From NCBI GenBank assembly GCA_965112735.1, contig OZ218951.1:4774001-4838000 (forward strand): 64,000 nucleotides of DNA. Reading direction: 5' to 3'. Both the position numbers and the translations under genes were made by a program. The notes under the pieces are model-generated. The model was not told the DNA's origin and searched no databases. It was given only the letters and a program-made list of their open reading frames with translations. Shown one piece after another: positions 1-64,000 of the stretch. Numbering within the stretch: the stretch's first letter is position 1; each line of letters starts with the position of its first letter. The stretch comes from Phaeosaccion multiseriatum (lineage: Eukaryota; Protista; Ochrophyta, other classes).

Positions 1-172
1 CGGGGTGACCTTGCTTTTCCATGAACGCCAATGAAAGAGTTACACAAGTGAAGGCGAACAAGAGACAAACCCCTTCCCCCTTTTTCTGTGGTTGCGTTGC
101 CTGTGATCCCCCTCCAAGGCATGCCATGCTGCCCCCCTGGGTGCTGCCGCCGTTCGTGCTTGCCCCAACGCC
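1..172. repeat. Inverted dispersed repeat of 23955..24108 (3' flank of ankyrin gene ANK4)
   Basis: 1..~172 is a diverged reverse complement of 23955..24108 (cggggtgaccttgcttttcc vs ggaaaagcaaggtcaccccg; ccaaggcatgccatgctgcccccctgggtgctgcc), with one ~15-bp indel. Confidence 0.9.
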
Positions 173-895
173 TCCCATTATCCGAGAGTCGCCCCCACAC
201 AGCTATTTGCCCCATTCCTTCCTCCCCTCATCGTTTCATCCAAGTCTTCGGCCGCTGCTGGCGGGCTGGGGATCGGTGAGGTCTACTTCGGGGGTATGGG
301 AGCTCAAAGCTGCCAGGCAGGCCGCAGTCGTGAGTCATATGGGCCGGAGGGGGAGATGGAGAGAGACGGAGGGGCAGTCGTGAGTCATATCCAAGGAGTC
401 TTCGCCGATCTGAAAGTGTCAAAGTGCTTTGAGCCATAGACCTGCACAATCCCCCAGAGTGTGTGTGCACCGCTTCTTCTCTCGCTCCTCTGCTGATTCC
501 AATACTCCCTCTCACAGCAGCCAGGCAGAGCAAGCAACAAGCAACGCCAGCCTTCTCCACTCATGGCCCTGTGCTACTGTGGCACGTACACACTCCATCA
601 CTCCTTTTGACGAGCCGCATCCTCGCCCCCCCCGTCCTGCCCGCTTGCTTCTCGTGCTTTCCCTCGAACAAGCAACTAGCTATGACAATGACACCCCCCC
701 GCCGCCCGCCCCCCCCCGAACTATTCTGCACCCCACCCCCCCCCCGTGCGCTTGCACTCTTCGCTCCGCCTCTCGGGTGGCTCTGGCTGTGCCTAGCTAC
801 TCCTGGCTGCCTGAAGCCGTGTGCTGTCCACCGGAGCTCTCGCACCAGGCAGGGCGGGCGATGACCCCAGCGACTCCCCTACCACCCTTCTAAGG

Positions 896-2170
896 TTACA
901 AGTAGAGCTCTTCAGAAGGAATCCCCTCCAGCGCGAGCAGCTCAACGGCAATCTCATCCAGCGCTTCGGGGCGAATCCCCCTCTGCAGTGGGCCCCCTTG
1001 CGCCTGCTGTGGACTGCGCCCCTCCGTCTCCCAAACGACGCGATGGCAGATCCGCATCATGTCCGCCACGTCCAGCGAGTCAAAGAAGCGCCCATCAGCA
1101 GCCACAAGGCCACGGACAACTTCATCAAGGCCCTGTTCGCGAGCCCGAGCCAGAGCCTCGGCAACGGAGGCCCCTGCCGCAAGCAGTTCTTGCACGGCCT
1201 CCTCGTTGTCTCTGCTCGCGGCGTCCAGCAGGGCGGTTTTAGGTGGAGAGCCTCTTATCCTGTCCACCTTCGCCCCAGCATGGACTAACACACGAATCAC
1301 CTTCGCATGGCCCTTCGAAGCTGCCACATGAAGCGGAGCGCTCCCGATGGTTGTCAAAAGGTCTACTGTTGCGCCTGCCGATAGCAGGGCCTCCACTACA
1401 GCACAATGGCCTCCTTGAGAAGCAAGAAAAAGGGGCGAAAACATGTCTTCACCTCCGACTGCATCGATGCACGCGCCAGCCGCAAGCAGAACACTCACTG
1501 TCGAGAGATGGCCATGATGGGCTGCGAAATGCAGAGCTGTTCGGGAGAGGGTATCCCTGCTCTCACTGTCCGCGCCACACGCAAGCAGCTGTCGAGCAAC
1601 GGCAGCATGGCCTGCTTCACAAGCCTCATGTAAGGGGGTGGAGCCCCCTTCATCTGCTGGATCCCTCTCTGCACCTGCGAGAAGCAGCTGCTGGACAATG
1701 CCTAAATGACCTCCTCCCGATGCCGCATGTAGCGGTGTCCAGTCCGCCGTGGTCGCCAAATTCGGGTCGGCATCAGCGGACAGCAGCTTCTCCACAACCC
1801 TCCCATGCCCAGCCCAGGCGGCATCATGCAGCGGCGTCGCACCAGTCTCGTCCATCGGATCAATGGCAGCGCCAAGAGAGATCAAATGGTGCACCATGGC
1901 TTCCAGGCCGAATCTGCTGGCCACATGCAGGGCACTCGAGCCGCCTGGCCCTGCCGTCCTGTCTATAGACGCCCCTTCTTCAAACAGCATCCCAACCACA
2001 CCAACTCGGTCGTTCGCGGTGGCCAGAATCATTGCTGTGCTCCCCCCTCCATCGATGGTCTCGTCCAGGCATGTCTTGTTTCCTCCGCTCTTCCGAATCA
2101 ACGCCCTCGCAGCTTCGCGGATGCTCTTGGTGCGCTCCCCACACGCGATGGCCTGAAAAAGTCGCTTGGC
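896..2170 (-). CDS. Ankyrin-repeat protein ANK1 (main exon; about 10 repeats; first exon unresolved)
   Basis: ORF 896..2215 has tandem ankyrin repeats (GATPLHDAAWAGHGRVVEKLL etc.). The acceptor aaacag|GCC at 2170 is at the same position as in its paralogues. N-cap (ALIRKSGGNKTCLDETID) and C-cap (ADGRFFDSLDVADMMR) are related to the other seven genes. Confidence 0.9.
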   Translation of the reverse strand, partial: AKRLFQAIACGERTKSIREAARALIRKSGGNKTCLDETIDGGGSTAMILATANDRVGVVGMLFEEGASIDRTAGPGGSSALHVASRFGLEAMVHHLISLGAAIDPMDETGATPLHDAAWAGHGRVVEKLLSADADPNLATTADWTPLHAASGGGHLGIVQQLLLAGAERDPADEGGSTPLHEACEAGHAAVARQLLACGADSESRDTLSRTALHFAAHHGHLSTVSVLLAAGACIDAVGGEDMFSPLFLASQGGHCAVVEALLSAGATVDLLTTIGSAPLHVAASKGHAKVIRVLVHAGAKVDRIRGSPPKTALLDAASRDNEEAVQELLAAGASVAEALARAREQGLDEVVRGLVAADGRFFDSLDVADMMRICHRVVWETEGRSPQQAQGGPLQRGIRPEALDEIAVELLALEGIPSEELYL

Positions 2171-3316
2171 CTGTTTAGAAAGGGAGCGTCGCTTGGCGTC
2201 AGCGCAGCAGCACATCGAGAGGGGGGTGGTGGCCAGGCACGGAGGGAAACAGCCAGCTCGCTCGCGCCATGTTTTAGACTGTTGCTCTAGCTATCATTTG
2301 CTTGGGGGGCTGGAAGACTGATGACGGGGTGACATAGGATGAGGAAAGCAGCGGGAAGGCACAACACACCCCGCCCCAGCGTCGCTCGCAGCCTCGCTCA
2401 CCTCCTTTGTCTCGCAAAAGGCTCTTCTCTCCATCTCGTCTCAGCCAGAGGAACCTTCGCTCAAGCCCAGCCCCGCCGCCCCCCTGTGATCGCCAGGCAG
2501 AGATAGATAGATAGAGAGAGAGAGAGAGAAAGAGAGACACCCGCAGGAACCAGGACTGCGACTCTCAAGCAAGGCCGGAGCCTCACAGTCGCCACACGTA
2601 CGGGCGGGGGCCCTACTAGAGAAGCCGATACAAGCGCCCTATCTGTGAGCACCGGCCGGACTCACACTTTGTGCATCAGGCAGCAGGCAACCGAGTATAG
2701 TGTGTAGAGTTGGATGAAGAATGGGGCAAGGAACCGCTGCTTCGGCCTACTTCCTGTAAGGGACGGATCTTGCAGCAGCGAGGAGGGACCTGTCTTGGTC
2801 ATGTAGCCATCGTTTCCCCCTACCAAATGTGTTTTGTGCACACTATCCCGCTTGGCCAACGCGGACTATCTCTCCTCCCTCTCTCCTCTCCTCTCCTCTC
2901 ACTATCTAAGCGTCGTATCCTGTTCGGTCCCGCGTGCTTCGCGTCCTCTTGCCTTCTACTCTATTCACAGTGCGTTGATTTCGCGCTTCGCCTTCTGCCC
3001 TCTCAGATGGACGCCTGCGCTAACAAGTCAAAGCCGCTCTACTCGCGTCGCGTACTCATTCCACTTCATGAGCTCGCCTTCCCGCCCGCTTCTCGAAGAG
3101 CAAGCGAGGTGAAAGCCTGGAGGGAATACTATTGATTACACGTTTCTCCCTCCTCTGTCCGGCAGATGAACGCAAAGGCTGTAAGGGGTACCTCTCTCGC
3201 TGCTCCTTCTGATATAGACTGCCTGACTGGCACAAGCGAGAGTGGCGCTACTTTTTCATCTCTTAAGGTCGTGGTTGCCCTGCCATCCCCCGCATCGCTC
3301 ATTCCCTCCTACTCGC

Positions 3317-4752
3317 TCATCCCATCTCCTCCGCCATGCTCTCCCATGTCTCGCTCTGCACCCCCCCGGGCCTCTCCAGCGGCAGGATTCCGCTCTCCTT
3401 GCCGAAGGTCGGATCCGTCCTTCGCATGAGGTCCAGCGCGGTTTGGGACCGGAAGAAGGCTGCTGCCGCCTCCATAAGTCGCTGCTCGATGCCGAGGCCG
3501 GGCTGACACCGCCGTGCCCCAGCCAAGGCCTTGTCCACCGAAGCACCGGCCGAGAGGAGCTGCCGCGCAGTCCCGTGCTGGTGTCTGCTGATGGCAGCAA
3601 GGAGAGGGGTGGCTCCGCTTGATGCCGTGATATCGATGAGGGATCCCGCAGAGATGAGACGAGCGACGACGGCCTCGTGCCCAAACTGCGCGGCGAGGTG
3701 GAGGGGTGCAACGCCCTTGTGGGTCCTTTTGTCCACACGTGCTCCCGCAGAGAGAAGCTTTCCCACCCCGGTGTCGTGTCCATGTTGAGAGGCAACGTGG
3801 AGAGGAGTGAAACCGTCGAGGTCAGCCTTGTCGATGCTGGCGTGGGCCCTGATGAGCTGCTGTACAACGCCCCCATAAGCGGAGTATTCCCTTGATTATC
3901 TGCGTTGTCCACATCCGCTTGGGCTGAGATGAGGTGCCTTATAACAGAGGTATGCCCGAAGTGAGAGGCAACATAAATCGGAGAAAAACCCTGCTCCTCC
4001 CTCAAGTCGGCATTAGCACGCGCCGAGAGCAGCCGCTGCACTATCGTGGATTGCCCCTCTTGCGATGCCGCGATCAAGGGAGTGACTCCTGTGGCATTCG
4101 CTTGGTCGACAGGTACTCCAATGTCCAACAGCCGCCTCACCACCTATCGTGTCCGTTGCTGCTCGCCAGTATAATCAATGGCGTGTGTCCAGAGGGTCCC
4201 CCTCTGGTGCTGAACGAGGCCCCTTCCCGCAGCAGCAGGTCCACGATATCCAACCGACCGTGTCGTGCACTCCCAAGTAATGCGACGTGTCCATTGTCAT
4301 CGATATGCTGATCCAAGCTCGCTTTGCCTTGTTTGGTGACAAGCTTCTTAACCAGCGCTCTCACAGTGGCAAAGCTGTCTCCTCTTTCCAGAGCCTGTCC
4401 GAGTCGCCGCGCCTGGTGTTGAGAGCAACACGTTCGGGGGAGACACGTACATTCATGGGATAAAAGGGATCAGCAGGCGGTTGCGCTTCGGAAGCGTCAG
4501 CTGAGCTTTCCACCCCAGCTATCGTATCCGCACCTCCTCCCTCATCTCGGCTTCCACCCCAGTTAACCTATCCGTAGCGCCCCCCCTTGCTTTGCTCTCT
4601 CCGAAACACAGAGGCTATCTTACTGTGCTTCAAAAGCGGGAGAGAGACGCATACACCGGATAAAAGGGGATAAGAGGAAGTGGATGAAGCACGAAGGATT
4701 CGCAGAGGAGGGGGCTAGGTCGTACCTCGGGTGTTAGTGCTGCCTGCTGCAC
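3317..4752 (-). pseudogene. Ankyrin-repeat pseudogene ANK2 (ANK5-8 subfamily)
   Basis: Exon 1 remnant VQQAALTPE|gtacgacc ends at 4726, with the CACCATG start deleted. Intron 4413..4725; exon 2 4412..3317. A 1-nt deletion near 4146 and a ~22-nt deletion near 3867 shift the frame. The C-terminus FFRSQTALDLMRRTDPTFGKES...EEMG is near-identical to ANK5-8. Confidence 0.85.
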
Positions 4753-5087
4753 CAGCAAGCGCTCCCCCCCATGAGGCGACGAGCTAACGAATGTAGAGGG
4801 ACGGCTTATACCCCCCTCCTCCATCCGCGAGCTAGGAAAAGAGAAAAGGAAGGAGGGAGAGAAGGAGGGGGACGCCTCGAACGCCGCCGGATCATCCCTC
4901 GGCTGCCATCCCTCAACTCTTCTGTGTAATCGGATCGTACTCGGGTAGCCGGAATGCAGCAATAATAGTAGTATAGGCGTTTACACCATTCGCAAGATGC
5001 TTCAGGGGATGGCAGGAGAAAAACAGGGCGGCGGCTGATGAGGGAAGGAGGGCAAGAGAAGTCTCACTCGTGGATCTTACGGCGCCC

Positions 5088-6057
5088 ATGTCTGCATTGC
5101 TGGGTTCTTGCGTCCCGCCCTGCGAACTAGGGACGGGACATGCAAGGAGGACCAATGGGAAATCCCTTAGGAGCGGGGGTGGCGGTGGTGAAGAGCCGCG
5201 GAATCAACCCTGTCTTCAGAGCCTTGTTCGGAAGCTGGTAAGCACATGCCCTGTGAATAGGCAACCCACCCTTCTTCAGAGCCTTGCAAGATAGTGTAAA
5301 GCAACAAACGAAGGATGTTGGCGAGCAGGACGGCCGCAGACAGGCTGCAATTCTTTTTGCTTTGTGCTCTTAACCTCTTCCCTCGCTTTCCTCCATGGAG
5401 TGTCCTGGTTCAAGTTGCCGGTGTTTACCCACCAAAGAGAAGAACACATAACCTGCCCCGTCCTAACTCTACTACATCTCTTTGTAACCACACTCTGTCC
5501 ATACGCACTCCCCATTGACCCTCCCCCCTCCCCCGTCCCTTCAGGAAGCTGGCCTTGGTGGGAGAGGGGACAGTGGCGACGCGGCAGCTCTCCACAAGGC
5601 AGAGACCTTCACTCTGCTGGTGGAGCAGCTTCGAGGCATCTCTACACACATCGACACGTGCAGAAACGGATGCCCTCTGGGTAGCCGAGAGCGACGCGTG
5701 CTGGTGGACCAATTGGAGGCATACAGGCAGCTCAAAGCATACCACCAGGAGCAGCAGCAGCAGCAGCAGGAGCATCAGGAGCAGCAGTACCGTCCGTTAC
5801 CTTCGCTTGAGGCGGATGAGGAAGAGTAAGTGCTGTCCACGGGTGCACACCCACACACAATGCTCTCCTCCTAGTCAGAGAATCCCTCTTTTATCGTCTT
5901 GTTCTGTACTCCTCTCGTGTAAGCCTGACATGCTCCCTCCAAAACTCGTCGTGCTCTCTCCCCCCACCCCCCCCTCTCCTCTCTCTCTCTCTCACGCTCT
6001 CTCTCTCTCTCACGCTCTCTCTCTCTCTCTCACGCTCTCTCTCTCGGTCTCTCTCTC

Positions 6058-6101
<44 letters not shown>

Positions 6102-7954
6102 CCCCTCTCTCTCACGATCTCTCTCTGTCTGTCTGTGTGTATGTGTGCGTGTTCTGTGCATGTGTCACATGTACGCCATCAGGACGCTTGCGCTACGCCT
6201 CGACTTCGCCTATCTCCCCGCGAGAGGCCGGAGCTCCACACTTCACAGCAGCAGCATCAGCACCGAGCGGAGGCGGAGGAGGTCAGCAGCAGCGGAGAAA
6301 GCAGCGGCAACAGCAGCGGTAGCAGCAGCCGTCGGGAGAGGGAGATTGGACAAAGAGGGGGGGTGGATGGGCGGCGCTGCTCACCGGGAAGGAGGGTTGC
6401 TAACGTCAGGGGGGGAAGGAGTGGAGGGCGGAGAAGGAGGCGGAGGCGCAGGAGGAGGTGGAGGAGGAGGAGGAGGAGGAGGGGGGGGAGCGGAGGGAGG
6501 AGAGGGGGGCTTGTCGGGAAGTGGGAGCAGCAGCAGTGACTTTGTGTACACGCTCGCACCCACGGCTCCAGGGTTACGTAAGAGCTGCGTAATAAATAGA
6601 GTGCGCGCAGGACTACGGGTGACCTTCAAGTGCCATCTGCAGGCAGAGGTTATCGTGGACGAGGCAGCAGCCGCCGCAGCAGGGGCCGGGGTGGGAATCG
6701 TCAGTGAAGGGTGGCGAGGAGGAGGAGGAGGAGCAGGAGGAGGAGGGGGAGGAGAAGGAGGAGGAGGAGGAGGAGGAGGAGGAGGGGACGGGCAAAAGCG
6801 GAGTCGCCCGAGCGCAGTGAAGCCTCCGCCCCGGAGTGGAGGGGGTGGGATGCTGGAGATGGGCAGCTCACTGATGCGGAATAGGTGGGTGAGGGGAGTG
6901 AGGGAGGGAGGGAGGGAGGGAGGGAGGGAGACATGGAGCGAGGGAGGGAGAGTTTGAAGGAGTGCGGGGGGGTGGGGGTGGGAGAGAGGGAGGGAGGGGG
7001 GAGAGGGACGGAGGGAGTGAGTGGGAGATGGAGGGAGGTACGGAGGGAGGGAGGGGGGGAGGGAGGGATGGATGGAGGGAGGGGGGGAGGGAGGGAGCGC
7101 GGAGGGCGGGTGAGGGAGAGAGGGAGGGATGGAAGGGCGGGGATAGGGAGGGAGGGAGTGGGTAGGTGAGGGGGTGAGGCAGTGGTTGGGTGCGTGCGTG
7201 GGTGGGTTGGTGTGTGGGTGGGTGAGGGTGGAAAAGAGGGAGGGATGGAGAGAGGCAGGGAGGGAGGGAGGCAGGGATCGAGTGAGCTATGAGTGAGAGC
7301 GGTGTTCTAGAGGTCGAGCCCGCGGAAGCAGAGAGGAAACGACCAGTAGGAAGAGGTGGGCGTGTGCCTGCGCCTGTGTGGTAGGTGGCTTGGAGGAAGG
7401 GCTTCCGCTTGCAGCTTAGAAGTCTATTTTTTTCTCCCCTTTGGCGGGGAAGGGAAATGCACCACACCTGCTTCCACATCCCCATCTCACCCCACTTCTT
7501 GCCCCTCTGAAACACCTCACTCCTCCTCCTCCTCCTCCTCCTCCTCCTCCTCTCCCTCCTCCTCCCCGCCCCTCCTACTCCTCCTCCTCCTCCTCTTCCT
7601 CCCACCTCCGCTGTAGATCCTACCTACCGTCAATCGGGAGCAGCAACACCGGGCCTAGCACCAACACTAGTGGCGGTAACAACAACAACAACAGCAACAG
7701 CAACAGCACCAACAACTCCACCCACACCACCAACGCCAACACCACCAACGCCACAAGCTTCGGAGGTAGCCCCATCAGCTCCTCCACCCGCCTCCCCTCA
7801 CTCAAAGACTCTCTGAAGGACAACGCGCGCTTCCTCCTCAGCACGAGAAGGAGCAGGAGCTCGTCAGCTGCCAAGGCTCTCTCACACGTGTGGAACGCCC
7901 CTGGGGGGTTCAAGGACAAGGCGGCATTGGCCAGAGTCAGTACGCTGCAGGTCG

Positions 7955-7987
<33 letters not shown>

Positions 7988-8024
7988 TAGGTGTGGGTGT
8001 GTGGGTGGGTTGGTGGGTGGGTGT

Positions 8025-8083
<59 letters not shown>

Positions 8084-10290
8084 TGTGCGTGTGTGGGTGG
8101 GTGTGCGTGTGTGTCATGTACTGGAGTGTGTACTTGAATAGACCAGATGCCCCTTCCCCCCCAGATGGCACGAAATGAATGACCAACGCGCACACGCTCC
8201 TCACAGGTGGACCTCGAGAACGCTGAAGGTGCGCGCGCTCCTGTCACGATCACGATTGTCAGCGGCTCCTTGCTGCACACTCACGCACAGGGAGGGAGCA
8301 AGAAGGACGGGGGAGGGATGGGAGGGGGAGGGGCCGGGGGGTCGCCCTTGGGCGACGACAGCAGCGCATGGAGGTGTGTGTATGTATGTGTGTGTGTGTA
8401 TGTGTGTGTATGTGTGTGTATGTGTGTGTATGTATGTATGTGTGTGTGCGTGTGAGCGCGTTCGTGCGTGGGCTCACATGCCTGCCCACACAAGGAGCCG
8501 CATGGCCCGACCAACCTTAGGGCCTGCCCCTTCGGCCTTCGCTGCCTCCGCCACTGTAATGCTACTGCTGCTGCTGCTGCTGCCGCCGCCGCCTCTGCCC
8601 CCACCACTGTGCTGCTGCTGCTGCTGCTGATTACCACTGCCTGTTCTTTAATTGACCCGCGCCCTTCCCTCCCTCCCTTGCCTGCCACCCTCCCTCCCTC
8701 CCTCCCTCCCTCTCCTCTGCCCCCCTACCTACCTACTCCAGCTCATCCGTGGTGGTGCATGTGGCGTCCGTAGGCAACGACCGCCTGCTTGACCTCACTG
8801 CCGTTGTGCCAGACCCCTCAGCCTCAAGGCAGGTGCGAGCCGGCGTCTTGCGTAGGCTGGAGGAGGTGCATCACCAGTTGGTGATACAGCAGGGGGGCCC
8901 AAACAATGCCTCCTCCTCTTCGTCCTCCTCTTCCTCCTCTCAGCCGGCGAGCGGGGCGCTTTTCAGCGGAAAGGGGGGATCTCCAGGGGGGATCGGAGGA
9001 AACAAGAGCAGAAAGCTTGAGGCGGAAGCCGCAGCAGCAGCAGCAGCAGCAGCAGGAGGAGGAGGAGGAGGGGCTGTAATCTCAGCCTCAGCTTCTTCCT
9101 CAACCTCTTCTTCCACCGATACCGCCATCCCTGTCCCCGTGGCCCCCTCCTCCTCGTCCTCCTCCCCCTCCCCCTCCTCCTCCCCTCCTCCTCTACCCAC
9201 TTCCTCCCCACGCTCGCCTGCGGAAGTGAGCACGGCATGGGAAGGCGTACTGCAGTGGGCCTTTGCCGAATGTTATCGCACGGGAGGAGTGGCTCCTCTG
9301 GGCTTTCTCTGCCTCAAAAGCAAAGTGCCCCGCTGGAGTGCGTGGGAGAGTTGCTACACACTCTACTTTGAAGCGGGCGTGGAGAGGGTCAGGGAACCGT
9401 CTCGGAAGAACATTTGTCTGGCGGTGGTACCAAAGTCCACGTATGCATCGTCGTCATCCAACAGCAACAATTGGCGACCGCAGCAGACGCGATTGGGGAG
9501 GGGCAGGCTCTCTCCTCCACGACCACACAACAACACGGGCAAGGGAGGAGGAGGAGGAGGAGGAGGAGAAGGAGCGATGGGTAGCAGCGCCAGGATGAAT
9601 GGAACCAAGGGCGGCGGGGTTCGACGCACCCAATCCTGTACGTAATGTGTCTCGTTTGTTAGGCTCCCTCTTCACCCACCCCGCACATGCACACACAATC
9701 CCTTGCTTCGTGCCTGCCATCACCACCGCTGACATGGTACCCCCCTCTCCCCCTCCACCCTTTTGGTGGCTGGGTGCTCTTGGGTGGGCGGGTGAGTGGG
9801 TGCCTACTTTTGGGGCTTCTGCTCACTCTTTTGGGTACACTTCTGCTTCCGACCCAGTCTCGTGCTACGATTTACTCACTCACTTCCACTGCTGTGCCGC
9901 CCCTCTCACAACCCTATCCACACTCCACACTTCCTCTCTGCTTCCATGGCACACACTCGCCACAACCAACACACACAAAACACGCACATACACACGCGAA
10001 CCCATACACGCACACGCACACACAAACGCACACACACACGCACACACACACACGCACACACACAACACACACTCACGCACAAACACACACGCACCCACAC
10101 ACACGCACAAACACTATTAGGGAGCGGCGGTGACTCGGTCCCTCGAGAGTCCCCCGACGAAGTGCTCCGCGGCTCTCCGATGGTGCTGCAGATGGGCAAG
10201 CTCACGGACGATTGCTTCTCTCTAGACTTCACAAGCCCGCTCTCTGCTCTGCAGGCCTTCGTCATTGCCATGGCTGCGCATGACAGTTGA
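5088..10290 (+). CDS. Tubby-family (Tub domain) protein, multi-exon, with low-complexity insertions
   Basis: Exons 5088..5237, 5545..5825, 6183..6884, 7617..7950, 8207..~8373, ~8774..9637 and 10121..10290 are phase-consistent except for one unresolved junction (~8373-8774). Tub motifs: FLLSTRRSR, LKSKVPRWSAWESCYTLYF...RVREPSRKNICL, and C-terminal VLQMGKLTDDCFSLDFTSPLSALQAFVIAMAAHDS. Confidence 0.85.
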
Positions 10291-10791
10291 GGGGCAGAAG
10301 CGATGGTAGCTCAAGGAGCAAGGGATGGCAGCTAGTGGTTGCGGCAGTGGGGGTGTTCGTGGTGGTGGGGGTGGTGACGGTGATGGGTGGGGACGGTGGG
10401 GTGGTGGGATTGTTAAACGTGATACCACGCATTATTGCACGTACATTATTGCTCCTTTTTGCGGAATATCTTTGGACTGCCCCAGCAAAAGAGCGGGAAA
10501 ATCCTTTAGAAAAAGAAATAGAAACGGTTGTTTGCGATGCATGTTTTCGTACATTGATAGAGAAATACAAATTAAAAGAAAAGAAGGATTGGTCGTGCTT
10601 GTGGACAGAAGAGACGCAGCCCTCGTCCTGCACAATTGAATGGGGTCGGTCTGGGGGCATCGACATGGCGTATCGAGTATCGACATGTGAAGCCGCCGAT
10701 GATATGAACATGAATGGATTAGGTACGTATGCCCCCCAGCCGCATAGCCCCTCTGGACCCCACCCCCTTCTCTCTCTCTCTCTCTCTCTCA

Positions 10792-13700
10792 TCAGTCGTC
10801 ATCGTCGGAGCTGAGCGAGAGATCAATCACGTCGGCCGCTCGTGCCACCAACTGCTGCTGTACCACCAACTGCCGCCCCTGCTGCTGCTGCTGCTGCTGC
10901 TGCTCGTCGTGATCCTCAGAGTCAGAGTCTCGACTTGGGCGGTTCCAACACCCGCTTGTCCCGCCCCCCGCTCCTCTCCCTCTGCTGCTGCTGCTGCTGC
11001 GGCTCGCTCCTGGAGCGGCAAAGGCTGCTGTTGTTGCCTGCTGCTGCTGTCTAAAGGCTGCTGTTGTTGCCTGCTGCTGCTGTCTAAAGGCTGCTGTTGT
11101 TGCCTGCTGCTGCTGTCTTTCCCGGTCAAGAAGCTGCCCTGCCGACACCCCCCTCACCGCGCTTCCGCTGCTGCCGCCGCCCCCCCCCCCTCCTCCTCCT
11201 CCCCCACCCTCCCCTGTGACGGTGGCAGCCCGACCCTCGAGTCTGAGCACCGCTTCCCTCTCCCGGTCCTTGATAGCCTGCACAAAGGCCGGCGCGTTGG
11301 CAAACAGGGACTCCACACTCGCTCGCAGCGACGGAAAGTCGTGGAAGGCTTGCACGTCATTCCGCATCCACTGCGCCAACCACCGGTGGAACCTGCCCCT
11401 TGCGCCACTTCCGTAGCGAGCATCCACCAGGAAGATTGTTCCGTAGTCCAGTCGGTGCCGAATGCACCGCCCAAGGGCCTGATTCACCGCCTGAAACGCC
11501 TCTCGATTGTACCAGAGGTCTCCGCCCTGAGATGCATTGGCACTTCCCCCCCCCATGCGAGTCACTGTGTCCTCAATGGACCTCCAAAGCGCCTGCCTGC
11601 CCCAAGCTGCCATCGTCTCCTCCTTCATCGCCCACGTGTTGAAGTCCATCTTCATCTTCACCTCGGCCCCCAAGCCGGGCAGGGGGATACCCAAACAGAT
11701 GACCCCCCGTGCATAGTCATCATCAAAGCTTATCCCCTCCGACATTTTGGCGCGAAACACCGCAAGGAGCATGGCCCGACTGTCCCTCTCAATGGCCTCG
11801 TGGTAGAGCCTCTTGTCCCTGGCAAACGACTCCTTGTCCTCCTTGATGATGGTCTTTTTGAGATCGTAGAGCTGCTGTAAGATGGTGGGGGAGGGCCCGC
11901 TGCGCCAGGCATCCCACAGCTGATCGAGTCTGCGGTAGCTCGGGACGAAGACCAGCACACCGCCGGGTATCTACAGGTGTATGGGGGGGCGAGGGAGATC
12001 AGAGATAAGAGTTGAGAGAGTAGAGAGGGAGAGAAACATGAAGAAAGGGGAGACCCACGGAGATAGAGATAGAGAGTAAAGCAGAGAGTGAGAGGGAAAG
12101 GAAGAACGCCTTCTACCCTACCCTACCCTACACCCTATACCTGACACCCAATACCGTATACCTTGGATGCCAGAGCGAGCACGGTGAGGCCGAGGTCCGT
12201 CAAGAAGGATCCATCGAAGTTGGAGGAGATGCATCGAAGCTCCTTGCCCCGTGGGGATGAAGGCACCTGCGAGTCACACAGAGGATACAGTGCACAGGGC
12301 ACAGGACACAGAGCAGAGGGCAGAGGACAGAGGACAGAGGACAGAGGGCAGAGGGAAGAGGACAGAGGGCAGAGGGCAGAGGGAAGAGGACAGAGGGCAG
12401 AGGGCAGAGGGCAGAGGGCAGAGGACAGAGGGCAGAGGGCAGAGGGCAGAGGACAGAGGGCAGAGGGAAGAGGACAGAGGGCAGAGGACAGAGGGCAGAG
12501 GACAGAGGACAGAGGGCAGAGGGCAGAGGGCAGAGGGCAGAGGACAGAGGACAGAGGACAGAGGACAGAGGGCAGAGGGCAGAGGACAGAGGGCAGAGGA
12601 CAGAGGGCAGAGGGCAGAGGGCAGAGGGCAGAGGGCAGAGGGCAGAGGGCAGAGGCCAGAGGGCAGAGGGCAGAGGGCAGAGGACAGAGGGCAGAGGGCA
12701 GAGGGCAGAGGGCAGAGGTAAGGAGAGGTAGGGCACCAGCATGACGAGGGAGGCGAAGCGAGCACAAGGCAAGAGAGAGAGAGAGGGGGGGGGAGGGAGG
12801 GAGGGAGAGAGAGTGAGAGAGATGAGGCCATAAGCAGTCAGAAGAGAGGCAAAGAGGGCCAGAAGGAGACGCACAGACAGGCAAAGAGAGGCCGCTGGCT
12901 GAGAGAAAGACACCCCACCCTACCCTTGTCGGACACTGCAACATCGAAACATCACGACATCGATGTCTGATATCGATACCCCCTTACGCCCCCTCACGTA
13001 AGTACGTACCTCATAGATGACCATCTGCCTCCTCTTGTCCACCACATGGTCTGCCTCCACCTCCCCCTCGGGGTGCAGTCTCTCGGAGAAGGCCCTTCCA
13101 AGCTCCCATTTGAGGAAGGGCAGGGGAGAGAGGGTACCGCTCATCAGCACCACGCTCCGGGCATCCTTGGCCACGCTGTGGGTGAGGGTGATGGCAGCAG
13201 ATGGGTCACAGGAGACGGCAGCGGACGGCGGAGTAGATAACACTATACCACGTCAGTGTATGGCGATGTAACCCATACGAAGGTGTATGTCAGTGGGATG
13301 GCAATTCACAACCTCCCATACCCCATACCTCATACCCCTTTGCCTTAATCTTATACCCTTCCACACCAACACCAAAGCCAACAGCACGCACAATTCACAG
13401 CCGACACACACTCACTCTACACCACCAACGCCAATACCAACATCACACCTGTCGAAGATGGGCTCCGGGTTCATGAGCAAAATGTTGAGTGTACACGTGT
13501 ACTCGGGCGTCTGTCCCTTCATCCTGTTGTTGTGCGAGCGAAACACCTTCCTGCCCCACTCTTTGCTACAGCAGCCCCTCCCCTCTCGTTGAAACTCTGT
13601 GTGCCACGGCTTCATGTCCCTCGAGTTCTTCTTGCGCAGGAGCATGATGCTATAGAGCTCGGGTACCTGAAGGTGAGGGAGTTGGTGATACACAGGGAGG

Positions 13701-16700
13701 GAGGGAAGGAGGGAGGAAGGGAGAGAGGAAGGAGAAGAGAGAGAGAAATAGAGGGACGTAGGAAATGGGGATGGGGATGGGAGCGTAGTCGAGGAGGCGT
13801 ATGATGGATGGTGCGTTTGGGTTGTGCGTACGTAAGTCAACAAGGGCGGGGTGGGTGGTGAAGGAGGGGGAGAAAGATGCCTGCCTGTCTGTTTGCTCTC
13901 TTCCGTCAGCTTTCCCTTGCCTCTCTCGCCCCTCCCTAATCCCCCCTGTCTGCTTGCTCTCTTCCGTCAGCTTTCCCTCTGTCGCCCCTCTCTCGCCCCT
14001 CCTGTCCCCTGGACCCCTCCTTCTCCCCTGCCGAAGTGACTGTGTGTATGTACGTAAGTGTATACGTATGTGCACGAATGTATGTATGTACGTACCTTGA
14101 GCATGAGCTGCAGCACATACAGCAGCTGCGAGACTGTGGGACACGGTGAGGGGGGGAGGGGGGGAGGGGAGGGGGAGAAGGTGGGTTTTTTTATGTGTGT
14201 GTGTGTGGATGCGTGTATGTGTGGATGGGTGCGTGGATGTGAGTACATACACATACGTGAGTAAGGGTGTATGTGTGCTTCCTCCCTCCCTCCCTCCCTC
14301 CCTCCCCCTCTTACCATCGCTAAGTTCGGAGGCCTGTCCGTTGGGGCCCAGGAGGTCCTCAAGTTCCCCCACCGCCGACACGAGCCCGTCCAGAGTGGTC
14401 CCTCTCTGTGGCATACCCGGCATCTCCGCCAGCAAATCATCCCAAAACTTCCTCCCCGCCGCCGGCCCCAACACCTGCCCCTCCCCAGCTATCCCAGCTA
14501 TCCCAGCCCCAGCCCCAGCAGTGGGTGGTACAGCAGCAGCAGCAGGAGAAGCAGGAGAAGCATCAGCCCCACCCGCCCTCCTGCCCCCCAGCAGCTTCCA
14601 AGACTTCACTTCCTCATCCTGCGGGGGCGGCCGACTGTCTCCCCCCCCCCAGCCCCTTCCCCTCACCCCCCCGCCCCACCCTGCCGCTGCGGTTGCCGAC
14701 ATGAGGGTGGTCGCTCTGGCGTGTTTCAGAGTAAACTCCAACAAATGGTCAACAAACACACCCAACTCTCTAGCCAGGTCTCGAACCCGCGCCGCCTTGG
14801 CCTCGTCCGGTTCCTCCCCAAGCGCATCCAACACACCGTCCATCTCGTCCACATCCATGCCATGATGGCGACGACGATCCTGGTGGTCAGAGTCGTGCTC
14901 GTCCTCATCACCACTGTTCTCCTCCTCTCCCCCTTTCTCTTCTTCTTCGCCGTTTCCTCCTCTCGTTCTCCCATATCTGTGGCGCTGAAGGGAACAGACG
15001 TAAGCTGCCATCCTTTGCAAATCGTTCTCGCTGAGACTGATCGTTCCAGCTTCCCTGAGCACACGTCACACAAAGCAGCAACAGAGGGGTGTGAGGACAG
15101 ACAGATGTGTGTGCGTGTGTGTATGTGCGTGTGTGTATGTGCGTGTGTGTATGTGTGTGTGCGCGTTTGCGTGGGTGTACGTATGTTAGTGTGCGTGTGT
15201 GTGGATGTATGCGTGTGTGTGTGCGCGCGTGTGTGTGTGTGTGTGTGCGTCTTTGACGTGGCTCGATCGGCAGAAAGAAACAAGACAAAAGGCAAGAAGA
15301 GAGAGAGAGAGAGAAGGCTACCCACCTACACACACACTCACACACACACACCCACGCACACACCCACGCCCCCTCCCACACACACGCGTTGGTGATACAC
15401 ACACCTGCAGGTGGCCTCAACGTTGTGAGCCTCGTCGATGATGACGATGGTGTTGTTGAGGTCGATCTTCATCCGTGAGCGTATGGTCTCATCCACAATG
15501 TAGTTATACGGGCAGAACACGATGGCGGCGTCTTTGAACAGCGCCTGTCAGTCAATCAGTCAGTCAATCAGTCAGTCAATGAAGGTGCGTAAGTCAATGA
15601 ATGTAGGGATGGGTGCACCGAGAGAGTTTTGAGTTCAAGTTTCGACTTCAAGCTCCGAGTAGTGGGGGTCTAGTCTCCTTGAGCCAGTCTCTCTTACGTA
15701 ATCTTACCTGAGACATGTAGTAGGGACAGCCCAGCACAGGCAGTTCCTCCTCCTCTCGCTGGAGCCTCTCCATCTCGCGTGGAGACCCCGTGCTCCGCCT
15801 CTCGGCCTCCTCCACGGCTGATGTATGCATATCGTAATTACGCGGTCCTATGCTATCATCACCATTGGCGCCGCTTCCTCCGCCACAGCCGCGGCAGCTC
15901 CCGGGCCCTCCGCCTGAGCCACACCCCCTCACTGCCCCTCCTCTTGTCACTCCTGCTCCTGCTCCTCCTGTTCCTGCTCCTCCTGCCCCTCCTCCTGCTG
16001 ATGCTGCGGCTGCTGTTGCTGCTGCTACTACTGCTGCTGCTCCAGCGGCGGCGCAAGCTGTTGCAGCCGCTGTGGCGTTGGCAGCGGCTGATGCGGTCAC
16101 TGCGGCTTGAGTGGGGCCTGCCTCCATTCTCCTGGCGGTGGCGACAGCTGTGGCGAGGGAAGTAGCAGTCGCCTTCGCCGCCGCTGCAGTCATCTGCAAG
16201 CTTGCCGCGCTGTGTCGTGCCAGCATGCCCTACAGGCCAGGTCAGATAAGTTCAGTTCAGTTCAAGAGAGAGGGAGGAAGGGAGGGAGGGAGGGAGGGAG
16301 GGAGGGAGAGAGGGAGACCGAGTGAGGGAGGGAGGGCCTTGCACGGAATGCACTGCCACGCAAACGCACACCCAACCTCTCAGCACTCAAACTCACTCAC
16401 TCAACCCACTCACCCCTACAGCACAGGCACTCTCCACTGACTTAGCCGTCGCCCCCAGCACTGTGGCACTTGTGCTGACTTACTCACCCTTGCGTCTCTA
16501 CCCAAGTTGGCGAGATCTTCAATGTCGAACACGCCCATCTCAGAGCCGCCCTGCAGCCGAGGAGCGGGCCGAGAGAACTCGTGTAGGGAGTCAGCCAGTC
16601 TATCGGGAATCGACAGGGAGGGAGGGAGGGAGGGAGGAAGGATGGAAGGAAGGATGGAAGGGAGCGAGGGAGGGAGGGAGGGAGGATGGAAGGAAGAATG

Positions 16701-17436
16701 GAAGGGAGGGAGGGAGGGAGGGAGGGAGGGGGAGAAGAATAAAGACAACAAAAAGACTAAAGAGAGAATGTATACCGCAATGCAAGGAAACGGTTTGAGC
16801 ACCCCACGCCTCTCCTCCAGTTAGTACCAACCCACCGACTCACCTGGGCATGGAGAGAGCCCGGTAGAAGGGGCAGCCAATCGACTTATCCTCTCTCTTG
16901 TCCACATCCATCTGCCCCTCTCTGATCCATCTAAGATCATTCTGCATATGCTCCAAATTCTTCTCCTTGTTGTCAGTCCTGCTCCTCTTCTGCCGATCCA
17001 CCGCCCCCTTCAGAGCCGAGCAGGCAGGAAGCATGGCCGCACCAGAGAGCCCCCTGCCCGGCGCCCGACGCACCGCTGCCCCCCCCATTCGATTCTGTCC
17101 CCTCCCACCACCCCTGCCACCGCCACCACCACCAACGCGGCTCCTCCCCCAAGCCGCTCCCTCTCGTGGTATCGAGCTTGCATCGTCTTCCTCATCCTCA
17201 TCCTCATCCTCGTCCTCGTCCGTGCCCAGCCTTCCCAGTCCTGGGTTGTCGGGGTCCCATGGCTTGCCGGTGAGGGCGGGGTGAACACAGAGGTGTCTGC
17301 GGGAGCCGAGCAGGGCCATGGTGGGGCGGTAGGGGGTCTGGGAGAGGGCTCGGGACAGCTGCTTCACCTGTTGGTGGTTCGGTTGGTTGGTTTGTGTGCC
17401 ACACGTCACACGCCCACGCGGACAGGCACAGGGATT

Positions 17437-17467
<31 letters not shown>

Positions 17468-17468
17468 T

Positions 17469-17513
<45 letters not shown>

Positions 17514-19689
17514 AAAAGAAAGTGGCGGCAGGAATCTAGGGCCTTACGCAAAATCGACGCGGGGAAAGAGAATCACACCACACCTCTGCCCTCTCTACTA
17601 AAGCCCCGTTCGGCACATTCGTGTGGATGCTGCCATAGAGTGCCATAGAGAGAGAGAGAGGGATTGCCATTCTTTATGACTGTCGTTAACGATCGATGAG
17701 ACAACACGTTAACGAGGACGATGTAACCTTCCCAACCCCGACCCCAAAACCTTAGTTTCCATTCCCAATTACCTGTGCGTGTGTCCTGGAGCAAAAGATG
17801 ATCTGCGGGGCCTCTCCTTCCCCTGCAAGTGCCAAGTGCCGCTGATAGGCCAGCGCAGCGCACAACAAAGCGACACTCTTGCCTGTGCCTGAGGGTGGGT
17901 AGGGTGAGGGGTGAGGGGTGAGGGGTGAGGGGTGAGGGGTGAGGGGACAGAGTGAGGGGCTAGTGTAAGGCATAGGGGGGTTGGGTGGGGGACTGGAGGA
18001 AGGGTGAAGTGAGGTTGATAACGGTAAGGTGCAGCACAGAGAGCAAGGTCAGCAGCCAGCCAACACTCTCTCTCACCCTCTCTCCCCCTCTCTCTCCCTT
18101 TTCCTTCCGTGAACCAATGTACCTACGAACTTATGTACCTACCTGTAGGGCTGTCGATGAGCAAGTGCTTGCCCGTCAGGAAGGCCTTGAGAGCCCGATC
18201 CATCATGAGGCGTTGGGGCTGCATGGGCTTACGGAAGGGAAAGTGCACTTTGACTCCGTTCATCATGAGCTCGCACTGGGCCTTGGACGGAACGATGGGG
18301 CAGGGGGGGCGAAGGCCGGGCTGCTGACGAGCCAGCTGGAGGTGGGGGATGGGTGTGGGTGGATGAGTGGGTGCGGATGGGTGGGTGTGGATGGGTGGGT
18401 GTGGATGGTGTGGATGGTATAGGTGGGTGTGGGCGTGGGTGGGTGGGGGGGGTGGGTCGGGTCAGTGACAAGAAGGGAAGGGAAGGGAAGAGGAGAATAT
18501 CGCCTCTCCCTCCACACTCCGTACATACACACACTAACATACACACACGCACACACATGCACACACACATACCCACACATACACACACACACACATACCC
18601 ACACATACACACATACGCACGCACAAATACACACACATACATCCGCCCACGCACACATGCACACACGTATGGCATCGACATCGATATCGTATACATCGAT
18701 ATATCGACATCTCGACACCAAATACATCGACATCGATATCGTATACATCCATATATCGACATCTCGACACCAAATATAACGTACCCGCGCGGCGGTCGGC
18801 CCTCTGAAGCCCAGACCCCTCCTGTCATCGGGGCGTCTCTGAAGCATGAGCATCCTCTGAAGGCCCTCTGTACTCGCCGAGTAGCCCTCCTGTATCGACC
18901 GATTGTTGGTGTGTCCTGCTGCTGTATCACTAACTGCTGTACGACCACCTGCCGCCGCCATGTTCCGGAGCAGTGTTCCTCCGATGCCTCTCTCGTACCT
19001 CTCCCACACGCCCAGGCCGGCAAGGTCGATCGCCATTGCACCACCATCACGACCACCACCACCACCACCACCACCACCACCACCAGCAGCAGCAGCAGCA
19101 TCAGGGGGGCCCTCCTCCCGAGACGCGGCGACAGAGGCCTTGACCCAAGCAGCCCTTCCTGCCCCTGCCGAGGCAGAGGCGGCATTGGCTCTCCTCCTGG
19201 CCTCCTCTTCCTCGTCCCCCTGCGCCCTCAGCAGGCCCTCCATATACCGCACATTGTCCTTCACAAGAGACTCCCTCAGGCGATCGCCGAGGATCTTCGT
19301 CACCGATGAACTTCGGGCCAAGTCGGTGCTAACGGCCCCAAGGAGATCTTCTGCTGCCCTCACGGGCTCGCCGTCTCGAGGTTTGTTTCGCCTCCGACGA
19401 GCTTCCTCCTCTTCTTTCTCCTTCGCCACAGCAATGGCCACAGCATCAACGGCCACCCTGCCCCCGTCCTCTCCACCCTCTCCAGCTGCCAAGGCATCTG
19501 CCTCCACTGCTGCCACAAAGCCGCCCCTCGCGCCTCCTGCCAGGGTGCCGTTGCTCCACGGGTACTCCGGGTGCGACGCTTGCGCAGGAGCAGCAGGAGA
19601 ATCACCAGCAACAACAGCAGCAGTAGCAGACGCACTAGCAGCAGCAGCAAAAGCGCCAGCAGCAGCAGGCTCTCCGGGAGGCCCTACTC

Positions 19690-19727
<38 letters not shown>

Positions 19728-20566
19728 ACAGACTGGGTGGAATCTTCCCGCCCCCCTTGGTTGCGTCCTCTCAGCGGCGGCGGGGAGCCTCCTTCTACCT
19801 CTATATCATCGACGATGCTCACCCTTGCCGGAGGATTGGCACTGCGCCCCCCTCCCTCCTCCATAATGTCCTCCTCTTCCTGCAGAAGGCCTTCCAGCTC
19901 ATCGTCGTCAAAGCCTCCTCCTCCTCCTCCTCCTCCTCCACCACCACCTCCACCTCCTCCACCTCCTCCTCCTCCTCCTCCTCCTCCTCCTCCTCCTGCT
20001 CCTCCTGCTCCTGCTCCTCCTCCGCCTGCTCCTCCTGCTCCTGCTCCTGCTCCTCCTTGCGCAGCTCCTCTCGGGTAGTGTTCTCCTCCTACCGCTGCTG
20101 GCGACGATCCCCGCGCGAGCACTAACTGCTGTGCCATGGTAAGGACGTTCAGCTGGAGATGTTTGCAAAAGAGGGAGGAGGAAGAGGAGAAGGAGCAGGA
20201 GAAGGAGCGGGAGGAGGAGGAGGAGGAGGAGGAAGAAGAAGAAGCGGTCAGCAGCGCAGCAGTTCAGCAGTTGGCCTCACACATGGAGCCTTAATTCACT
20301 CCCCTTGTCGGGCACATGCCACAACTACTGCCCTCAGCTCAGGTCTGCTCCTGCCCATCCTCACCTCATTCTCGACAACATCAGCGGAAGTGGAAGCTGA
20401 GGTAGCAGCAACAGCCCCGCCATTTGACAACGCCAGAACTCTCCCTGCAAGCTTGTCCACCAGGCTGACCCGAATAGCATCAGTTAGGGGCGGGGTAGCC
20501 GCGACGGGCGAGCGCAGGGCATCGAGAAGCGATGCAGTGGTGCGGGAAGCGTGGACCCAGTACTCC

Positions 20567-20604
<38 letters not shown>

Positions 20605-21180
20605 GCGGGGTGGGGTGAAGATGTGGCGGGGTGGTAGAGTCACGGCTCGTGAGGGGGAAGCAACGGTACTTGCCGTTGTGGTTCGGGCAGGAGAAGGAGT
20701 GCGTGAGGCGTATGGATTGGTGCGAAGCTGCCGCTGATGATGCTGCGGCTGCTCCTGGTCTTGCTGCCGCCGCGAGTATAGCTGTTCTCCGGGAGCGCCG
20801 TTGCTCTGCTCGGGTGATGCGTAAGGTCGAAGAGTGCCCCAAGGTGAGGCCTGATCCTCTGCGGAGAAAGGCTGTGTTGATTGATCCTCTGAGGAGGAAA
20901 AAGGCTGCGTGGACTGCTCCGAGTACAAAGCTTCCTCTTCTCCTCCTCCTCCCCCTCCTCCTTCTCCTCCTTCTCCTCCTCCTTCTCGCCCCTCTCCCAC
21001 TGCTGCTGCTGCTACTACTGCCACTGCTGCTACTGCTGCTGCTGTCGCCGCTGCTAGCATGTTTCGCTTGCTCCTGATCCTCTTGCCGCCAGGCTTCCCT
21101 CCACTTCTCCTGCTTGGTATTCTTGAGCAAGTCTCCCGCTCGTGTCCATACGTAGAAGCTGAGATCTCGAGTAGACCTGG
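10792..21180 (-). CDS. FANCJ(BRIP1)/RTEL1-type Rad3/XPD-family Fe-S 5'-3' DNA helicase with N-terminal G-patch; multi-exon; 5' end uncertain
   Basis: Motifs in order: VHFPF..PQ (Q motif), DSPT|GTGKS (Walker A split by an intron at 18143/17888), SRTHAQ, four Fe-S Cys (HLCVH, PACS, GCPFY, GCPYY), [52 protein letters not shown]. The upstream exons 20152..18785 and ~21177..20365 splice in phase. Confidence 0.9.
11020..11118. repeat. Coding 33-bp tandem repeat x3 ([11 protein letters not shown]) in the helicase C-terminal tail
   Basis: aaaggctgctgttgttgcctgctgctgctgtct is repeated three times. Confidence 0.9.
12295..12718. repeat. Intronic 7-bp satellite (GGGCAGA/GGACAGA)n
   Basis: About 60 copies of alternating 7-mer variants inside a helicase intron. 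Confidence 0.95.
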
Positions 21181-21670
21181 GTTTGGGAGAGAGAAAGAGA
21201 GGGGGAGAGGCAGGGGGGGAGGGGATGGACACAAGAGGAAAGGTGGTGGTCAGAGGTCAGGAGAAGGAGACTTCCCGTCAATGTTCTCATACAGACCCAA
21301 CATATTGTAAGCTTTCACACCTTGTGCTCGTCAGTTAGGAATAAGACAGGAGAAAAGAAGGGGAAGGGGAAATGAAATGGAGAGGAGAGGGGGGTCCTCC
21401 TCCTTGTATACGTGTGTTGGTTCTTCAGCTGGGGACATTTTTTATTTTTTCAATTTTTATTTTTTTGTTTTTTTTATTTGTTGTGTGTTTTTGTTTCCTC
21501 GGCCCCTCCACCACTAAATCAAAATACAAAGTTATCTCTCTCAATTTGGCCATCCCACGCTGACCTCTATTCTGCCCCAACACGACTCTGTGCAAGTCTA
21601 ACGAGTGCCATTCTCGTCCCCTTCCTTCCCAACGCCCTGGCCACACCGCAGGCGAGAGGTGCCCCTTTCA

Positions 21671-23502
21671 TCATGCCATCTCCTCCGCCACCTCCTGCAG
21701 CACCCCAGGGCTGACCTCTCTCTGCGACACCTTCAGCCTCCCTTCCTTGCCAAAGAGAAGGTCAGTGCCCCGCATCAGGTCCAACGCGCTCTGTGACGCA
21801 AAGTGATGCCTGTCCGCGGCAAGGAGGAATTCAACAGATGCTTCATCGCAATAACTTCGTGCCTGAGTCAGAGCCTTTGACAGTGAGGCCCCTCCCGAGA
21901 GCAGCTCCAGCGCCGCCCCGCTGTGGCCTTGTTGTGCCGCACAAAACAAGGGAGTCAAACCGATAGTGCTATCATTGTCAGGATCAGCCCCCGCAGACAG
22001 CAGCACACGGACCACTGCCTCATGGCACTCCCCAGCAGCCATGAGCAAAGCTGTCAACCCATGACCATCGAGCACCCCCACGTCAGCACCTCCTGAGATG
22101 AGCTCCTCCACGACATGAGCATGGCCCTGGGCACATGCAAAATGTATCGCTCCATACCCGTCGCCACTGATCGCATTCACGTCTGCCCCAGCCCTAAGCA
22201 GCTTCCGCACAATGCTTCTGTGCCCTTCCCTCGACGCTCCCATCAACGCACTTCTCCCCCCCTCGCCGTTAAGGCTGTCGAGGTCCGCGCCGGCAGCGAT
22301 GAGCTGATCCACCACAAGGCCGTGTCCATCTCCGCTTGCAGTATAGAGCGGAAACAATCCGCTGTGGCCTCCCAAATTCACATCTGCCCCGGAGGTAAGC
22401 AGCAGCTGTGTGACCCTGTGGTGTCCCATTTTTGCGGCAATGCACAAGGGGGTGCGGCCATCAAGATCCAAGTGGTTGGGATCAGCGCCGGCCGACAGCA
22501 GCTGCTGCACCGTCGCAAGATGTCCTTCCTGGGAGGCTGCGATCAAGGCCGTAAAACCTTCCGAATCTGTCTTATCGACCTCCGCGCCGGCTGACAGCAG
22601 CTGCTGCACCACCGCACGACGCCCTTCCTGGGAGGCATATATCAAGGCCGTAAAGCCTCCAGATGCTGTCTTGTCGACCTCCGCGCCGGCTGAGAGCAGC
22701 TGCTGCACCACTCTTTCATGTCCTCCATGTGAGACTCTATGGAGGGCTGTACTTCCCTTCATATTTGCCCAGTCCACCTCTGCACCCGCCGCTAGCAGCT
22801 GCCGCACCACTGCATAATGTCCTTCCTGGGACGCCAATATCAAGGCGGTTAAGCCTTCCGAACCTGCCTTGTCGACCTCCGCGCCGGCTGACAGCAGCTG
22901 CCCGACAACTCTTTCATGCCCTTTAAGTGAGGCTGAAATGAGGGCTGTACCCCCCGTCATATTTGCCCAGTCCACCTCTGCACCTGCCGACAGCAGCTGC
23001 TGCACCACCGCATCATTTCCTTCCCAGGAGGCCACCATGAGAGCCGTAGTTCCGTCTGTCGTTACTGCATTCACGTCCGCACCAGGAGAGAGAAGCAGTG
23101 GTACAACAGCAGCAGCATCCTTCACCACCTTACATGCCAACATTAGCGCAGTCAACCCGCGCACACGATTTGCAGCATTCGGCGACGCCCCCTCTTGCAG
23201 CAGAAGAGCTATGATGTCCACCCTCCCATTATGTATAGCTCCGGTCAGGGGAGAGTATCCGCTCTCATCGTAGGGCTCGTCCAAGCATGCCTTCCTCCCT
23301 CCGTTTTTAGCGACAAGGGCTCTTACCGCCGCTTCCACCTTTTTGACCCTCTGGCCACTTATGATGGCTTCCCGCAGAAGGGTGGCCTGCCACACGGAGC
23401 AAAGCAGCAGCGCGAGAAAAAGGAGGGGGGACATGAATGGACAGAGCGAGTGCTTCATCATGGGGGGGGGGGCTTTACCTCAGTGCTGAAGGCCCTTTGC
23501 AT
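21671..23502 (-). CDS. Ankyrin-repeat protein ANK3 (14 repeats), join(23502..23479, 23386..21671)
   Basis: Exon 1 encodes MQRAFSTE followed by gtaaag; the acceptor is gcag|GCC. Open exon 2 has 14 ankyrin repeats and the C-cap ADRHHFASQSALDLMRGTDLLFGKE...EEMA. Confidence 0.93.
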
Positions 23503-24345
23503 GGTACCGGTTGAGCAAAGCAGAAAGAGAGAGGCGCGGTAAGAGCAGCGGCACAGAGAGCTGTCTGACTGGGGCAGTGTAGTGGACTTGGGAGATGTGT
23601 GATGAGATGAAAAGGGAGAAAGTTGAAATATGTCAAGGGGAACCTGTAACAACTGTGCGACCATTTTCTGAACGCACTCTCTCGACTCTCGCGCTGTGCC
23701 CCTTCCTCCTTGACGCACGCACTCATGTATCAGCATCCGCGCGGAGAGGGTCCTGGACCGAGGTCTGATTCACTTTAATCGCGACACAGGGAGGGGAAAG
23801 GGGCATCTGCTGCCTTCACTTCATCATGGACACTCAAACTGTAATAAATTATTATATGCTCCACCACTTTCAGCGAGCCTCTGCCTTGGAAGCTCCGAGG
23901 AAACCTTCCTCCTCCTCTCCCCTGCCCTCGGTAGCCCCAACTTTGCTCATGCGGGGCGTTGGGGGCAGCACCCAGGGGGGCAGCATGGCATGCCTTGGAG
24001 GGGGGTCACAAGCAACGGAACCACAGAACAAAGGGGGGAAGGGTCTCTCCTTCGCCTCCACGTGTGTAACTCTTTCATTGGCGTTTATGGAAAAGCAAGG
24101 TCACCCCGCCACTTCCAAGGACACCCTGGGGGGAGAGGGGAGTTGCTCTCCCCTTGGTCCTCCTGCCTACCCCACTGCCCCTTCATGCTGACGCACCATT
24201 CCGCATGGGCATGCCCACTCCCTCAACACCCTCTCACTCAAACTCAAACAATTCTCATGCCAAGAGCCCCTTCCTTTTCGTCCTCGCCCTTAGCTAGGGC
24301 AACACCCGCCGTCCTTCCCACCGCAGGCGAGAGACGCCCCTTTCA

Positions 24346-26003
24346 TCATGCCATCTCCTCCGCCACCTCCTGCAGCACCTCAGGGCTAAGCTCTCTCTGC
24401 GACACCTTCAGCCTCCCTTCCTTGCCAAAGAGAAGGTCAGTGCCCCGCATCAGGTCCAGCGCGGTCTGTGACGCAAAGTGATGTCTGTCCGCGGCCAGAA
24501 GGAACTCGATCGCTGCTACATCGTTATCAGCTCGCGCTTGAGTCAGAGCCTTTCCCAGTGAGGCCCCTCCCGAGAGCAGCTCCAGCGCCGCCCCGCTGTG
24601 GCCTTGTTGTGCCGCACAAAACAAGGGCGTTCCAAGAGTGTGTTTGCCGCCATTGTCAGGATCAGCCCACGCAGACAGCAGCACACGGACCACTGCCTCA
24701 TGGCCCTTCCCAGCAGCCATGAGCAAAGCTGTTGAATCGTAAATAGCAGTAGCCAGCATCTCCACGTCGCCCCCTCCTGAGATGAGCTCCTCCACGACGC
24801 GAGCATGGCCGTCTGCAGCTGCCAAGTGTATCGCTCCATACCCGTCGCCACTGATCACATTCACCTCTGCCCCAGCCCTGAGCAGCTTCCGCACAATGCT
24901 TCTGTGCCCTCCCAAAGACGCTCCCATCAACGCACTTCTCCCCCTCTCACCACTACGGCTTTCGAGTTCCGCGCCGGCTGCGATGAGCTGCTCCACCACA
25001 AGGCCATGTCCATGATCGCTTGCAGCATTGAGCGGAAACCATCCGCTGTGGCCTCCCAAATTCACATCTGCCCCGGAGGTAAGCAGCAGCTGTGTGACCC
25101 TGTGGTGTCCCATTTCTGCGGCAATGCACAAGGGGGTGCGGCCATGAAGATCCAAGTGGTTGGGATCAGCGCCGGCCGACAGCAGCTGCTGCACCGTCGC
25201 AAGATGTCCATTGTGGGAGGCCATTAGCAACGCCGTATAGCCTTCGGACTCTGTCTTATCGACCTCCGCGCCGGCTGAGAGCAGCTGCTGCACCACCGCA
25301 CGATGCCCTTCCTGGGAGGCATATAACAAGGCCGTAAAGCCTCCAGATGCTGTCTTGTCGACCTCCGCGCCGGCTGAGAGCAGCTGCTGAACCACTCTTT
25401 CATGTCCTCTATGTGAGACTATATGGAGGGCTGTACATCCCTTCATATTTGCCAAGTCCACCTCTGCACCCGCCGACAGCAGCTGCTGCACCACCACCAC
25501 GGACCCTCGCCGGGAGGCCACCATGAGAGCCGTAGTTCCCTCTGTCATTACTGCATTCACGTCCGCACCAGCAGAGAGAAGCAGTGGTACAACAGCAGCA
25601 GCATCCTTCACCACCTTACATGCCAACATTAGCGCAGTCAACCCGCCCACACGATTTGCAGAATTCGGCGACGCCCCCTCTTGCAGCAGAAGAGCTATGA
25701 TGTCCACCCTCCCATTATGTATAGCTCCGGTCAGGGGACACCACCCTCTCTCATCGAAGGGCTCGTCCAAGCATGCCTTCCTCCCTCCGTTTTTAGCGAC
25801 GAGGGCTCTCACCGCCGCTTCCACCTTTTTTACCCTCTGGCCACTTATGATGGCCTCCCGCAGAAGGGTGGCCTGCCACAAGGAGCAGCAGCACGAGAGT
25901 AAGAGGGGGGGATGCATGGGCAGAGCGAGTGAGTGCGTCGTTCGAGTGGGGGGACAAGGGGGGGGGGGGGGGGCTTTACCTCAGTGCTGAAGGCCCTTTG
26001 CAT
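24346..26003 (-). CDS. Ankyrin-repeat protein ANK4 (12 repeats), join(26003..25980, 25872..24346)
   Basis: Exon 1 (MQRAFSTE) is identical to that of ANK3. It is a tandem paralogue with two fewer repeats and an open frame. Confidence 0.93.
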
Positions 26004-26538
26004 GGTACCGGTTGAACAAAGCAGAAAGAAAGAGGCGCGGTAAGAGCAGCGGCACAGAGAGCTGTCTGACTGGGGCAGTGTAGTAGTGGAGGGGAGGAGG
26101 GGAATGAAGAAGATTGGGTTGCCTAAAAGTAACGACTTAAACCGCCCCGGGGATTTAGGCTTCCAGGCGCGTCAGTCTCGGAAGCGAAGCAAAGGTACGC
26201 AGTGGATGCCAGCAAGTGGGGAGGGAAACTCGATATGTCAATGGGAACCTGTAGCAACCCTCGATCCCATTCTGGATCGATCGGCCGTCGAGGACGGGAG
26301 CCTCACCCGAGATACCGCCGAGCTGCACCTCCCTCTCTCCTGGGTTAACCTGCGCGCCCACCTCGGAAGCGGATCGACAGCGACATGAGGCCACCTTCGA
26401 CAACGGACTCGACTCGCCCAGGGCACAACGCACCCTCCAGAAGGTCCTCGCTCCACAACGACGCACCGCGTTTCAAGACTCGCTGGAGACGCTCCCCGAC
26501 GACGCGACAGCGGCTGACACCGGCATGGAGCCAGCAGA

Positions 26539-26795
26539 CCTGACGTGATTCTGACGGAGGCGCGATTCGTGATTCTGGCGACCGCTATATTCTTCTGTGC
26601 ACCGCCACAGGCGTGGTTCGTGCTTCTCGGTGGTGCGCCTTAGAAATAAGGCAATGAATGACGTCATAGTGCGTAATAAAAAGTCAGGGAAACATGATTG
26701 AATATGGCGGCCGCCGGAGGCGTGATTCGTGATTCTGTGCACCGCTACAGGCGTGATTCGTGCTTCTCGGCGCCCTCCCTCAGAATCACGTCAGG
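26539..26795. mobile_element. Possible MITE-like element (~257 bp) with terminal inverted repeats
   Basis: CCTGACGTGATTCTGA at 26539 and its reverse complement TCAGAATCACGTCAGG ending at 26795 (similarity extends to ~25 bp). Internal ~50-bp direct repeats surround an AT-rich core. No clear target-site duplication. Confidence 0.4.
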
Positions 26796-26937
26796 GGTCG
26801 ACAGCAAGGCAAGGTGGGCTACAAGCACGCAACAGCCAGAAAAGGGAATAGCCAGCAAGACAGCCCCTATTCCGCCTTCCCGGACAGGTCTCCATGCCGG
26901 CTACAGACATGGTTGGGGCCCCACGCTGGAGTAGGGC

Positions 26938-27035
26938 TATGAAGCGAAGCAAGTTGTGATGGAGTAGAGTCATGAAGCGAAGCAAAAGCTGTGATGGAAT
27001 AGTGTCACGAAGCGAAGCAAAAGTTATGATGGTAG
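26938..27035. repeat. Minisatellite, ~34-bp unit x3
   Basis: atgaagcgaagcaa(aa)g(t/c)t(g/a)tgatgg is repeated three times. Confidence 0.85.
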
Positions 27036-27142
27036 CGAGGAAGGGACGATGTGCGTGCGTGTGGTCGTGTCGTGTGTACGGGTGCGTAGAAGTGTATAGC
27101 TAGTGATGTGGAGCGAGAAAAAGAGAGACTCGACATTCTTAC

Positions 27143-28591
27143 ATGCGTGCCCGAAGAAGCAGATGATGATTCACCTCCTTGACCCTGACCCTTGTGGTGC
27201 AGGCGGAGGTGGCGAGCGGGTGGAAGAGGACTCCCGATGGCCACCAGGGCATTAGCGGCTTCGTTCTCCGCGGGAGGCGTGGAGGATCGGAAGGGGCGGT
27301 GGCTGTCGCTGCGGTTGGGGTGGCCATCGCGAATCATGGTCATGGCTGGGTGGTGGGTCTGTTCCTTCTCCTCCTTCTCCTCCTGCTGCGGCTGCTGCTG
27401 CTGGCCAGTTGGTGCCTGCCGAATACCGGGGAGAGGCCAGTGAGTGAGGGAGGGGTGAGGAGGGGAGGGCGCGAGACACGAGCTTAGTAACAAGGAGTCG
27501 GGGGGGAAGGAGTGGGCGAGTGGAGCTCTCCCAAAGAGGAGGGGAGGCTGTAGCTAGCCGAAAGCAGGGGGCTCACAACTGGGCTCGCTCACGCACCCCC
27601 CACGCACTCGCCACCACTCACCTCAGCATTCGTGGTGCTCCACGGGGCCAGGCCCTCGGAATCGGTCCACGGCTTCTGGAACAGTAGAGCCGTGCCTGGG
27701 GACGGAGTGCTGATGCCCAGGTCCTGCAGGAGAATGGGGGAGAAGGTGAAGGGCTCCGCTGGCCTCGCGGAAGGGAGAGGAGTCCGTACAGCGGCTCCTG
27801 CTCCTGCTTCTCCTCCTCCTTCTCCTCCTGCTCCTCCTCCTGCTGGTGCTGCCGCAGATGCTGCTGGAGCTCCTGCTCCTCCGCCCCCCCCCTACTACTT
27901 CTCCTCCAGTGGGTGCTACTGCTGCCCCAGAGCCCTCCTTTTTCTGTGTCCCGCATCCTCTATTGACTCCTCCTTCTCCCTCGTCATTCTCGGATGTTCC
28001 CAGCGGCATCAAGACTTCGGGAGTCATGGTGCGAACGGGACTAGTGCGGAGGAGGGGCAAACTCTCTTGGTAGTCATCACAAAGGTGTCTTCCATTGCGG
28101 GCGATAGCCCCTTCACCCCCTGCCGGATGAGGAGCCGGGGCGCTCATGGGAGTCCGATTGAGGCTTGGCCGTGAAGCCGCGTGGATGGGAGACATGAAGG
28201 CCTGCATCTTCCCACCCCCAGCAAAAGAGGCGGAAGTGGCGAGCTGCGGAGATTTGGGGGGGAAAGGCAGAGGGATAGGCCGGTAAGGACCGCGGGTAGA
28301 AGCGGACATGATGGGAGGAGGGGCATTACCAGCCTCCAGCAAGTGTACGGAGCAAAGGACGCATTACCTTGCTTAGCCTTTCCTTATCTTTTGAGACTCG
28401 TGGGAGAATCTGGGTGGACCGGAGGAGAAACGTGGTGCAGCGGATGAGCCCATCACGCCCTGCAATAGCCGGGATGGAGAGGAAGCGGCAGGAGCAGCAG
28501 TAGGAGCCGCCGTCGCAGCAGCAGCCGCACGAATGGGCTCCAAAGGCGGGGCCTGGGATGTGTGCTGCTGTTCCTGCTTGCGCTTGACCAT
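27143..28591 (-). CDS. Hypothetical low-complexity protein (partial model; divergent from ANK5)
   Basis: Protein-like ORF pieces. The donor ...STTNAE|gtgagt at ~27620 joins in phase to the acceptor cggcag|APTGQQQQ at ~27415. There is a frameshift in the C-run at ~27885-27893 and an in-frame TAA at 28373-28375. No recognisable domain. Confidence 0.4.
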
Positions 28592-28947
28592 TCTTGCCGT
28601 TGCCCTGCTGAACTGACTGCGATCTTTCTGATCGTGTGTCGCGTAGCCCCTACACGTCCTTGGCTGCGTGTTGCGTGTGCTTCCTACGCCATCAGTGCTC
28701 TATGCTCCACGATTGTATCCTTCTCTTCCAAGGTTGAGAAGCTGAGGGGTCTCCTTCTAAAGATCGGGATCTGTGACTCTGGAGCATCAAGCCCCCCGAT
28801 GCCTTCAGAGGCCTCCAACAACCAAAAACGGGAGGGCCGTGACAGGCAGGGCGACTGACTACTGCACAGCAGGCACAGCAGCGAGAGAGCCTTCTGTAGG
28901 CCCCTTGTCAGCACTGCTCGTCTCAAGGGCGGAACCGCTTGCTCACC

Positions 28948-30456
28948 ATGGCGCAGCAGGCAGCTATAACGCCCGAGGTACGACCTAGCGCCCTCCTCTA
29001 CGACGGTGTTCTTCGGAAAGAATGGAGCAAAGAGAGGGGTTCTTGTGTGCGGATACGATAGCTGCGGTGGGAAGCTCACGTGTCGACGCAGAGGGCAGCG
29101 CTCTATTGATCCCTTTTTCCCCGGCGTTTGCGCCTCTCCCCCGCTTCCCAAGACAGTATACCAAGATGGACTCTGTGTTTCGGGGAGAGCAAAGCGAGGG
29201 GGGGCTTTGCGGATAGGATGGCGGCGGTGGGATGTTGGCGTATCGAAGCAGTGAGCAGCTTCCTGCTGATCCCTTTCATTCTATGTACGTGCGTGCGTCT
29301 CTCCTTCCCCACTTCGTTGCCCTCAACAACACCAGGCGCGGCGACTCGAAAAGGCCCTGGTCAGAGAAGGCAGCTTCCCCACGGTGAAAGCGCTGATTGG
29401 GAAGCTCATCGCCAAGCACGGCAAAGCAAGCTTGGATCAGCCCATCGACGACGAAGGATGTACCGCAGTGTTTAGGGCTGCAGTGCACGATCGGCTGGAT
29501 GTCTTAGACCTTCTCCTGCGGGAAGGAGCCTCCTTCAGCACCAGAGGGGGACCCTTTGGAGGCACGCCGTTGATAGCGGCTAGCAGCTGCGGACACGATC
29601 AGGTGGTGAGGCGGCTGTTGGACATGGGAGCCCCTGTCGACCAAGCGAATGCCACAGGACTTACTCCCGTGATATGGCGGCATCGGTAGAGGGGCACTCC
29701 ACGACAGTGCAGCAGCTGCTCTCGGCGCGTGCTAATGTCGACTTGGCGGAGGAACGCGGAGTTTCTCCGATTTGGATAGCCTCTCAGAACGGACATGGCT
29801 CTGTTGTAAGGCACCTCATCTCAGCCCAAGCGGATGTGAACCACGCAGAAAATCGCGGCGGTTATACTCCGCTTCAGCAGGCATCGATGAAAGGGCATGC
29901 GGGTATCGTACAACAGCTCATCAGGGCCCACGCCAGCATCGACAAGGCTGACTTCGAAGGTTTCACTCCTCTTCACCTTGCCTCTGAACATGGGCACGGC
30001 GCTGTGGTGGAGAAGCTTCTCTCTGCGGGAGCGCGTGTGGACAAACGGGCCAACAACGGCACAACACCTCTCTACCTTGCCGCGTATATTGGACACGAGG
30101 CCGTCGTCGCTCGTCTCATCTCTGCGGGATCCCCCATCGATGTCACGGCAACAAACGGTACCACCCCTCTCCTTGTTGCCATCAACAGACACCACCACGG
30201 GACTGCGCGGCAGCTCCTCTCGGCCGGTGCTTCGGTGGACAAGGCCTTGGCTGGGGCACGGCGGTGTCAGCTCGGCCTCGGCATCGAGCAGCGACTTATG
30301 GAGGCGGCAACAGCCTTCTTCCGATCCCAAACCGCGCTGGACCTCATGCGAAGGACGGATCCGACCTTCGGCAAGGAGAGTGGAATCCTGCCGCTGGAGA
30401 GGCCCTGGAGTGTGGGGAGCGAGACGTGGGAGAGCATGGCGGAGGAGATGGGCTGA
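28948..30456 (+). CDS. Ankyrin-repeat gene ANK5 (8 repeats), join(28948..28977, 29336..30456), with one 2-nt frameshift near 29672
   Basis: Exon 1 MAQQAAITPE|gtacgacc; acceptor acaccag|GCG. GTG AT ATG GCG shows an extra AT relative to the paralogues, so it is either a young pseudogene or a sequencing error. Confidence 0.85.
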
Positions 30457-31252
30457 GCGAGCAGCCAGGAGGGATGCGCGAGGTGGGGGCTGATGGGGCA
30501 ACGACGACTTTGGCAACGAAAGTGTATCGCTCCGGAATGCTCGCTTGCACCATTCATGCAGCCCAGCCATGCGAGTGAGCCTGTACATCAGGATGCAATG
30601 AGAGAGAGAGAGACTGCCCACGGCACACTGGCTTGGTGTTAGAAGGGTGAAGTGATTGCGATCCTCTGTCGCAGGGAGGAGCGAAGTATATGAGGTTGGG
30701 GGTCCGGGGGGGGGTAGGGGGGGAGGGGAGTCATGTGTGTAGCTTACGGGCAATGGGTGAAGAAGTGTATAGCTTGAGGGAGGAGGGAGAGGGAAGGTCA
30801 GTTCGTTTGAAGGGGGGAGAGTGTAATCCCGAGGGTCGAGGCCGAGGGCTTCCTTGGTGGGGCATGCGGGTACAGCAAGTAGTCGTAGCTTAGAGAAAGG
30901 CACTGCCCTGCTAAACACACAATGGTAAAGGTGAACGCCAGGTCGTTGTGTTCGTGTGGAAGCGGAAGGAAGGCACCGCTCATCTAGGCAGCAGCGGCGC
31001 GGTCGCGTCTGCGCGCACTCACACAGCCTTGCTGCCGCTGGCTTGCCCAAGGAACTCCCCCTCCTTGGATCGGGATCTGTGAATCGGATCACCAAACCCA
31101 ATGCCTGCTTCAGAGGCCTCATAGCTAAACTTTATCAGAGAGCGGGGAGGACGGTGATAGGCAGAGCCACTGATTCCTGCACAGCAGCAAGAGAGCCTTC
31201 TGTAGGCCTCTTGTCAGCACTACCGTCTCAAGCGCAAGGCCTCTTGCTCACC

Positions 31253-32756
31253 ATGGCGCAGCAGGCAACTTTAACGCCCGAGGTACGACCTAGCGCCCTC
31301 CTGTAGGACGTTGTTCTCGGAAAGAATGGAGCAAAGAGAGGGGTTCTTGTGCGGATACGATAGCTGCGGTGGGAAGCTCACGTATCGACGCAGAGGGAAG
31401 CTCTCTATTGATCCCTTTTTCTCCGGCGTATGTGCCTCTCCCCCGCTTCTCAAGACAGTACACTAAGATGGACTCTGTGTTTCGGGGAGAGCAAAGCGAG
31501 GGGGGGCTTTGCGGATACGATGGTGGCGGTGGGATGTTGGCGTATCGAAGCAGTGAGCAGCTTCCTATTGATCCCTATTATCCTATGTACGTACGTGCGT
31601 CTCTCCCCCCCGAACTCGTTTCCCTCAACAACACCAGGCGGGGCGGCTGGGGCAGGCTCTGAAGAGAGGAGACAGCTTCCCCACTGTGAAAGCGCTGATT
31701 GGGAAGCTCATCGCCAAACATGGCAAAGCAAGCTTGGATCAGCCCATCGACGAAGAAGGAAGTACCGCAATGCTTGAGGCTATACTGCACGATCGGCTGG
31801 ATGTCTTAGACCTGCTGCTGCGGGAAGAGGCCTCCTTCAGCACCAGAGGGGGCCCCTTTGGATACACGCCGTTGATAGCGGCTAGCAGCTGCGGACACGA
31901 TCAGGTGGTGAGGCGGCTGTTGGACATGGGAGCCCCTGTCGACCAGGCGGACGCCACAGCAGGAGCTACTCCCTTGATGGTAGCGTCGGAAAGGGGGCAC
32001 TCCACGACTGTGCAGCAGCTGCTCTCGGCGCGTGCTATTGTCGACTTGGCCGATAAGCGGGGTATCTCTGCGATTTGGATTGCCTCTCAGAACGGACATG
32101 GCTCTATTGTAAGGCACCTCATCTCAGCCCAAGCGGATGTGAACCACGCAAGTAATCAGGGGAGAACTCCGCTTCATCAGGCATCTGTTGAAGGGCATGC
32201 GGGAATTGTACAGCAGCTCATCAGGGCCCACGCCAGCATCGACAAGGCTGACCTCGAAGGTTTCACTCCTCTTCACCTTGCCTCTCAAGAGGGACACGAC
32301 GCCGTGGTGGAGAAGCTTCTCTCTGCGGGAGCGCGTGTGGACAAATGGGCCAACAACGGCACAACACCTCTCTACCTTGCCGCGCATTGTGGACACGAGG
32401 CCGTCGTCGCTCGTCTCATCTCTGCGGGATCCCCCATCGATATCACGGCATCAAACGGAGCAACCCCTCTCCTTGCTGCCATCAACAGACACCACCACTG
32501 GACTGCGCGGCAGCTCCTCTCGGCCGGTGCTTCGGTGGACAAGGCCTTGGCTGGGGCACGCCGGTGTCAGCTCGGCCTCGGCATCGAGCAGCGACTTATG
32601 GAGGCGGCAACAGCCTTCTTCCGGTCCCAAACCGCGCTGGACCTCATGCGAAGGACGGATCCGACCTTCGGCAAGGAGAGCGGAATCCTGCCGCTGGAGA
32701 GGCCCTGGAGTGTGGGGAGCGAGACGTGGGAGAGCATGGCGGAGGAGATGGGCTGA
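31253..32756 (+). CDS. Ankyrin-repeat protein ANK6 (8 repeats), join(31253..31282, 31638..32756), intact
   Basis: Exon 1 MAQQATLTPE|gtacgacc, a phase-0 intron, and an open exon 2 ending ...SETWESMAEEMG*. Confidence 0.93.
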
Positions 32757-33538
32757 GCGAGCAGCCAGGAGGGATGCGCGAGGTGGGGGCTGATGGGGCA
32801 ACGACGACTTTGGCAACGAAAGTGTATCGCTCCAGAATGCTCGCTTGCACCATTCATGCAGCCCAGGCATGCGAGTGAGCCTGTGCATCAGAATGCGATG
32901 CGAAAGAGAGACTGCCCATGGCACACTGGCTTGGTGTTAGTAGGGTGAAGTGATTGCGATCCTCTGTCGCAGAGAGGAGCGGAGCACAGGAGGGAGGGGG
33001 TCCGGGGGGGGGGAGGGGAGTCATGTGTGTATCGTAGCTTATAGCTTGAGGGAGGGGGGAGAGGGAAGGTCAGTTCGTTTGAAGGGGGGAGAGTGTAGTC
33101 CCGATGGGTCGAGGCCGAGGGCTTCCTTGGTGGGGCATGAAGATACAGCAAGTAGTCGTAGCTTAGAGAAAGTACTGCCCTGCTAAACACACAATGGTAA
33201 AGGTGAACGTCAGGTCGTTGTGCTCGTGTGGAGGCGGAAGGAAGGCACCGCTCATCTAGGCAGCAGCGGCGCGGGCGCGTCTGTGCGTACTTAAACTCAA
33301 CACGGCCTTGCTGCCGCTGCCTTTCACCCAACAAGGAACTCCGCCCTCCTTGGATCGGGATCTGTGAATCCGATCACCAAACCCAATGCCTGCTTCAGAG
33401 GCCTTTATAGCTAAACTTTATCAAAGAGCGGGGAGGCCAGCGATAGGCAGAGCCACCGACAGCTGCACAGCAGCGAGAGAGCCTTCTGTAGGCCTCTTGT
33501 CAGCACTACCGTCTCAAGCGTAAGGCCGCTTGCTCACC

Positions 33539-34090
33539 ATGATGGCGCAGCAGGCAACTCATCAGGGCCCACGCCAACGTCGACAAGACTAGCCTGGAAG
33601 GTTTCACTCCTCTTCACCTTGCCTCTCAAGAGGGACACGACGCCGTGGTGGAGAAGCTTCTCTCTGCAGGAGCACGTGTGCACAAAGGGACCAACAAGGG
33701 CGCAACACCTCTCCACCTTGCCGCGCAGGATGCCGTCGTCGCTCGTCTCATCTCTGCGGGGATCCCCCATCGATGTCACGACAACACACGGTACCACCCC
33801 TCTCGTTGTTGCCATCAACAAAGACCACCACGGGACTGCGCGGCAGCTCCTCTTGGCCGGTGCTTCGGTGGACAAGGCCTTGGCTGGGGCACGGCGGTGT
33901 CAGCTCGGCCTCGACATCGAGCAGCGACTTCTTGAGGCGGCAGCAGCCTTCTTCCGGTCCCAAACCGCGCTGGACCTCATGCGAAGGACGGATCCGACCT
34001 TCGGCAAGGAGAGCGGAATCCTGCCGCTGGAGAGGCCTGGCGGGGTGCAGAGCGAGACGTGGGAGAGCATGGCGGAGGAGTTGGGCTGGG
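33539..34090 (+). pseudogene. Ankyrin pseudogene ANK7 with ~950-bp internal deletion
   Basis: Exon 1 ATG ATG GCG CAG CAG GCA ACT is fused directly and out of frame to catcagggcccacgcc (repeat 5 of exon 2), with TAG soon after. There is a further in-frame deletion removing GHE, a 1-nt insertion at ~33760, and loss of the normal stop. Confidence 0.9.
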
Positions 34091-34748
34091 CGAGCAGCAG
34101 GGATGCGGGAGGTGGGGGCTGGTCGTGCAACGACGACTTCGGCAACGAACGAGTACCGCTCCAGCTCGCTCGCTTGCACCAATCATGCAGCCCTTGCGAG
34201 TGAGCCTTACATCAGGATGCGATGCGAGAGAGAGACTGCCCATGGTACACTGGTTTGGTGCAGGAGCGATGAAGTGGTTGCGATCCTCTGTCGCAGAGAG
34301 GGGCGGAGTACAGGAGGTAGGGGGTCCGGGGGAGTAGGGGAGTCACGTGTTTAGCTTATGGGATCAATGGGTGAAGTGTATAGCTTGAGGGGGGTGGGGA
34401 GGGAAGGTCAGTTCGTTTGAAGGGGGGAGAGTGTAATGCCGATAGACGGCGAGGGGTCCCTGGGGCTGTGCTCGTGTGGAGGCAGAAGGCAGGCTAACTC
34501 TCATCTAGGCAGCAACTGCGTCTGTACGCACTCAAGACTGCCCTCTCGCCCACGCGTAACGGAACTCCACCCCCCTGGGATCAGGATCTGTGAATCGGAT
34601 CACCAAACCCAAAAAATGCCTTCAGAGGCCTCCATGATTTCAAACTGATCAGAGAGCGGGGAGGAGCCAGTGACTACTGCAGCGAGAGGGCATTTGGCAG
34701 CCCCTTTGTCAGCACTGCTCGTCTCAAGGGCGGGGCCGCTTGCTCACC

Positions 34749-36305
34749 ATGGCGCAGCAGGCAAATCTAACGCCCGAGGTACGACCCAGCGTCCTCCTGT
34801 AGGACGGTGTTCTTCGGAAAGAATGGAGCAAAGAGAGGGGTTCTTGTGCGGATAGATAGCTGCGGTGGGTTCTCACGTATCAACGCAGAGGGAAGCTCTC
34901 TATTGATCCCTTTTTCTCCGGCGTATGTGCCTCTCCCCCGCTTCTCAAGACAGCACACTAAGATGGGGGGGGAGAGGAAAGCGAGGGGGGGCTTTGCGGA
35001 TACGATGGCCGCGGTGGGATGTTGGCGTATCGAAGCAGCGAGCACCTTCCTGTTGATCTCTATTATCCTATGTACGTGCGTGCTTCTCTCCCCCCCGAAC
35101 TCGTTTCCCTGCCTCAACAAAACCAGGCGGGGCGGCTGGGGCAGGCTCTGAAGAGAGGAAACAGCCTCTCCATTGTGAAAGCGCTGATTGGGAAGCTCAT
35201 CGCCAAGCATGGCAAAGCAAGCTTGGATCAGCCTATCGACAAAGACGGATGTACCGTAATGCTTGTGGCGGCACTGCACGGCCGGTTGGATATCGTGGAC
35301 CTTCTGCTGCGGGAAGGGGCCTCCTTCAGCACCAGAGGGGGACCCTATGGATACACGCCATTGATGGCGGCTAGCGGATACGATGAGGTGGTGAGGCGGC
35401 TGTTGGACAGTGGAGCACCTGTCGACCAAGCGAATACCAGAGGAGCTACTCCCTTGTTTGTAGCATCGCAAGAGGGGTACTCCACGACTGTGAAGCAGCT
35501 GCTCTCGGCGCGTGCTAATGTCAACTTGGCAAACGAACGCGGAGTTTCTCCGATTTGGATGGCCTCTCACAACGGACATGGCTCTGTTGTAAGGCACCTC
35601 ATCTCAGCCCAAGCGGATGTAAACCACGCAAGTAATCGCGGTTATACTCCGCTTCGGGAGGCATCGCTCAATGGGCATGCGGGCATCGTACAGCAGCTCA
35701 TCAGGGCCCACGCCAGCATCGACAAGGCTGACATCGAAGGCTTCACTCCTCTTCACCTTGCCTCTCAACAAGGACACGACGCCGTGGTGGAGAAGCTTCT
35801 CTCTGCGGGAGCACATGTGGACAAAAGGACCAACAAGGGCTCAACACCTCTCCACCTTGCCGCGCAGGATGCTGGGCACGAGGCAATCGTTGCTCGTCTC
35901 ATCTCTGCGGGATCCCCCATCGATGTCCCAAGATCAGACGGTGCCACCCCTCTCTTTGGTGCCATCTGCGGAGGCCACCACGGGACTGCGCGGCAGCTCC
36001 TCTCGGCCGGTGCTTCGGTGGACAAGGCCTTGGCTTGGGCGCCGCGGTGTCCGCTCGGCCTCGGCATCGACGCGGTGGCTTGGGTGCCGGGGTGTACACT
36101 CGGCCTCGGCATCGGCGCGGTGTCCGCTCGGCCTCGGCAGCGACTTCTGGAGGCGGCAGCAGCCTTCTTCCGGTCTCAAACGGCGCTGGATCTCATGCGA
36201 AGGACGGATCCGACCTTCGGCAAGGAGAGCGGAATCCTGCCGCTGGAGAGGCCCTGGAGTGTGGGGAGCGAGACGTGGGAGAGCGTAGCGGAGGAGATGG
36301 GCTGA
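34749..36305 (+). CDS. Ankyrin-repeat protein ANK8 (8 repeats), join(34749..34778, 35127..36305), intact, with duplication in the C-cap
   Basis: Exon 1 MAQQANLTPE|gtacgacc and an open exon 2. An internal tandem duplication at ~36030..36137 stays in frame. Confidence 0.92.
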
Positions 36306-36774
36306 GCGAGCAGCCAGGAGGGATGCGCGAGGCGGGGCGTGGCGGAGCAACGACGGCTTTTGAGATTAAGAAGTATCGCTCTAACTCGCCCCCTTGCACT
36401 AGTTACGCAACCCATGCGAGTGGGGATGCGAGAAAGGTGTCCCTCACGGCAGCGGCAGATATTGACTTTGCGGAACGGCTACATGCCTGAGAGCGGCGAA
36501 GCTCATGCGGTGATCTGTCGAGGAGGGAGGGGAGTACAGGAGGGTAGGGTGTCAGGGGGGGGAGTGTGTAGCATGTAGGGGCCATGCAAAAGGAGGGGTG
36601 CCTAGTGGTAGGAGCGGGGGAGAGTGGCAACTCTGTTTGGTTTGAAGGGGGAGCAGCTCAGGTGAATTGAGGCCAATTGCGGATCGGAATATCCGAGCAC
36701 AGAACATTGTCGTGGGTTAGAGAAGGGGTCGCCTGCGAAACACACAACACACACAGGGGGGGGGGGGGGAGAGT

Positions 36775-38782
<2,008 letters not shown>

Positions 38783-39106
38783 ACTGACTGCTGCTCTGAG
38801 CGAGTGTCAAGAAATTGAAGAGCAGCGGCGTCAGGTTGAAAGAGGAAGATTGGAGCAAGCAAGCCACGAGCGAGAGATCCACCATAGCAGCAGCAGAGGA
38901 GGGGAAATTAAATGCACGAGGGGGGACGAAGCGGGTGAGCTGCGGGCGCCTTTCTTACCTTCACTGCGGGATCCCGCCAAATGCTTTTACAATTTGGATT
39001 TGGTTTCTGTTGTTTTTGGATGACTTAAGTCAATGATTGCAAACTGAAACTCACGCAGTTGGATTTTCTTTAAAGGCAGCCCGTGGGGACATCAGCCATC
39101 AAGGCG

Positions 39107-40935
39107 ATGGTGCTGCTGCTGTTGCTCCTGCTCGGCCTTCTGGACGACCTTATCCAGAGTGCGCACGGCTTCACGCTCGGTGGCGGCTCATGCGCAGCGG
39201 CAGCTCGAGCCAGGGGGTGGGTTTGCAGCAGCAGCAGTGGAGGGGGAATCAGCAGTAGCAAGGGAAAAAGCAGCGTCTCAGGGCAGTGTAAGCTGCACTT
39301 CAGCTCCTCCCCTCACGCTAGTAGCATCAGAGGTAGGGCCGAGACGACACGTGTCTGCAAGTGGGATTTGCACCAGTGTTCTCTTGCTGGTGGCGGCGAC
39401 GTAGACCGTAGCCCCACACGTGTCAGAAGCGACGGGCACTACGCCCCAAGTAGCGCGACGCCGAGGCCCAGGAGGGGGGGAAGGAGGGACGCGAGGGGAG
39501 GGAGAAGTGGTACCAGGAGGCACGCGCGCGACGGGCAGGGTGGCGAGGCGAGTCTGTTGTCAGAGGAGGCCCTTGCTGCGGCCAAGGAGGCCGCGTTGCG
39601 TTCTGACGAGGAGTGGTATCGCCAGTTCATTGGCGGGGGCGACACTGGCGATGACCCCACTAGAAGTAGAACTGGTGGTGGTACTGCTAGCAGCGCCATC
39701 AGTAGGCCTAGAAGCAGCAACCGGGGCGGAGTCGATCGCTCCTATGGACGTGCAGAAGGTGGAGAACAAACCCGAGGGGGATGGGAAAGGGAAAGGGATC
39801 AGCAGGCCGCGGGGCCCACCAGTGGCAGGCGGGGAGAACAGCCGCAGTATTATGCAGACGACGAGCTCTACTATGATGATGATGAGTATGACGACGACGA
39901 CGAGTATTACTACTATGATGATGAGGAGGAGGATGTAAACGCCAGGGACGATGGACGTGGACCAGCTCTGAAGCAGGGGAGTCGGCCACCAGCAGCAGTT
40001 GGTGATACAGTAGCAGCGGCATCTTCAAGGCGACTTCCGTCAGCGCCAGAGGCCCCGAGAAGAGCGAGTGGTGGGATTTCGGAGATTGAGGTCATCCCGA
40101 GGCCAAACCCTCTGAAGACCGCCAGAGAGGCGCTAGAGAGACACCGTAAGGAGGAAGAACAGCTCAAGCAGCAGCAACGGCAGGGTGAGCGGTGGCAGGA
40201 CACGGAGCGAGCGGGGGAGGAGGACACAGAGCGAGGGGAAGAGGAAGAAGAGGGAAAAGAGGACGAGGAGGACGCGGAGGACGAGGAAGAGGTTTTGAAC
40301 GAGCCTGTAGATGAGAAGGGGAAGGAGAAGAAGGGGGGGCAGGGGGAGGAGGAGGAGCATAGGGAGGGAGAGAAAGTGCAGCTGGGGCAGCCGGAGGAAG
40401 GAGTGCAACACACACCAACGGCAGCAGCGGTGCAGGGGAAGGAGGCAGACGCTGTGAGCGGGGTGGTGAACGACGGGAGGAAGGCACCTGTCGGCTCCTC
40501 TGTCGACTCCACTGGTCTTCCACCCTCCGCTACTGGCTCTCTTGCACCTCCAGCAGCAGATCAGCAGTCGGAAGCTAAGCCAGAGTCAGAGCTACCGTCG
40601 GAACCGATGGATCCTCGAGTGGTGGACCTCCTCGGCCTAGGCTACTCCAAGGTAGGTTGGTGTGGGCTTTTGTGTGGCGGGAGGATCGCGGAAGCGACGA
40701 AACGACGACGGAGGAGATGGTAATGGTGATGATGCCCTCTCTACCGTTGGCAGTTACATTGGCTGTTATACTCATTGCTCACGGGGCACGGGGATAACTC
40801 AAGAGAGACGTCGTATGCCTCTCCCCTTGAGTGTGTGTGTGTGTGCCTTACAGTCCATTACTGTCAGTGCAGTGCAGTCAGTGTGAGCTTAAGTGTCCTC
40901 ACCGGGATGGAATTGTGTTCGGGGCACGTAGTCAG

Positions 40936-40975
<40 letters not shown>

Positions 40976-43735
40976 GCTGTTGCTGTATCACGTCTCATTT
41001 CGTCCACCAATTACCCCCTCTATGTCCATGTTTCTCACTTTGTTCTCATCCGACGGGTACTTGCCTCCCTCCCCCAACCCTCTCTCTCTTTCTCTCTCTG
41101 TCTCTCGGACTCTCTTTCCCTCCCTCTCGCTCTGTCTGTCTCCCTCTCCTCTCCCTTCCCTTCCCCACCCCCACAGGAGGAAGCAGAGAGCCTTGTTCCT
41201 GAGGTGATCGATCTCGTCATCAGCGCCAAGATGAAGCGCCCCGCCTCTGGCATTCCGCCAGACTGGATGCAGCTCGGGAAGGAGACGGAGGGGCAAGACC
41301 AGCAGCAGCAGCAGCAGCAGCAGTTGGTGATACAGCAAGGGCAACGGCTTGGCGGTCTGTCAGAGGATTCCTATGCAGACGACGAGGAGGAGGAGGGATA
41401 CTTACGGGATGGTGGCGGCGTTGTGGGCCGGGGAAGAGGCGAGTACGAGGGCGGTGCAAGACGGGGGGGTGGTCGTGATGACGTAGGACAGCCCTGGCAG
41501 CCTCGACAACAGAGGCAGCAGCGGAACATGCGAGGAGGGGGAGGGGGCACGTATAGTCAAGACCCTCGGTACGACTACGACGAGAGACGGGGCAGGGGCT
41601 CTCGTGATGGTAGATACGATGACGATGATGATGATGATGATGATGGTGACGGCTATTATGACTACAGATATGGCGACGACGTGTATGAGGAGGACGAAGA
41701 GGAGGAGGAGGCGTATGACGAAGCAGGGTTCTACGGTGAAGGTTTCGAAGCAAGAAGGGGCGGCGGCAAGAGCAGGGGCAGGGGAGGGGGAGGGGGTGTT
41801 CGGTATAGCGACGAGTACTACGATGACGAGTATGATTATGAAGGCAGGGGTGACAGGAGGTGGGGGGGGAAGGCGACGGAAGACAGCCCCATTCGAAGGT
41901 TCATCACCTTTGTGACGGGTGGAGAGGGAAGCTTCGAGCAGCAGGAGGGGAAGCAGAGGGGGGGGCGCTACGGGGATGAGCGGGGTGGAGATGAATGGGA
42001 TGATGATGATGATGACGACGACTATGGCAAGCCGCTTGTGTCCTGGCCAGATTTGGACAAGTTCAAGGCTATGCTGAGGAAAGAATCTGAGATGAGGTTG
42101 GCGGTTACGGTAAGTGGGAAGGGGAGGGGAGTGGAGGGAGGGGAGGGGAGGGGAGGGGGGGAGGGAGGGAGGGAGGGAGGGAGGGAGGGAGGGAGGGAAG
42201 GAAGGGACGGGGAAGGGAGGGATAACGGATGGATACATGGATGGAGGGATGGATGGAAGAATGAGTGGAGGGAGGGAGGGAGGGAGCGTGTGGTGTGTGC
42301 GCTGTGCTGTGCGGGAGAGAGGGGAGGGAGTGTTTGCTGCATACTTCACTACTAACTAAACGCGATACACCCCACTTCTCCTCCTCCTCCTTCTCCTCCT
42401 CCTCTTCCGCTTCCTCCTCCCCCCCCCCCCTTTCCTGCCTGGCATTTTGAAATCCGATTGACTGACAGGGGCCCTGGGCGGCCGAAGTCGTCGCCGTAGA
42501 GAACCAACTCCGCGTGAAGGCCTACGAAGCTTGGCTCAAAACCCTCGAGGAGGGCATTGGGAGAAACCTTGTCTCCGAGGAAAGCAATCCCCGGACTATG
42601 GAGAACAAGCGAAAGAGGCTCGACATGGAGGATCAAAGGCAGCGGAGTCTCATGGAGCAAAGGGCTCGAGGGGAGGATGGGTGGAGCAGGGCAGGAGGGT
42701 TTTTGGACGAGCAGATGGAGACCCTGGCCAAGACATTGGAGGATTTGGAGGGGAGGGCGGAGGAGTGGGACAAAGAGCGGAGTAGGTTTGACTATGAGGA
42801 TATGCCCGTGCCAGGAGCAGCGAGACGGCGGCAGCGGCAGCGGTGGTGGGAGGAGGAGGAGGAAGAGGAGGAGGGAGGGGGGCGGGGGCGGACGGGGAGG
42901 GCCACGTCGAGGCGGGGGGGGAGGGCTGGTTGGGAGGGTGGTAAGGAAGGAGAAGCGTACAGAAGGCGGCGGGCGCCGATGGAAAGGGGTGGAGAAGATG
43001 AAGACGACGAAGGAGAGAGGGGCATGGGGAGGAGGACAAGGAGGAGGGAACCATCGGCGAGAAGTGGGGGAGGGGGCGCAGGCTACTATGACGACTACGC
43101 TGCGCCTCCTTTGTCCCTTGGAGGAGGTGAGTGAGAGCACGTGGACAGGCATGTTGGCATGGAAACCCGCAGACAGAGCCCAGTCTTGAGTCGAAAGGCT
43201 CTCGATTGACCCCCCTCTCTGAAGTCTATAGGCCCTTCTTTGAACACCCTCTCTATCGTCTTCAGGCTCTCGATTGACCCTCCTCTCTGAAGCCCCCTCT
43301 CTTATCGAAGTCTGCAGGCTCTCTGAAGTCTACAGGCTCTCTGATGTCTACAGGCTATCCACTGACCCCACTCCGCCCTCTCCTGCCGTGGGTGTGACCA
43401 TGTGACCCCGTGACTGTTGTGTGGTTGCTCTGCCCTTACACCTTTTCCTCCTCCTCCTCCTCCTCCTCCTCCTCCTCCTCCTCCTCCTCCTCCTCCGCCT
43501 CCTCCCTCCCTCCCTCCCTCCCTCCTTCTCCTTCTGCCCCTCACCCCCCTTCTACTCCACTGCCTGCACAGACGCCGAGCCTCCCTCCTACTCCTCCTCC
43601 AACGAGAGAGGTGACGACGACCTCGGACTCAACTTCGACACCCGAAGGAGCAGGAGGAGGAGGAGCGCCCCCCCCCCCCCGAAAGGGCCGAAAGGGAGGG
43701 GCCCAGAGAGGAGCGGAAGGAGAGGGCCGCCATAG
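39107..43735 (+). CDS. Hypothetical protein with bipartite (signal + plastid-transit-like) presequence; multi-exon
   Basis: MVLLLLLLLGLLDDLIQSAHG|FTL presequence. Exons ~39107..40651, 41177..42108, 42469..43126 and 43572..43735. Islands of globular sequence (LLGLGYSK|EEAESLVPEVIDLVI..RPASGIPPDW; WPDLDKFKAMLRKESEMRL..YEAWLKTLEEGIG) lie between acidic/RG-rich tracts. Confidence 0.75.
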
Positions 43736-44324
43736 TACAGAGACGGGTGCTTCTCCCTCCCTCCCTCCCTCCCGTGTCTCTTGGATGGCAGTGGATGGGG
43801 ATGGGATGGAATGTGATGGGATGGGTTGGGATGGCAGTGGATGGGATGGGACGGTGACTTGACTCACTTGGCCTGTCTCTGCTCTGGCATGGATAGGAAG
43901 GAGGCGAACAGAATGCTTTCGACAAGCACATTACAGACGTTTGTGTGGGTGTGAGCGAGCGTTATTTTGTTCTGAATGTATGGGGTTGTTCATTATTATC
44001 ACAGGCCACCTTTGGTAGTCAGGAGCAAGGGCCTAAACACCCCTAGTTCCTGCTCCTGTCAAAGCGCCTCTACAATTTTCGTTACAATTATTACTTTAAT
44101 TTAAAATTAAAATGGAATGCTTCTCTGAGACTCGGCACGCACGTATGGTACAAACCCAACAAGCAAAGTCAGCAGCACCACGACCAACCCCACAACACGG
44201 ACACATAAATGTACACATGACCACCCCAAACCCCGCTCCTCTCCCACCCGTCCTCCACCACGCCCCCTCCTTCCTTCCTTCCTCTCTCTCTCTCTCTCTC
44301 TCACACACACTCTCTCTCCCTCGT

Positions 44325-44386
<62 letters not shown>

Positions 44387-44410
44387 GTCCCTCTCTCATG
44401 GGCCCTCCTC

Positions 44411-44986
44411 TCACCGACGCCATCGAGCAGCAAAGCTTGACACGACCATGAGCACCACCACGCTCGTCAGCACACCCGCCCCGGCCTTATTATACCTGTT
44501 GGGGCTCTTGTTGTACTCATCACGCAAGCGCTGCATTGCGCGTCTCAATGCCTCATCCAGCGATGACCCCCTCCTCTCGGAGCCAGCGTCAGAGCCAGTG
44601 TTAGAGCCAGCGTAGAAGCCAAAGCCAGAGCCTTCCGTTGCTGCCTCTGCTGCTACGGTTGTACCACCAACTGCTGGGGAAGAGAAAGACGCCGCCGTCC
44701 CGATGCTGCTGATGCTGCCCATGCTGCTGACACTGCTGCTGCTGCTGCTGTGTCGAGCTGACACTCCTCCTCCTCCTCCTCCTCCTCCTCCTCCCATGGC
44801 ACGGCTACGAAGGTCCTCCTGCACGGTACGGTACCTCGCAGTGTTGGTTGGGGTCATGCCAATGTTCATACCCCAAGAAGAGGAAGAAGATGAAGACGGT
44901 AACGTCGCCACCGCTGCTCTTGCCTCTGCCTCTGCTACTGCTCCATCGCCTCCTCCCCACCACATCCACCCAGCGGCCCCGGAGTC

Positions 44987-45026
<40 letters not shown>

Positions 45027-46394
45027 CGCTTCAGTGCGGTCTGTGCCTCTCGGAGACGGGCCTTGTGCGCCTGCCGAGCACTGTTCCGTCTGTGAGAAAG
45101 GGGCAAAAGATAGTGAGGTACGCGGAAGGTACAGACAAGAGGGTGGTGGATCTGTCAAACAGTCCACTGCCATCCACCCACCTCCTCCACCATGTACACA
45201 GCCTACAGGACGATTCACGTCACTTACCTCTTCCAGCTGTCCAAGGTTGGGCATACGCCCTTCATGAGCCCATTCTTCGCTTCAAAGTCTGCGTCGAGCA
45301 GAGGCCAGCCACAGAGAAGGAGGGAGACAGAGGGGCACACGGAAGGAGGGGGAGAGAGAGAGAGCGGGAGGGTGAGAGTGCGTTTCAGGGAGAGAGAGAC
45401 ACACACAAACACAAATGACATGTATACCGGAGCCCCCAATCGATGCGACGACAGTTTCAAAAACGCTCCCCCTCCCCATCCAATACTGTCCCCTTCACAG
45501 ACCACACGCGCACACTCACACGCACAACGCTGCCCCGGGGGACGCCCTCCCTCCCTTCCTCCCTCCCTCTGTACCACCAACCCCCTCACCTTGCACCTTC
45601 TCCTCGATCGTCGTCCTGAGCTGGTTCACTTGCGCCGTCCCCGACACGGTCTCTTTGCAAAAGGGACAAATCATCCCCTTTTCAGCGAACCTTCGCATGG
45701 GGGAAGGGCGGGGGGTGGGGCCAATCCAATAGCGAGCAAGCGATGAACGAGACACACAAACACACATACAAAACAACCGAGGTGCAGCACAGCCAAGCAC
45801 ACGGGAGGGGGGAGAGGGGGAAGGGAAGGGAGGGCTTAGAGGGCATCTTTCGCTCACAAACAAAGCAGAGGGGCACGGAGGAAATGATCACACACTTCCT
45901 GTGCGATTCTTCGTGCTCTTCCCCCCTTCTCTCTCTCCGCCATTGCATTCGCTCCTTGTACCTCCCTCCCTCCCGTTCCCTCCCCTCAAACTCACCATTG
46001 CTCCAAGCAGTCGCCACATGCCGCATGGCCACAGCAATTGACACTGGTGGGGTCCACCTCCACTTCTTGACAAATGGTGCAAATGTGCTCCTTCAACTGC
46101 AACTCAAACCCGTCGTCCCATTCCTCCGCCCCCATCCCCAAGCGCTGTTTCAGAAAGGCCTCTCTCTCTCTCTGTCGCTTCGCTGCTGTAGTGGCTGTTG
46201 ACCGGCCATGCCTTCGACTGCCATCAATCTCGTCATTGAGGCTGAGCGACTCGGGGTCTCCCGAATCGAAGACGGCATCTTCCCACATGGGGATGTGCAT
46301 GATGCCTTCATTACAGCGCAAATATAACAAAAATAACGACAAAAGACAACAATAACAGCACAAAACATTGTGTGAAACATCACCGGAGCATGAG

Positions 46395-46444
<50 letters not shown>

Positions 46445-48450
46445 AGAGAGCGCAGTCCCGACCGCCAGAGGAAGCACTGCCGGGCAAGCAACCCCCTCCC
46501 CTGCCCTGCCCCTCTCCCTCTCCCCCCGGGCCCCCTTCTTCTTTCATGTCTGTCCTCTAGGGATGGCAGAGCACGTGCAGAGAAGTTTCAGTTTCAGATT
46601 CTTCCCCTTCCCTCCTCTTGCCAGTCTCCTCACCGTGGTCTCTAGGGTCTAGCTGGTCTTCAGCGCCATCCCAATCGCGCTTGCTTGCGTCAAGGCTCTC
46701 GAGAATGACCTGCTGCAGCTCGGGGTCGTTGGCGTCACTGGGTGTGTCGTCTTCCATGTCCAGCAGGTCCACTGGCGGATGGCAGTGGATGGGGCATCAG
46801 CAAGAATGGGCAGTAAGCAGAGTGGGATGGCAGTAGATGGAGCGGTGAGCAGAATGGAATGGCAGTAGATGGGGCAGTCACTTGGAGGGTGGTCGTGCGT
46901 GCAGCCACTGAGGGCATCAGAAGTCAGTGGAGAGATAGAAAGACATAAAGACACATAAAAACAAACAGACGGACACATATAAAGAAACACGGGTCAGATA
47001 GCTCCCCTGACAGATGGACATCATATCCAATGTACCTGCCTCCAGCAGCCCCTCCATCCTGTTGTGGTCCCTGAGATCAGCGAACATTGAAGACAGCACC
47101 TTTGATGACATAAAAATCATAGCCATTCACGTCGGATCAAAAGGCAGAGGGTGGGCATGAGCATCGGCGGCGGATTCATTTGAGGGGGAGGGGGTGACAA
47201 CGAAGGGGGGGGCACAATGGACATGCATAGTCTATTGCTTCGTTCGGTCTTGTGCGTGAAGAAGGAAAGACAGAACGTGCCATGTTAAAGACATCAACAC
47301 CACCAACACAACTCCTCCTCCTTCTCCTCCTCCTCCTCCTGATCCTCATCCCTCTCCCTGCTCCTGCTGCTGCTGCTGCTCCTCCTCCTCCTCCTCCTCC
47401 TCCTCCTCCTCCTCCTCCTCCTCCTCCTCCTCCTCTATCCTTCTCCTGCTGCTGCTCCTGCTCCTCCTCGTCCCTCCACTCCCTCGACTACCCGCCCCCC
47501 TCCCCCTCTCTCCACAGCAGAAGCACTCACCACCTCCTGCACCCTCGGCTGTGCAGCACAAGCCGCGCACATGTCCAGCACCGCCTCAGGCAGGACTACA
47601 CGTGAGGATAAACCAACGGACGTGTAGGTTTGGTTCGCCACGCATTTGTACGCGCCATCGGGGCCACTGTCGAGCGCGTAGAGACCTGGTGCGCGAGTGG
47701 GCACGAGGGGAGGGGAGGGGAGGGAGGAGAGGGGAAGTTGGTTGGTGGGTTTGGGGTTCACAGCAGGCGGGGGGAGCGAAGGGGGTTGTTGCTTCTTCAG
47801 GAGAGTAGAATTGAATCCTTTATGAGGAAGGGGGAAAGAGAAAACGGGGGAGAGCGGAGGCCCTTCGGTGATGCGAAACACACACATGTACTCAACCTTG
47901 CTGTACCTGGGCGATGCGGCACCTCACTGAAGTGATGGTTGCCGTTGATGCGAATCTCTTCGTGGGTGAGGGGTCTGAAGCTCCCCCCCCGCTCGAACCG
48001 GAAACGCTGGGCGAAGGTTGCTGCCGACGATCTCACTGCACTTTTCGTCCACGCCTTCGATGTCTGGGCCATGGCCATCTTGGTGGCTACAAGTCAGCTC
48101 GGCGACACACACGCGCTTACAGGTGACCTCGGCTGCTCCTGTGCTCCTGCTACTTCTCTTCTGCTCCTCTTACTGCGTGCTCATCCGAATCTCCGTTTGA
48201 GTGTCGAGGGCGAGGGGACAGATGTGATAGGACTTGCTGTTGAGCGCCGTCGAGCGCGACAAGTGGGAGAGGCTCTCTGAATGGGCAGAGAGCCAGCTGC
48301 TCAGTGTCCCTGAACAGCCGAACCAGCAGCTGCGGGCCCTGCTCCAACAGACTTCCAAGGTCTCGAGGGGTGACGAAATTCCTACTTCTTGTCCGTTCTT
48401 CCCCTATCCTACTCTCCGCAGAGCGATTAAGAGACGGCCCATACGCGCAC
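44411..48450 (-). CDS. Putative tail-anchored RING-HC E3 ubiquitin ligase with a UIM-like motif; multi-exon; 5' end uncertain
   Basis: RING split by an intron: CTICQEVEVDPTSVNCCGHAACGDCLEQW|FAEKGMICPFCK. UIM-like DANDPELQQVILESL at ~46690-46740. C-terminal hydrophobic helix GVLTSVVVLMVVSSFAARWRR*. Confidence 0.75.
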
Positions 48451-48686
48451 CAGGCGCACTCCACTTTACAACCCGCAATATCCTTCTCTCCCGTGCTTCT
48501 CTCGCTTTTTTTACATTACATTCGGAGCTATGCTCAACATGCACGCGCGCACCCACATCTTTGACATATACTCATTGTTGACTTATTACAGTCCTCTTGT
48601 CTTCTTGTGAGGAGGACAGAAAAGGAGGAAAAAAAGAAGCCAGTAGTGGTGAGAACCCCAGAGGAAGGGCTTAAGGGCCGAGGACC

Positions 48687-50467
48687 ATGACTGGAAGGGC
48701 GACCAGGAGCGGTGCAGCCGCTAAGAAGACGAGGAGAGGAGGAAAGGTGAGGAATGACAATTTGGCGTTACGTTTAGTGCCACAGCTCCTTCCCCCCTCA
48801 CAAGGGGAGGAATTGCATTGCTTCTCAGTCCGATGTAGTGACAAGAATATAGCACCATAGCGCCCGGGATGAGACATTTAACCCCATTCCTTATGATACC
48901 GCAGCACGGCGTGCGACATTGAAGATATCTTGTGTTGGACGGATCAAGTCAAGAAGGAGAAGAGGTTTTAGGGGTTGGATCGGCGCCTCTCCCTCTCTTT
49001 CGATACCTTTTCTCTGCTTCTCTGTGCACCCTTTGCTCTCTTCTTTATCCTTCTCTCTCTCTCTCTCCCTTCTCTCCCTTTTCTCTGTCTCATTCTTCCC
49101 CTCTTCTCTCCATTCCCCCCCCCCCGCCCCCTCTCCCAGGGTAACAAAGTATCCCGCTCGCTCACAGCGAGCACCTTTGCGAGTTCTGTAAATCGTCCGG
49201 GCATCGATGTGCCCGAACACATCAAAGGGAAGGCCCGGGAGAAGGTAGGAGAAGAGCTTTGAGACAGAGAGAGGGAGAGAGAGAGGGGGCGATGGAAGAG
49301 AGACAGAGAGAGAACGAGCAGAGAGAGAGAGAGGAGAGGGAGACAGAGATAGCGAGGGAAAGAGAGAGGTTAGAAGCATTAGTATGGGAAGGATGGAAAG
49401 GAAAGGAAGGGAAGAAAAATTGCCAGTGAATTCGGCAGTAGACGTGGCCGATAGCGAAGGGAGACACGGGACTCTGTTCCGACAGACTCGGCTCAGTCGG
49501 TCTTCTCCTCTCCCCCCCCCCCCTGCGTGCTTACCTGCGTTCCCACCCCTCCCTCTCTTCCTCTCCTTTTTTCCTCTCGCCTCCCACTCGACTCTTTTCT
49601 CGCTCGACGACGCGACAAAACTCGCTCACTTCGACCCTGCCCACCGTCGTGTTTCTCCATGTCCTCTTCTGTGTGTTCCCCTTTTTTTGCTGTCCTTGTG
49701 ATTGTGCTCTGCTCCGCAGGCCATCAGTGACGCCCTCGCTGCACGCACGAGGGAGGCGACTCACCGAAGGCTGGCAACCGCCCGACTCGGCTGGGAGGAA
49801 AGAGGCACGAGCGCCCGCAAGTATCAAAAGCAGGGTGACCCCAAATGGAACAAACCCAAGGTGAGCACGCAACAAACAATCACTCAATCACCCAAACGTC
49901 TTGTTCGTCACACAAAGCCTTCGTGTATGTATGATCACCCAAACGTCTTGTTCGTTACACACGGCTTTCTTTCATGCATGTACCTTTCATCATGGCAAGC
50001 ACAAGCGCAAGCTCTAATGACGAAATGCTTGTGGCTGCTGTTACGACTGGATCACCAGCTGAACTACTCTCTCTTTCCTCCCCTCCCCACGGCTCAGGCG
50101 CTACGAAAACGCAACCACCTGGCCTCCAGTGAACGCATCGTTCGCATCATTGGGGAGCAGTGGTGGCCCAAGCTCAGGCACCGCTGGGTCGTCGTCAACA
50201 GCGTCCACATACTGCAGGTGTGTGTATGTATGTGTATGTGTGTGTGGCGCAGCACAGACAAGAAAAAAGGAAGACCAACAAGCTTACTGTGTACCACCAA
50301 CTGCTGTACCACTGTACCACTGTACCACCAACGTCTGTGCATCACAGGTGCTGCCGAAGGAAGAGTACATGCGGCTCAATGTGCTCATGTTCAGAGCCCT
50401 TGTGCCCGACGCCGACGCCATTGAGACTGCAGAGAACGCCGCACACGACTGGTGTCAGGACATCGCA

Positions 50468-50500
<33 letters not shown>

Positions 50501-53401
50501 GAGGAGGAGGCAGTGGGAGTAATGGGAGCAGAGGAATGGGGGGGCTCCCCCTCGCAGTGAGGAGAGTGGGTATGCCCAAGGAGACCTTCCACAAAGCAAT
50601 CTTCGGAGTCGTGGACAATGTACGTGTGTGTGGGTGTGGGTCTTTTTGTGCGTGTGTGGGTGCGTGTGATGATCGTGTGTGTGTGTGCGTGTGTGTATGT
50701 GTGTGTGAGTGTGTATGTGTGCGTGTGTATGTGTGCGTGTGTATGTGTGTGTGTGTGGGGGGGGGGGCTGGGTGGTTAGGTGGATGGATGAATCAGGGAG
50801 TGTGTGGGTAGATGGGTGGGGTGTGGGTGTGTGTGGGTGTGTGGGTATGAGTGGGTGTGTGTGGGTATGATTGGGTGTGTGTGGGTATGATTGGGCGTGT
50901 GTGGGTATGATTGGGTGTATGTGGGTATGATGGGGTGTGTGTGGGTGTATGAGGGTGGGCGGGTGCTTGGCTCTGACTCATCGCTCTCCTCTCTCCCATC
51001 TCCTCTCCTCTCTCCTCTCTCTCCTCTCTCCTCCCCTCTGTTCTGTCCTCTCTCCTCCCCTCTCTCCCATCTCCTCTCCTCTCTGCTCTCTCTCCTCTCT
51101 CCTCCCCTCTGTTCTGTCCTCTCTCCTCCCCTCTCTCCTCTCTCTCCTCTCCTCTCCCCTCCTCTCCCCTCTCTCGCCTCTCTCCTGCGTCAGTGGACGG
51201 AGAGTGTGATGGAGAAGGAGTACTGCACCTTCCTGGAGCTGCTTCTCTTCCGCGTGCTGCAGCTCGGGCTCACTAAGGACGACTTACACGATCGCACTTC
51301 CGTGGCTTCCTCGGTCAAACCCTTCAGGTATTGGTATATGTAGTTAGTAGGAAGTAGGGGATGGCCGTGTGTGTGGCAGACATCCAGTGTGTCATATATG
51401 AAGCGTATCGTGACTTCCCCCTGTCTCTTTGTCTCCCCCCCTCTCTCTACCTCTCTCTCCCTCTATAATTACTCCTCGTACCCCCCTCTCTGTCCCTCCC
51501 TTTCAGTCCCCTAAACCTTCCTCTGCTGGAGGTGAGAGAGGATTGGGTCAAAAGCTCAAAGGATATCATGCGTGCCCCCTGGCTGCACCACTCCAGGTTA
51601 GTGAGTGAGTGAGTGAGTGAGTGAGTGAGTTAGTGAGTGAGTTTGTTAGTTTGTGGCTAGTGACGTACTGCATCTCCCCCGGCGTGATGCCCTTGCTGAC
51701 GTACTGGGCTTGTGCCCCCACTGTCCCCCCCCCACCGAGCACCTCCTTTGACGTCCCCTCTCTCATTCTCCCTCTCTCCTTTCCTCTCCCTCTGCCCCCC
51801 CTCTTCCTCTCCCTCTCCTCTCCCCTCCTCTCCCCCTCCCCCTCCCCCCCTCTCTCCTTCTCCTCACCCTCCACCGTCTCGGGTGGCGCTATATATAAAC
51901 TGTATCACCAACCGTTGTGCCATGCGATGCGGTGCTCTGCTGTATCACCAACTGCTGTGCTGTGCTATGCCATAAATGCTCAGGAGAGACATGCATGCGG
52001 TGGACGAGGGAGGGGAGACCGACGCCAGCGAGGAAGACAAATGCTCCGTGCAGCGCTTCGCCGTGAACACCTTCGCCACGCAGGGTGGTGTCTCGAAGGG
52101 CAGCGGAGGAGGAGGAGGAGGAGGAGGAGGATGGGGAGGAAAAGCAGAAGGAGGGGGAGGGGGAGGGGTGGGGATGGAAGGACTCGGAGAGGCGGAGGCT
52201 TTTGTCCTGTATTGTTTGCGGATGGACCCCACCCTCAGCCAAGAAGAAGGCCTCAAGGTGAGTTTCAGCTTCAGTTGGAAGTGAGTTGTGCTTTTAGAAA
52301 GGCCGCGTCTGGTTGTTTCCCTGGCTCAGGATGGAGAATGACGACTCTCCTGTTGGGGGCGGGGCAAAGGGATGGAACCCTGGTGAACGTTCACCCACGC
52401 ACCCACGGACCCATCCTGCATCCACCCCCCGGGGGCCACTAAGAAGAGAAGTCGAGCAAAGCAAAGCATGTTGTCAGTATATGAGCCCTTATGCAAACCC
52501 TTATGTATGCATACGTATTGCCCCTCCCCAGGCCGACTCACGCACTGAGGTCAAAGTCGCTCTTCCCCGCCTGGAGCGCCTTCTGCGGTTGTGGCGAAAC
52601 AACAAGGTACGTACTAATGATAGTTTTTGATATGTGTGAGAGTACGTGTGATTACGTAAGAGGGAAGGGAGGAGCTTTCTCGACGTAGGTACTGTAGTGC
52701 GATAGGCAATGCCCTATCTAATGCCATCTACTGCCATCCCAATGCGCCACCACAAGCAAAGACAGAGGAGAGAGGAGTGGAGGGGAGAAGAGGAGAGGAG
52801 AGGAGGGGAGGAGAGGAGAGAAGAGGAAGGGAGGGAAGGGGAGGGCGAGAGGCCTCCTTTAACGTAGAGAAGAGAAGAGGGGGGAAGGCCTCTTAGACTT
52901 TGAGATGAGAGGAGAGGAAAGGAGAGGAGAGGAAGAGGAGGAGAGGGGGAGAGACCTCCTTTGACTTTGCCAAACATGCACACACCGAGCTGTGCCTCGG
53001 CCTGTGTTACTCTGTACTGTGCCCATATGACTCTGTCTGATGACCTCATGTGATGTGCCCTCCCATATGACTCTGTCTGATGACCTCATGTGATGTGCCC
53101 TCCCATATGACTCTATCTGATGACCTCATGTCATGTGCCCTCCCATATGACTCTATCTGATAACCTCATGTCATGTGCCCTCCCATATGACTGTTTCTAA
53201 TGTGCCCGTGTGACTGACCATGCTAATGCCTACCATGTGCCTGTATGACTGCCTATGCCCCGAACACAGGAGCTCACCGTGCGGGAGTTCTCGGCGCTGC
53301 GGCTGCTGAATTCCCACACGGAAACCCCCTCCTTCGTCGCCTACGCACAGAGAATGGGCTTCGGCTCTTCTTCGGCCAAGGACACACACTCAGGTACGTA
53401 C

Positions 53402-53483
<82 letters not shown>

Positions 53484-54822
53484 TGTGTGTGTGTGCGTGT
53501 GGTGTGCGTGTGTGTGTGTGTGTGTGGTGTGTGTAAGTGCTTGTTTTGTGTGTGTGTATGGAGATGTTCCCCTCCCCCTCCATCCCCTCCCCTCCCATCC
53601 AATTCCACCCCCCTCCTAGATTATTCCACCAACTGCTGCACTGCATCTCCCACACCAACTGTGAACCAAAGCAGGGCGGGGGCGAGGCAGAAGAAGTCTC
53701 TTCTTCCCTCACGAGCTTGACAGGCTGCTCCGAGGGTGGAGGTTGGGGGAGGGGGACTGTCCCGAGGGGGCTGTGCTGCACCTGATGCTGGAGGAGCTCG
53801 TGTGGGAACAAGTCGAAGCGGAGACCGACGCTCTCTTGCGCCAACAGCAGCAGCAGCTGGTGCTACAACAACAGCAGCAGCAGCAGCAGCAGCAGGCGCA
53901 GCAGTTGGTGATACAGCAGAAGCGCGGTGTGGCGCACGGAAGCGGCAGCGTCGACAGTTGTTATTCGTCAAGCTCCCAATCCCCTCTGTTCGGAGCCCTT
54001 GCCGAAGCGAGCAGCCTCGATGTGTCGGGAGGAGCGGGATCGGTGTGGTCGCCCGCTGAATCACCACCACGTGCAGCAGCAGCAGCAGCAGCAGCAGGAG
54101 GAGGAGGAGGAGGAAGAGGAGGAGGAGGAGGAGGAGGAGAAGGAGGAGAAGGCCCATTGCTCTCCAACCCCGTTGCTGTGGCGTACGGCGAGCAGGTGTC
54201 AGGTCGTCTCCTCGCAGGCAAGGCGGCGTGCTTCATGTGCCGGTACCCCATTGAGCCGGGCAGCAGCCTGGAGATTGTTGTAACCGTCACCAGCTCCTCT
54301 TCCTACGGGGACTTGATGCCCGGGAAGAAGGGCGGGCACGGAGATGGGCAGTTGGTGGTACAGCAGCAGCAACCACAGCAGCAGCATGCCGTCTTCCTTC
54401 ACACTGTGCATGTGAGTAGTGCAAGTGGTGTAGGGTAGTGGAGGGGTGGGTGGGATGGTGAGGGTGGTGGGTGGTGCGTGTCAGGACAGAGAGTGTGGTG
54501 CTTAGTGCCTCCTTCACTGACGTACCCGGCTTCAACTCCACCTCATCTGCTGAAAGGTACAGCTGCTGACGACAGCCGTCACTTTTGCGCATGCTCCTTC
54601 TGCTGTGTTCATCCCTCCCTCTCCTCTCCTCTCCTCCAGGCCAGCGCCCTCCCCTCCGAGCTGAGTGGCTTTGCCTACTCTTCCTCCTCCCCCTCTTCCT
54701 CCCACCGCCGAGTGGTGCAGTGGGATGCCGACGCCTTCACACAAGACATGCCGGTGTTCTTTGCCGTCCATGCTCCTCCTCTGCCTTTGGCTGCCGTCGC
54801 TGTGACCCGTAGCGGTAGTAGT

Positions 54823-54905
<83 letters not shown>

Positions 54906-55083
54906 TAGTAGTAGTAGCGGTAGTGCCCTGACAGGGGAAGGGGAAGCAGCAGTTGGGGACACGGCAGAAGGAGGAGGAGAAGGAAAAGAAGGGTCGGCAG
55001 AGGCAGAGGCTGTGGCGGAGGAAGACCGGCAAGAGTAAGTCATGTGTGCGCATGTGTGTATGTGCGTGTGTGTATGTGTATGT

Positions 55084-55124
<41 letters not shown>

Positions 55125-58100
55125 TGTGCATGTGCGTATATGTATGTGTGTATACGTGTATGTGTATACTGTGTGTGTATGTGTGCGTGCGTTGTGTTTG
55201 TCCGTACGTGTGTATCTCTGCGCGCATGTGTATGTGCATCTATGCGTGTGTGTGTGTGTGTGCGCTTGGGTGTGTGTGCCCCTCCCTCTTTCGTGCGTCG
55301 TTCGCATCGCTCATCATATCCATCTCCGTTTCCATGCGTGTGCGCGCGCGTGCGTGCGTGCGTGTCCTCCCCCCCCCCCTCCTCACACAGAGCGATGATG
55401 GCCCGTCTGCTTGCATATCGCAAGAGCACAGTGTCATTCACTGTATCAGTTCGAACCCTCTCGCAGCCCAGAGTACAGCTCGACAGCTCGTGGGAGCCAC
55501 TCACGCTTGGCGGCAGTGCGGAAGAGGGGAAGTTGGTGATACAGGGGCAGGAGGAGAAGCAGGAAGGCGGCAGGGGGGGCTACGGCTCTGCGTCAACCAT
55601 GGTACGAAGGGGAGGAGCGGGAAGGGAAGGAAGGAGAAAAAGGGGGAGGGGAAGGGGATGGGATAGCGGTATAGAAGTCTCTGTCTCTCTCTCTCTGTCC
55701 TCCTCTCCCTCCCTCTCTCTGTGTCTCTCCCTCTCTATCTCCCTCTCTCCCTCTCCCTGCTTCCACTTCTCCCGAAGCTACAGCCCCCTCTCGGCACTAA
55801 CAAGCTTACTCCTCCTGCTGGTGTGTGCGTCTGTGGGCCTGTGTGTGTGTATGTCCTCTGTTGTGCCGTGACACACAAACACTCCCCACACACACAGGCC
55901 CACACCGGCATCAAGCGGGGGCGTATGGAGGAGGACGGGGAGGAGGAGGAACTCCCCCGGGGGGCAGAGAATGGGGAGGAGGGGCGGCACACGTCTGCTC
56001 AGGGACTGGAGAAGGAGGAGGGAGCGCGGGGGGCAGGCGACAGGAAGAGACAGAGGGCAGGACCAGCAGGAGGTGTGTGGGTATGCGTAGAGTGTAGAGG
56101 AGGGAGAGTGAAGTAGTGAAGCTGTGAAGTGAATCCCTTCCTAGGCTGGATAGGGATCACAAGCCTAAACGATTTCTCTCCCTTCTTTCCGTGCATCTCT
56201 CCCTCCCTCCCTCCCTCCCTCCCCTCGTCCCTCCATCATCAACAGATCCGGAAGAGGTGGTCTGTTCGGACGACACCTCCCTCTTCGTCACCCTTCGCCT
56301 CCCATCCTCCCTTCAGTCCCTCCCCTACTCCTCCTCCTCCTCCTCCTCCACCCACCCCTCCTCCTCCCCCTCCTCCTCCCCTCACCCCTCCATCAACTGC
56401 CATCCCGCCTTTCGGCAGCGACTCAGCGAGATGATCAAGATCGCTCCCCCACCCCTCTCTCCCCGGGCCGCCTGGATGTCACCCGCTGCCCATCACCATA
56501 AGTCAGCAGAGCAAGGGGGAGAAGAGGGTGGAGGAGAAGAGGGAGCACTCCCTCCTCATGCAGGAGATGCCTTTCCAACCGGACTCGGAGGAGGAGGAGG
56601 TTGTGAATCACCAACCGGTGCATCGCGGAGTGCTGTATCACCAACTCCTCGGCGTGACGCCAGTACGGTGCTGAAGGAAGCGCAGCCCATCGTCACGTTG
56701 CAGGTGCGCGCGTGCGTGTGTGTGTGCGTGTGTGTGTGCGTGTGTGTGTGTGGGTGTGTGTGCGCGTGGGTGTGTGACTACTGCTGCTGCTGCTGCTGGA
56801 TCACTGGCGCTAGTGCTGGTACTTGCTGCTGCTGTATCACCAACGGTAGCTGCCGATACTTTCCTGACTTCTCCTCCTCCCCTCTCTCCCTCCCCTCCTC
56901 AACGACCAATTTCCAATTCCAATTCCAATCAAAAGGTGAAGGTCCGCAACGCTGGCGACGTCCTGAATGTGTACTGCTGTACCCGCAACCCCCGCCCCGC
57001 CCCTGCAGAGGCTGCACACGTGTGGTGGATGGGGGCAGGGAGGGGGGGAGGGGCGGTGGACTACAGAGGGCTTCCTCAGGTAAGATGGATGGCAGTGGAT
57101 GGCAGTAGATGGCAGTAGATGGCAGCAGATGGCAGAGGATGGCAGTTATTTACACGGCCTTTGCCCTTGCCCTTGCTGTCTCCTCTTACCCTCTTCGCTT
57201 CCCCTCTCCTCTTCCCTTCTCCTCCCCTCTTGTCCTCTCCTCTTCGCTTTCCCTCTCCTCTCCCCTTCCCCTCTCCACTGCGCTTCCCCTCCCCTCTTCG
57301 CTTCCCCTCTCCTCTCCTCTCCTCTTCCCCTCTCTCCCTCAGTGGAACCGCCTCACCATGCGGCTGCCTGCGGACCACTCCGGCGTGCTCTACGTGGGTG
57401 AGTGAGTGAGTGAGTGAGTGTGGTGTGACGTGAGCGGCCCTTGCCCTACGAGAGGCGGAGGAAGGGGATTTTTGCAGTGGAAGACGGGAGAGTGTAGGCT
57501 ATTTTGGATCCTCCTTACTCTCTCACTCCCTCACTCCCTCACTCATGCTGGCCTGCTCCTCCCTCAAGTATGTTTCCTCCTCTGCCCTTCCTTCACTGCC
57601 CCCCCTGACCCCCTCCATAAGGCATGTACGGTATCCCTGCCCCTGCCACCAAGCAGCGTCAGCGAGGCTTGTCCCCGAGGGGGTCGTCCCCCCCAGGGGG
57701 GGTGGTCACCACCCCGGGGGGCTTGACAGGAGACCCGCCGGGGAAGCTGCAGGTAGAGCTCAAGGCCTCTGTTTGCTACCCTCCCATCCTACTGCCGCCC
57801 AGGTCAGTAGTAAGCCAGTGAGGTAGGCAGGCAGATGGGCAGGCAGATGGGCAGGCAGGCCGGCTGTCAGTCAGTCAGTCAATCAGTCGGTGAAGGTAGC
57901 AATTAGTGAATGACTCACTCACTCACTCACTCACTCGCTAGCTGACTCACTCAGTCACGTATTCACTCACGCACTCACTCACTCACTCACTCACTCACTC
58001 ACTCACTCAATCACTCACTCACTCACTCACTCACTCGCTCACTCACTCTCTCCCCCTCACTCACTCAATCAATCACGCACCCACTCCCTCACTCACACAC

Positions 58101-59529
58101 TCACACACTCCCTTCCTCCCTCCCTCCCTCACTCCCTCACTGCCACATACTCCCTCCCCTCCCCATCCCCCAATCATTCATCCACTGCCATCCCCCCAAT
58201 CACACATCCACTGCCATCCATCTCCATAGAACGGTGTTGTCCGGCTCCATCCCACGTGGGCAGCGCAGAGACTTCCTCTGGGAGCTTGTGAGGGAGGCCC
58301 CGGTGGTGGAGGGTAGGCTGTTGGTGATACGAGTCATAGATGCCGATCTCCACAAGGACCTTTGGAAGGGGGTGCAGTCCCTGCTAGGAGGGGCGAAACG
58401 GCTGGCGGGGCTACTGGCAAGGGAGGCAGGCTTTGAGGAACAGGTCTCCCTCGCCTCCCTCCGTGTTACCACGAGCCCCTCCCCCAACGCGAGTGCTCCT
58501 CTCTCGTCCCTCCTTGCCCCCCTCCTCTGCCCGAGCCTCTATCTCCACCGCCGAGAGACTCCCGACTCGGAGACCCACGACTGGGTCGGACAGATAGGAC
58601 ATGTCTCCTCCTCCTCCTCCTCCTCCTTCAAGGAGGGTGTCATGACCATCCGCTCGCTCGGGAGTAGAGGGGAGGGGAGGGATGAGGGGGGGAGGGCAAG
58701 GCTTATTGTGGAACACGTGGAGGACGTCAAGGTGTGTGGTATTGCTGTTATTGTTGTTGTTGTGCTGAGAGAGGAGCAGAACAGGGGATGGCAATGAATG
58801 GATGGATGAATGGATGGATCATCATTTTAGCTTGTGGTGTCTGCCTGCCTCTGTGTCTCTGCAAAGCTTTTTCATTGCAATGGATGGGCCTAACCCCCCC
58901 CCCCCCTTGGTCTGCTTCCCATGGATCTGCCCGCAGATCAACGGCTCCGATGACGGCCGTCTGAGTGGACTTCGAGTGCGGCTTGGGGTGCTCTCTGGCG
59001 ACGCCACGGACGTGGATTACCAACTGCTCTTCAGCAACAGGTGCGGGGTGCATGCGTGTGTGTGTGTGCGTGCGCGCGCACCAGATCCGTGCAGAGCAGT
59101 CCAAATCACTGCACATACCCTACCCTACCCTACCCTACCCTAACCTACCCTACCCTACCCTACCCTACCCTACCCTACCCTACCCTACCCTACCCTACCC
59201 TACCCTACCCTACCCTACCCTACCCTACCCTACCCTACCCTACCCTACCCTACCCTACCCTACCCTACCCTACCCTACCCTACCCTACCCTACCCTACCC
59301 TACCCTACCCTACCCTAACCTACCCTACCCTAACCTACCCTACCCTACCCTACCCTACCCTACCCTACCCTACCCTACCCTACCCTACCCTACCCTACCC
59401 TAACCTAACCTACCCCACCTTCTCTGTCCGTCCAGACCTCAGACGAGGGCCGATCAAGAGCGACAGATGACAGCCGCGGCAACAGGTTCCACTTTCGACC
59501 AAATGATGCAGGTGTGCGCGCACGCGTGT

Positions 59530-59577
<48 letters not shown>

Positions 59578-60674
59578 GTGTGCATGTGTGTGTTTGTGCG
59601 TGCATGCGCATGCGTGAAGCATATTGGCTCCCTTCGCGCATGCTTACATACGTACATCCATACACGCTTGCACATCAGCGAGTGGACGCCTTCCTCACTC
59701 CGCACTCTTCAATCTATCCTCGTTCGGTTCGTCACCCCTCACTCCTCCCTCCTCCCTCCTCCGTCCTCCGTCCTCCCGTGGTCTCTCCTCACCTCACCCT
59801 CCTCACTTTTCCCACACTTCTTTCTCCTCTCTCCCCACTTCTCCCCTCGGGGCTGGTGCGGATATGTGCAGGCGGCGGCAGGGAGCGACAACGGCGCTGT
59901 CAACAAGCATCAGTCGCGCCTCGAAGCCTTACGAGGAGGCAGCAACAAAGGGACCCGAGGAGCTGCAGCAGTTGGTGACACAGCAACAGAAGCAGCAGCA
60001 GCAGCAGCTGAAGGAGGAGGAGGAGCAGTGAGATCGGCGTTTGAAGCCGCTGTAACCACTGCCAAGCCCCTGAGACAAGGAGGGGGTCGTGGTGATGGTG
60101 TCTGGATGGGCAATGAACATGAGACTCCTCTGGAGGAGCCCTTTACAGCTGCCGACGACGCGTCTGACCAACTCCGCGGACAGCAAGACAGAGACTGGCT
60201 GGGCCTGTTTGCAGAGCCGAGCTTGGGTGATTACGCCACCGCCGAGGCTGCTGCTGGAGGGCTACGTTTAGTCGATACGGTGAGGCTGTATGTGTGCGCT
60301 TTTATCTTTGTATGTGTGTCTACGGAAGTGTGTGAGTGTGGATGTGAGTGTGTGCGCGCGGGAGTAGCTAAGGACTCTTCCCTCCTCCCGCTCGCTCCCT
60401 GCTGAAGCCGTGCCTTTTTAGGTGGTTCCTATTAAGTCAACAAATATTCCCCACCCACCCTTATCCATCAACCCACCCATACACATGCCACACGCGGCCA
60501 CATTAACTGCCATCCATCCCGACCCCCCTTTCACCCCTCCCTGGGTTGTGTCATTAATAAAGGACAACGATGACGTTGGCGATGACGTCGATGCGACTAT
60601 TGACACTCACGGGATGGGGCGACGCCCCTTCTCTTCAGAGCGTGAAGAGGGCGAAGAAGAGCAAGAACAAGAAC

Positions 60675-60708
<34 letters not shown>

Positions 60709-62599
60709 TGGTGATACGAGAGTTGGCAAGCAGCAGCATCCCCAGGGGGGGGTGATCGACGGCCTCATCGCTGATCTCAAGAAGGACGGGGAGGAGAGCA
60801 AGCAGGCCAAGCAGGCACAGCAGTTGGTGATACAGCAGCGGCGCCATCGCCAGCAGCAGCTCAAGGAGGAGCGAGCGAGGGCGGAGGGAGGGGAGGAGCT
60901 TCTTGCGGGCCGGAGGGGCTCGGATTGCTTCCGACAGGTAAGTGCGTACATACGTACGTGTCCGTACCCTCGTATGTAAGGTTATGGTTTACTTCAGATC
61001 GTACGTACACAAGCCGCTCAAGAGCAAGTACGTGTGTGTGTGCATGTGTGGGGGGGAGAAAGGGAGAGGACATTGCAAGCATGACTGAATGAGCCGGCGG
61101 CGGCTGCTACTGGTGCTACTGCTGCTGCCCCCCCTCCTCCTCTCCTCCTCTCCTCCCCTCCCCTTTGACCGTTGACCCCTCTTCCCACCTGCCATCCCGT
61201 CCCTTTCTCATCATTCCTCGTGCACTCGCGTTGGTTCTACAGAGCTTCGGGGATCTCCGCCTCGACGATAACAACGACGAGAAGCATGGCGAGAACGACG
61301 AAGAAGGAGAGGAGGAGCAGGACGAGGAGGACGAGGAGCGGCAGGACGAGGAGGGCGTGGATTCTGGCATGCGTGTGCCCCAACGTCCCAAAAGGCCCCC
61401 CCTCGCCAAGTTCCGGTGTGTATGCGTGTGTACGTGTGTGCGTGCGTGTGCGTGCGTGTGCGTGCGTGTGTGTGCGTGTGTGTGCGTGTGTGTGCGTGCC
61501 TGCGTGCGTGCATGTGTGTGTTGTGACCCGCCTTTGGTCCCTCAAAGGGTGCGGTGGATGGCAAGCGATGGGAGGCCTTTGATTAAATCAATAAGTACGT
61601 GAACCAATCCTCTAAGCTCTTGTCCACTACCCTCCACTACCATCCACCGCCACCACCCCCCCCCTCCCCTCCTCTACCCTCCCCCACCCACCCCCCCACA
61701 GCCGCTCAAACTCATTCATTCTCCAGGCAGAACGGAGCCCCGCGTCATCAGAGGGAGAAGGAAAGGGAGAAGGAGAGAGGGTGGGCAGCCACATGCCGTC
61801 GCGAGGAGAGCAAGTAGACGAACTCGAAACCGAACTCGATGCCGATGACAATGTCGATGTCGATGTCGAAGCGCGCCTGGGGGAAGCAAGGGTGAGGGGT
61901 GCCTCCTCCTCCTCCTCGTCCTCCCACGCGGCCTTGTTGCAGCGCATGGGTCTCGCGATACCCAACTTCGACCGCGTGCAGCAGTACGAAGACCTGCAGC
62001 GGGAGCTGGAGATGCTCAGGGGGGAGGAGGAGAAGGACTACGCAGGAGGAGGGAGGACCCGAGCGACTAGAGGGGAGGGCTCTAGGCGCGGACAGACGAC
62101 TCGGCCTGCCAGCGCTCGGCCTCGGATGGAGGGGGGCGCCGGGCAGACCCAGGGGGGGCAGGGAGAGCAGGTATGGAAGGAAGGAAGTGGCTGTAGATGA
62201 AAGTTGAGGGCTGAAGGCTGAACGACAGCATGACAGCAGCTGTCAAGGCCGCGTGGGGATGGAGGGGGGTCGGTGCCAGGGTGTTGGGGGGGGGGGGGAA
62301 AGGCGCAAAGGAGCAAAGGTGGATGATCAACGATTGAGTCCTCTTCGCCCTTCTTTCTCTCTCTCTTTCTTTCTGTCCCTCTCTCTGTCGCTCTCGCTGT
62401 CTCTTACCTCTCTCTCTTTCTCTCTCTCTCTCTCTCCCTCCCTCTCGCTCTGGTCACCTGCCTCTCTCGCCCCCTCCTTTCCTCCCTCCGTCTCTCTCTC
62501 TCTCTCCCTCTGTCTCGTGGGCCACAGACGCGTACACCGCTCTCCTTCGACAGCAGACCAGGCAGCGCTCGCAGCGCCAGCGCCGCGAAGAAGCGGAAT

Positions 62600-62649
<50 letters not shown>

Positions 62650-64000
62650 CAGAGGGGGCAAGGGCGGCAGAGAGGGAGGGCTGCTGATGCGGGGGGCGGC
62701 GGCGGTTCTGCAGCAACAGCGGCAATCCGGCCAAGCCTCTGCGGTGAGTGAGGGGAGGGAGAGAGGGAGGGAGTGCGACACTGACGGAGGGAGGGAGTGA
62801 CGTAGAGAAAGCGGGAGTGAAAGCGCGAGGGAGTGAATGAGTGCGGGAGGAAGTAAGGTAGTGAGAGCGTGGGGGGAGGAAGGAAGGAAGGAAGGATAGC
62901 AGCGTCGCCAGCATGGCAGTGAGGTCTCACAACAACGAAGACAGCGACGTGTGAATTGAATGAGTGCTTGATACCCTCGGTGTGAATTGAATGAGTGCTT
63001 GATACCCTCGGTGTGAATTGAATGAGTGCTTGATACCCTCGGTGTGAATTGAATGAGTGCTTGATACCCTCGGTGTGAATTGAATGAGTGCTTGATACCC
63101 TCGCTCCCGTACCCTGCCCCACTCGTGCTCTGCTGCTCGGCTGCTCTGCTGCTCTGCCCCACCATTCATGCCTGCTCGATCCTGCTGTATGCGGCTCTGT
63201 CCCACTCCTTTCTACTCCTCATCTCTCATCCCAAAGGCCAAGCTTCGGAGTCGTCGGGAGAAGCAACAGCAGCGGCGAGCAGCGGCCATCGCGGCGACAG
63301 GCGTGGTTGGATCCAGCACGGCCAGAGGAGGAGCAAGGCCGGTGACGGCTGCTGCTGCTGTACCACCAACTGTTGTATCTCGAGACGATGTGCTGGAGTG
63401 GGGTAAGCAGATCGAGATGGCACTGGACAGGAGGGCAGAGCTTGTCGAAGGCGGCAAGATGTTCGCCGTCAATGGAAGGTGAGGAGGGAGGCAAGGAGGG
63501 ACGGAGGGGGTAAGGAAGGGATGGACGGAGGGAGGGAGGGAGGGAGGGAGGGAGATGGCAAAGGGTAGAGAATGTTATGGATCCAATGCACGAAGGGATG
63601 GAGCGCTATGGATCTAATGCACGAAGGGATGGAGCGACGAAGCGAGGGAGCGACTCGACTCCCCACAGCACGGACGGTGGTGCGCTCGGCTCTACCCCTC
63701 CCGACATACACTTCCTCCCTGCCTCCTTCCTTCCTTCCTTCCTTCCTTCCTTCCTTCCTTCCTTCCTTCCTTCCTCCCTGCCTCCTTCCTTCCTTCCTTC
63801 CTTCCTTCCTCCCTGCCTCCTTCCTTCCTTCCTTCCTTCCTTGCTCCCTTCCTTCCTTCTACTCCTTGACTTAGGGCACATTCTGATAACCTCCTCCCCC
63901 CCCTCACCTCTCTCTCTCTCTCTCCACTCTCTCCACCCTCTCGTCCCCCTCCCCTCTGTCCACCCTTTCTCCCCTCGTACCAGAGAACAAGTACGCATCA
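48687..64000 (+). CDS. Very large multi-exon hypothetical gene (may be more than one gene), truncated by window end
   Basis: The first exons 48687..48746, 49140..~49244, 49720..49860 and ~50098..50217 are phase-consistent and are followed by many GT-AG-bounded exons up to ~63480. The N-terminal helical domain (QGD..., WW, KEEY, DW..D, F..AIF.VVDNW...EY..FL) is vaguely EF-hand-like. No function assigned. Confidence 0.65.
53022..53195. repeat. Intronic minisatellite, 40-bp unit x~4.3
   Basis: cccatatgactct(g/a)tctgatgacctcatgt(g/c)atgtgccct repeated head-to-tail. Confidence 0.95.
59116..59415. repeat. Intronic (TACCC)n / (TAGGG)n pentamer satellite, ~60 copies with occasional TAACC
   Basis: Directly visible; it lies between a donor at ~59041 and an acceptor at ~59436. 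Confidence 0.95.
62949..63103. repeat. Intronic minisatellite, 31-bp unit x5, perfect
   Basis: gtgtgaattgaatgagtgcttgataccctcg x5 with no spacers. Confidence 0.95.

What the first reader, a model, noticed from the sequence alone, without database searches (positions are those of the whole stretch)
21671..36305. A natural DARPin-like repertoire: capped all-ankyrin genes hypervariable only at binding-surface positions
Seen: eight paralogues (ANK1-8; two lie at 0.9-4.7 kb) share one plan of a 24-30 nt first exon (unresolved in ANK1), a phase-0 intron, and one exon encoding an N-cap, 8-14 ankyrin repeats and a private C-cap (F.SQ.ALDLMR.TD..FGKE...EEM). They have no other domain, signal peptide or TM helix. 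Between close paralogues the second helix is nearly invariant (e.g. GHAGIVQQLIRAHASIDKAD). The residues around the GxT turn and the 2+2 positions in L-xx-AS-xx-GH change, often at several bases per codon. Repeat 3 reads MAASVE/MVASER/FVASQE, repeat 5 QQASMK/HQASVE/REASLN, and repeat 7 AAYI/AAHC/AAQD/AAQF; ANK3 vs ANK4 gives ASWEG/ASRRG, YTASGD/NAASDH and ASRE/ASLG. Established: the beta-turn and helix-1 positions form the ankyrin binding groove and are the ones randomised in designed ankyrin repeat proteins. Inference: a rapidly diversifying cytosolic recognition family, possibly an algal innate-immune or decoy-binder system against viruses or parasites, with the conserved C-cap as a common effector-docking element.
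Basis: partly seen in the sequence, partly recalled or inferred. Interest (0 to 1): 0.88.

Follow-up and report, generated by a model that had tools for sequence, protein, structure and literature searches.

The report
Tandem ankyrin genes with variable binding face
A cluster of eight ankyrin-repeat-only genes, five intact and three broken, differ from each other mostly at the residues that ankyrin proteins use to grip their targets; this looks like selection for new binding specificities, but whether the genes are expressed and what they bind is unknown.

Summary
The window has eight ankyrin (ANK)-only paralogues in three subfamilies. All share one plan: a 24-33 nt first exon, a phase-0 GT..AG intron, and one exon encoding an N-cap, 8-14 repeats and a family-specific C-terminal tail.

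Only five are intact (G, A, B, D, F). H, C and E carry frameshifts, a lost start codon or a large internal deletion.

Amino-acid differences concentrate at the beta-turn and inner-helix positions. In both close subfamilies, 45-46% fall on the six DARPin-randomised positions, which are 18% of repeat codons (p about 2e-4).

My own codon models give omega of 3-4 at these sites (p<1e-6) and reject M1a for M2a (p=1.4e-5). Groove dN is 3-5 times the intron divergence. The signal weakens (omega 1.3-3.5, p 0.58 to 0.0004) if groove codons get their own synonymous rate. The copies are also recombination/gene-conversion mosaics.

The tail has no detectable homologue or known fold. No RNA data could be found: the four runs behaved like DNA.

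The immune/decoy role and the "effector-docking" tail are unsupported guesses. The nearest precedent is the hypervariable ANK repeats of fungal NOD-like receptors.

First readers of this scan flagged similar ANK arrays elsewhere in this genome.

The parts
896..2434 (-). Exon 1 is 2434-2402 (33 nt), the intron is 2401-2171 (231 nt, GT..AG, phase 0), and exon 2 is 2170-896. The protein is 435 aa.
   Evidence: about 39% identity to the other subfamilies but the same N-cap and tail
3317..4755 (-). Copy H, a pseudogene of the C/D/F subfamily. The start codon is absent (TGGTG where the others have ATGGCG). There is a 1-nt deletion after 4146 and a 22-nt deletion after 3877.
   Evidence: its intron is 0.38-0.43 diverged from C/D/F
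21671..23502 (-). Copy A, intact. Exon 1 is 23502-23479 (24 nt), the intron is 23478-23387 (92 nt), and exon 2 is 23386-21671. The protein is 579 aa with 14 repeats.
24346..26003 (-). Copy B, intact. Exon 1 is 26003-25980, the intron is 107 nt, and exon 2 is 25872-24346. The protein is 516 aa with 12 repeats. It differs from A by an in-register indel of exactly two repeats (66 aa); B repeat 3 is a chimera of A repeats 3 and 5.
28948..30456 (+). Copy C, a pseudogene as assembled. Exon 1 is 28948-28977, the intron is 28978-29335, and exon 2 runs from 29336. A 2-nt insertion at 29672-29673 shifts the frame.
   Evidence: not checked against reads
31253..32756 (+). Copy D, intact and used as the reference copy. 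Exon 1 is 31253-31282, the intron is 31283-31637 (355 nt), and exon 2 is 31638-32756. The protein is 382 aa with an N-cap, 8 repeats and the tail.
   Evidence: AF2 model with the ANK core at pLDDT 85-96; superposes on DARPins and AnkB
33542..34086 (+). Copy E, a truncated pseudogene. The exon-1 start is fused out of frame to the middle of the gene, so about 0.9 kb of intron, N-cap and repeats 1-5 is missing. It also has a 9-nt deletion, a 1-nt insertion at 33758, and a lost stop codon.
   Evidence: the contigs laid on it show no indel at these places
34749..36305 (+). Copy F, with an intact reading frame. Exon 1 is 34749-34778, the intron is 34779-35126, and exon 2 is 35127-36305. The protein is 402 aa. 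An in-frame 66-nt insertion at 36071-36136 lies inside the tail.
32520..32753 (+). Family-specific C-terminal tail, shown for copy D (78 aa). Three helices continue the ANK stack, followed by about 30 residues predicted disordered that end in AEEMG/AEEMA.
   Evidence: conserved in all three subfamilies; no Pfam, sequence or fold relative
31205..31218 (+). Conserved GGCC(C/T)CTTGTCAGC motif about 36-49 nt upstream of the ATG in C, D, E and F. The other sites are 28899-28912, 33491-33504 and 34700-34713. It is part of the roughly 2.3-kb tandem unit.
   Evidence: the count alone is not above chance (6 of 100 shuffles), but the position is conserved

Best explanation
**Proposed explanation**

This is a lineage-restricted, tandemly arrayed family of soluble, ankyrin-repeat-only proteins. 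It evolves by gene birth and death.

- **How new copies arise and are lost.** Unit duplications of about 2.3-2.6 kb, in-register gain or loss of repeats, and recombination/gene conversion between neighbours keep producing new copies. Some of these decay into pseudogenes.
- **What selection does.** It keeps the folding framework, both caps and the C-terminal tail nearly constant. At the same time it favours, or at least maintains, amino-acid differences on the concave face (beta-turn tips and the inner helix).
- **Result.** Each intact copy therefore presents a different binding surface on a common scaffold.
- **Likely role.** The most likely role is as a set of variable target-binding modules. 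The common N-cap and tail would supply a shared function such as stability, localisation or a common partner.

**Shown here:** the anatomy, the site-specific variability, omega above 1 under standard assumptions, the mosaicism and the pseudogenes.

**Inferred only:** that the proteins are made, that the variable face binds ligands, and any link to defence.
For: - Gene models and lesions.
- ANK-only domain content.
- The ANK core is modelled with confidence and superposes on DARPins (6moj_A: TM 0.92 by target, rmsd 1.5 A).
- Variability by register, and enrichment at the a-priori DARPin positions in two subfamilies (p about 2e-4 each).
- By the Nei-Gojobori counting method, groove dN is 0.27-0.46, framework dN 0.04-0.10 and gene-wide dS 0.14-0.19.
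- Intron divergence among D/C/F is 0.06-0.12.
- The fixed-partition codon model gives groove omega 3.2-3.7 for C/D/F/H trios and 3.7-3.9 for A/B, with p from 8e-7 to 5e-13.
- The class-free M1a/M2a test gives 2dlnL=22.4, p=1.4e-5, with 10% of sites at omega 6.3.
- Of 25 sites with posterior above 0.5, 18 lie on groove registers (p=3e-10).
- Tandem-copy mosaicism.
- In-register two-repeat indel between A and B.
- Conserved coding segments have a summed contig depth about 10-70 times the single-copy level at single positions, so many more copies exist in the genome.
Against: - With a free substitution rate for groove codons, omega drops to 1.3-3.5 and five of the eight comparisons are not significant.
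- Synonymous four-fold differences are also raised next to groove codons (0.164 against 0.088). Part of the clustering may therefore be mutational or conversion-driven.
- Against pseudogene H, groove dN is about equal to intron divergence.
- Recombination violates the single-history assumption of the codon models.
- Only 3-5 sequences per subfamily were available, and the models are my own implementations, not PAML.
- There is no expression evidence at all.
- Three of the eight copies are dead.
Confidence: 0.6

Rival explanations
1. There is relaxed constraint but no positive selection. Groove residues are simply the positions the ANK fold does not constrain, so they drift at the neutral rate. 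Meanwhile purifying selection and homology-dependent gene conversion keep the framework, its synonymous sites and the introns artificially similar. That makes groove dN look larger than dS.
For: - Mosaic structure and spatially clustered quartet splits.
- Synonymous divergence in helix 2 is half that near the groove.
- H's intron is 0.38-0.43 diverged, but its exon dS is only 0.17-0.19 and its groove dN is 0.40-0.46, about the intron rate.
- The free-rate models often do not reject omega=1.
Against: - The conversion tracts seen here span 100 nt or more and include the introns. They would reset groove codons too.
- In the D-C 3' segment, where total divergence is only 0.7-6%, my reading of the alignment is that about 8 of about 16 groove codons differ.
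- The class-free M2a model fits a class with omega 6.3.
- The share of differing codons with several base changes is about twice as high in groove codons.
Confidence: 0.2
2. Templated patch import. The clustered multi-base differences are brought in as short gene-conversion patches from the large pool of paralogues, pseudogenes included, rather than by point mutation. This is a way of generating diversity and could operate with or without selection.
For: - Synonymous changes sit beside nonsynonymous ones in the variable patches, as in the D/C tract around the repeat 3/4 turn, and four-fold differences are raised near the groove.
- All three quartet splits occur, at groove sites too.
- Three pseudogenes keep the family's pattern of variation.
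- Tens of further copies exist in the genome.
Against: - No donor for any patch was identified in the window.
- The patches are only 1-3 codons long and alternate with identical framework every 10-20 nt, which is shorter than usual conversion tracts.
- It cannot be tested without the rest of the genome.
Confidence: 0.15
3. A decaying or selfishly amplified repeat array with no present cellular function. The copies would be recent duplicates on the way to pseudogenisation, and their variation is of no consequence.
For: - Three of the eight copies are broken.
- No expression evidence was found.
- No homologue of the tail exists outside this genome.
- Copy number is high.
Against: - Framework omega is 0.34-0.45 by counting and 0.4-0.6 by maximum likelihood among D/C/F.
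- The tail is nearly invariant: C-cap dN is 0-0.04 among D/C/F.
- Five long reading frames are intact, with conserved splice sites.
- Three subfamilies about 40% identical still keep the same caps. This means long-term purifying selection.
Confidence: 0.07

Closest known systems
Highly conserved ANK (and TPR, WD) repeat domains of fungal NOD-like receptors (Dyrka et al. 2014, PMC4986451; read)
   Same: - ANK repeats with a fixed framework.
- Repeat-number changes by in-register recombination.
- Concerted evolution or gene conversion.
[quoted passage not shown]
   Different: - There is no NACHT/NB-ARC or N-terminal effector domain here; Pfam finds only Ank.
- The diversity is between tandem paralogues, not between the alleles or repeats of one gene.
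- Internal repeat identity is 58-79% at the DNA level, below the fungal criterion of at least 85% identity over 100 amino acids or more.
- A private C-terminal tail is present.
Designed ankyrin repeat proteins (DARPins)
   Same: - An N-cap, stacked repeats and a C-cap with no other domain.
- The model of D superposes on DARPin structures.
- Five of the six randomised positions (2, 3, 5, 13, 14 in DARPin numbering, taken from my own knowledge of Binz et al. 2003) are among the most variable here.
   Different: - This is a natural family.
- DARPin position 33 is not variable here, while the two helix-1 positions corresponding to H9 and L10 are.
- The caps are unrelated in sequence to the designed caps.
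- A disordered acidic tail follows the cap.
- The resemblance is an analogy of architecture, not family membership.
ANK proteins with C-terminal E3-adaptor boxes (poxvirus ANK/PRANC, ASB ANK-SOCS box, ANK-F-box, ANK-BTB)
   Same: An ANK array followed by a short conserved helical C-terminal element. First readers of this scan report other ANK arrays in the same genome with F-box-like or BTB partners (unchecked).
   Different: - The tail here matches no F-box, PRANC, SOCS-box or BTB model, even at E up to 10.
- Fold searches return only weak ANK-like matches.
Repeat-based candidate receptors of brown algae (LRR-ROCO and NB-ARC-TPR genes with exon shuffling; Zambounis et al. 2012, cited from my own knowledge and not read here)
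   Same: A lineage-specific expansion of repeat proteins with variable repeats, proposed as pathogen receptors in an alga.
   Different: - Those genes have signalling domains and one repeat per exon.
- Here all repeats lie in one exon and no signalling domain is present.
- The organism of this window was not identified.

Membership tests
Ankyrin repeat proteins (Pfam clan Ank) | Significant matches to the Ank / Ank_2 models | tested here: met
   E 2e-84 to 1e-34 for A, B, C, D and F
Ankyrin repeat proteins (Pfam clan Ank) | Stacked helix-turn-helix and beta-hairpin solenoid fold | tested here: met
   AF2 model with core pLDDT 85-96. Foldseek hits to DARPins and AnkB at E about 1e-13 to 1e-11, with rmsd 1.5-2.8 A for the best superpositions.
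DARPin-like architecture (analogy, not homology) | Only an N-cap, internal repeats and a C-cap; no other domain, signal peptide or TM helix | tested here: met
DARPin-like architecture (analogy, not homology) | Variation confined to library positions 2, 3, 5, 13, 14 and 33 | tested here: inconclusive
   Five of the six are among the most variable, with enrichment p about 2e-4 in each subfamily. Position 33 (register 29) varies little (0.17), while registers 5, 6 and 30 vary a lot.
Fungal-type NLR with hypervariable ANK repeats | Central NACHT or NB-ARC NOD domain | tested here: not met
   Pfam finds only Ank families. The gene models leave no room for one.
Fungal-type NLR with hypervariable ANK repeats | High internal repeat conservation (at least 85% identity over 100 aa or more) | tested here: not met
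   The best internal unit pairs in A are 79% identical at the DNA level; most are 40-70%.
Fungal-type NLR with hypervariable ANK repeats | Positive selection at concave-face positions and repeat-number change | tested here: met
   (with the caveats); two-repeat in-register indel between A and B
ANK + PRANC / F-box / SOCS-box / BTB adaptors | Recognisable box domain C-terminal (or N-terminal) to the repeats | tested here: not met
   - No Pfam family at E up to 10 for three tails.
- No sequence relative among 5.8 billion or 1.84 billion proteins.
- No relative in viral or metagenome contigs.
- Fold hits are only weak and ANK-like.
Expressed diversifying immune-receptor repertoire | Transcription of the intact copies, and induction on infection | not testable with these tools
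   - Runs X1-X4 show uniform depth of about 100x on introns and spacers.
- They show no intron-skipping joints, which is DNA-like behaviour.
- No RNA-Seq run was listed.

The most novel reading that the evidence does not exclude
The ANK-only arrays of this genome, here and at the other places flagged by first readers of the scan, would form a germline-encoded repertoire of soluble recognition proteins. It would be built on ankyrin repeats instead of LRRs or immunoglobulin domains. The repertoire would be diversified by positive selection and refreshed by patchwise gene conversion from neighbouring copies and pseudogenes. It would be used for defence against viruses or parasites through a common partner that binds the private C-terminal tail.
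Probability: 0.1. Interest if true: 0.85.

Novelty: new variant of a known kind. Interest (0 to 1): 0.5.

Why it matters
Repeat proteins whose target-binding residues are under diversifying selection are the common currency of innate recognition. Examples are plant and animal LRRs, lamprey variable lymphocyte receptors (VLRs), and the WD/TPR/ANK repeats of fungal NLRs.

A stand-alone, capped ANK family with the same signature and no signalling domain would be a different way of building such a repertoire. It would also be a natural counterpart of engineered DARPins.

If the proteins are expressed, three things become directly testable:
- the variable face predicts paralogue-specific ligands;
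- the invariant tail predicts one common partner;
- the natural scaffold and caps could interest binder engineers.

If they are not expressed, the locus is just a clear example of birth-and-death and gene conversion in a repeat-protein array.

Tried and rejected
1. **Homologues of whole copy D**. Only generic ANK proteins at 44% identity or less were found, and no member of this family is in the collection.
2. **Homologues of the tail.**
   - The word-index search found nothing.
   - The profile search of 1.84 billion representatives gave one hit, E=8e-5. It is an ordinary ANK stretch of a fungal-type repeat protein and is spurious for the tail.
   - Viral and metagenome contig scans found nothing.
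   - The ESM Atlas gave chance-level scores of 0.79 or less.
   - Pfam at E up to 10 found nothing.
   - Fold searches of a tail model gave only weak ANK-like hits. I therefore rejected the PRANC/F-box/SOCS-box idea.
3. **Viral or mobile origin.** No support: conserved spliceosomal introns, the same G+C as the flanks, and no viral relative.
4. **Expression.**
   - The four runs offered as possible RNA behave like DNA. They have uniform depth on introns and spacers and no joint at 31283/31637 or 34779/35126.
   - A second search restricted to RNA-Seq libraries listed none.
5. **Organism identification** through the neighbouring helicase exon. Only fragments at 44% identity or less were returned, because full-length helicases are excluded by the tool's length window. 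This was not informative.
6. **Copy number from contig depth.** The four runs disagree: about 9 to 73 times single copy at position 31726. I use this only as 'many more copies exist'.


Full report
**1. What is there**

A tblastn search with the long ANK reading frames finds eight copies in the window.

| Copy | Coordinates | Strand |
|---|---|---|
| G | 896-2434 | - |
| H | 3317-4755 | - |
| A | 21671-23502 | - |
| B | 24346-26003 | - |
| C | 28948-30456 | + |
| D | 31253-32756 | + |
| E | 33542-34086 | + |
| F | 34749-36305 | + |

They fall into three subfamilies:
- G stands alone, about 39% identical to the rest.
- A and B are 76% identical over the tblastn alignment, gaps included.
- C, D, E, F and H are 76-85% identical to one another.

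Pfam finds only ankyrin families in them. C to F are head-to-tail units about 2.3 kb apart, and A and B lie about 2.5 kb apart on the other strand.

**2. Gene plan**

- C, D and F start with a 30-nt exon (ATGGCGCAGCAGGCA...). A GT..CAG intron of 348-358 nt follows, then a phase-0 second exon that runs to the stop.
- A and B have a 24-nt first exon (ATGCAAAGGGCCTTCAGCACTGAG) and introns of 92 and 107 nt.
It has a 33-nt first exon at 2434-2402 and a 231-nt intron.

The spliced products are 435 aa (G), 579 aa (A, 14 repeats), 516 aa (B, 12 repeats), 382 aa (D, 8 repeats) and 402 aa (F). All are free of internal stops.

The N-termini have no hydrophobic core. The only hydrophobic windows above the usual threshold are charged ANK helices. 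I therefore agree there is no signal peptide or membrane helix.

**3. Corrections to the observation**

Three copies are broken as assembled.
- H has no ATG, a 1-nt deletion after 4146 and a 22-nt deletion after 3877.
- C has a 2-nt insertion at 29672-29673.
- E keeps the upstream region and start codon, but these are fused out of frame to the middle of the gene. About 0.9 kb is missing. E also has a 1-nt insertion at 33758 and has lost the stop.

F is open but has a 66-nt in-frame insertion inside the tail (36071-36136).

The contigs laid on D-E-F show no indel at E's lesions. C and H were not checked against reads.

**4. Where the copies differ**

I projected C, F, H and E onto D's reading frame. 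Each codon was given a repeat register with the G of GxTPLH as 0.

- Pairwise amino-acid differences are most frequent at registers 1, 9, 32, 6, 10 and 5, where 0.53-0.71 of comparisons differ.
- Registers 30, 31 and 15 are intermediate, at about 0.4.
- The rest of the framework is at 0-0.24.

The six positions randomised in DARPin libraries were fixed a priori from my own knowledge of Binz et al. 2003. They are positions 2, 3, 5, 13, 14 and 33, which correspond to registers 31, 32, 1, 9, 10 and 29.

- They hold 70 of 152 differences among D/C/F and 29 of 64 between A and B.
- They make up 18% of repeat codons.
- Random six-register sets reach these counts 34 and 46 times in 200,000.

Two independent subfamilies therefore show the same pattern, and it is far beyond chance.

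Among groove codons that differ, 29-43% (mean about 35%) have two or three base changes, against 15-22% of framework codons.

The AF2 model of D has a confident ANK core. It superposes on DARPin and ankyrin-B structures. These registers are therefore the beta-turn tips and the exposed side of the inner helix.

**5. Is it selection?**

*Evidence for.*

By the Nei-Gojobori counting method:

| Quantity | Value |
|---|---|
| Groove dN | 0.27-0.46 |
| Framework dN | 0.04-0.10 |
| Gene-wide dS | 0.14-0.19 |
| Intron divergence among D/C/F | 0.06-0.12 |

I wrote a GY94 codon model with a fixed site partition on three-taxon star trees. A star tree has only one topology, so there is no topology to get wrong.

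- With a shared synonymous rate, groove omega is 3.2 for the a-priori set in D/C/F (2dlnL=25.9, p=3.5e-7). The other trios give 3.2-4.6.
- A/B gives 3.9 (p=8e-7).
- Framework omega is 0.4-0.7 in the C/D/F/H trios and 0.64-0.71 in A/B.

A class-free M1a/M2a comparison on D/C/F gives 2dlnL=22.4 (p=1.4e-5), with 10% of sites at omega 6.3. Of the 25 sites with posterior above 0.5, 18 lie on groove registers, which are 63 of 367 codons (p=3e-10). Three more lie at register 30.

*Evidence that weakens it.*

- When groove codons get their own rate multiplier, the multiplier is 1.3-3.3. Omega falls to 1.75-3.5 in the C/D/F/H trios (p from 0.12 to 0.0004) and to 1.3-1.7 in A/B, which is not significant.
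- Four-fold synonymous differences in conserved codons next to the groove are twice as frequent as in helix 2 (0.164 against 0.088).
- For pseudogene H, intron divergence (0.38-0.43) is about equal to groove dN (0.40-0.46) and exceeds exon dS.
- The copies are mosaics. Along the unit the closest pair changes from D-F to D-C to C-F and back to D-C. The three possible quartet splits occur 18, 12 and 9 times in spatial clusters.

*Weighing.*

The conversion tracts visible here are 100 nt or longer and include the introns. They would reset groove codons together with their neighbours. Yet in the D-C 3' segment, where overall divergence is 0.7-6%, my reading of the alignment is that about half of the groove codons differ.

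I therefore judge diversifying selection, or at least selection that maintains differences, on the binding face to be the best reading. I put it at about 0.6. The rivals are drift plus homogenisation, and patchwise templated conversion.

**6. Repeat dynamics**

- A and B differ by exactly two repeats (66 aa), and B's third repeat is a chimera of A's repeats 3 and 5.
- In A, repeats 3/5 and 4/6 are 79% identical at the DNA level, which marks an older two-repeat duplication.
- Orthologous units of A and B range from 80% to 99% identity.

**7. The tail**

After the last repeat, all three subfamilies share about 75 residues. The pattern is GAS..KAL..AR, then L.AA..F.S...D.MR, then T..., then R, and the tail ends in AEEM(G/A) in the two close subfamilies (AVEL plus an extension in G).

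A model built with the six-sequence alignment gives three helices that continue the stack (pLDDT 80-88). A tail of about 30 residues follows with low confidence.

Nothing related was found:
- by Pfam at E up to 10;
- by the word-index search;
- by a profile search of 1.84 billion representatives, where the one hit is a spurious ANK-repeat match;
- by viral or metagenome scans;
- by the protein atlas;
- by fold search.

It is a private cap plus tail. Calling it an effector-docking element is a guess. The F-box/PRANC idea from an earlier first-reader note finds no support in the copies I tested.

**8. Expression and copy number**

The four runs found with the D-E-F stretch behave like DNA.
- Unique pieces in introns, spacers and coding sequence all have the same depth: about 105, 50, 100 and 530 in the four runs.
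- No contig skips an intron.

No RNA-Seq run was listed.

At conserved coding positions, the summed depth is roughly 10 to 70 times the single-copy level, and higher in bin sums. The four runs disagree on the figure. Together with the first readers' notes of seven more copies just upstream and other ANK arrays elsewhere, this shows the family is much larger than eight.

**9. Comparison with what is known**

The closest described case is the ANK, TPR and WD repeat domains of fungal NOD-like receptors. [quoted passage not shown]

This family works like that on the recognition side, but it fails two defining features:
- it has no NOD domain;
- its internal repeat identity is below that class.

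It shares architecture with DARPins, but that is an analogy. It is not a recognisable ANK-box E3 adaptor.

I rate it a new variant of a known kind: a stand-alone capped ANK family with groove-focused diversification and an orphan tail.

**10. Verdict**

The claim about the binding face is reasonably supported. The claims about function are not.
- Interest is 0.5. The pattern is clean and replicated in two subfamilies. However, the principle is known from other repeat receptors, expression is untested, and the organism was not identified.

Noticed in passing
window 10792-19300 (- strand): A multi-exon gene for a FANCJ/Rad3-type DNA helicase. Its C-terminal exon at 10792-11958 matches Helicase_C_2 (PF13307) proteins that their sources name Fanconi anemia group J protein. 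The exons are rich in poly-G, poly-Q and other low-complexity runs.
   Followed up: partly
window 36071-36136 (+): Copy F has an in-frame 66-nt insertion in the otherwise invariant tail. It partly repeats the preceding W-A-P-R-C-P-L-G-L-G-I segment. It may disrupt the cap helices although the frame stays open.
   Followed up: partly
window 28899-28912, 31205-31218, 33491-33504, 34700-34713 (+): The motif GGCC(C/T)CTTGTCAGC sits about 36-49 nt upstream of the ATG of C, D, E and F. It is probably a promoter or 5'-UTR element of the tandem unit. An earlier first-reader note saw a similar motif as inverted repeats beside orphan ANK copies.
   Followed up: partly
window 33542-33557 (+): The deletion that created pseudogene E joins the exon-1 sequence GCGCAGCAGGCA to the similar GTGCAGCAGCTC of a helix-2 codon run. 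That is a junction at microhomology.
   Followed up: no
window 12135-12944 (both strands): A long tandem array of a short unit, about 24 nt. In one frame it reads as repeated SALCPLP and on the other strand as GRGQRAE. It lies within or next to the helicase gene region.
   Followed up: no
window-wide, e.g. 7900-8100, 14900-15300, 37200-37700, 54600-55400: There are very many (GT)n/(CA)n microsatellites and G-rich or C-rich low-complexity runs. They produce long spurious reading frames such as CVCVCV and THTHTH.
   Followed up: no
window 31000-31180 and 32629-32809: Summed contig depth is tens to hundreds of times the single-copy level, both on the tail-coding segment and on the spacer upstream of D. 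The whole unit, not only the coding part, appears to be multi-copy in the genome.
   Followed up: partly

Follow-up and report, generated by a model that had tools for sequence, protein, structure and literature searches.

In tandem and inverted gene families, interlocus (ectopic) gene conversion occurs alongside partial concerted evolution, for example from arm to arm of palindromes. Ohta's models reportedly combine such conversion with diversifying selection. Plant NLR/R-gene clusters contain chimeric 'type I' genes. Homogenising and diversifying conversion have been reviewed by Kurosawa and Ohta (PMC3924843). In fungal NLRs, the repeat domains (WD, ANK and TPR) diversify by exchanging repeats, under positive selection (Dyrka et al. 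2014, PMC4986451). In the brown alga Ectocarpus, exon shuffling of LRR and TPR repeats was described in candidate immune receptors (Zambounis et al. 2012, PMC3341825), with a ROCO follow-up (PMC11378527). We found no paper on the ankyrin family described here.

The window, by which we mean the whole 64-kb stretch of DNA analysed, contains five close paralogues of this family: ANK2, ANK5, ANK6, ANK7 and ANK8. The family has 50 or more two-exon ankyrin genes, which form tandem arrays on several of the chromosomes. A DNA search gave at least 53 matches, on contigs C1, C2, C7, C9 and C15, and a word from the tail of the protein has 35 exact copies in the genome. Of these copies (at least 50), our analysis covered 30 family loci together with ANK2 and ANK7. 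A copy is one duplicated block of about 2.15 kb. The block consists of a conserved upstream block of about 150 bp, an exon 1 of 30 nt ending GAG/GTACGA (the slash marks the splice junction), a variable intron with acceptor CAG/GCG that measures about 350-380 nt in the window copies, an exon 2 of 1.12 kb and a conserved 3' flank of about 480 bp. The sequence agrees with the two-exon model of the initial annotation, and the upstream block, exon 1, intron and splice sites are conserved family-wide. Exon 2 encodes an N-cap, eight ankyrin repeats and an invariant 66-aa tail.

Two window copies are intact and three are broken. ANK6 (31254-32756, plus strand; exon 1 31254-31283, exon 2 31638-32756) is intact, and its product has the N-cap, all eight repeats and the constant 66-aa tail. 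ANK8 (34750-36305, plus strand; exon 2 35127-36305) is also intact and carries an extra in-frame block at the ankyrin/tail junction (36071-36136). The sole lesion of ANK5 (28949-30456, plus strand; exon 1 28949-28978, exon 2 29336-30456) is a 2-nt insertion at 29672-29673. ANK7 (33543-34090, plus strand) is a dead remnant, in which a deletion of about 0.94 kb joins exon 1 out of frame to repeat 5; it has more small indels and has lost its stop codon. ANK2 (3317-4754, minus strand) is an old decayed pseudogene on a long private branch; it has lost 1 nt near 4146 and 22 nt near 3877.

All of our protein queries were based on exon 2, where Pfam recognised Ank families only and no NB-ARC or NACHT domain. 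No match to the 66-aa tail came from a word search of a set of 5.8 billion protein clusters. We had also considered whether conservation of the 3' flank exceeds that of the coding region, and we dropped this idea: its identity between clades is 82-89%, which is the level of the scaffold, and the tail alone reaches 95-99%.

Facing the plus-strand array ANK5-ANK8, 30-52 kb away on the same chromosome and just beyond the window end, lie four genes arrayed on the minus strand. ANK5 is the outermost member of the plus-strand array, and its arm partner in the inverted array is L006. Because the outermost copies of both arrays share flanking DNA, the two arrays represent the arms of an old inverted duplication. 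We found no further inverted repeats in the 28-kb portion of the spacer that lies within the window. The whole-gene tree contains chromosome-specific clades and three sister pairs that cross the arrays (ANK5/L006, ANK6/L002 and ANK8/L004). ANK2 lies 24 kb upstream of ANK5 on the minus strand, as the initial annotation had stated. Its argument that this distance and inversion exclude simple unequal crossover is sound but incomplete, since the real exchange partners of the window copies are mostly in the inverted array just past the window end.

That the nearest relative of each copy shifts along the gene had been proposed from five motif contrasts, and both the contrasts and the shifts are present in the sequence. 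Exon 2 starts with ARRL in ANK2 and ANK5 versus AGRL in ANK6 and ANK8. Further on, GRLDIVD in ANK2 and ANK8 contrasts with DRLDVLD in ANK5 and ANK6, and T(N/H)KG..PLHLAA in ANK2, ANK7 and ANK8 contrasts with ANNGTTPLYLAA in ANK5 and ANK6. VT.T.GTTPL.VAIN is shared by ANK5 and ANK7 versus ITAS.GATPLLAAI in ANK2 and ANK6, and ERPGGVQSET by ANK2 and ANK7 versus ERPWSVGSET in ANK5, ANK6 and ANK8. When polarised with 23 outgroup copies, ARRL and ERPWSVGSET are ancestral states, so that their sharing proves nothing; AGRL, DRLDVLD, LDIVD and GGVQ are derived.

The shifts extend to the loci of the facing array. The best relative of ANK6 is L004 over 31638-31785, L003/L002 over 31928-32080, L006 over 32208-32332 and then L002. 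ANK7 is at first ANK8/L006-like, then ANK5-like (33738-33920), and ends with the ANK2-type GGVQ tail (34039-34051). ANK8 resembles L004 in several segments, including 35809-35888. In the quartet ANK2/5/6/8, the 65 informative sites divide 32/22/11 over the three possible groupings and are spatially clustered. The pattern exceeds chance even from the window copies alone (PHI, P = 0.001). Two short patches were also observed, one between ANK2 and ANK8 (3 nt within 12) and one between ANK2 and ANK7 (5 nt within 8), with an unreadable direction in both.

We tested for recombination across the larger set. PHI was strongly negative in the C2 clade (z = -15.6), in C15 (z = -14.4) and in C9 (z = -9.6), with P ≤ 0.0005, the permutation floor, in each case. 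The signal persisted in the C2 clade when PHI was restricted to purely synonymous sites (z = -3.4, P = 0.0008). A Sawyer-type run test identified 9-10 globally significant pair fragments within the C2 clade. By parsimony over exhaustive topologies, one tree required 287 steps and three breakpoints reduced this to 244, a saving of 43 steps. In 200 permutations of site order, the best result was 270 steps, a saving of at most 17. Maximum likelihood trees of the four segments conflicted at 84-100% bootstrap. In AU tests, each segment rejected the topologies of the other segments, and the whole-gene tree was tolerated on segment B only; these P values are optimistic because the breakpoints were picked from the same data, and the parsimony permutation test is the unbiased one. 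A single tree for all segments, the outcome that the initial annotation had set against its own proposal, is rejected by PHI, the breakpoint search and the AU tests. Together with the clean tracts described below, PHI, the run test, the breakpoint search and the AU tests agree that the copies are true mosaics produced by recombination among paralogues.

Two tracts involving ANK5 are particularly informative. Over 28527-29514, the ANK5 locus and L006, which is 52 kb away and inverted, show 4-5 differences in about 990 bp. The upstream flanks of these two loci are about 5% diverged, the next 1 kb or so is 0.5% diverged, and the downstream sequence is 10-20% diverged. This tract spans the promoter, exon 1, the intron and the start of exon 2, and from its sequence it reads as a recent arm-to-arm conversion. 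The second tract, at 29484-29625 on the plus strand, is 142 bp without a mismatch between ANK5 and L003, an intact gene 44 kb from ANK5 in the inverted array. Its flanks are about 15% diverged, with 25/157 mismatches on the 5' side and more than 20/158 on the 3' side (Fisher P ~ 2e-8 for tract versus flanks, with a conservative flank count). Because the sequence within 29484-29625 belongs to the ANK6/L002/L003 lineage, ANK5 is the probable recipient and L003 the likely donor. This is the sole tract whose polarity can be read. ANK6 and L006 are likewise identical over 32208-32332 (0/125 mismatches). Tracts vary in age, with 0, 1-2, 5 or 7 mismatches. Some orphan segments, such as ANK5 29626-29910, may have donors among copies outside the 30-locus set.

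Exchange is strictly in register. For 250 of 250 repeat units, the nearest relative is at the same repeat position, and none of the 250 showed out-of-register shuffling. Different repeat positions are only 36-55% identical in DNA. The exchanged segments had been described as repeat-sized. This description fits only loosely: the tracts range from about 60 to about 1000 bp and their ends are unlinked to repeat boundaries. The look of repeat-sized units arises because informative sites cluster once per repeat, at binding-face positions. Amino-acid variation concentrates at the positions of the canonical ankyrin binding face, where dN/dS is 1.26-2.23 versus 0.42-0.75 at scaffold codons, with phases chosen beforehand.

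We consider it probable, at roughly 0.85, that in-register non-allelic recombination, mostly short-tract gene conversion, made every gene of this family a patchwork. Non-allelic homologous recombination among paralogues, always in register, would copy about 60-1000 bp from gene to gene. Conversion would take place within arrays and between the inverted arms, and between chromosomes more rarely or never. Fragments shared between chromosomes were found in 12 of 302 pairs, all in the region of the last repeat and tail (alignment columns 1395-1725). We rejected inter-chromosomal conversion as their origin; constraint explains fragments confined to this region better. Since variation sits at the binding face with dN/dS above 1, exchange would reassort blocks of binding-face residues, with the scaffold and tail staying uniform, and such reassortment may be useful to the organism. 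Pseudogenes would join in like any other member of an array, in the role of recipients at the least, and not as a dedicated archive.

The patchwork that we observe falls within interlocus gene conversion as already described, from which nothing essential differs here. Both feature segment-wise incongruent trees of arrayed paralogues, short two-ended tracts, involvement of silent and non-coding sites, chromosome-specific clades and exchange between inverted arms. Only the gene family and the organism are new, and the mechanism is not. With plant and fungal NLRs, the family shares dN/dS above 1 at predicted contact positions of a repeat surface and exchange among clustered paralogues that yields new combinations. 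It differs in having just ankyrin repeats and a 66-aa orphan tail, with neither NB-ARC nor NACHT. The repeats of fungal NLRs are near-identical and shuffle out of register, whereas those of the ankyrin family are dissimilar and keep their positions. Ectocarpus, also a stramenopile alga, likewise has a large repeat-protein family with reassorted modules and signs of diversifying selection. There, however, each exon holds one repeat and shuffling is exon-wise; here eight repeats share one exon and exchange appears to be homologous conversion between paralogues.

In a single genome, conversion, double crossover, and crossover plus inversion between the inverted arms look alike, and we infer gene conversion from the shape of the tracts. 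The alternative is that the main cause was reciprocal unequal crossover within arrays, together with inter-arm crossovers, each inverting the 30-kb spacer. The family does vary in copy number and repeat number: some copies elsewhere have about three extra repeats (seen as split overlapping matches), and ANK3 and ANK4 are of unequal length. Nor do the two arms simply mirror each other in the order of their copies. However, many patches are short and internal, with other ancestry on both sides, so each would need two exchanges per event, which is the signature of conversion, and exchange between inverted copies without conversion would need repeated inversions. We regard crossover as an unlikely main cause.

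A bolder extension of short-tract conversion is that the facing arrays are a maintained diversification device. Frequent in-register conversion from arm to arm, perhaps aided by the conserved G-quadruplex-type motif downstream of each gene, would continually reassort the binding-face modules of a DARPin-like recognition repertoire, and the recently broken ANK5 and ANK7 would still feed working genes. In its extreme version the process would be somatic. We hold this to be quite improbable.

Slightly less probable still is that the mosaics are assembly or polishing chimeras, made when paralogues in repetitive DNA were collapsed or cross-polished. The mosaics are known from the assembly alone, where chimeras are possible. 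Nothing in the data points to them directly; arrays of copies with 85-96% identity are hard for assemblers, and two of the cleanest tracts, of 142 and 125 bp, are close to short-read length. Yet a 67-Mb genome in 22 contigs implies long reads, which would span several 2.3-kb units, and the same signal occurs independently in arrays on three contigs. Moreover, tract ages are graded and not all identical, and the 1-kb ANK5/L006 tract retains its 4-5 differences.

The initial annotation had suggested that broken copies could serve as a donor reservoir, as in trypanosome VSG and avian Ig. In a programmed system of this type (VSG, chicken Ig, pilE/pilS), broken copies would be a silent archive for an expressed gene. 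The ankyrin family shares with these systems segmental copying, constant 5' and 3' blocks around a variable core, and some broken copies; three of the five window copies are broken and still share tracts with others. In 28 of 30 loci the stop codon is also followed, at a distance of about 235 nt, by a G-quadruplex-type motif that may be analogous to the G4 motif adjoining pilE. However, exon 2 is intact in 26 of the 32 copies analysed, and with the 5' parts conserved throughout the family, most copies appear self-sufficient and no single expression site is apparent. We thus found no archive of mostly silent, promoter-less or broken donors. No direction outward from pseudogenes was found; the one readable tract appears to go from an intact gene into the pseudogene ANK5. 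Only one lesion, a 2-nt insertion, is seen again at an identical site on different backgrounds, and no other has passed from copy to copy. ANK2 is isolated: nothing in the genome exceeds 82% identity to it over the gene, indicating that it has largely dropped out of exchange. Its fragments were not globally significant in the C2 clade (best P = 0.08), and together with the lack of a close relative this led us to reject ANK2 as an active exchange partner. The GGVQ tail variant of ANK2 is also present in two copies 2.6 Mb away. These data do not support the reservoir proposal, and we judge pseudogene templating very unlikely.

The weakest alternative, that the pattern arose without recombination, from retained ancestral states and from convergence by substitution, under diversifying selection, at a small number of hypervariable binding-face sites, would accommodate the ancestral ARRL and ERPWSVGSET, the recurrence of the ITAS.GATPLLAAI and T.KG..PLH motifs in C15 and C9 copies, the elevated binding-face dN/dS and the considerable homoplasy left inside segments after partitioning, but it is largely refuted by the signal at purely synonymous sites and in the promoter and intron of the ANK5/L006 tract, by mismatch-free stretches of 125-142 bp between flanks about 15% diverged, by site-order permutations that never came near the observed breakpoint gain, and by the fact that clustering of fast sites would shift PHI the opposite way, towards more incompatibility between neighbours.

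Short-tract conversion among these genes provides a quantified case of gene conversion combined with diversifying selection on a natural repertoire of ankyrin binders in a microbial eukaryote, in which blocks of the binding face have been recombined even between inverted arrays separated by 30-52 kb. Recombination must be allowed for in gene trees and dN/dS site models of this family. The finding is also relevant to the way in which the genome's many ankyrin arrays generate variety.

Using an intact copy as the query (tblastn and blastn), we identified five close ankyrin-repeat paralogues in the window (G000:C2:4774001-4838000), which lies in a eukaryotic genome of 67 Mb (22 contigs, 59% GC). 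ANK6 (31254-32756) and ANK8 (34750-36305), both on the plus strand, are intact. ANK2 (3317-4754, minus strand) is broken by 1-nt and 22-nt deletions, ANK5 (28949-30456, plus) by a 2-nt insertion at 29672-29673, and ANK7 (33543-34090, plus) by a 0.94-kb deletion that fuses exon 1 to repeat 5 out of frame, by more indels and by loss of the stop codon. The two-exon gene model of the initial annotation was borne out, with a 30-nt exon 1 ending GAG|GTACGA, an intron of ~350-380 nt and exon 2 starting at CAG|GCG. Exon 2, which alone served as the protein query, codes for an N-cap followed by eight ankyrin repeats of 33 aa each and by a 66-aa tail with C-terminal SETWESMAEEMG. Pfam assigned exon 2 to Ank families only, and the tail had no match in Pfam or in a word search of a large protein set. 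In ANK8, an extra in-frame block where the ankyrin part meets the tail (36071-36136) seems to have arisen by local tandem re-duplication of a ~30-nt motif (GCGGTGTC.GCTCGGCCTCGGCATCG). Low-complexity tracts, among them a long (CA)n/(TG)n microsatellite, lie in the spacer directly after the array (37560-37700).

The window also contains three distant ankyrin genes, ANK1, ANK3 and ANK4 (protein identity ~40%). ANK3 and ANK4 (21644-26084, minus strand; 596 and 523 aa) share 88-90% identity and differ in their internal repeat number, with offset self-matches at 22575-22836 and 22773-23034; this is an out-of-register exchange within another subfamily.

Genome-wide, at least 53 family matches (145 candidates) fell on contigs C1, C2 (that of the window), C7, C9 and C15, with one array of ~30 copies on C15 and 35 exact occurrences of the tail word. 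We analyzed 30 loci (L001-L030) plus ANK2 and ANK7, a set outside which ~20 or more family members lie; of these 32 copies, 26 have an intact exon 2 and six a broken one. ANK6 was matched in two separate but overlapping parts (positions 1-1016 and 686-1507) at G000:C15:2383159-2384943, C15:2423443-2425230, C15:2344165-2345939, C15:2483484-2485256 and C2:2020112-2024885, the last with runs of a 204-bp sub-repeat at C2:2.02 Mb. Such matches would imply genes with about three additional ankyrin repeats.

The 66-aa tail (ANK6 32560-32756 and its equivalent in all copies) is 95-99% identical in DNA between chromosomal clades, compared with 80-90% for the scaffold and 60-88% for the intron, and its silent sites are nearly fixed (dS 0.02-0.08). 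A G-quadruplex-type motif (at least four G-runs) lies on the gene strand 232-241 nt past the stop codon in 28 of the 30 loci, including 30697-30727 and ~32990-33020 in the window, often with a second at ~305 nt. It is part of a ~480-bp conserved 3' flank and may be an element of the UTR or a site prone to recombination.

Clades in the whole-gene maximum-likelihood (ML) tree were chromosome-specific. Four intact minus-strand copies, L002, L003, L004 and L006 (G000:C2:4840740-4856906, 2.7-19 kb beyond the window end), form an inverted array facing ANK5-ANK8. The C2 clade paired copies across the arrays, ANK5/L006 (bootstrap 100%), ANK6/L002 and ANK8/L004 (91%), with ANK2 as a long basal branch. 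The ANK5 and L006 loci are collinear over 3.7 kb, including a 1.5-kb flank absent from every other copy. Because these outermost copies share this unique flank, the two arrays are arms of an old inverted duplication. The arms keep trading sequence, and their copy order is not a simple mirror image.

Per-segment mismatch tables showed that the nearest relative switches sharply along ANK5 and ANK6. ANK5 differs from L006 by 2 mismatches in ~600 bp (28949-29483) and is then identical to L003 across 142 bp (29484-29625), beside which the two differ at 25/157 upstream sites and more than 20/158 downstream (Fisher p ~2e-8 with a conservative flank count). It continues for ~290 bp without a close relative before becoming ANK6-like and finally ANK7-like. 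The nearest relative of ANK6 is successively L004, L003/L002, L006 (0 mismatches in 125 bp, 32208-32332) and L002. Base by base, the ANK5 and L006 loci diverge by ~5% in the flank (27454-28553), by 4-5 differences in ~990 bp at 28527-29514, and by 10-20% farther downstream. The middle stretch, which reaches from the promoter through exon 1 and the intron into the first part of exon 2, is a young conversion tract nested in the older duplication. With one genome compared, double crossover may have acted in place of conversion. The tract includes non-coding DNA, and its partner copies lie 52 kb apart in opposite orientation. That the mosaics are assembly or polishing chimeras is very improbable.

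The initial annotation had described the ankyrin copies as segmental mosaics, a claim that fails if one tree fits all segments; a single tree was rejected. PHI (2000 permutations) reached the permutation floor in the C2 (z = -15.6), C15 (z = -14.4) and C9 (z = -9.6) clades. Convergence at selected residues does not account for the signal, since codons purely synonymous across the set still yielded it in the C2 clade (z = -3.4, p = 0.0008). In this clade, a Sawyer-type test for runs of polymorphic sites in agreement picked out 9-10 pair fragments, 60-430 columns long, with global significance. In an exhaustive parsimony search (all 945 topologies, breakpoints by dynamic programming), three breakpoints lowered the count from 287 steps on one tree to 244, and none of 200 site-order permutations went below 270. 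The four segments so defined gave ML trees that conflicted at bootstrap support of 84-100%, and in AU tests each segment rejected the others' topologies, the whole-gene tree being tolerated on segment B only. Picking the breakpoints from the same data makes the AU p-values optimistic; the permutation result is unbiased.

All five motif contrasts behind that description recurred exactly. Among 65 informative sites in the quartet ANK2/ANK5/ANK6/ANK8, the three groupings were backed 32, 22 and 11 times, and the sites fell in blocks rather than randomly (PHI p = 0.001), so the mosaic observation is real beyond chance. Polarized against 23 copies from C9, C15 and C7, ARRL and ERPWSVGSET are ancestral, and sharing them is thus uninformative. 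AGRL (ANK6, ANK8, L003, L004), DRLDVLD, LDIVD (three nucleotide changes within 12 bp common to ANK2 and ANK8) and the tail change WSVG to GGVQ (five changes within 8 bp common to ANK2 and ANK7) are derived. GGVQ occurs at exactly four genome sites (ANK7 34039-34051, ANK2 3348-3364, C2:2127187 and C2:2232730) and so has carriers other than ANK2 and ANK7; the standard form was counted 35 times. GGVQ seems to have arisen as a single complex mutation and to have been copied afterwards. The mosaicism of the copies is real and well supported.

For all 250 repeat units, the nearest relative was at the same repeat position of another gene, and different positions share only 36-55% DNA identity. Exchange is therefore in register between paralogues, not module shuffling of repeats. 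The proposed repeat-sized segments found only loose support; tract ends ignore repeat boundaries. Informative sites cluster in each repeat at positions 2, 6-7 and 10-11 and at the three final residues, the classical ankyrin binding face, and this clustering explains the repeat-sized look of the blocks. For these preselected positions dN/dS was 1.26-2.23, compared with 0.42-0.75 for scaffold codons. Globally significant fragments were far commoner within clusters (27/163 pairs) than between them (12/302); those between clusters were all located in the last repeat and the tail and are more simply read as constraint.

The suggestion that pseudogenes form a donor reservoir, as for trypanosome VSG, was unsupported: broken copies are a minority (6/32), no expression site is apparent and there is no sign of directional use. 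ANK2 had no genomic match above 82% over the gene and no globally significant fragment in the Sawyer-type test of the C2 clade; it has mostly dropped out of the exchange pool. The ANK5/L003 tract, like the L003 flanks, is of the ANK6/L002/L003 lineage and foreign to ANK5/L006, so intact L003 was likely the donor and pseudogene ANK5 the recipient. This event may be older than the ANK5 frameshift. That frameshift (29672-29673), a 2-nt AT duplication immediately following the TPL codons in repeat 3, occurs in the same alignment columns of pseudogene L018 (G000:C9:1804k), on a different chromosome and an otherwise different background. Recurrent slippage, or the transfer of a very short patch, could explain it. 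ANK7 contains ANK5-like and ANK2-type segments, so dead copies do participate in exchange. These comparisons point to interlocus gene conversion of the ordinary kind, accompanied by some unequal exchange, as the probable mechanism; the large ankyrin family in which it acts is under diversifying selection.
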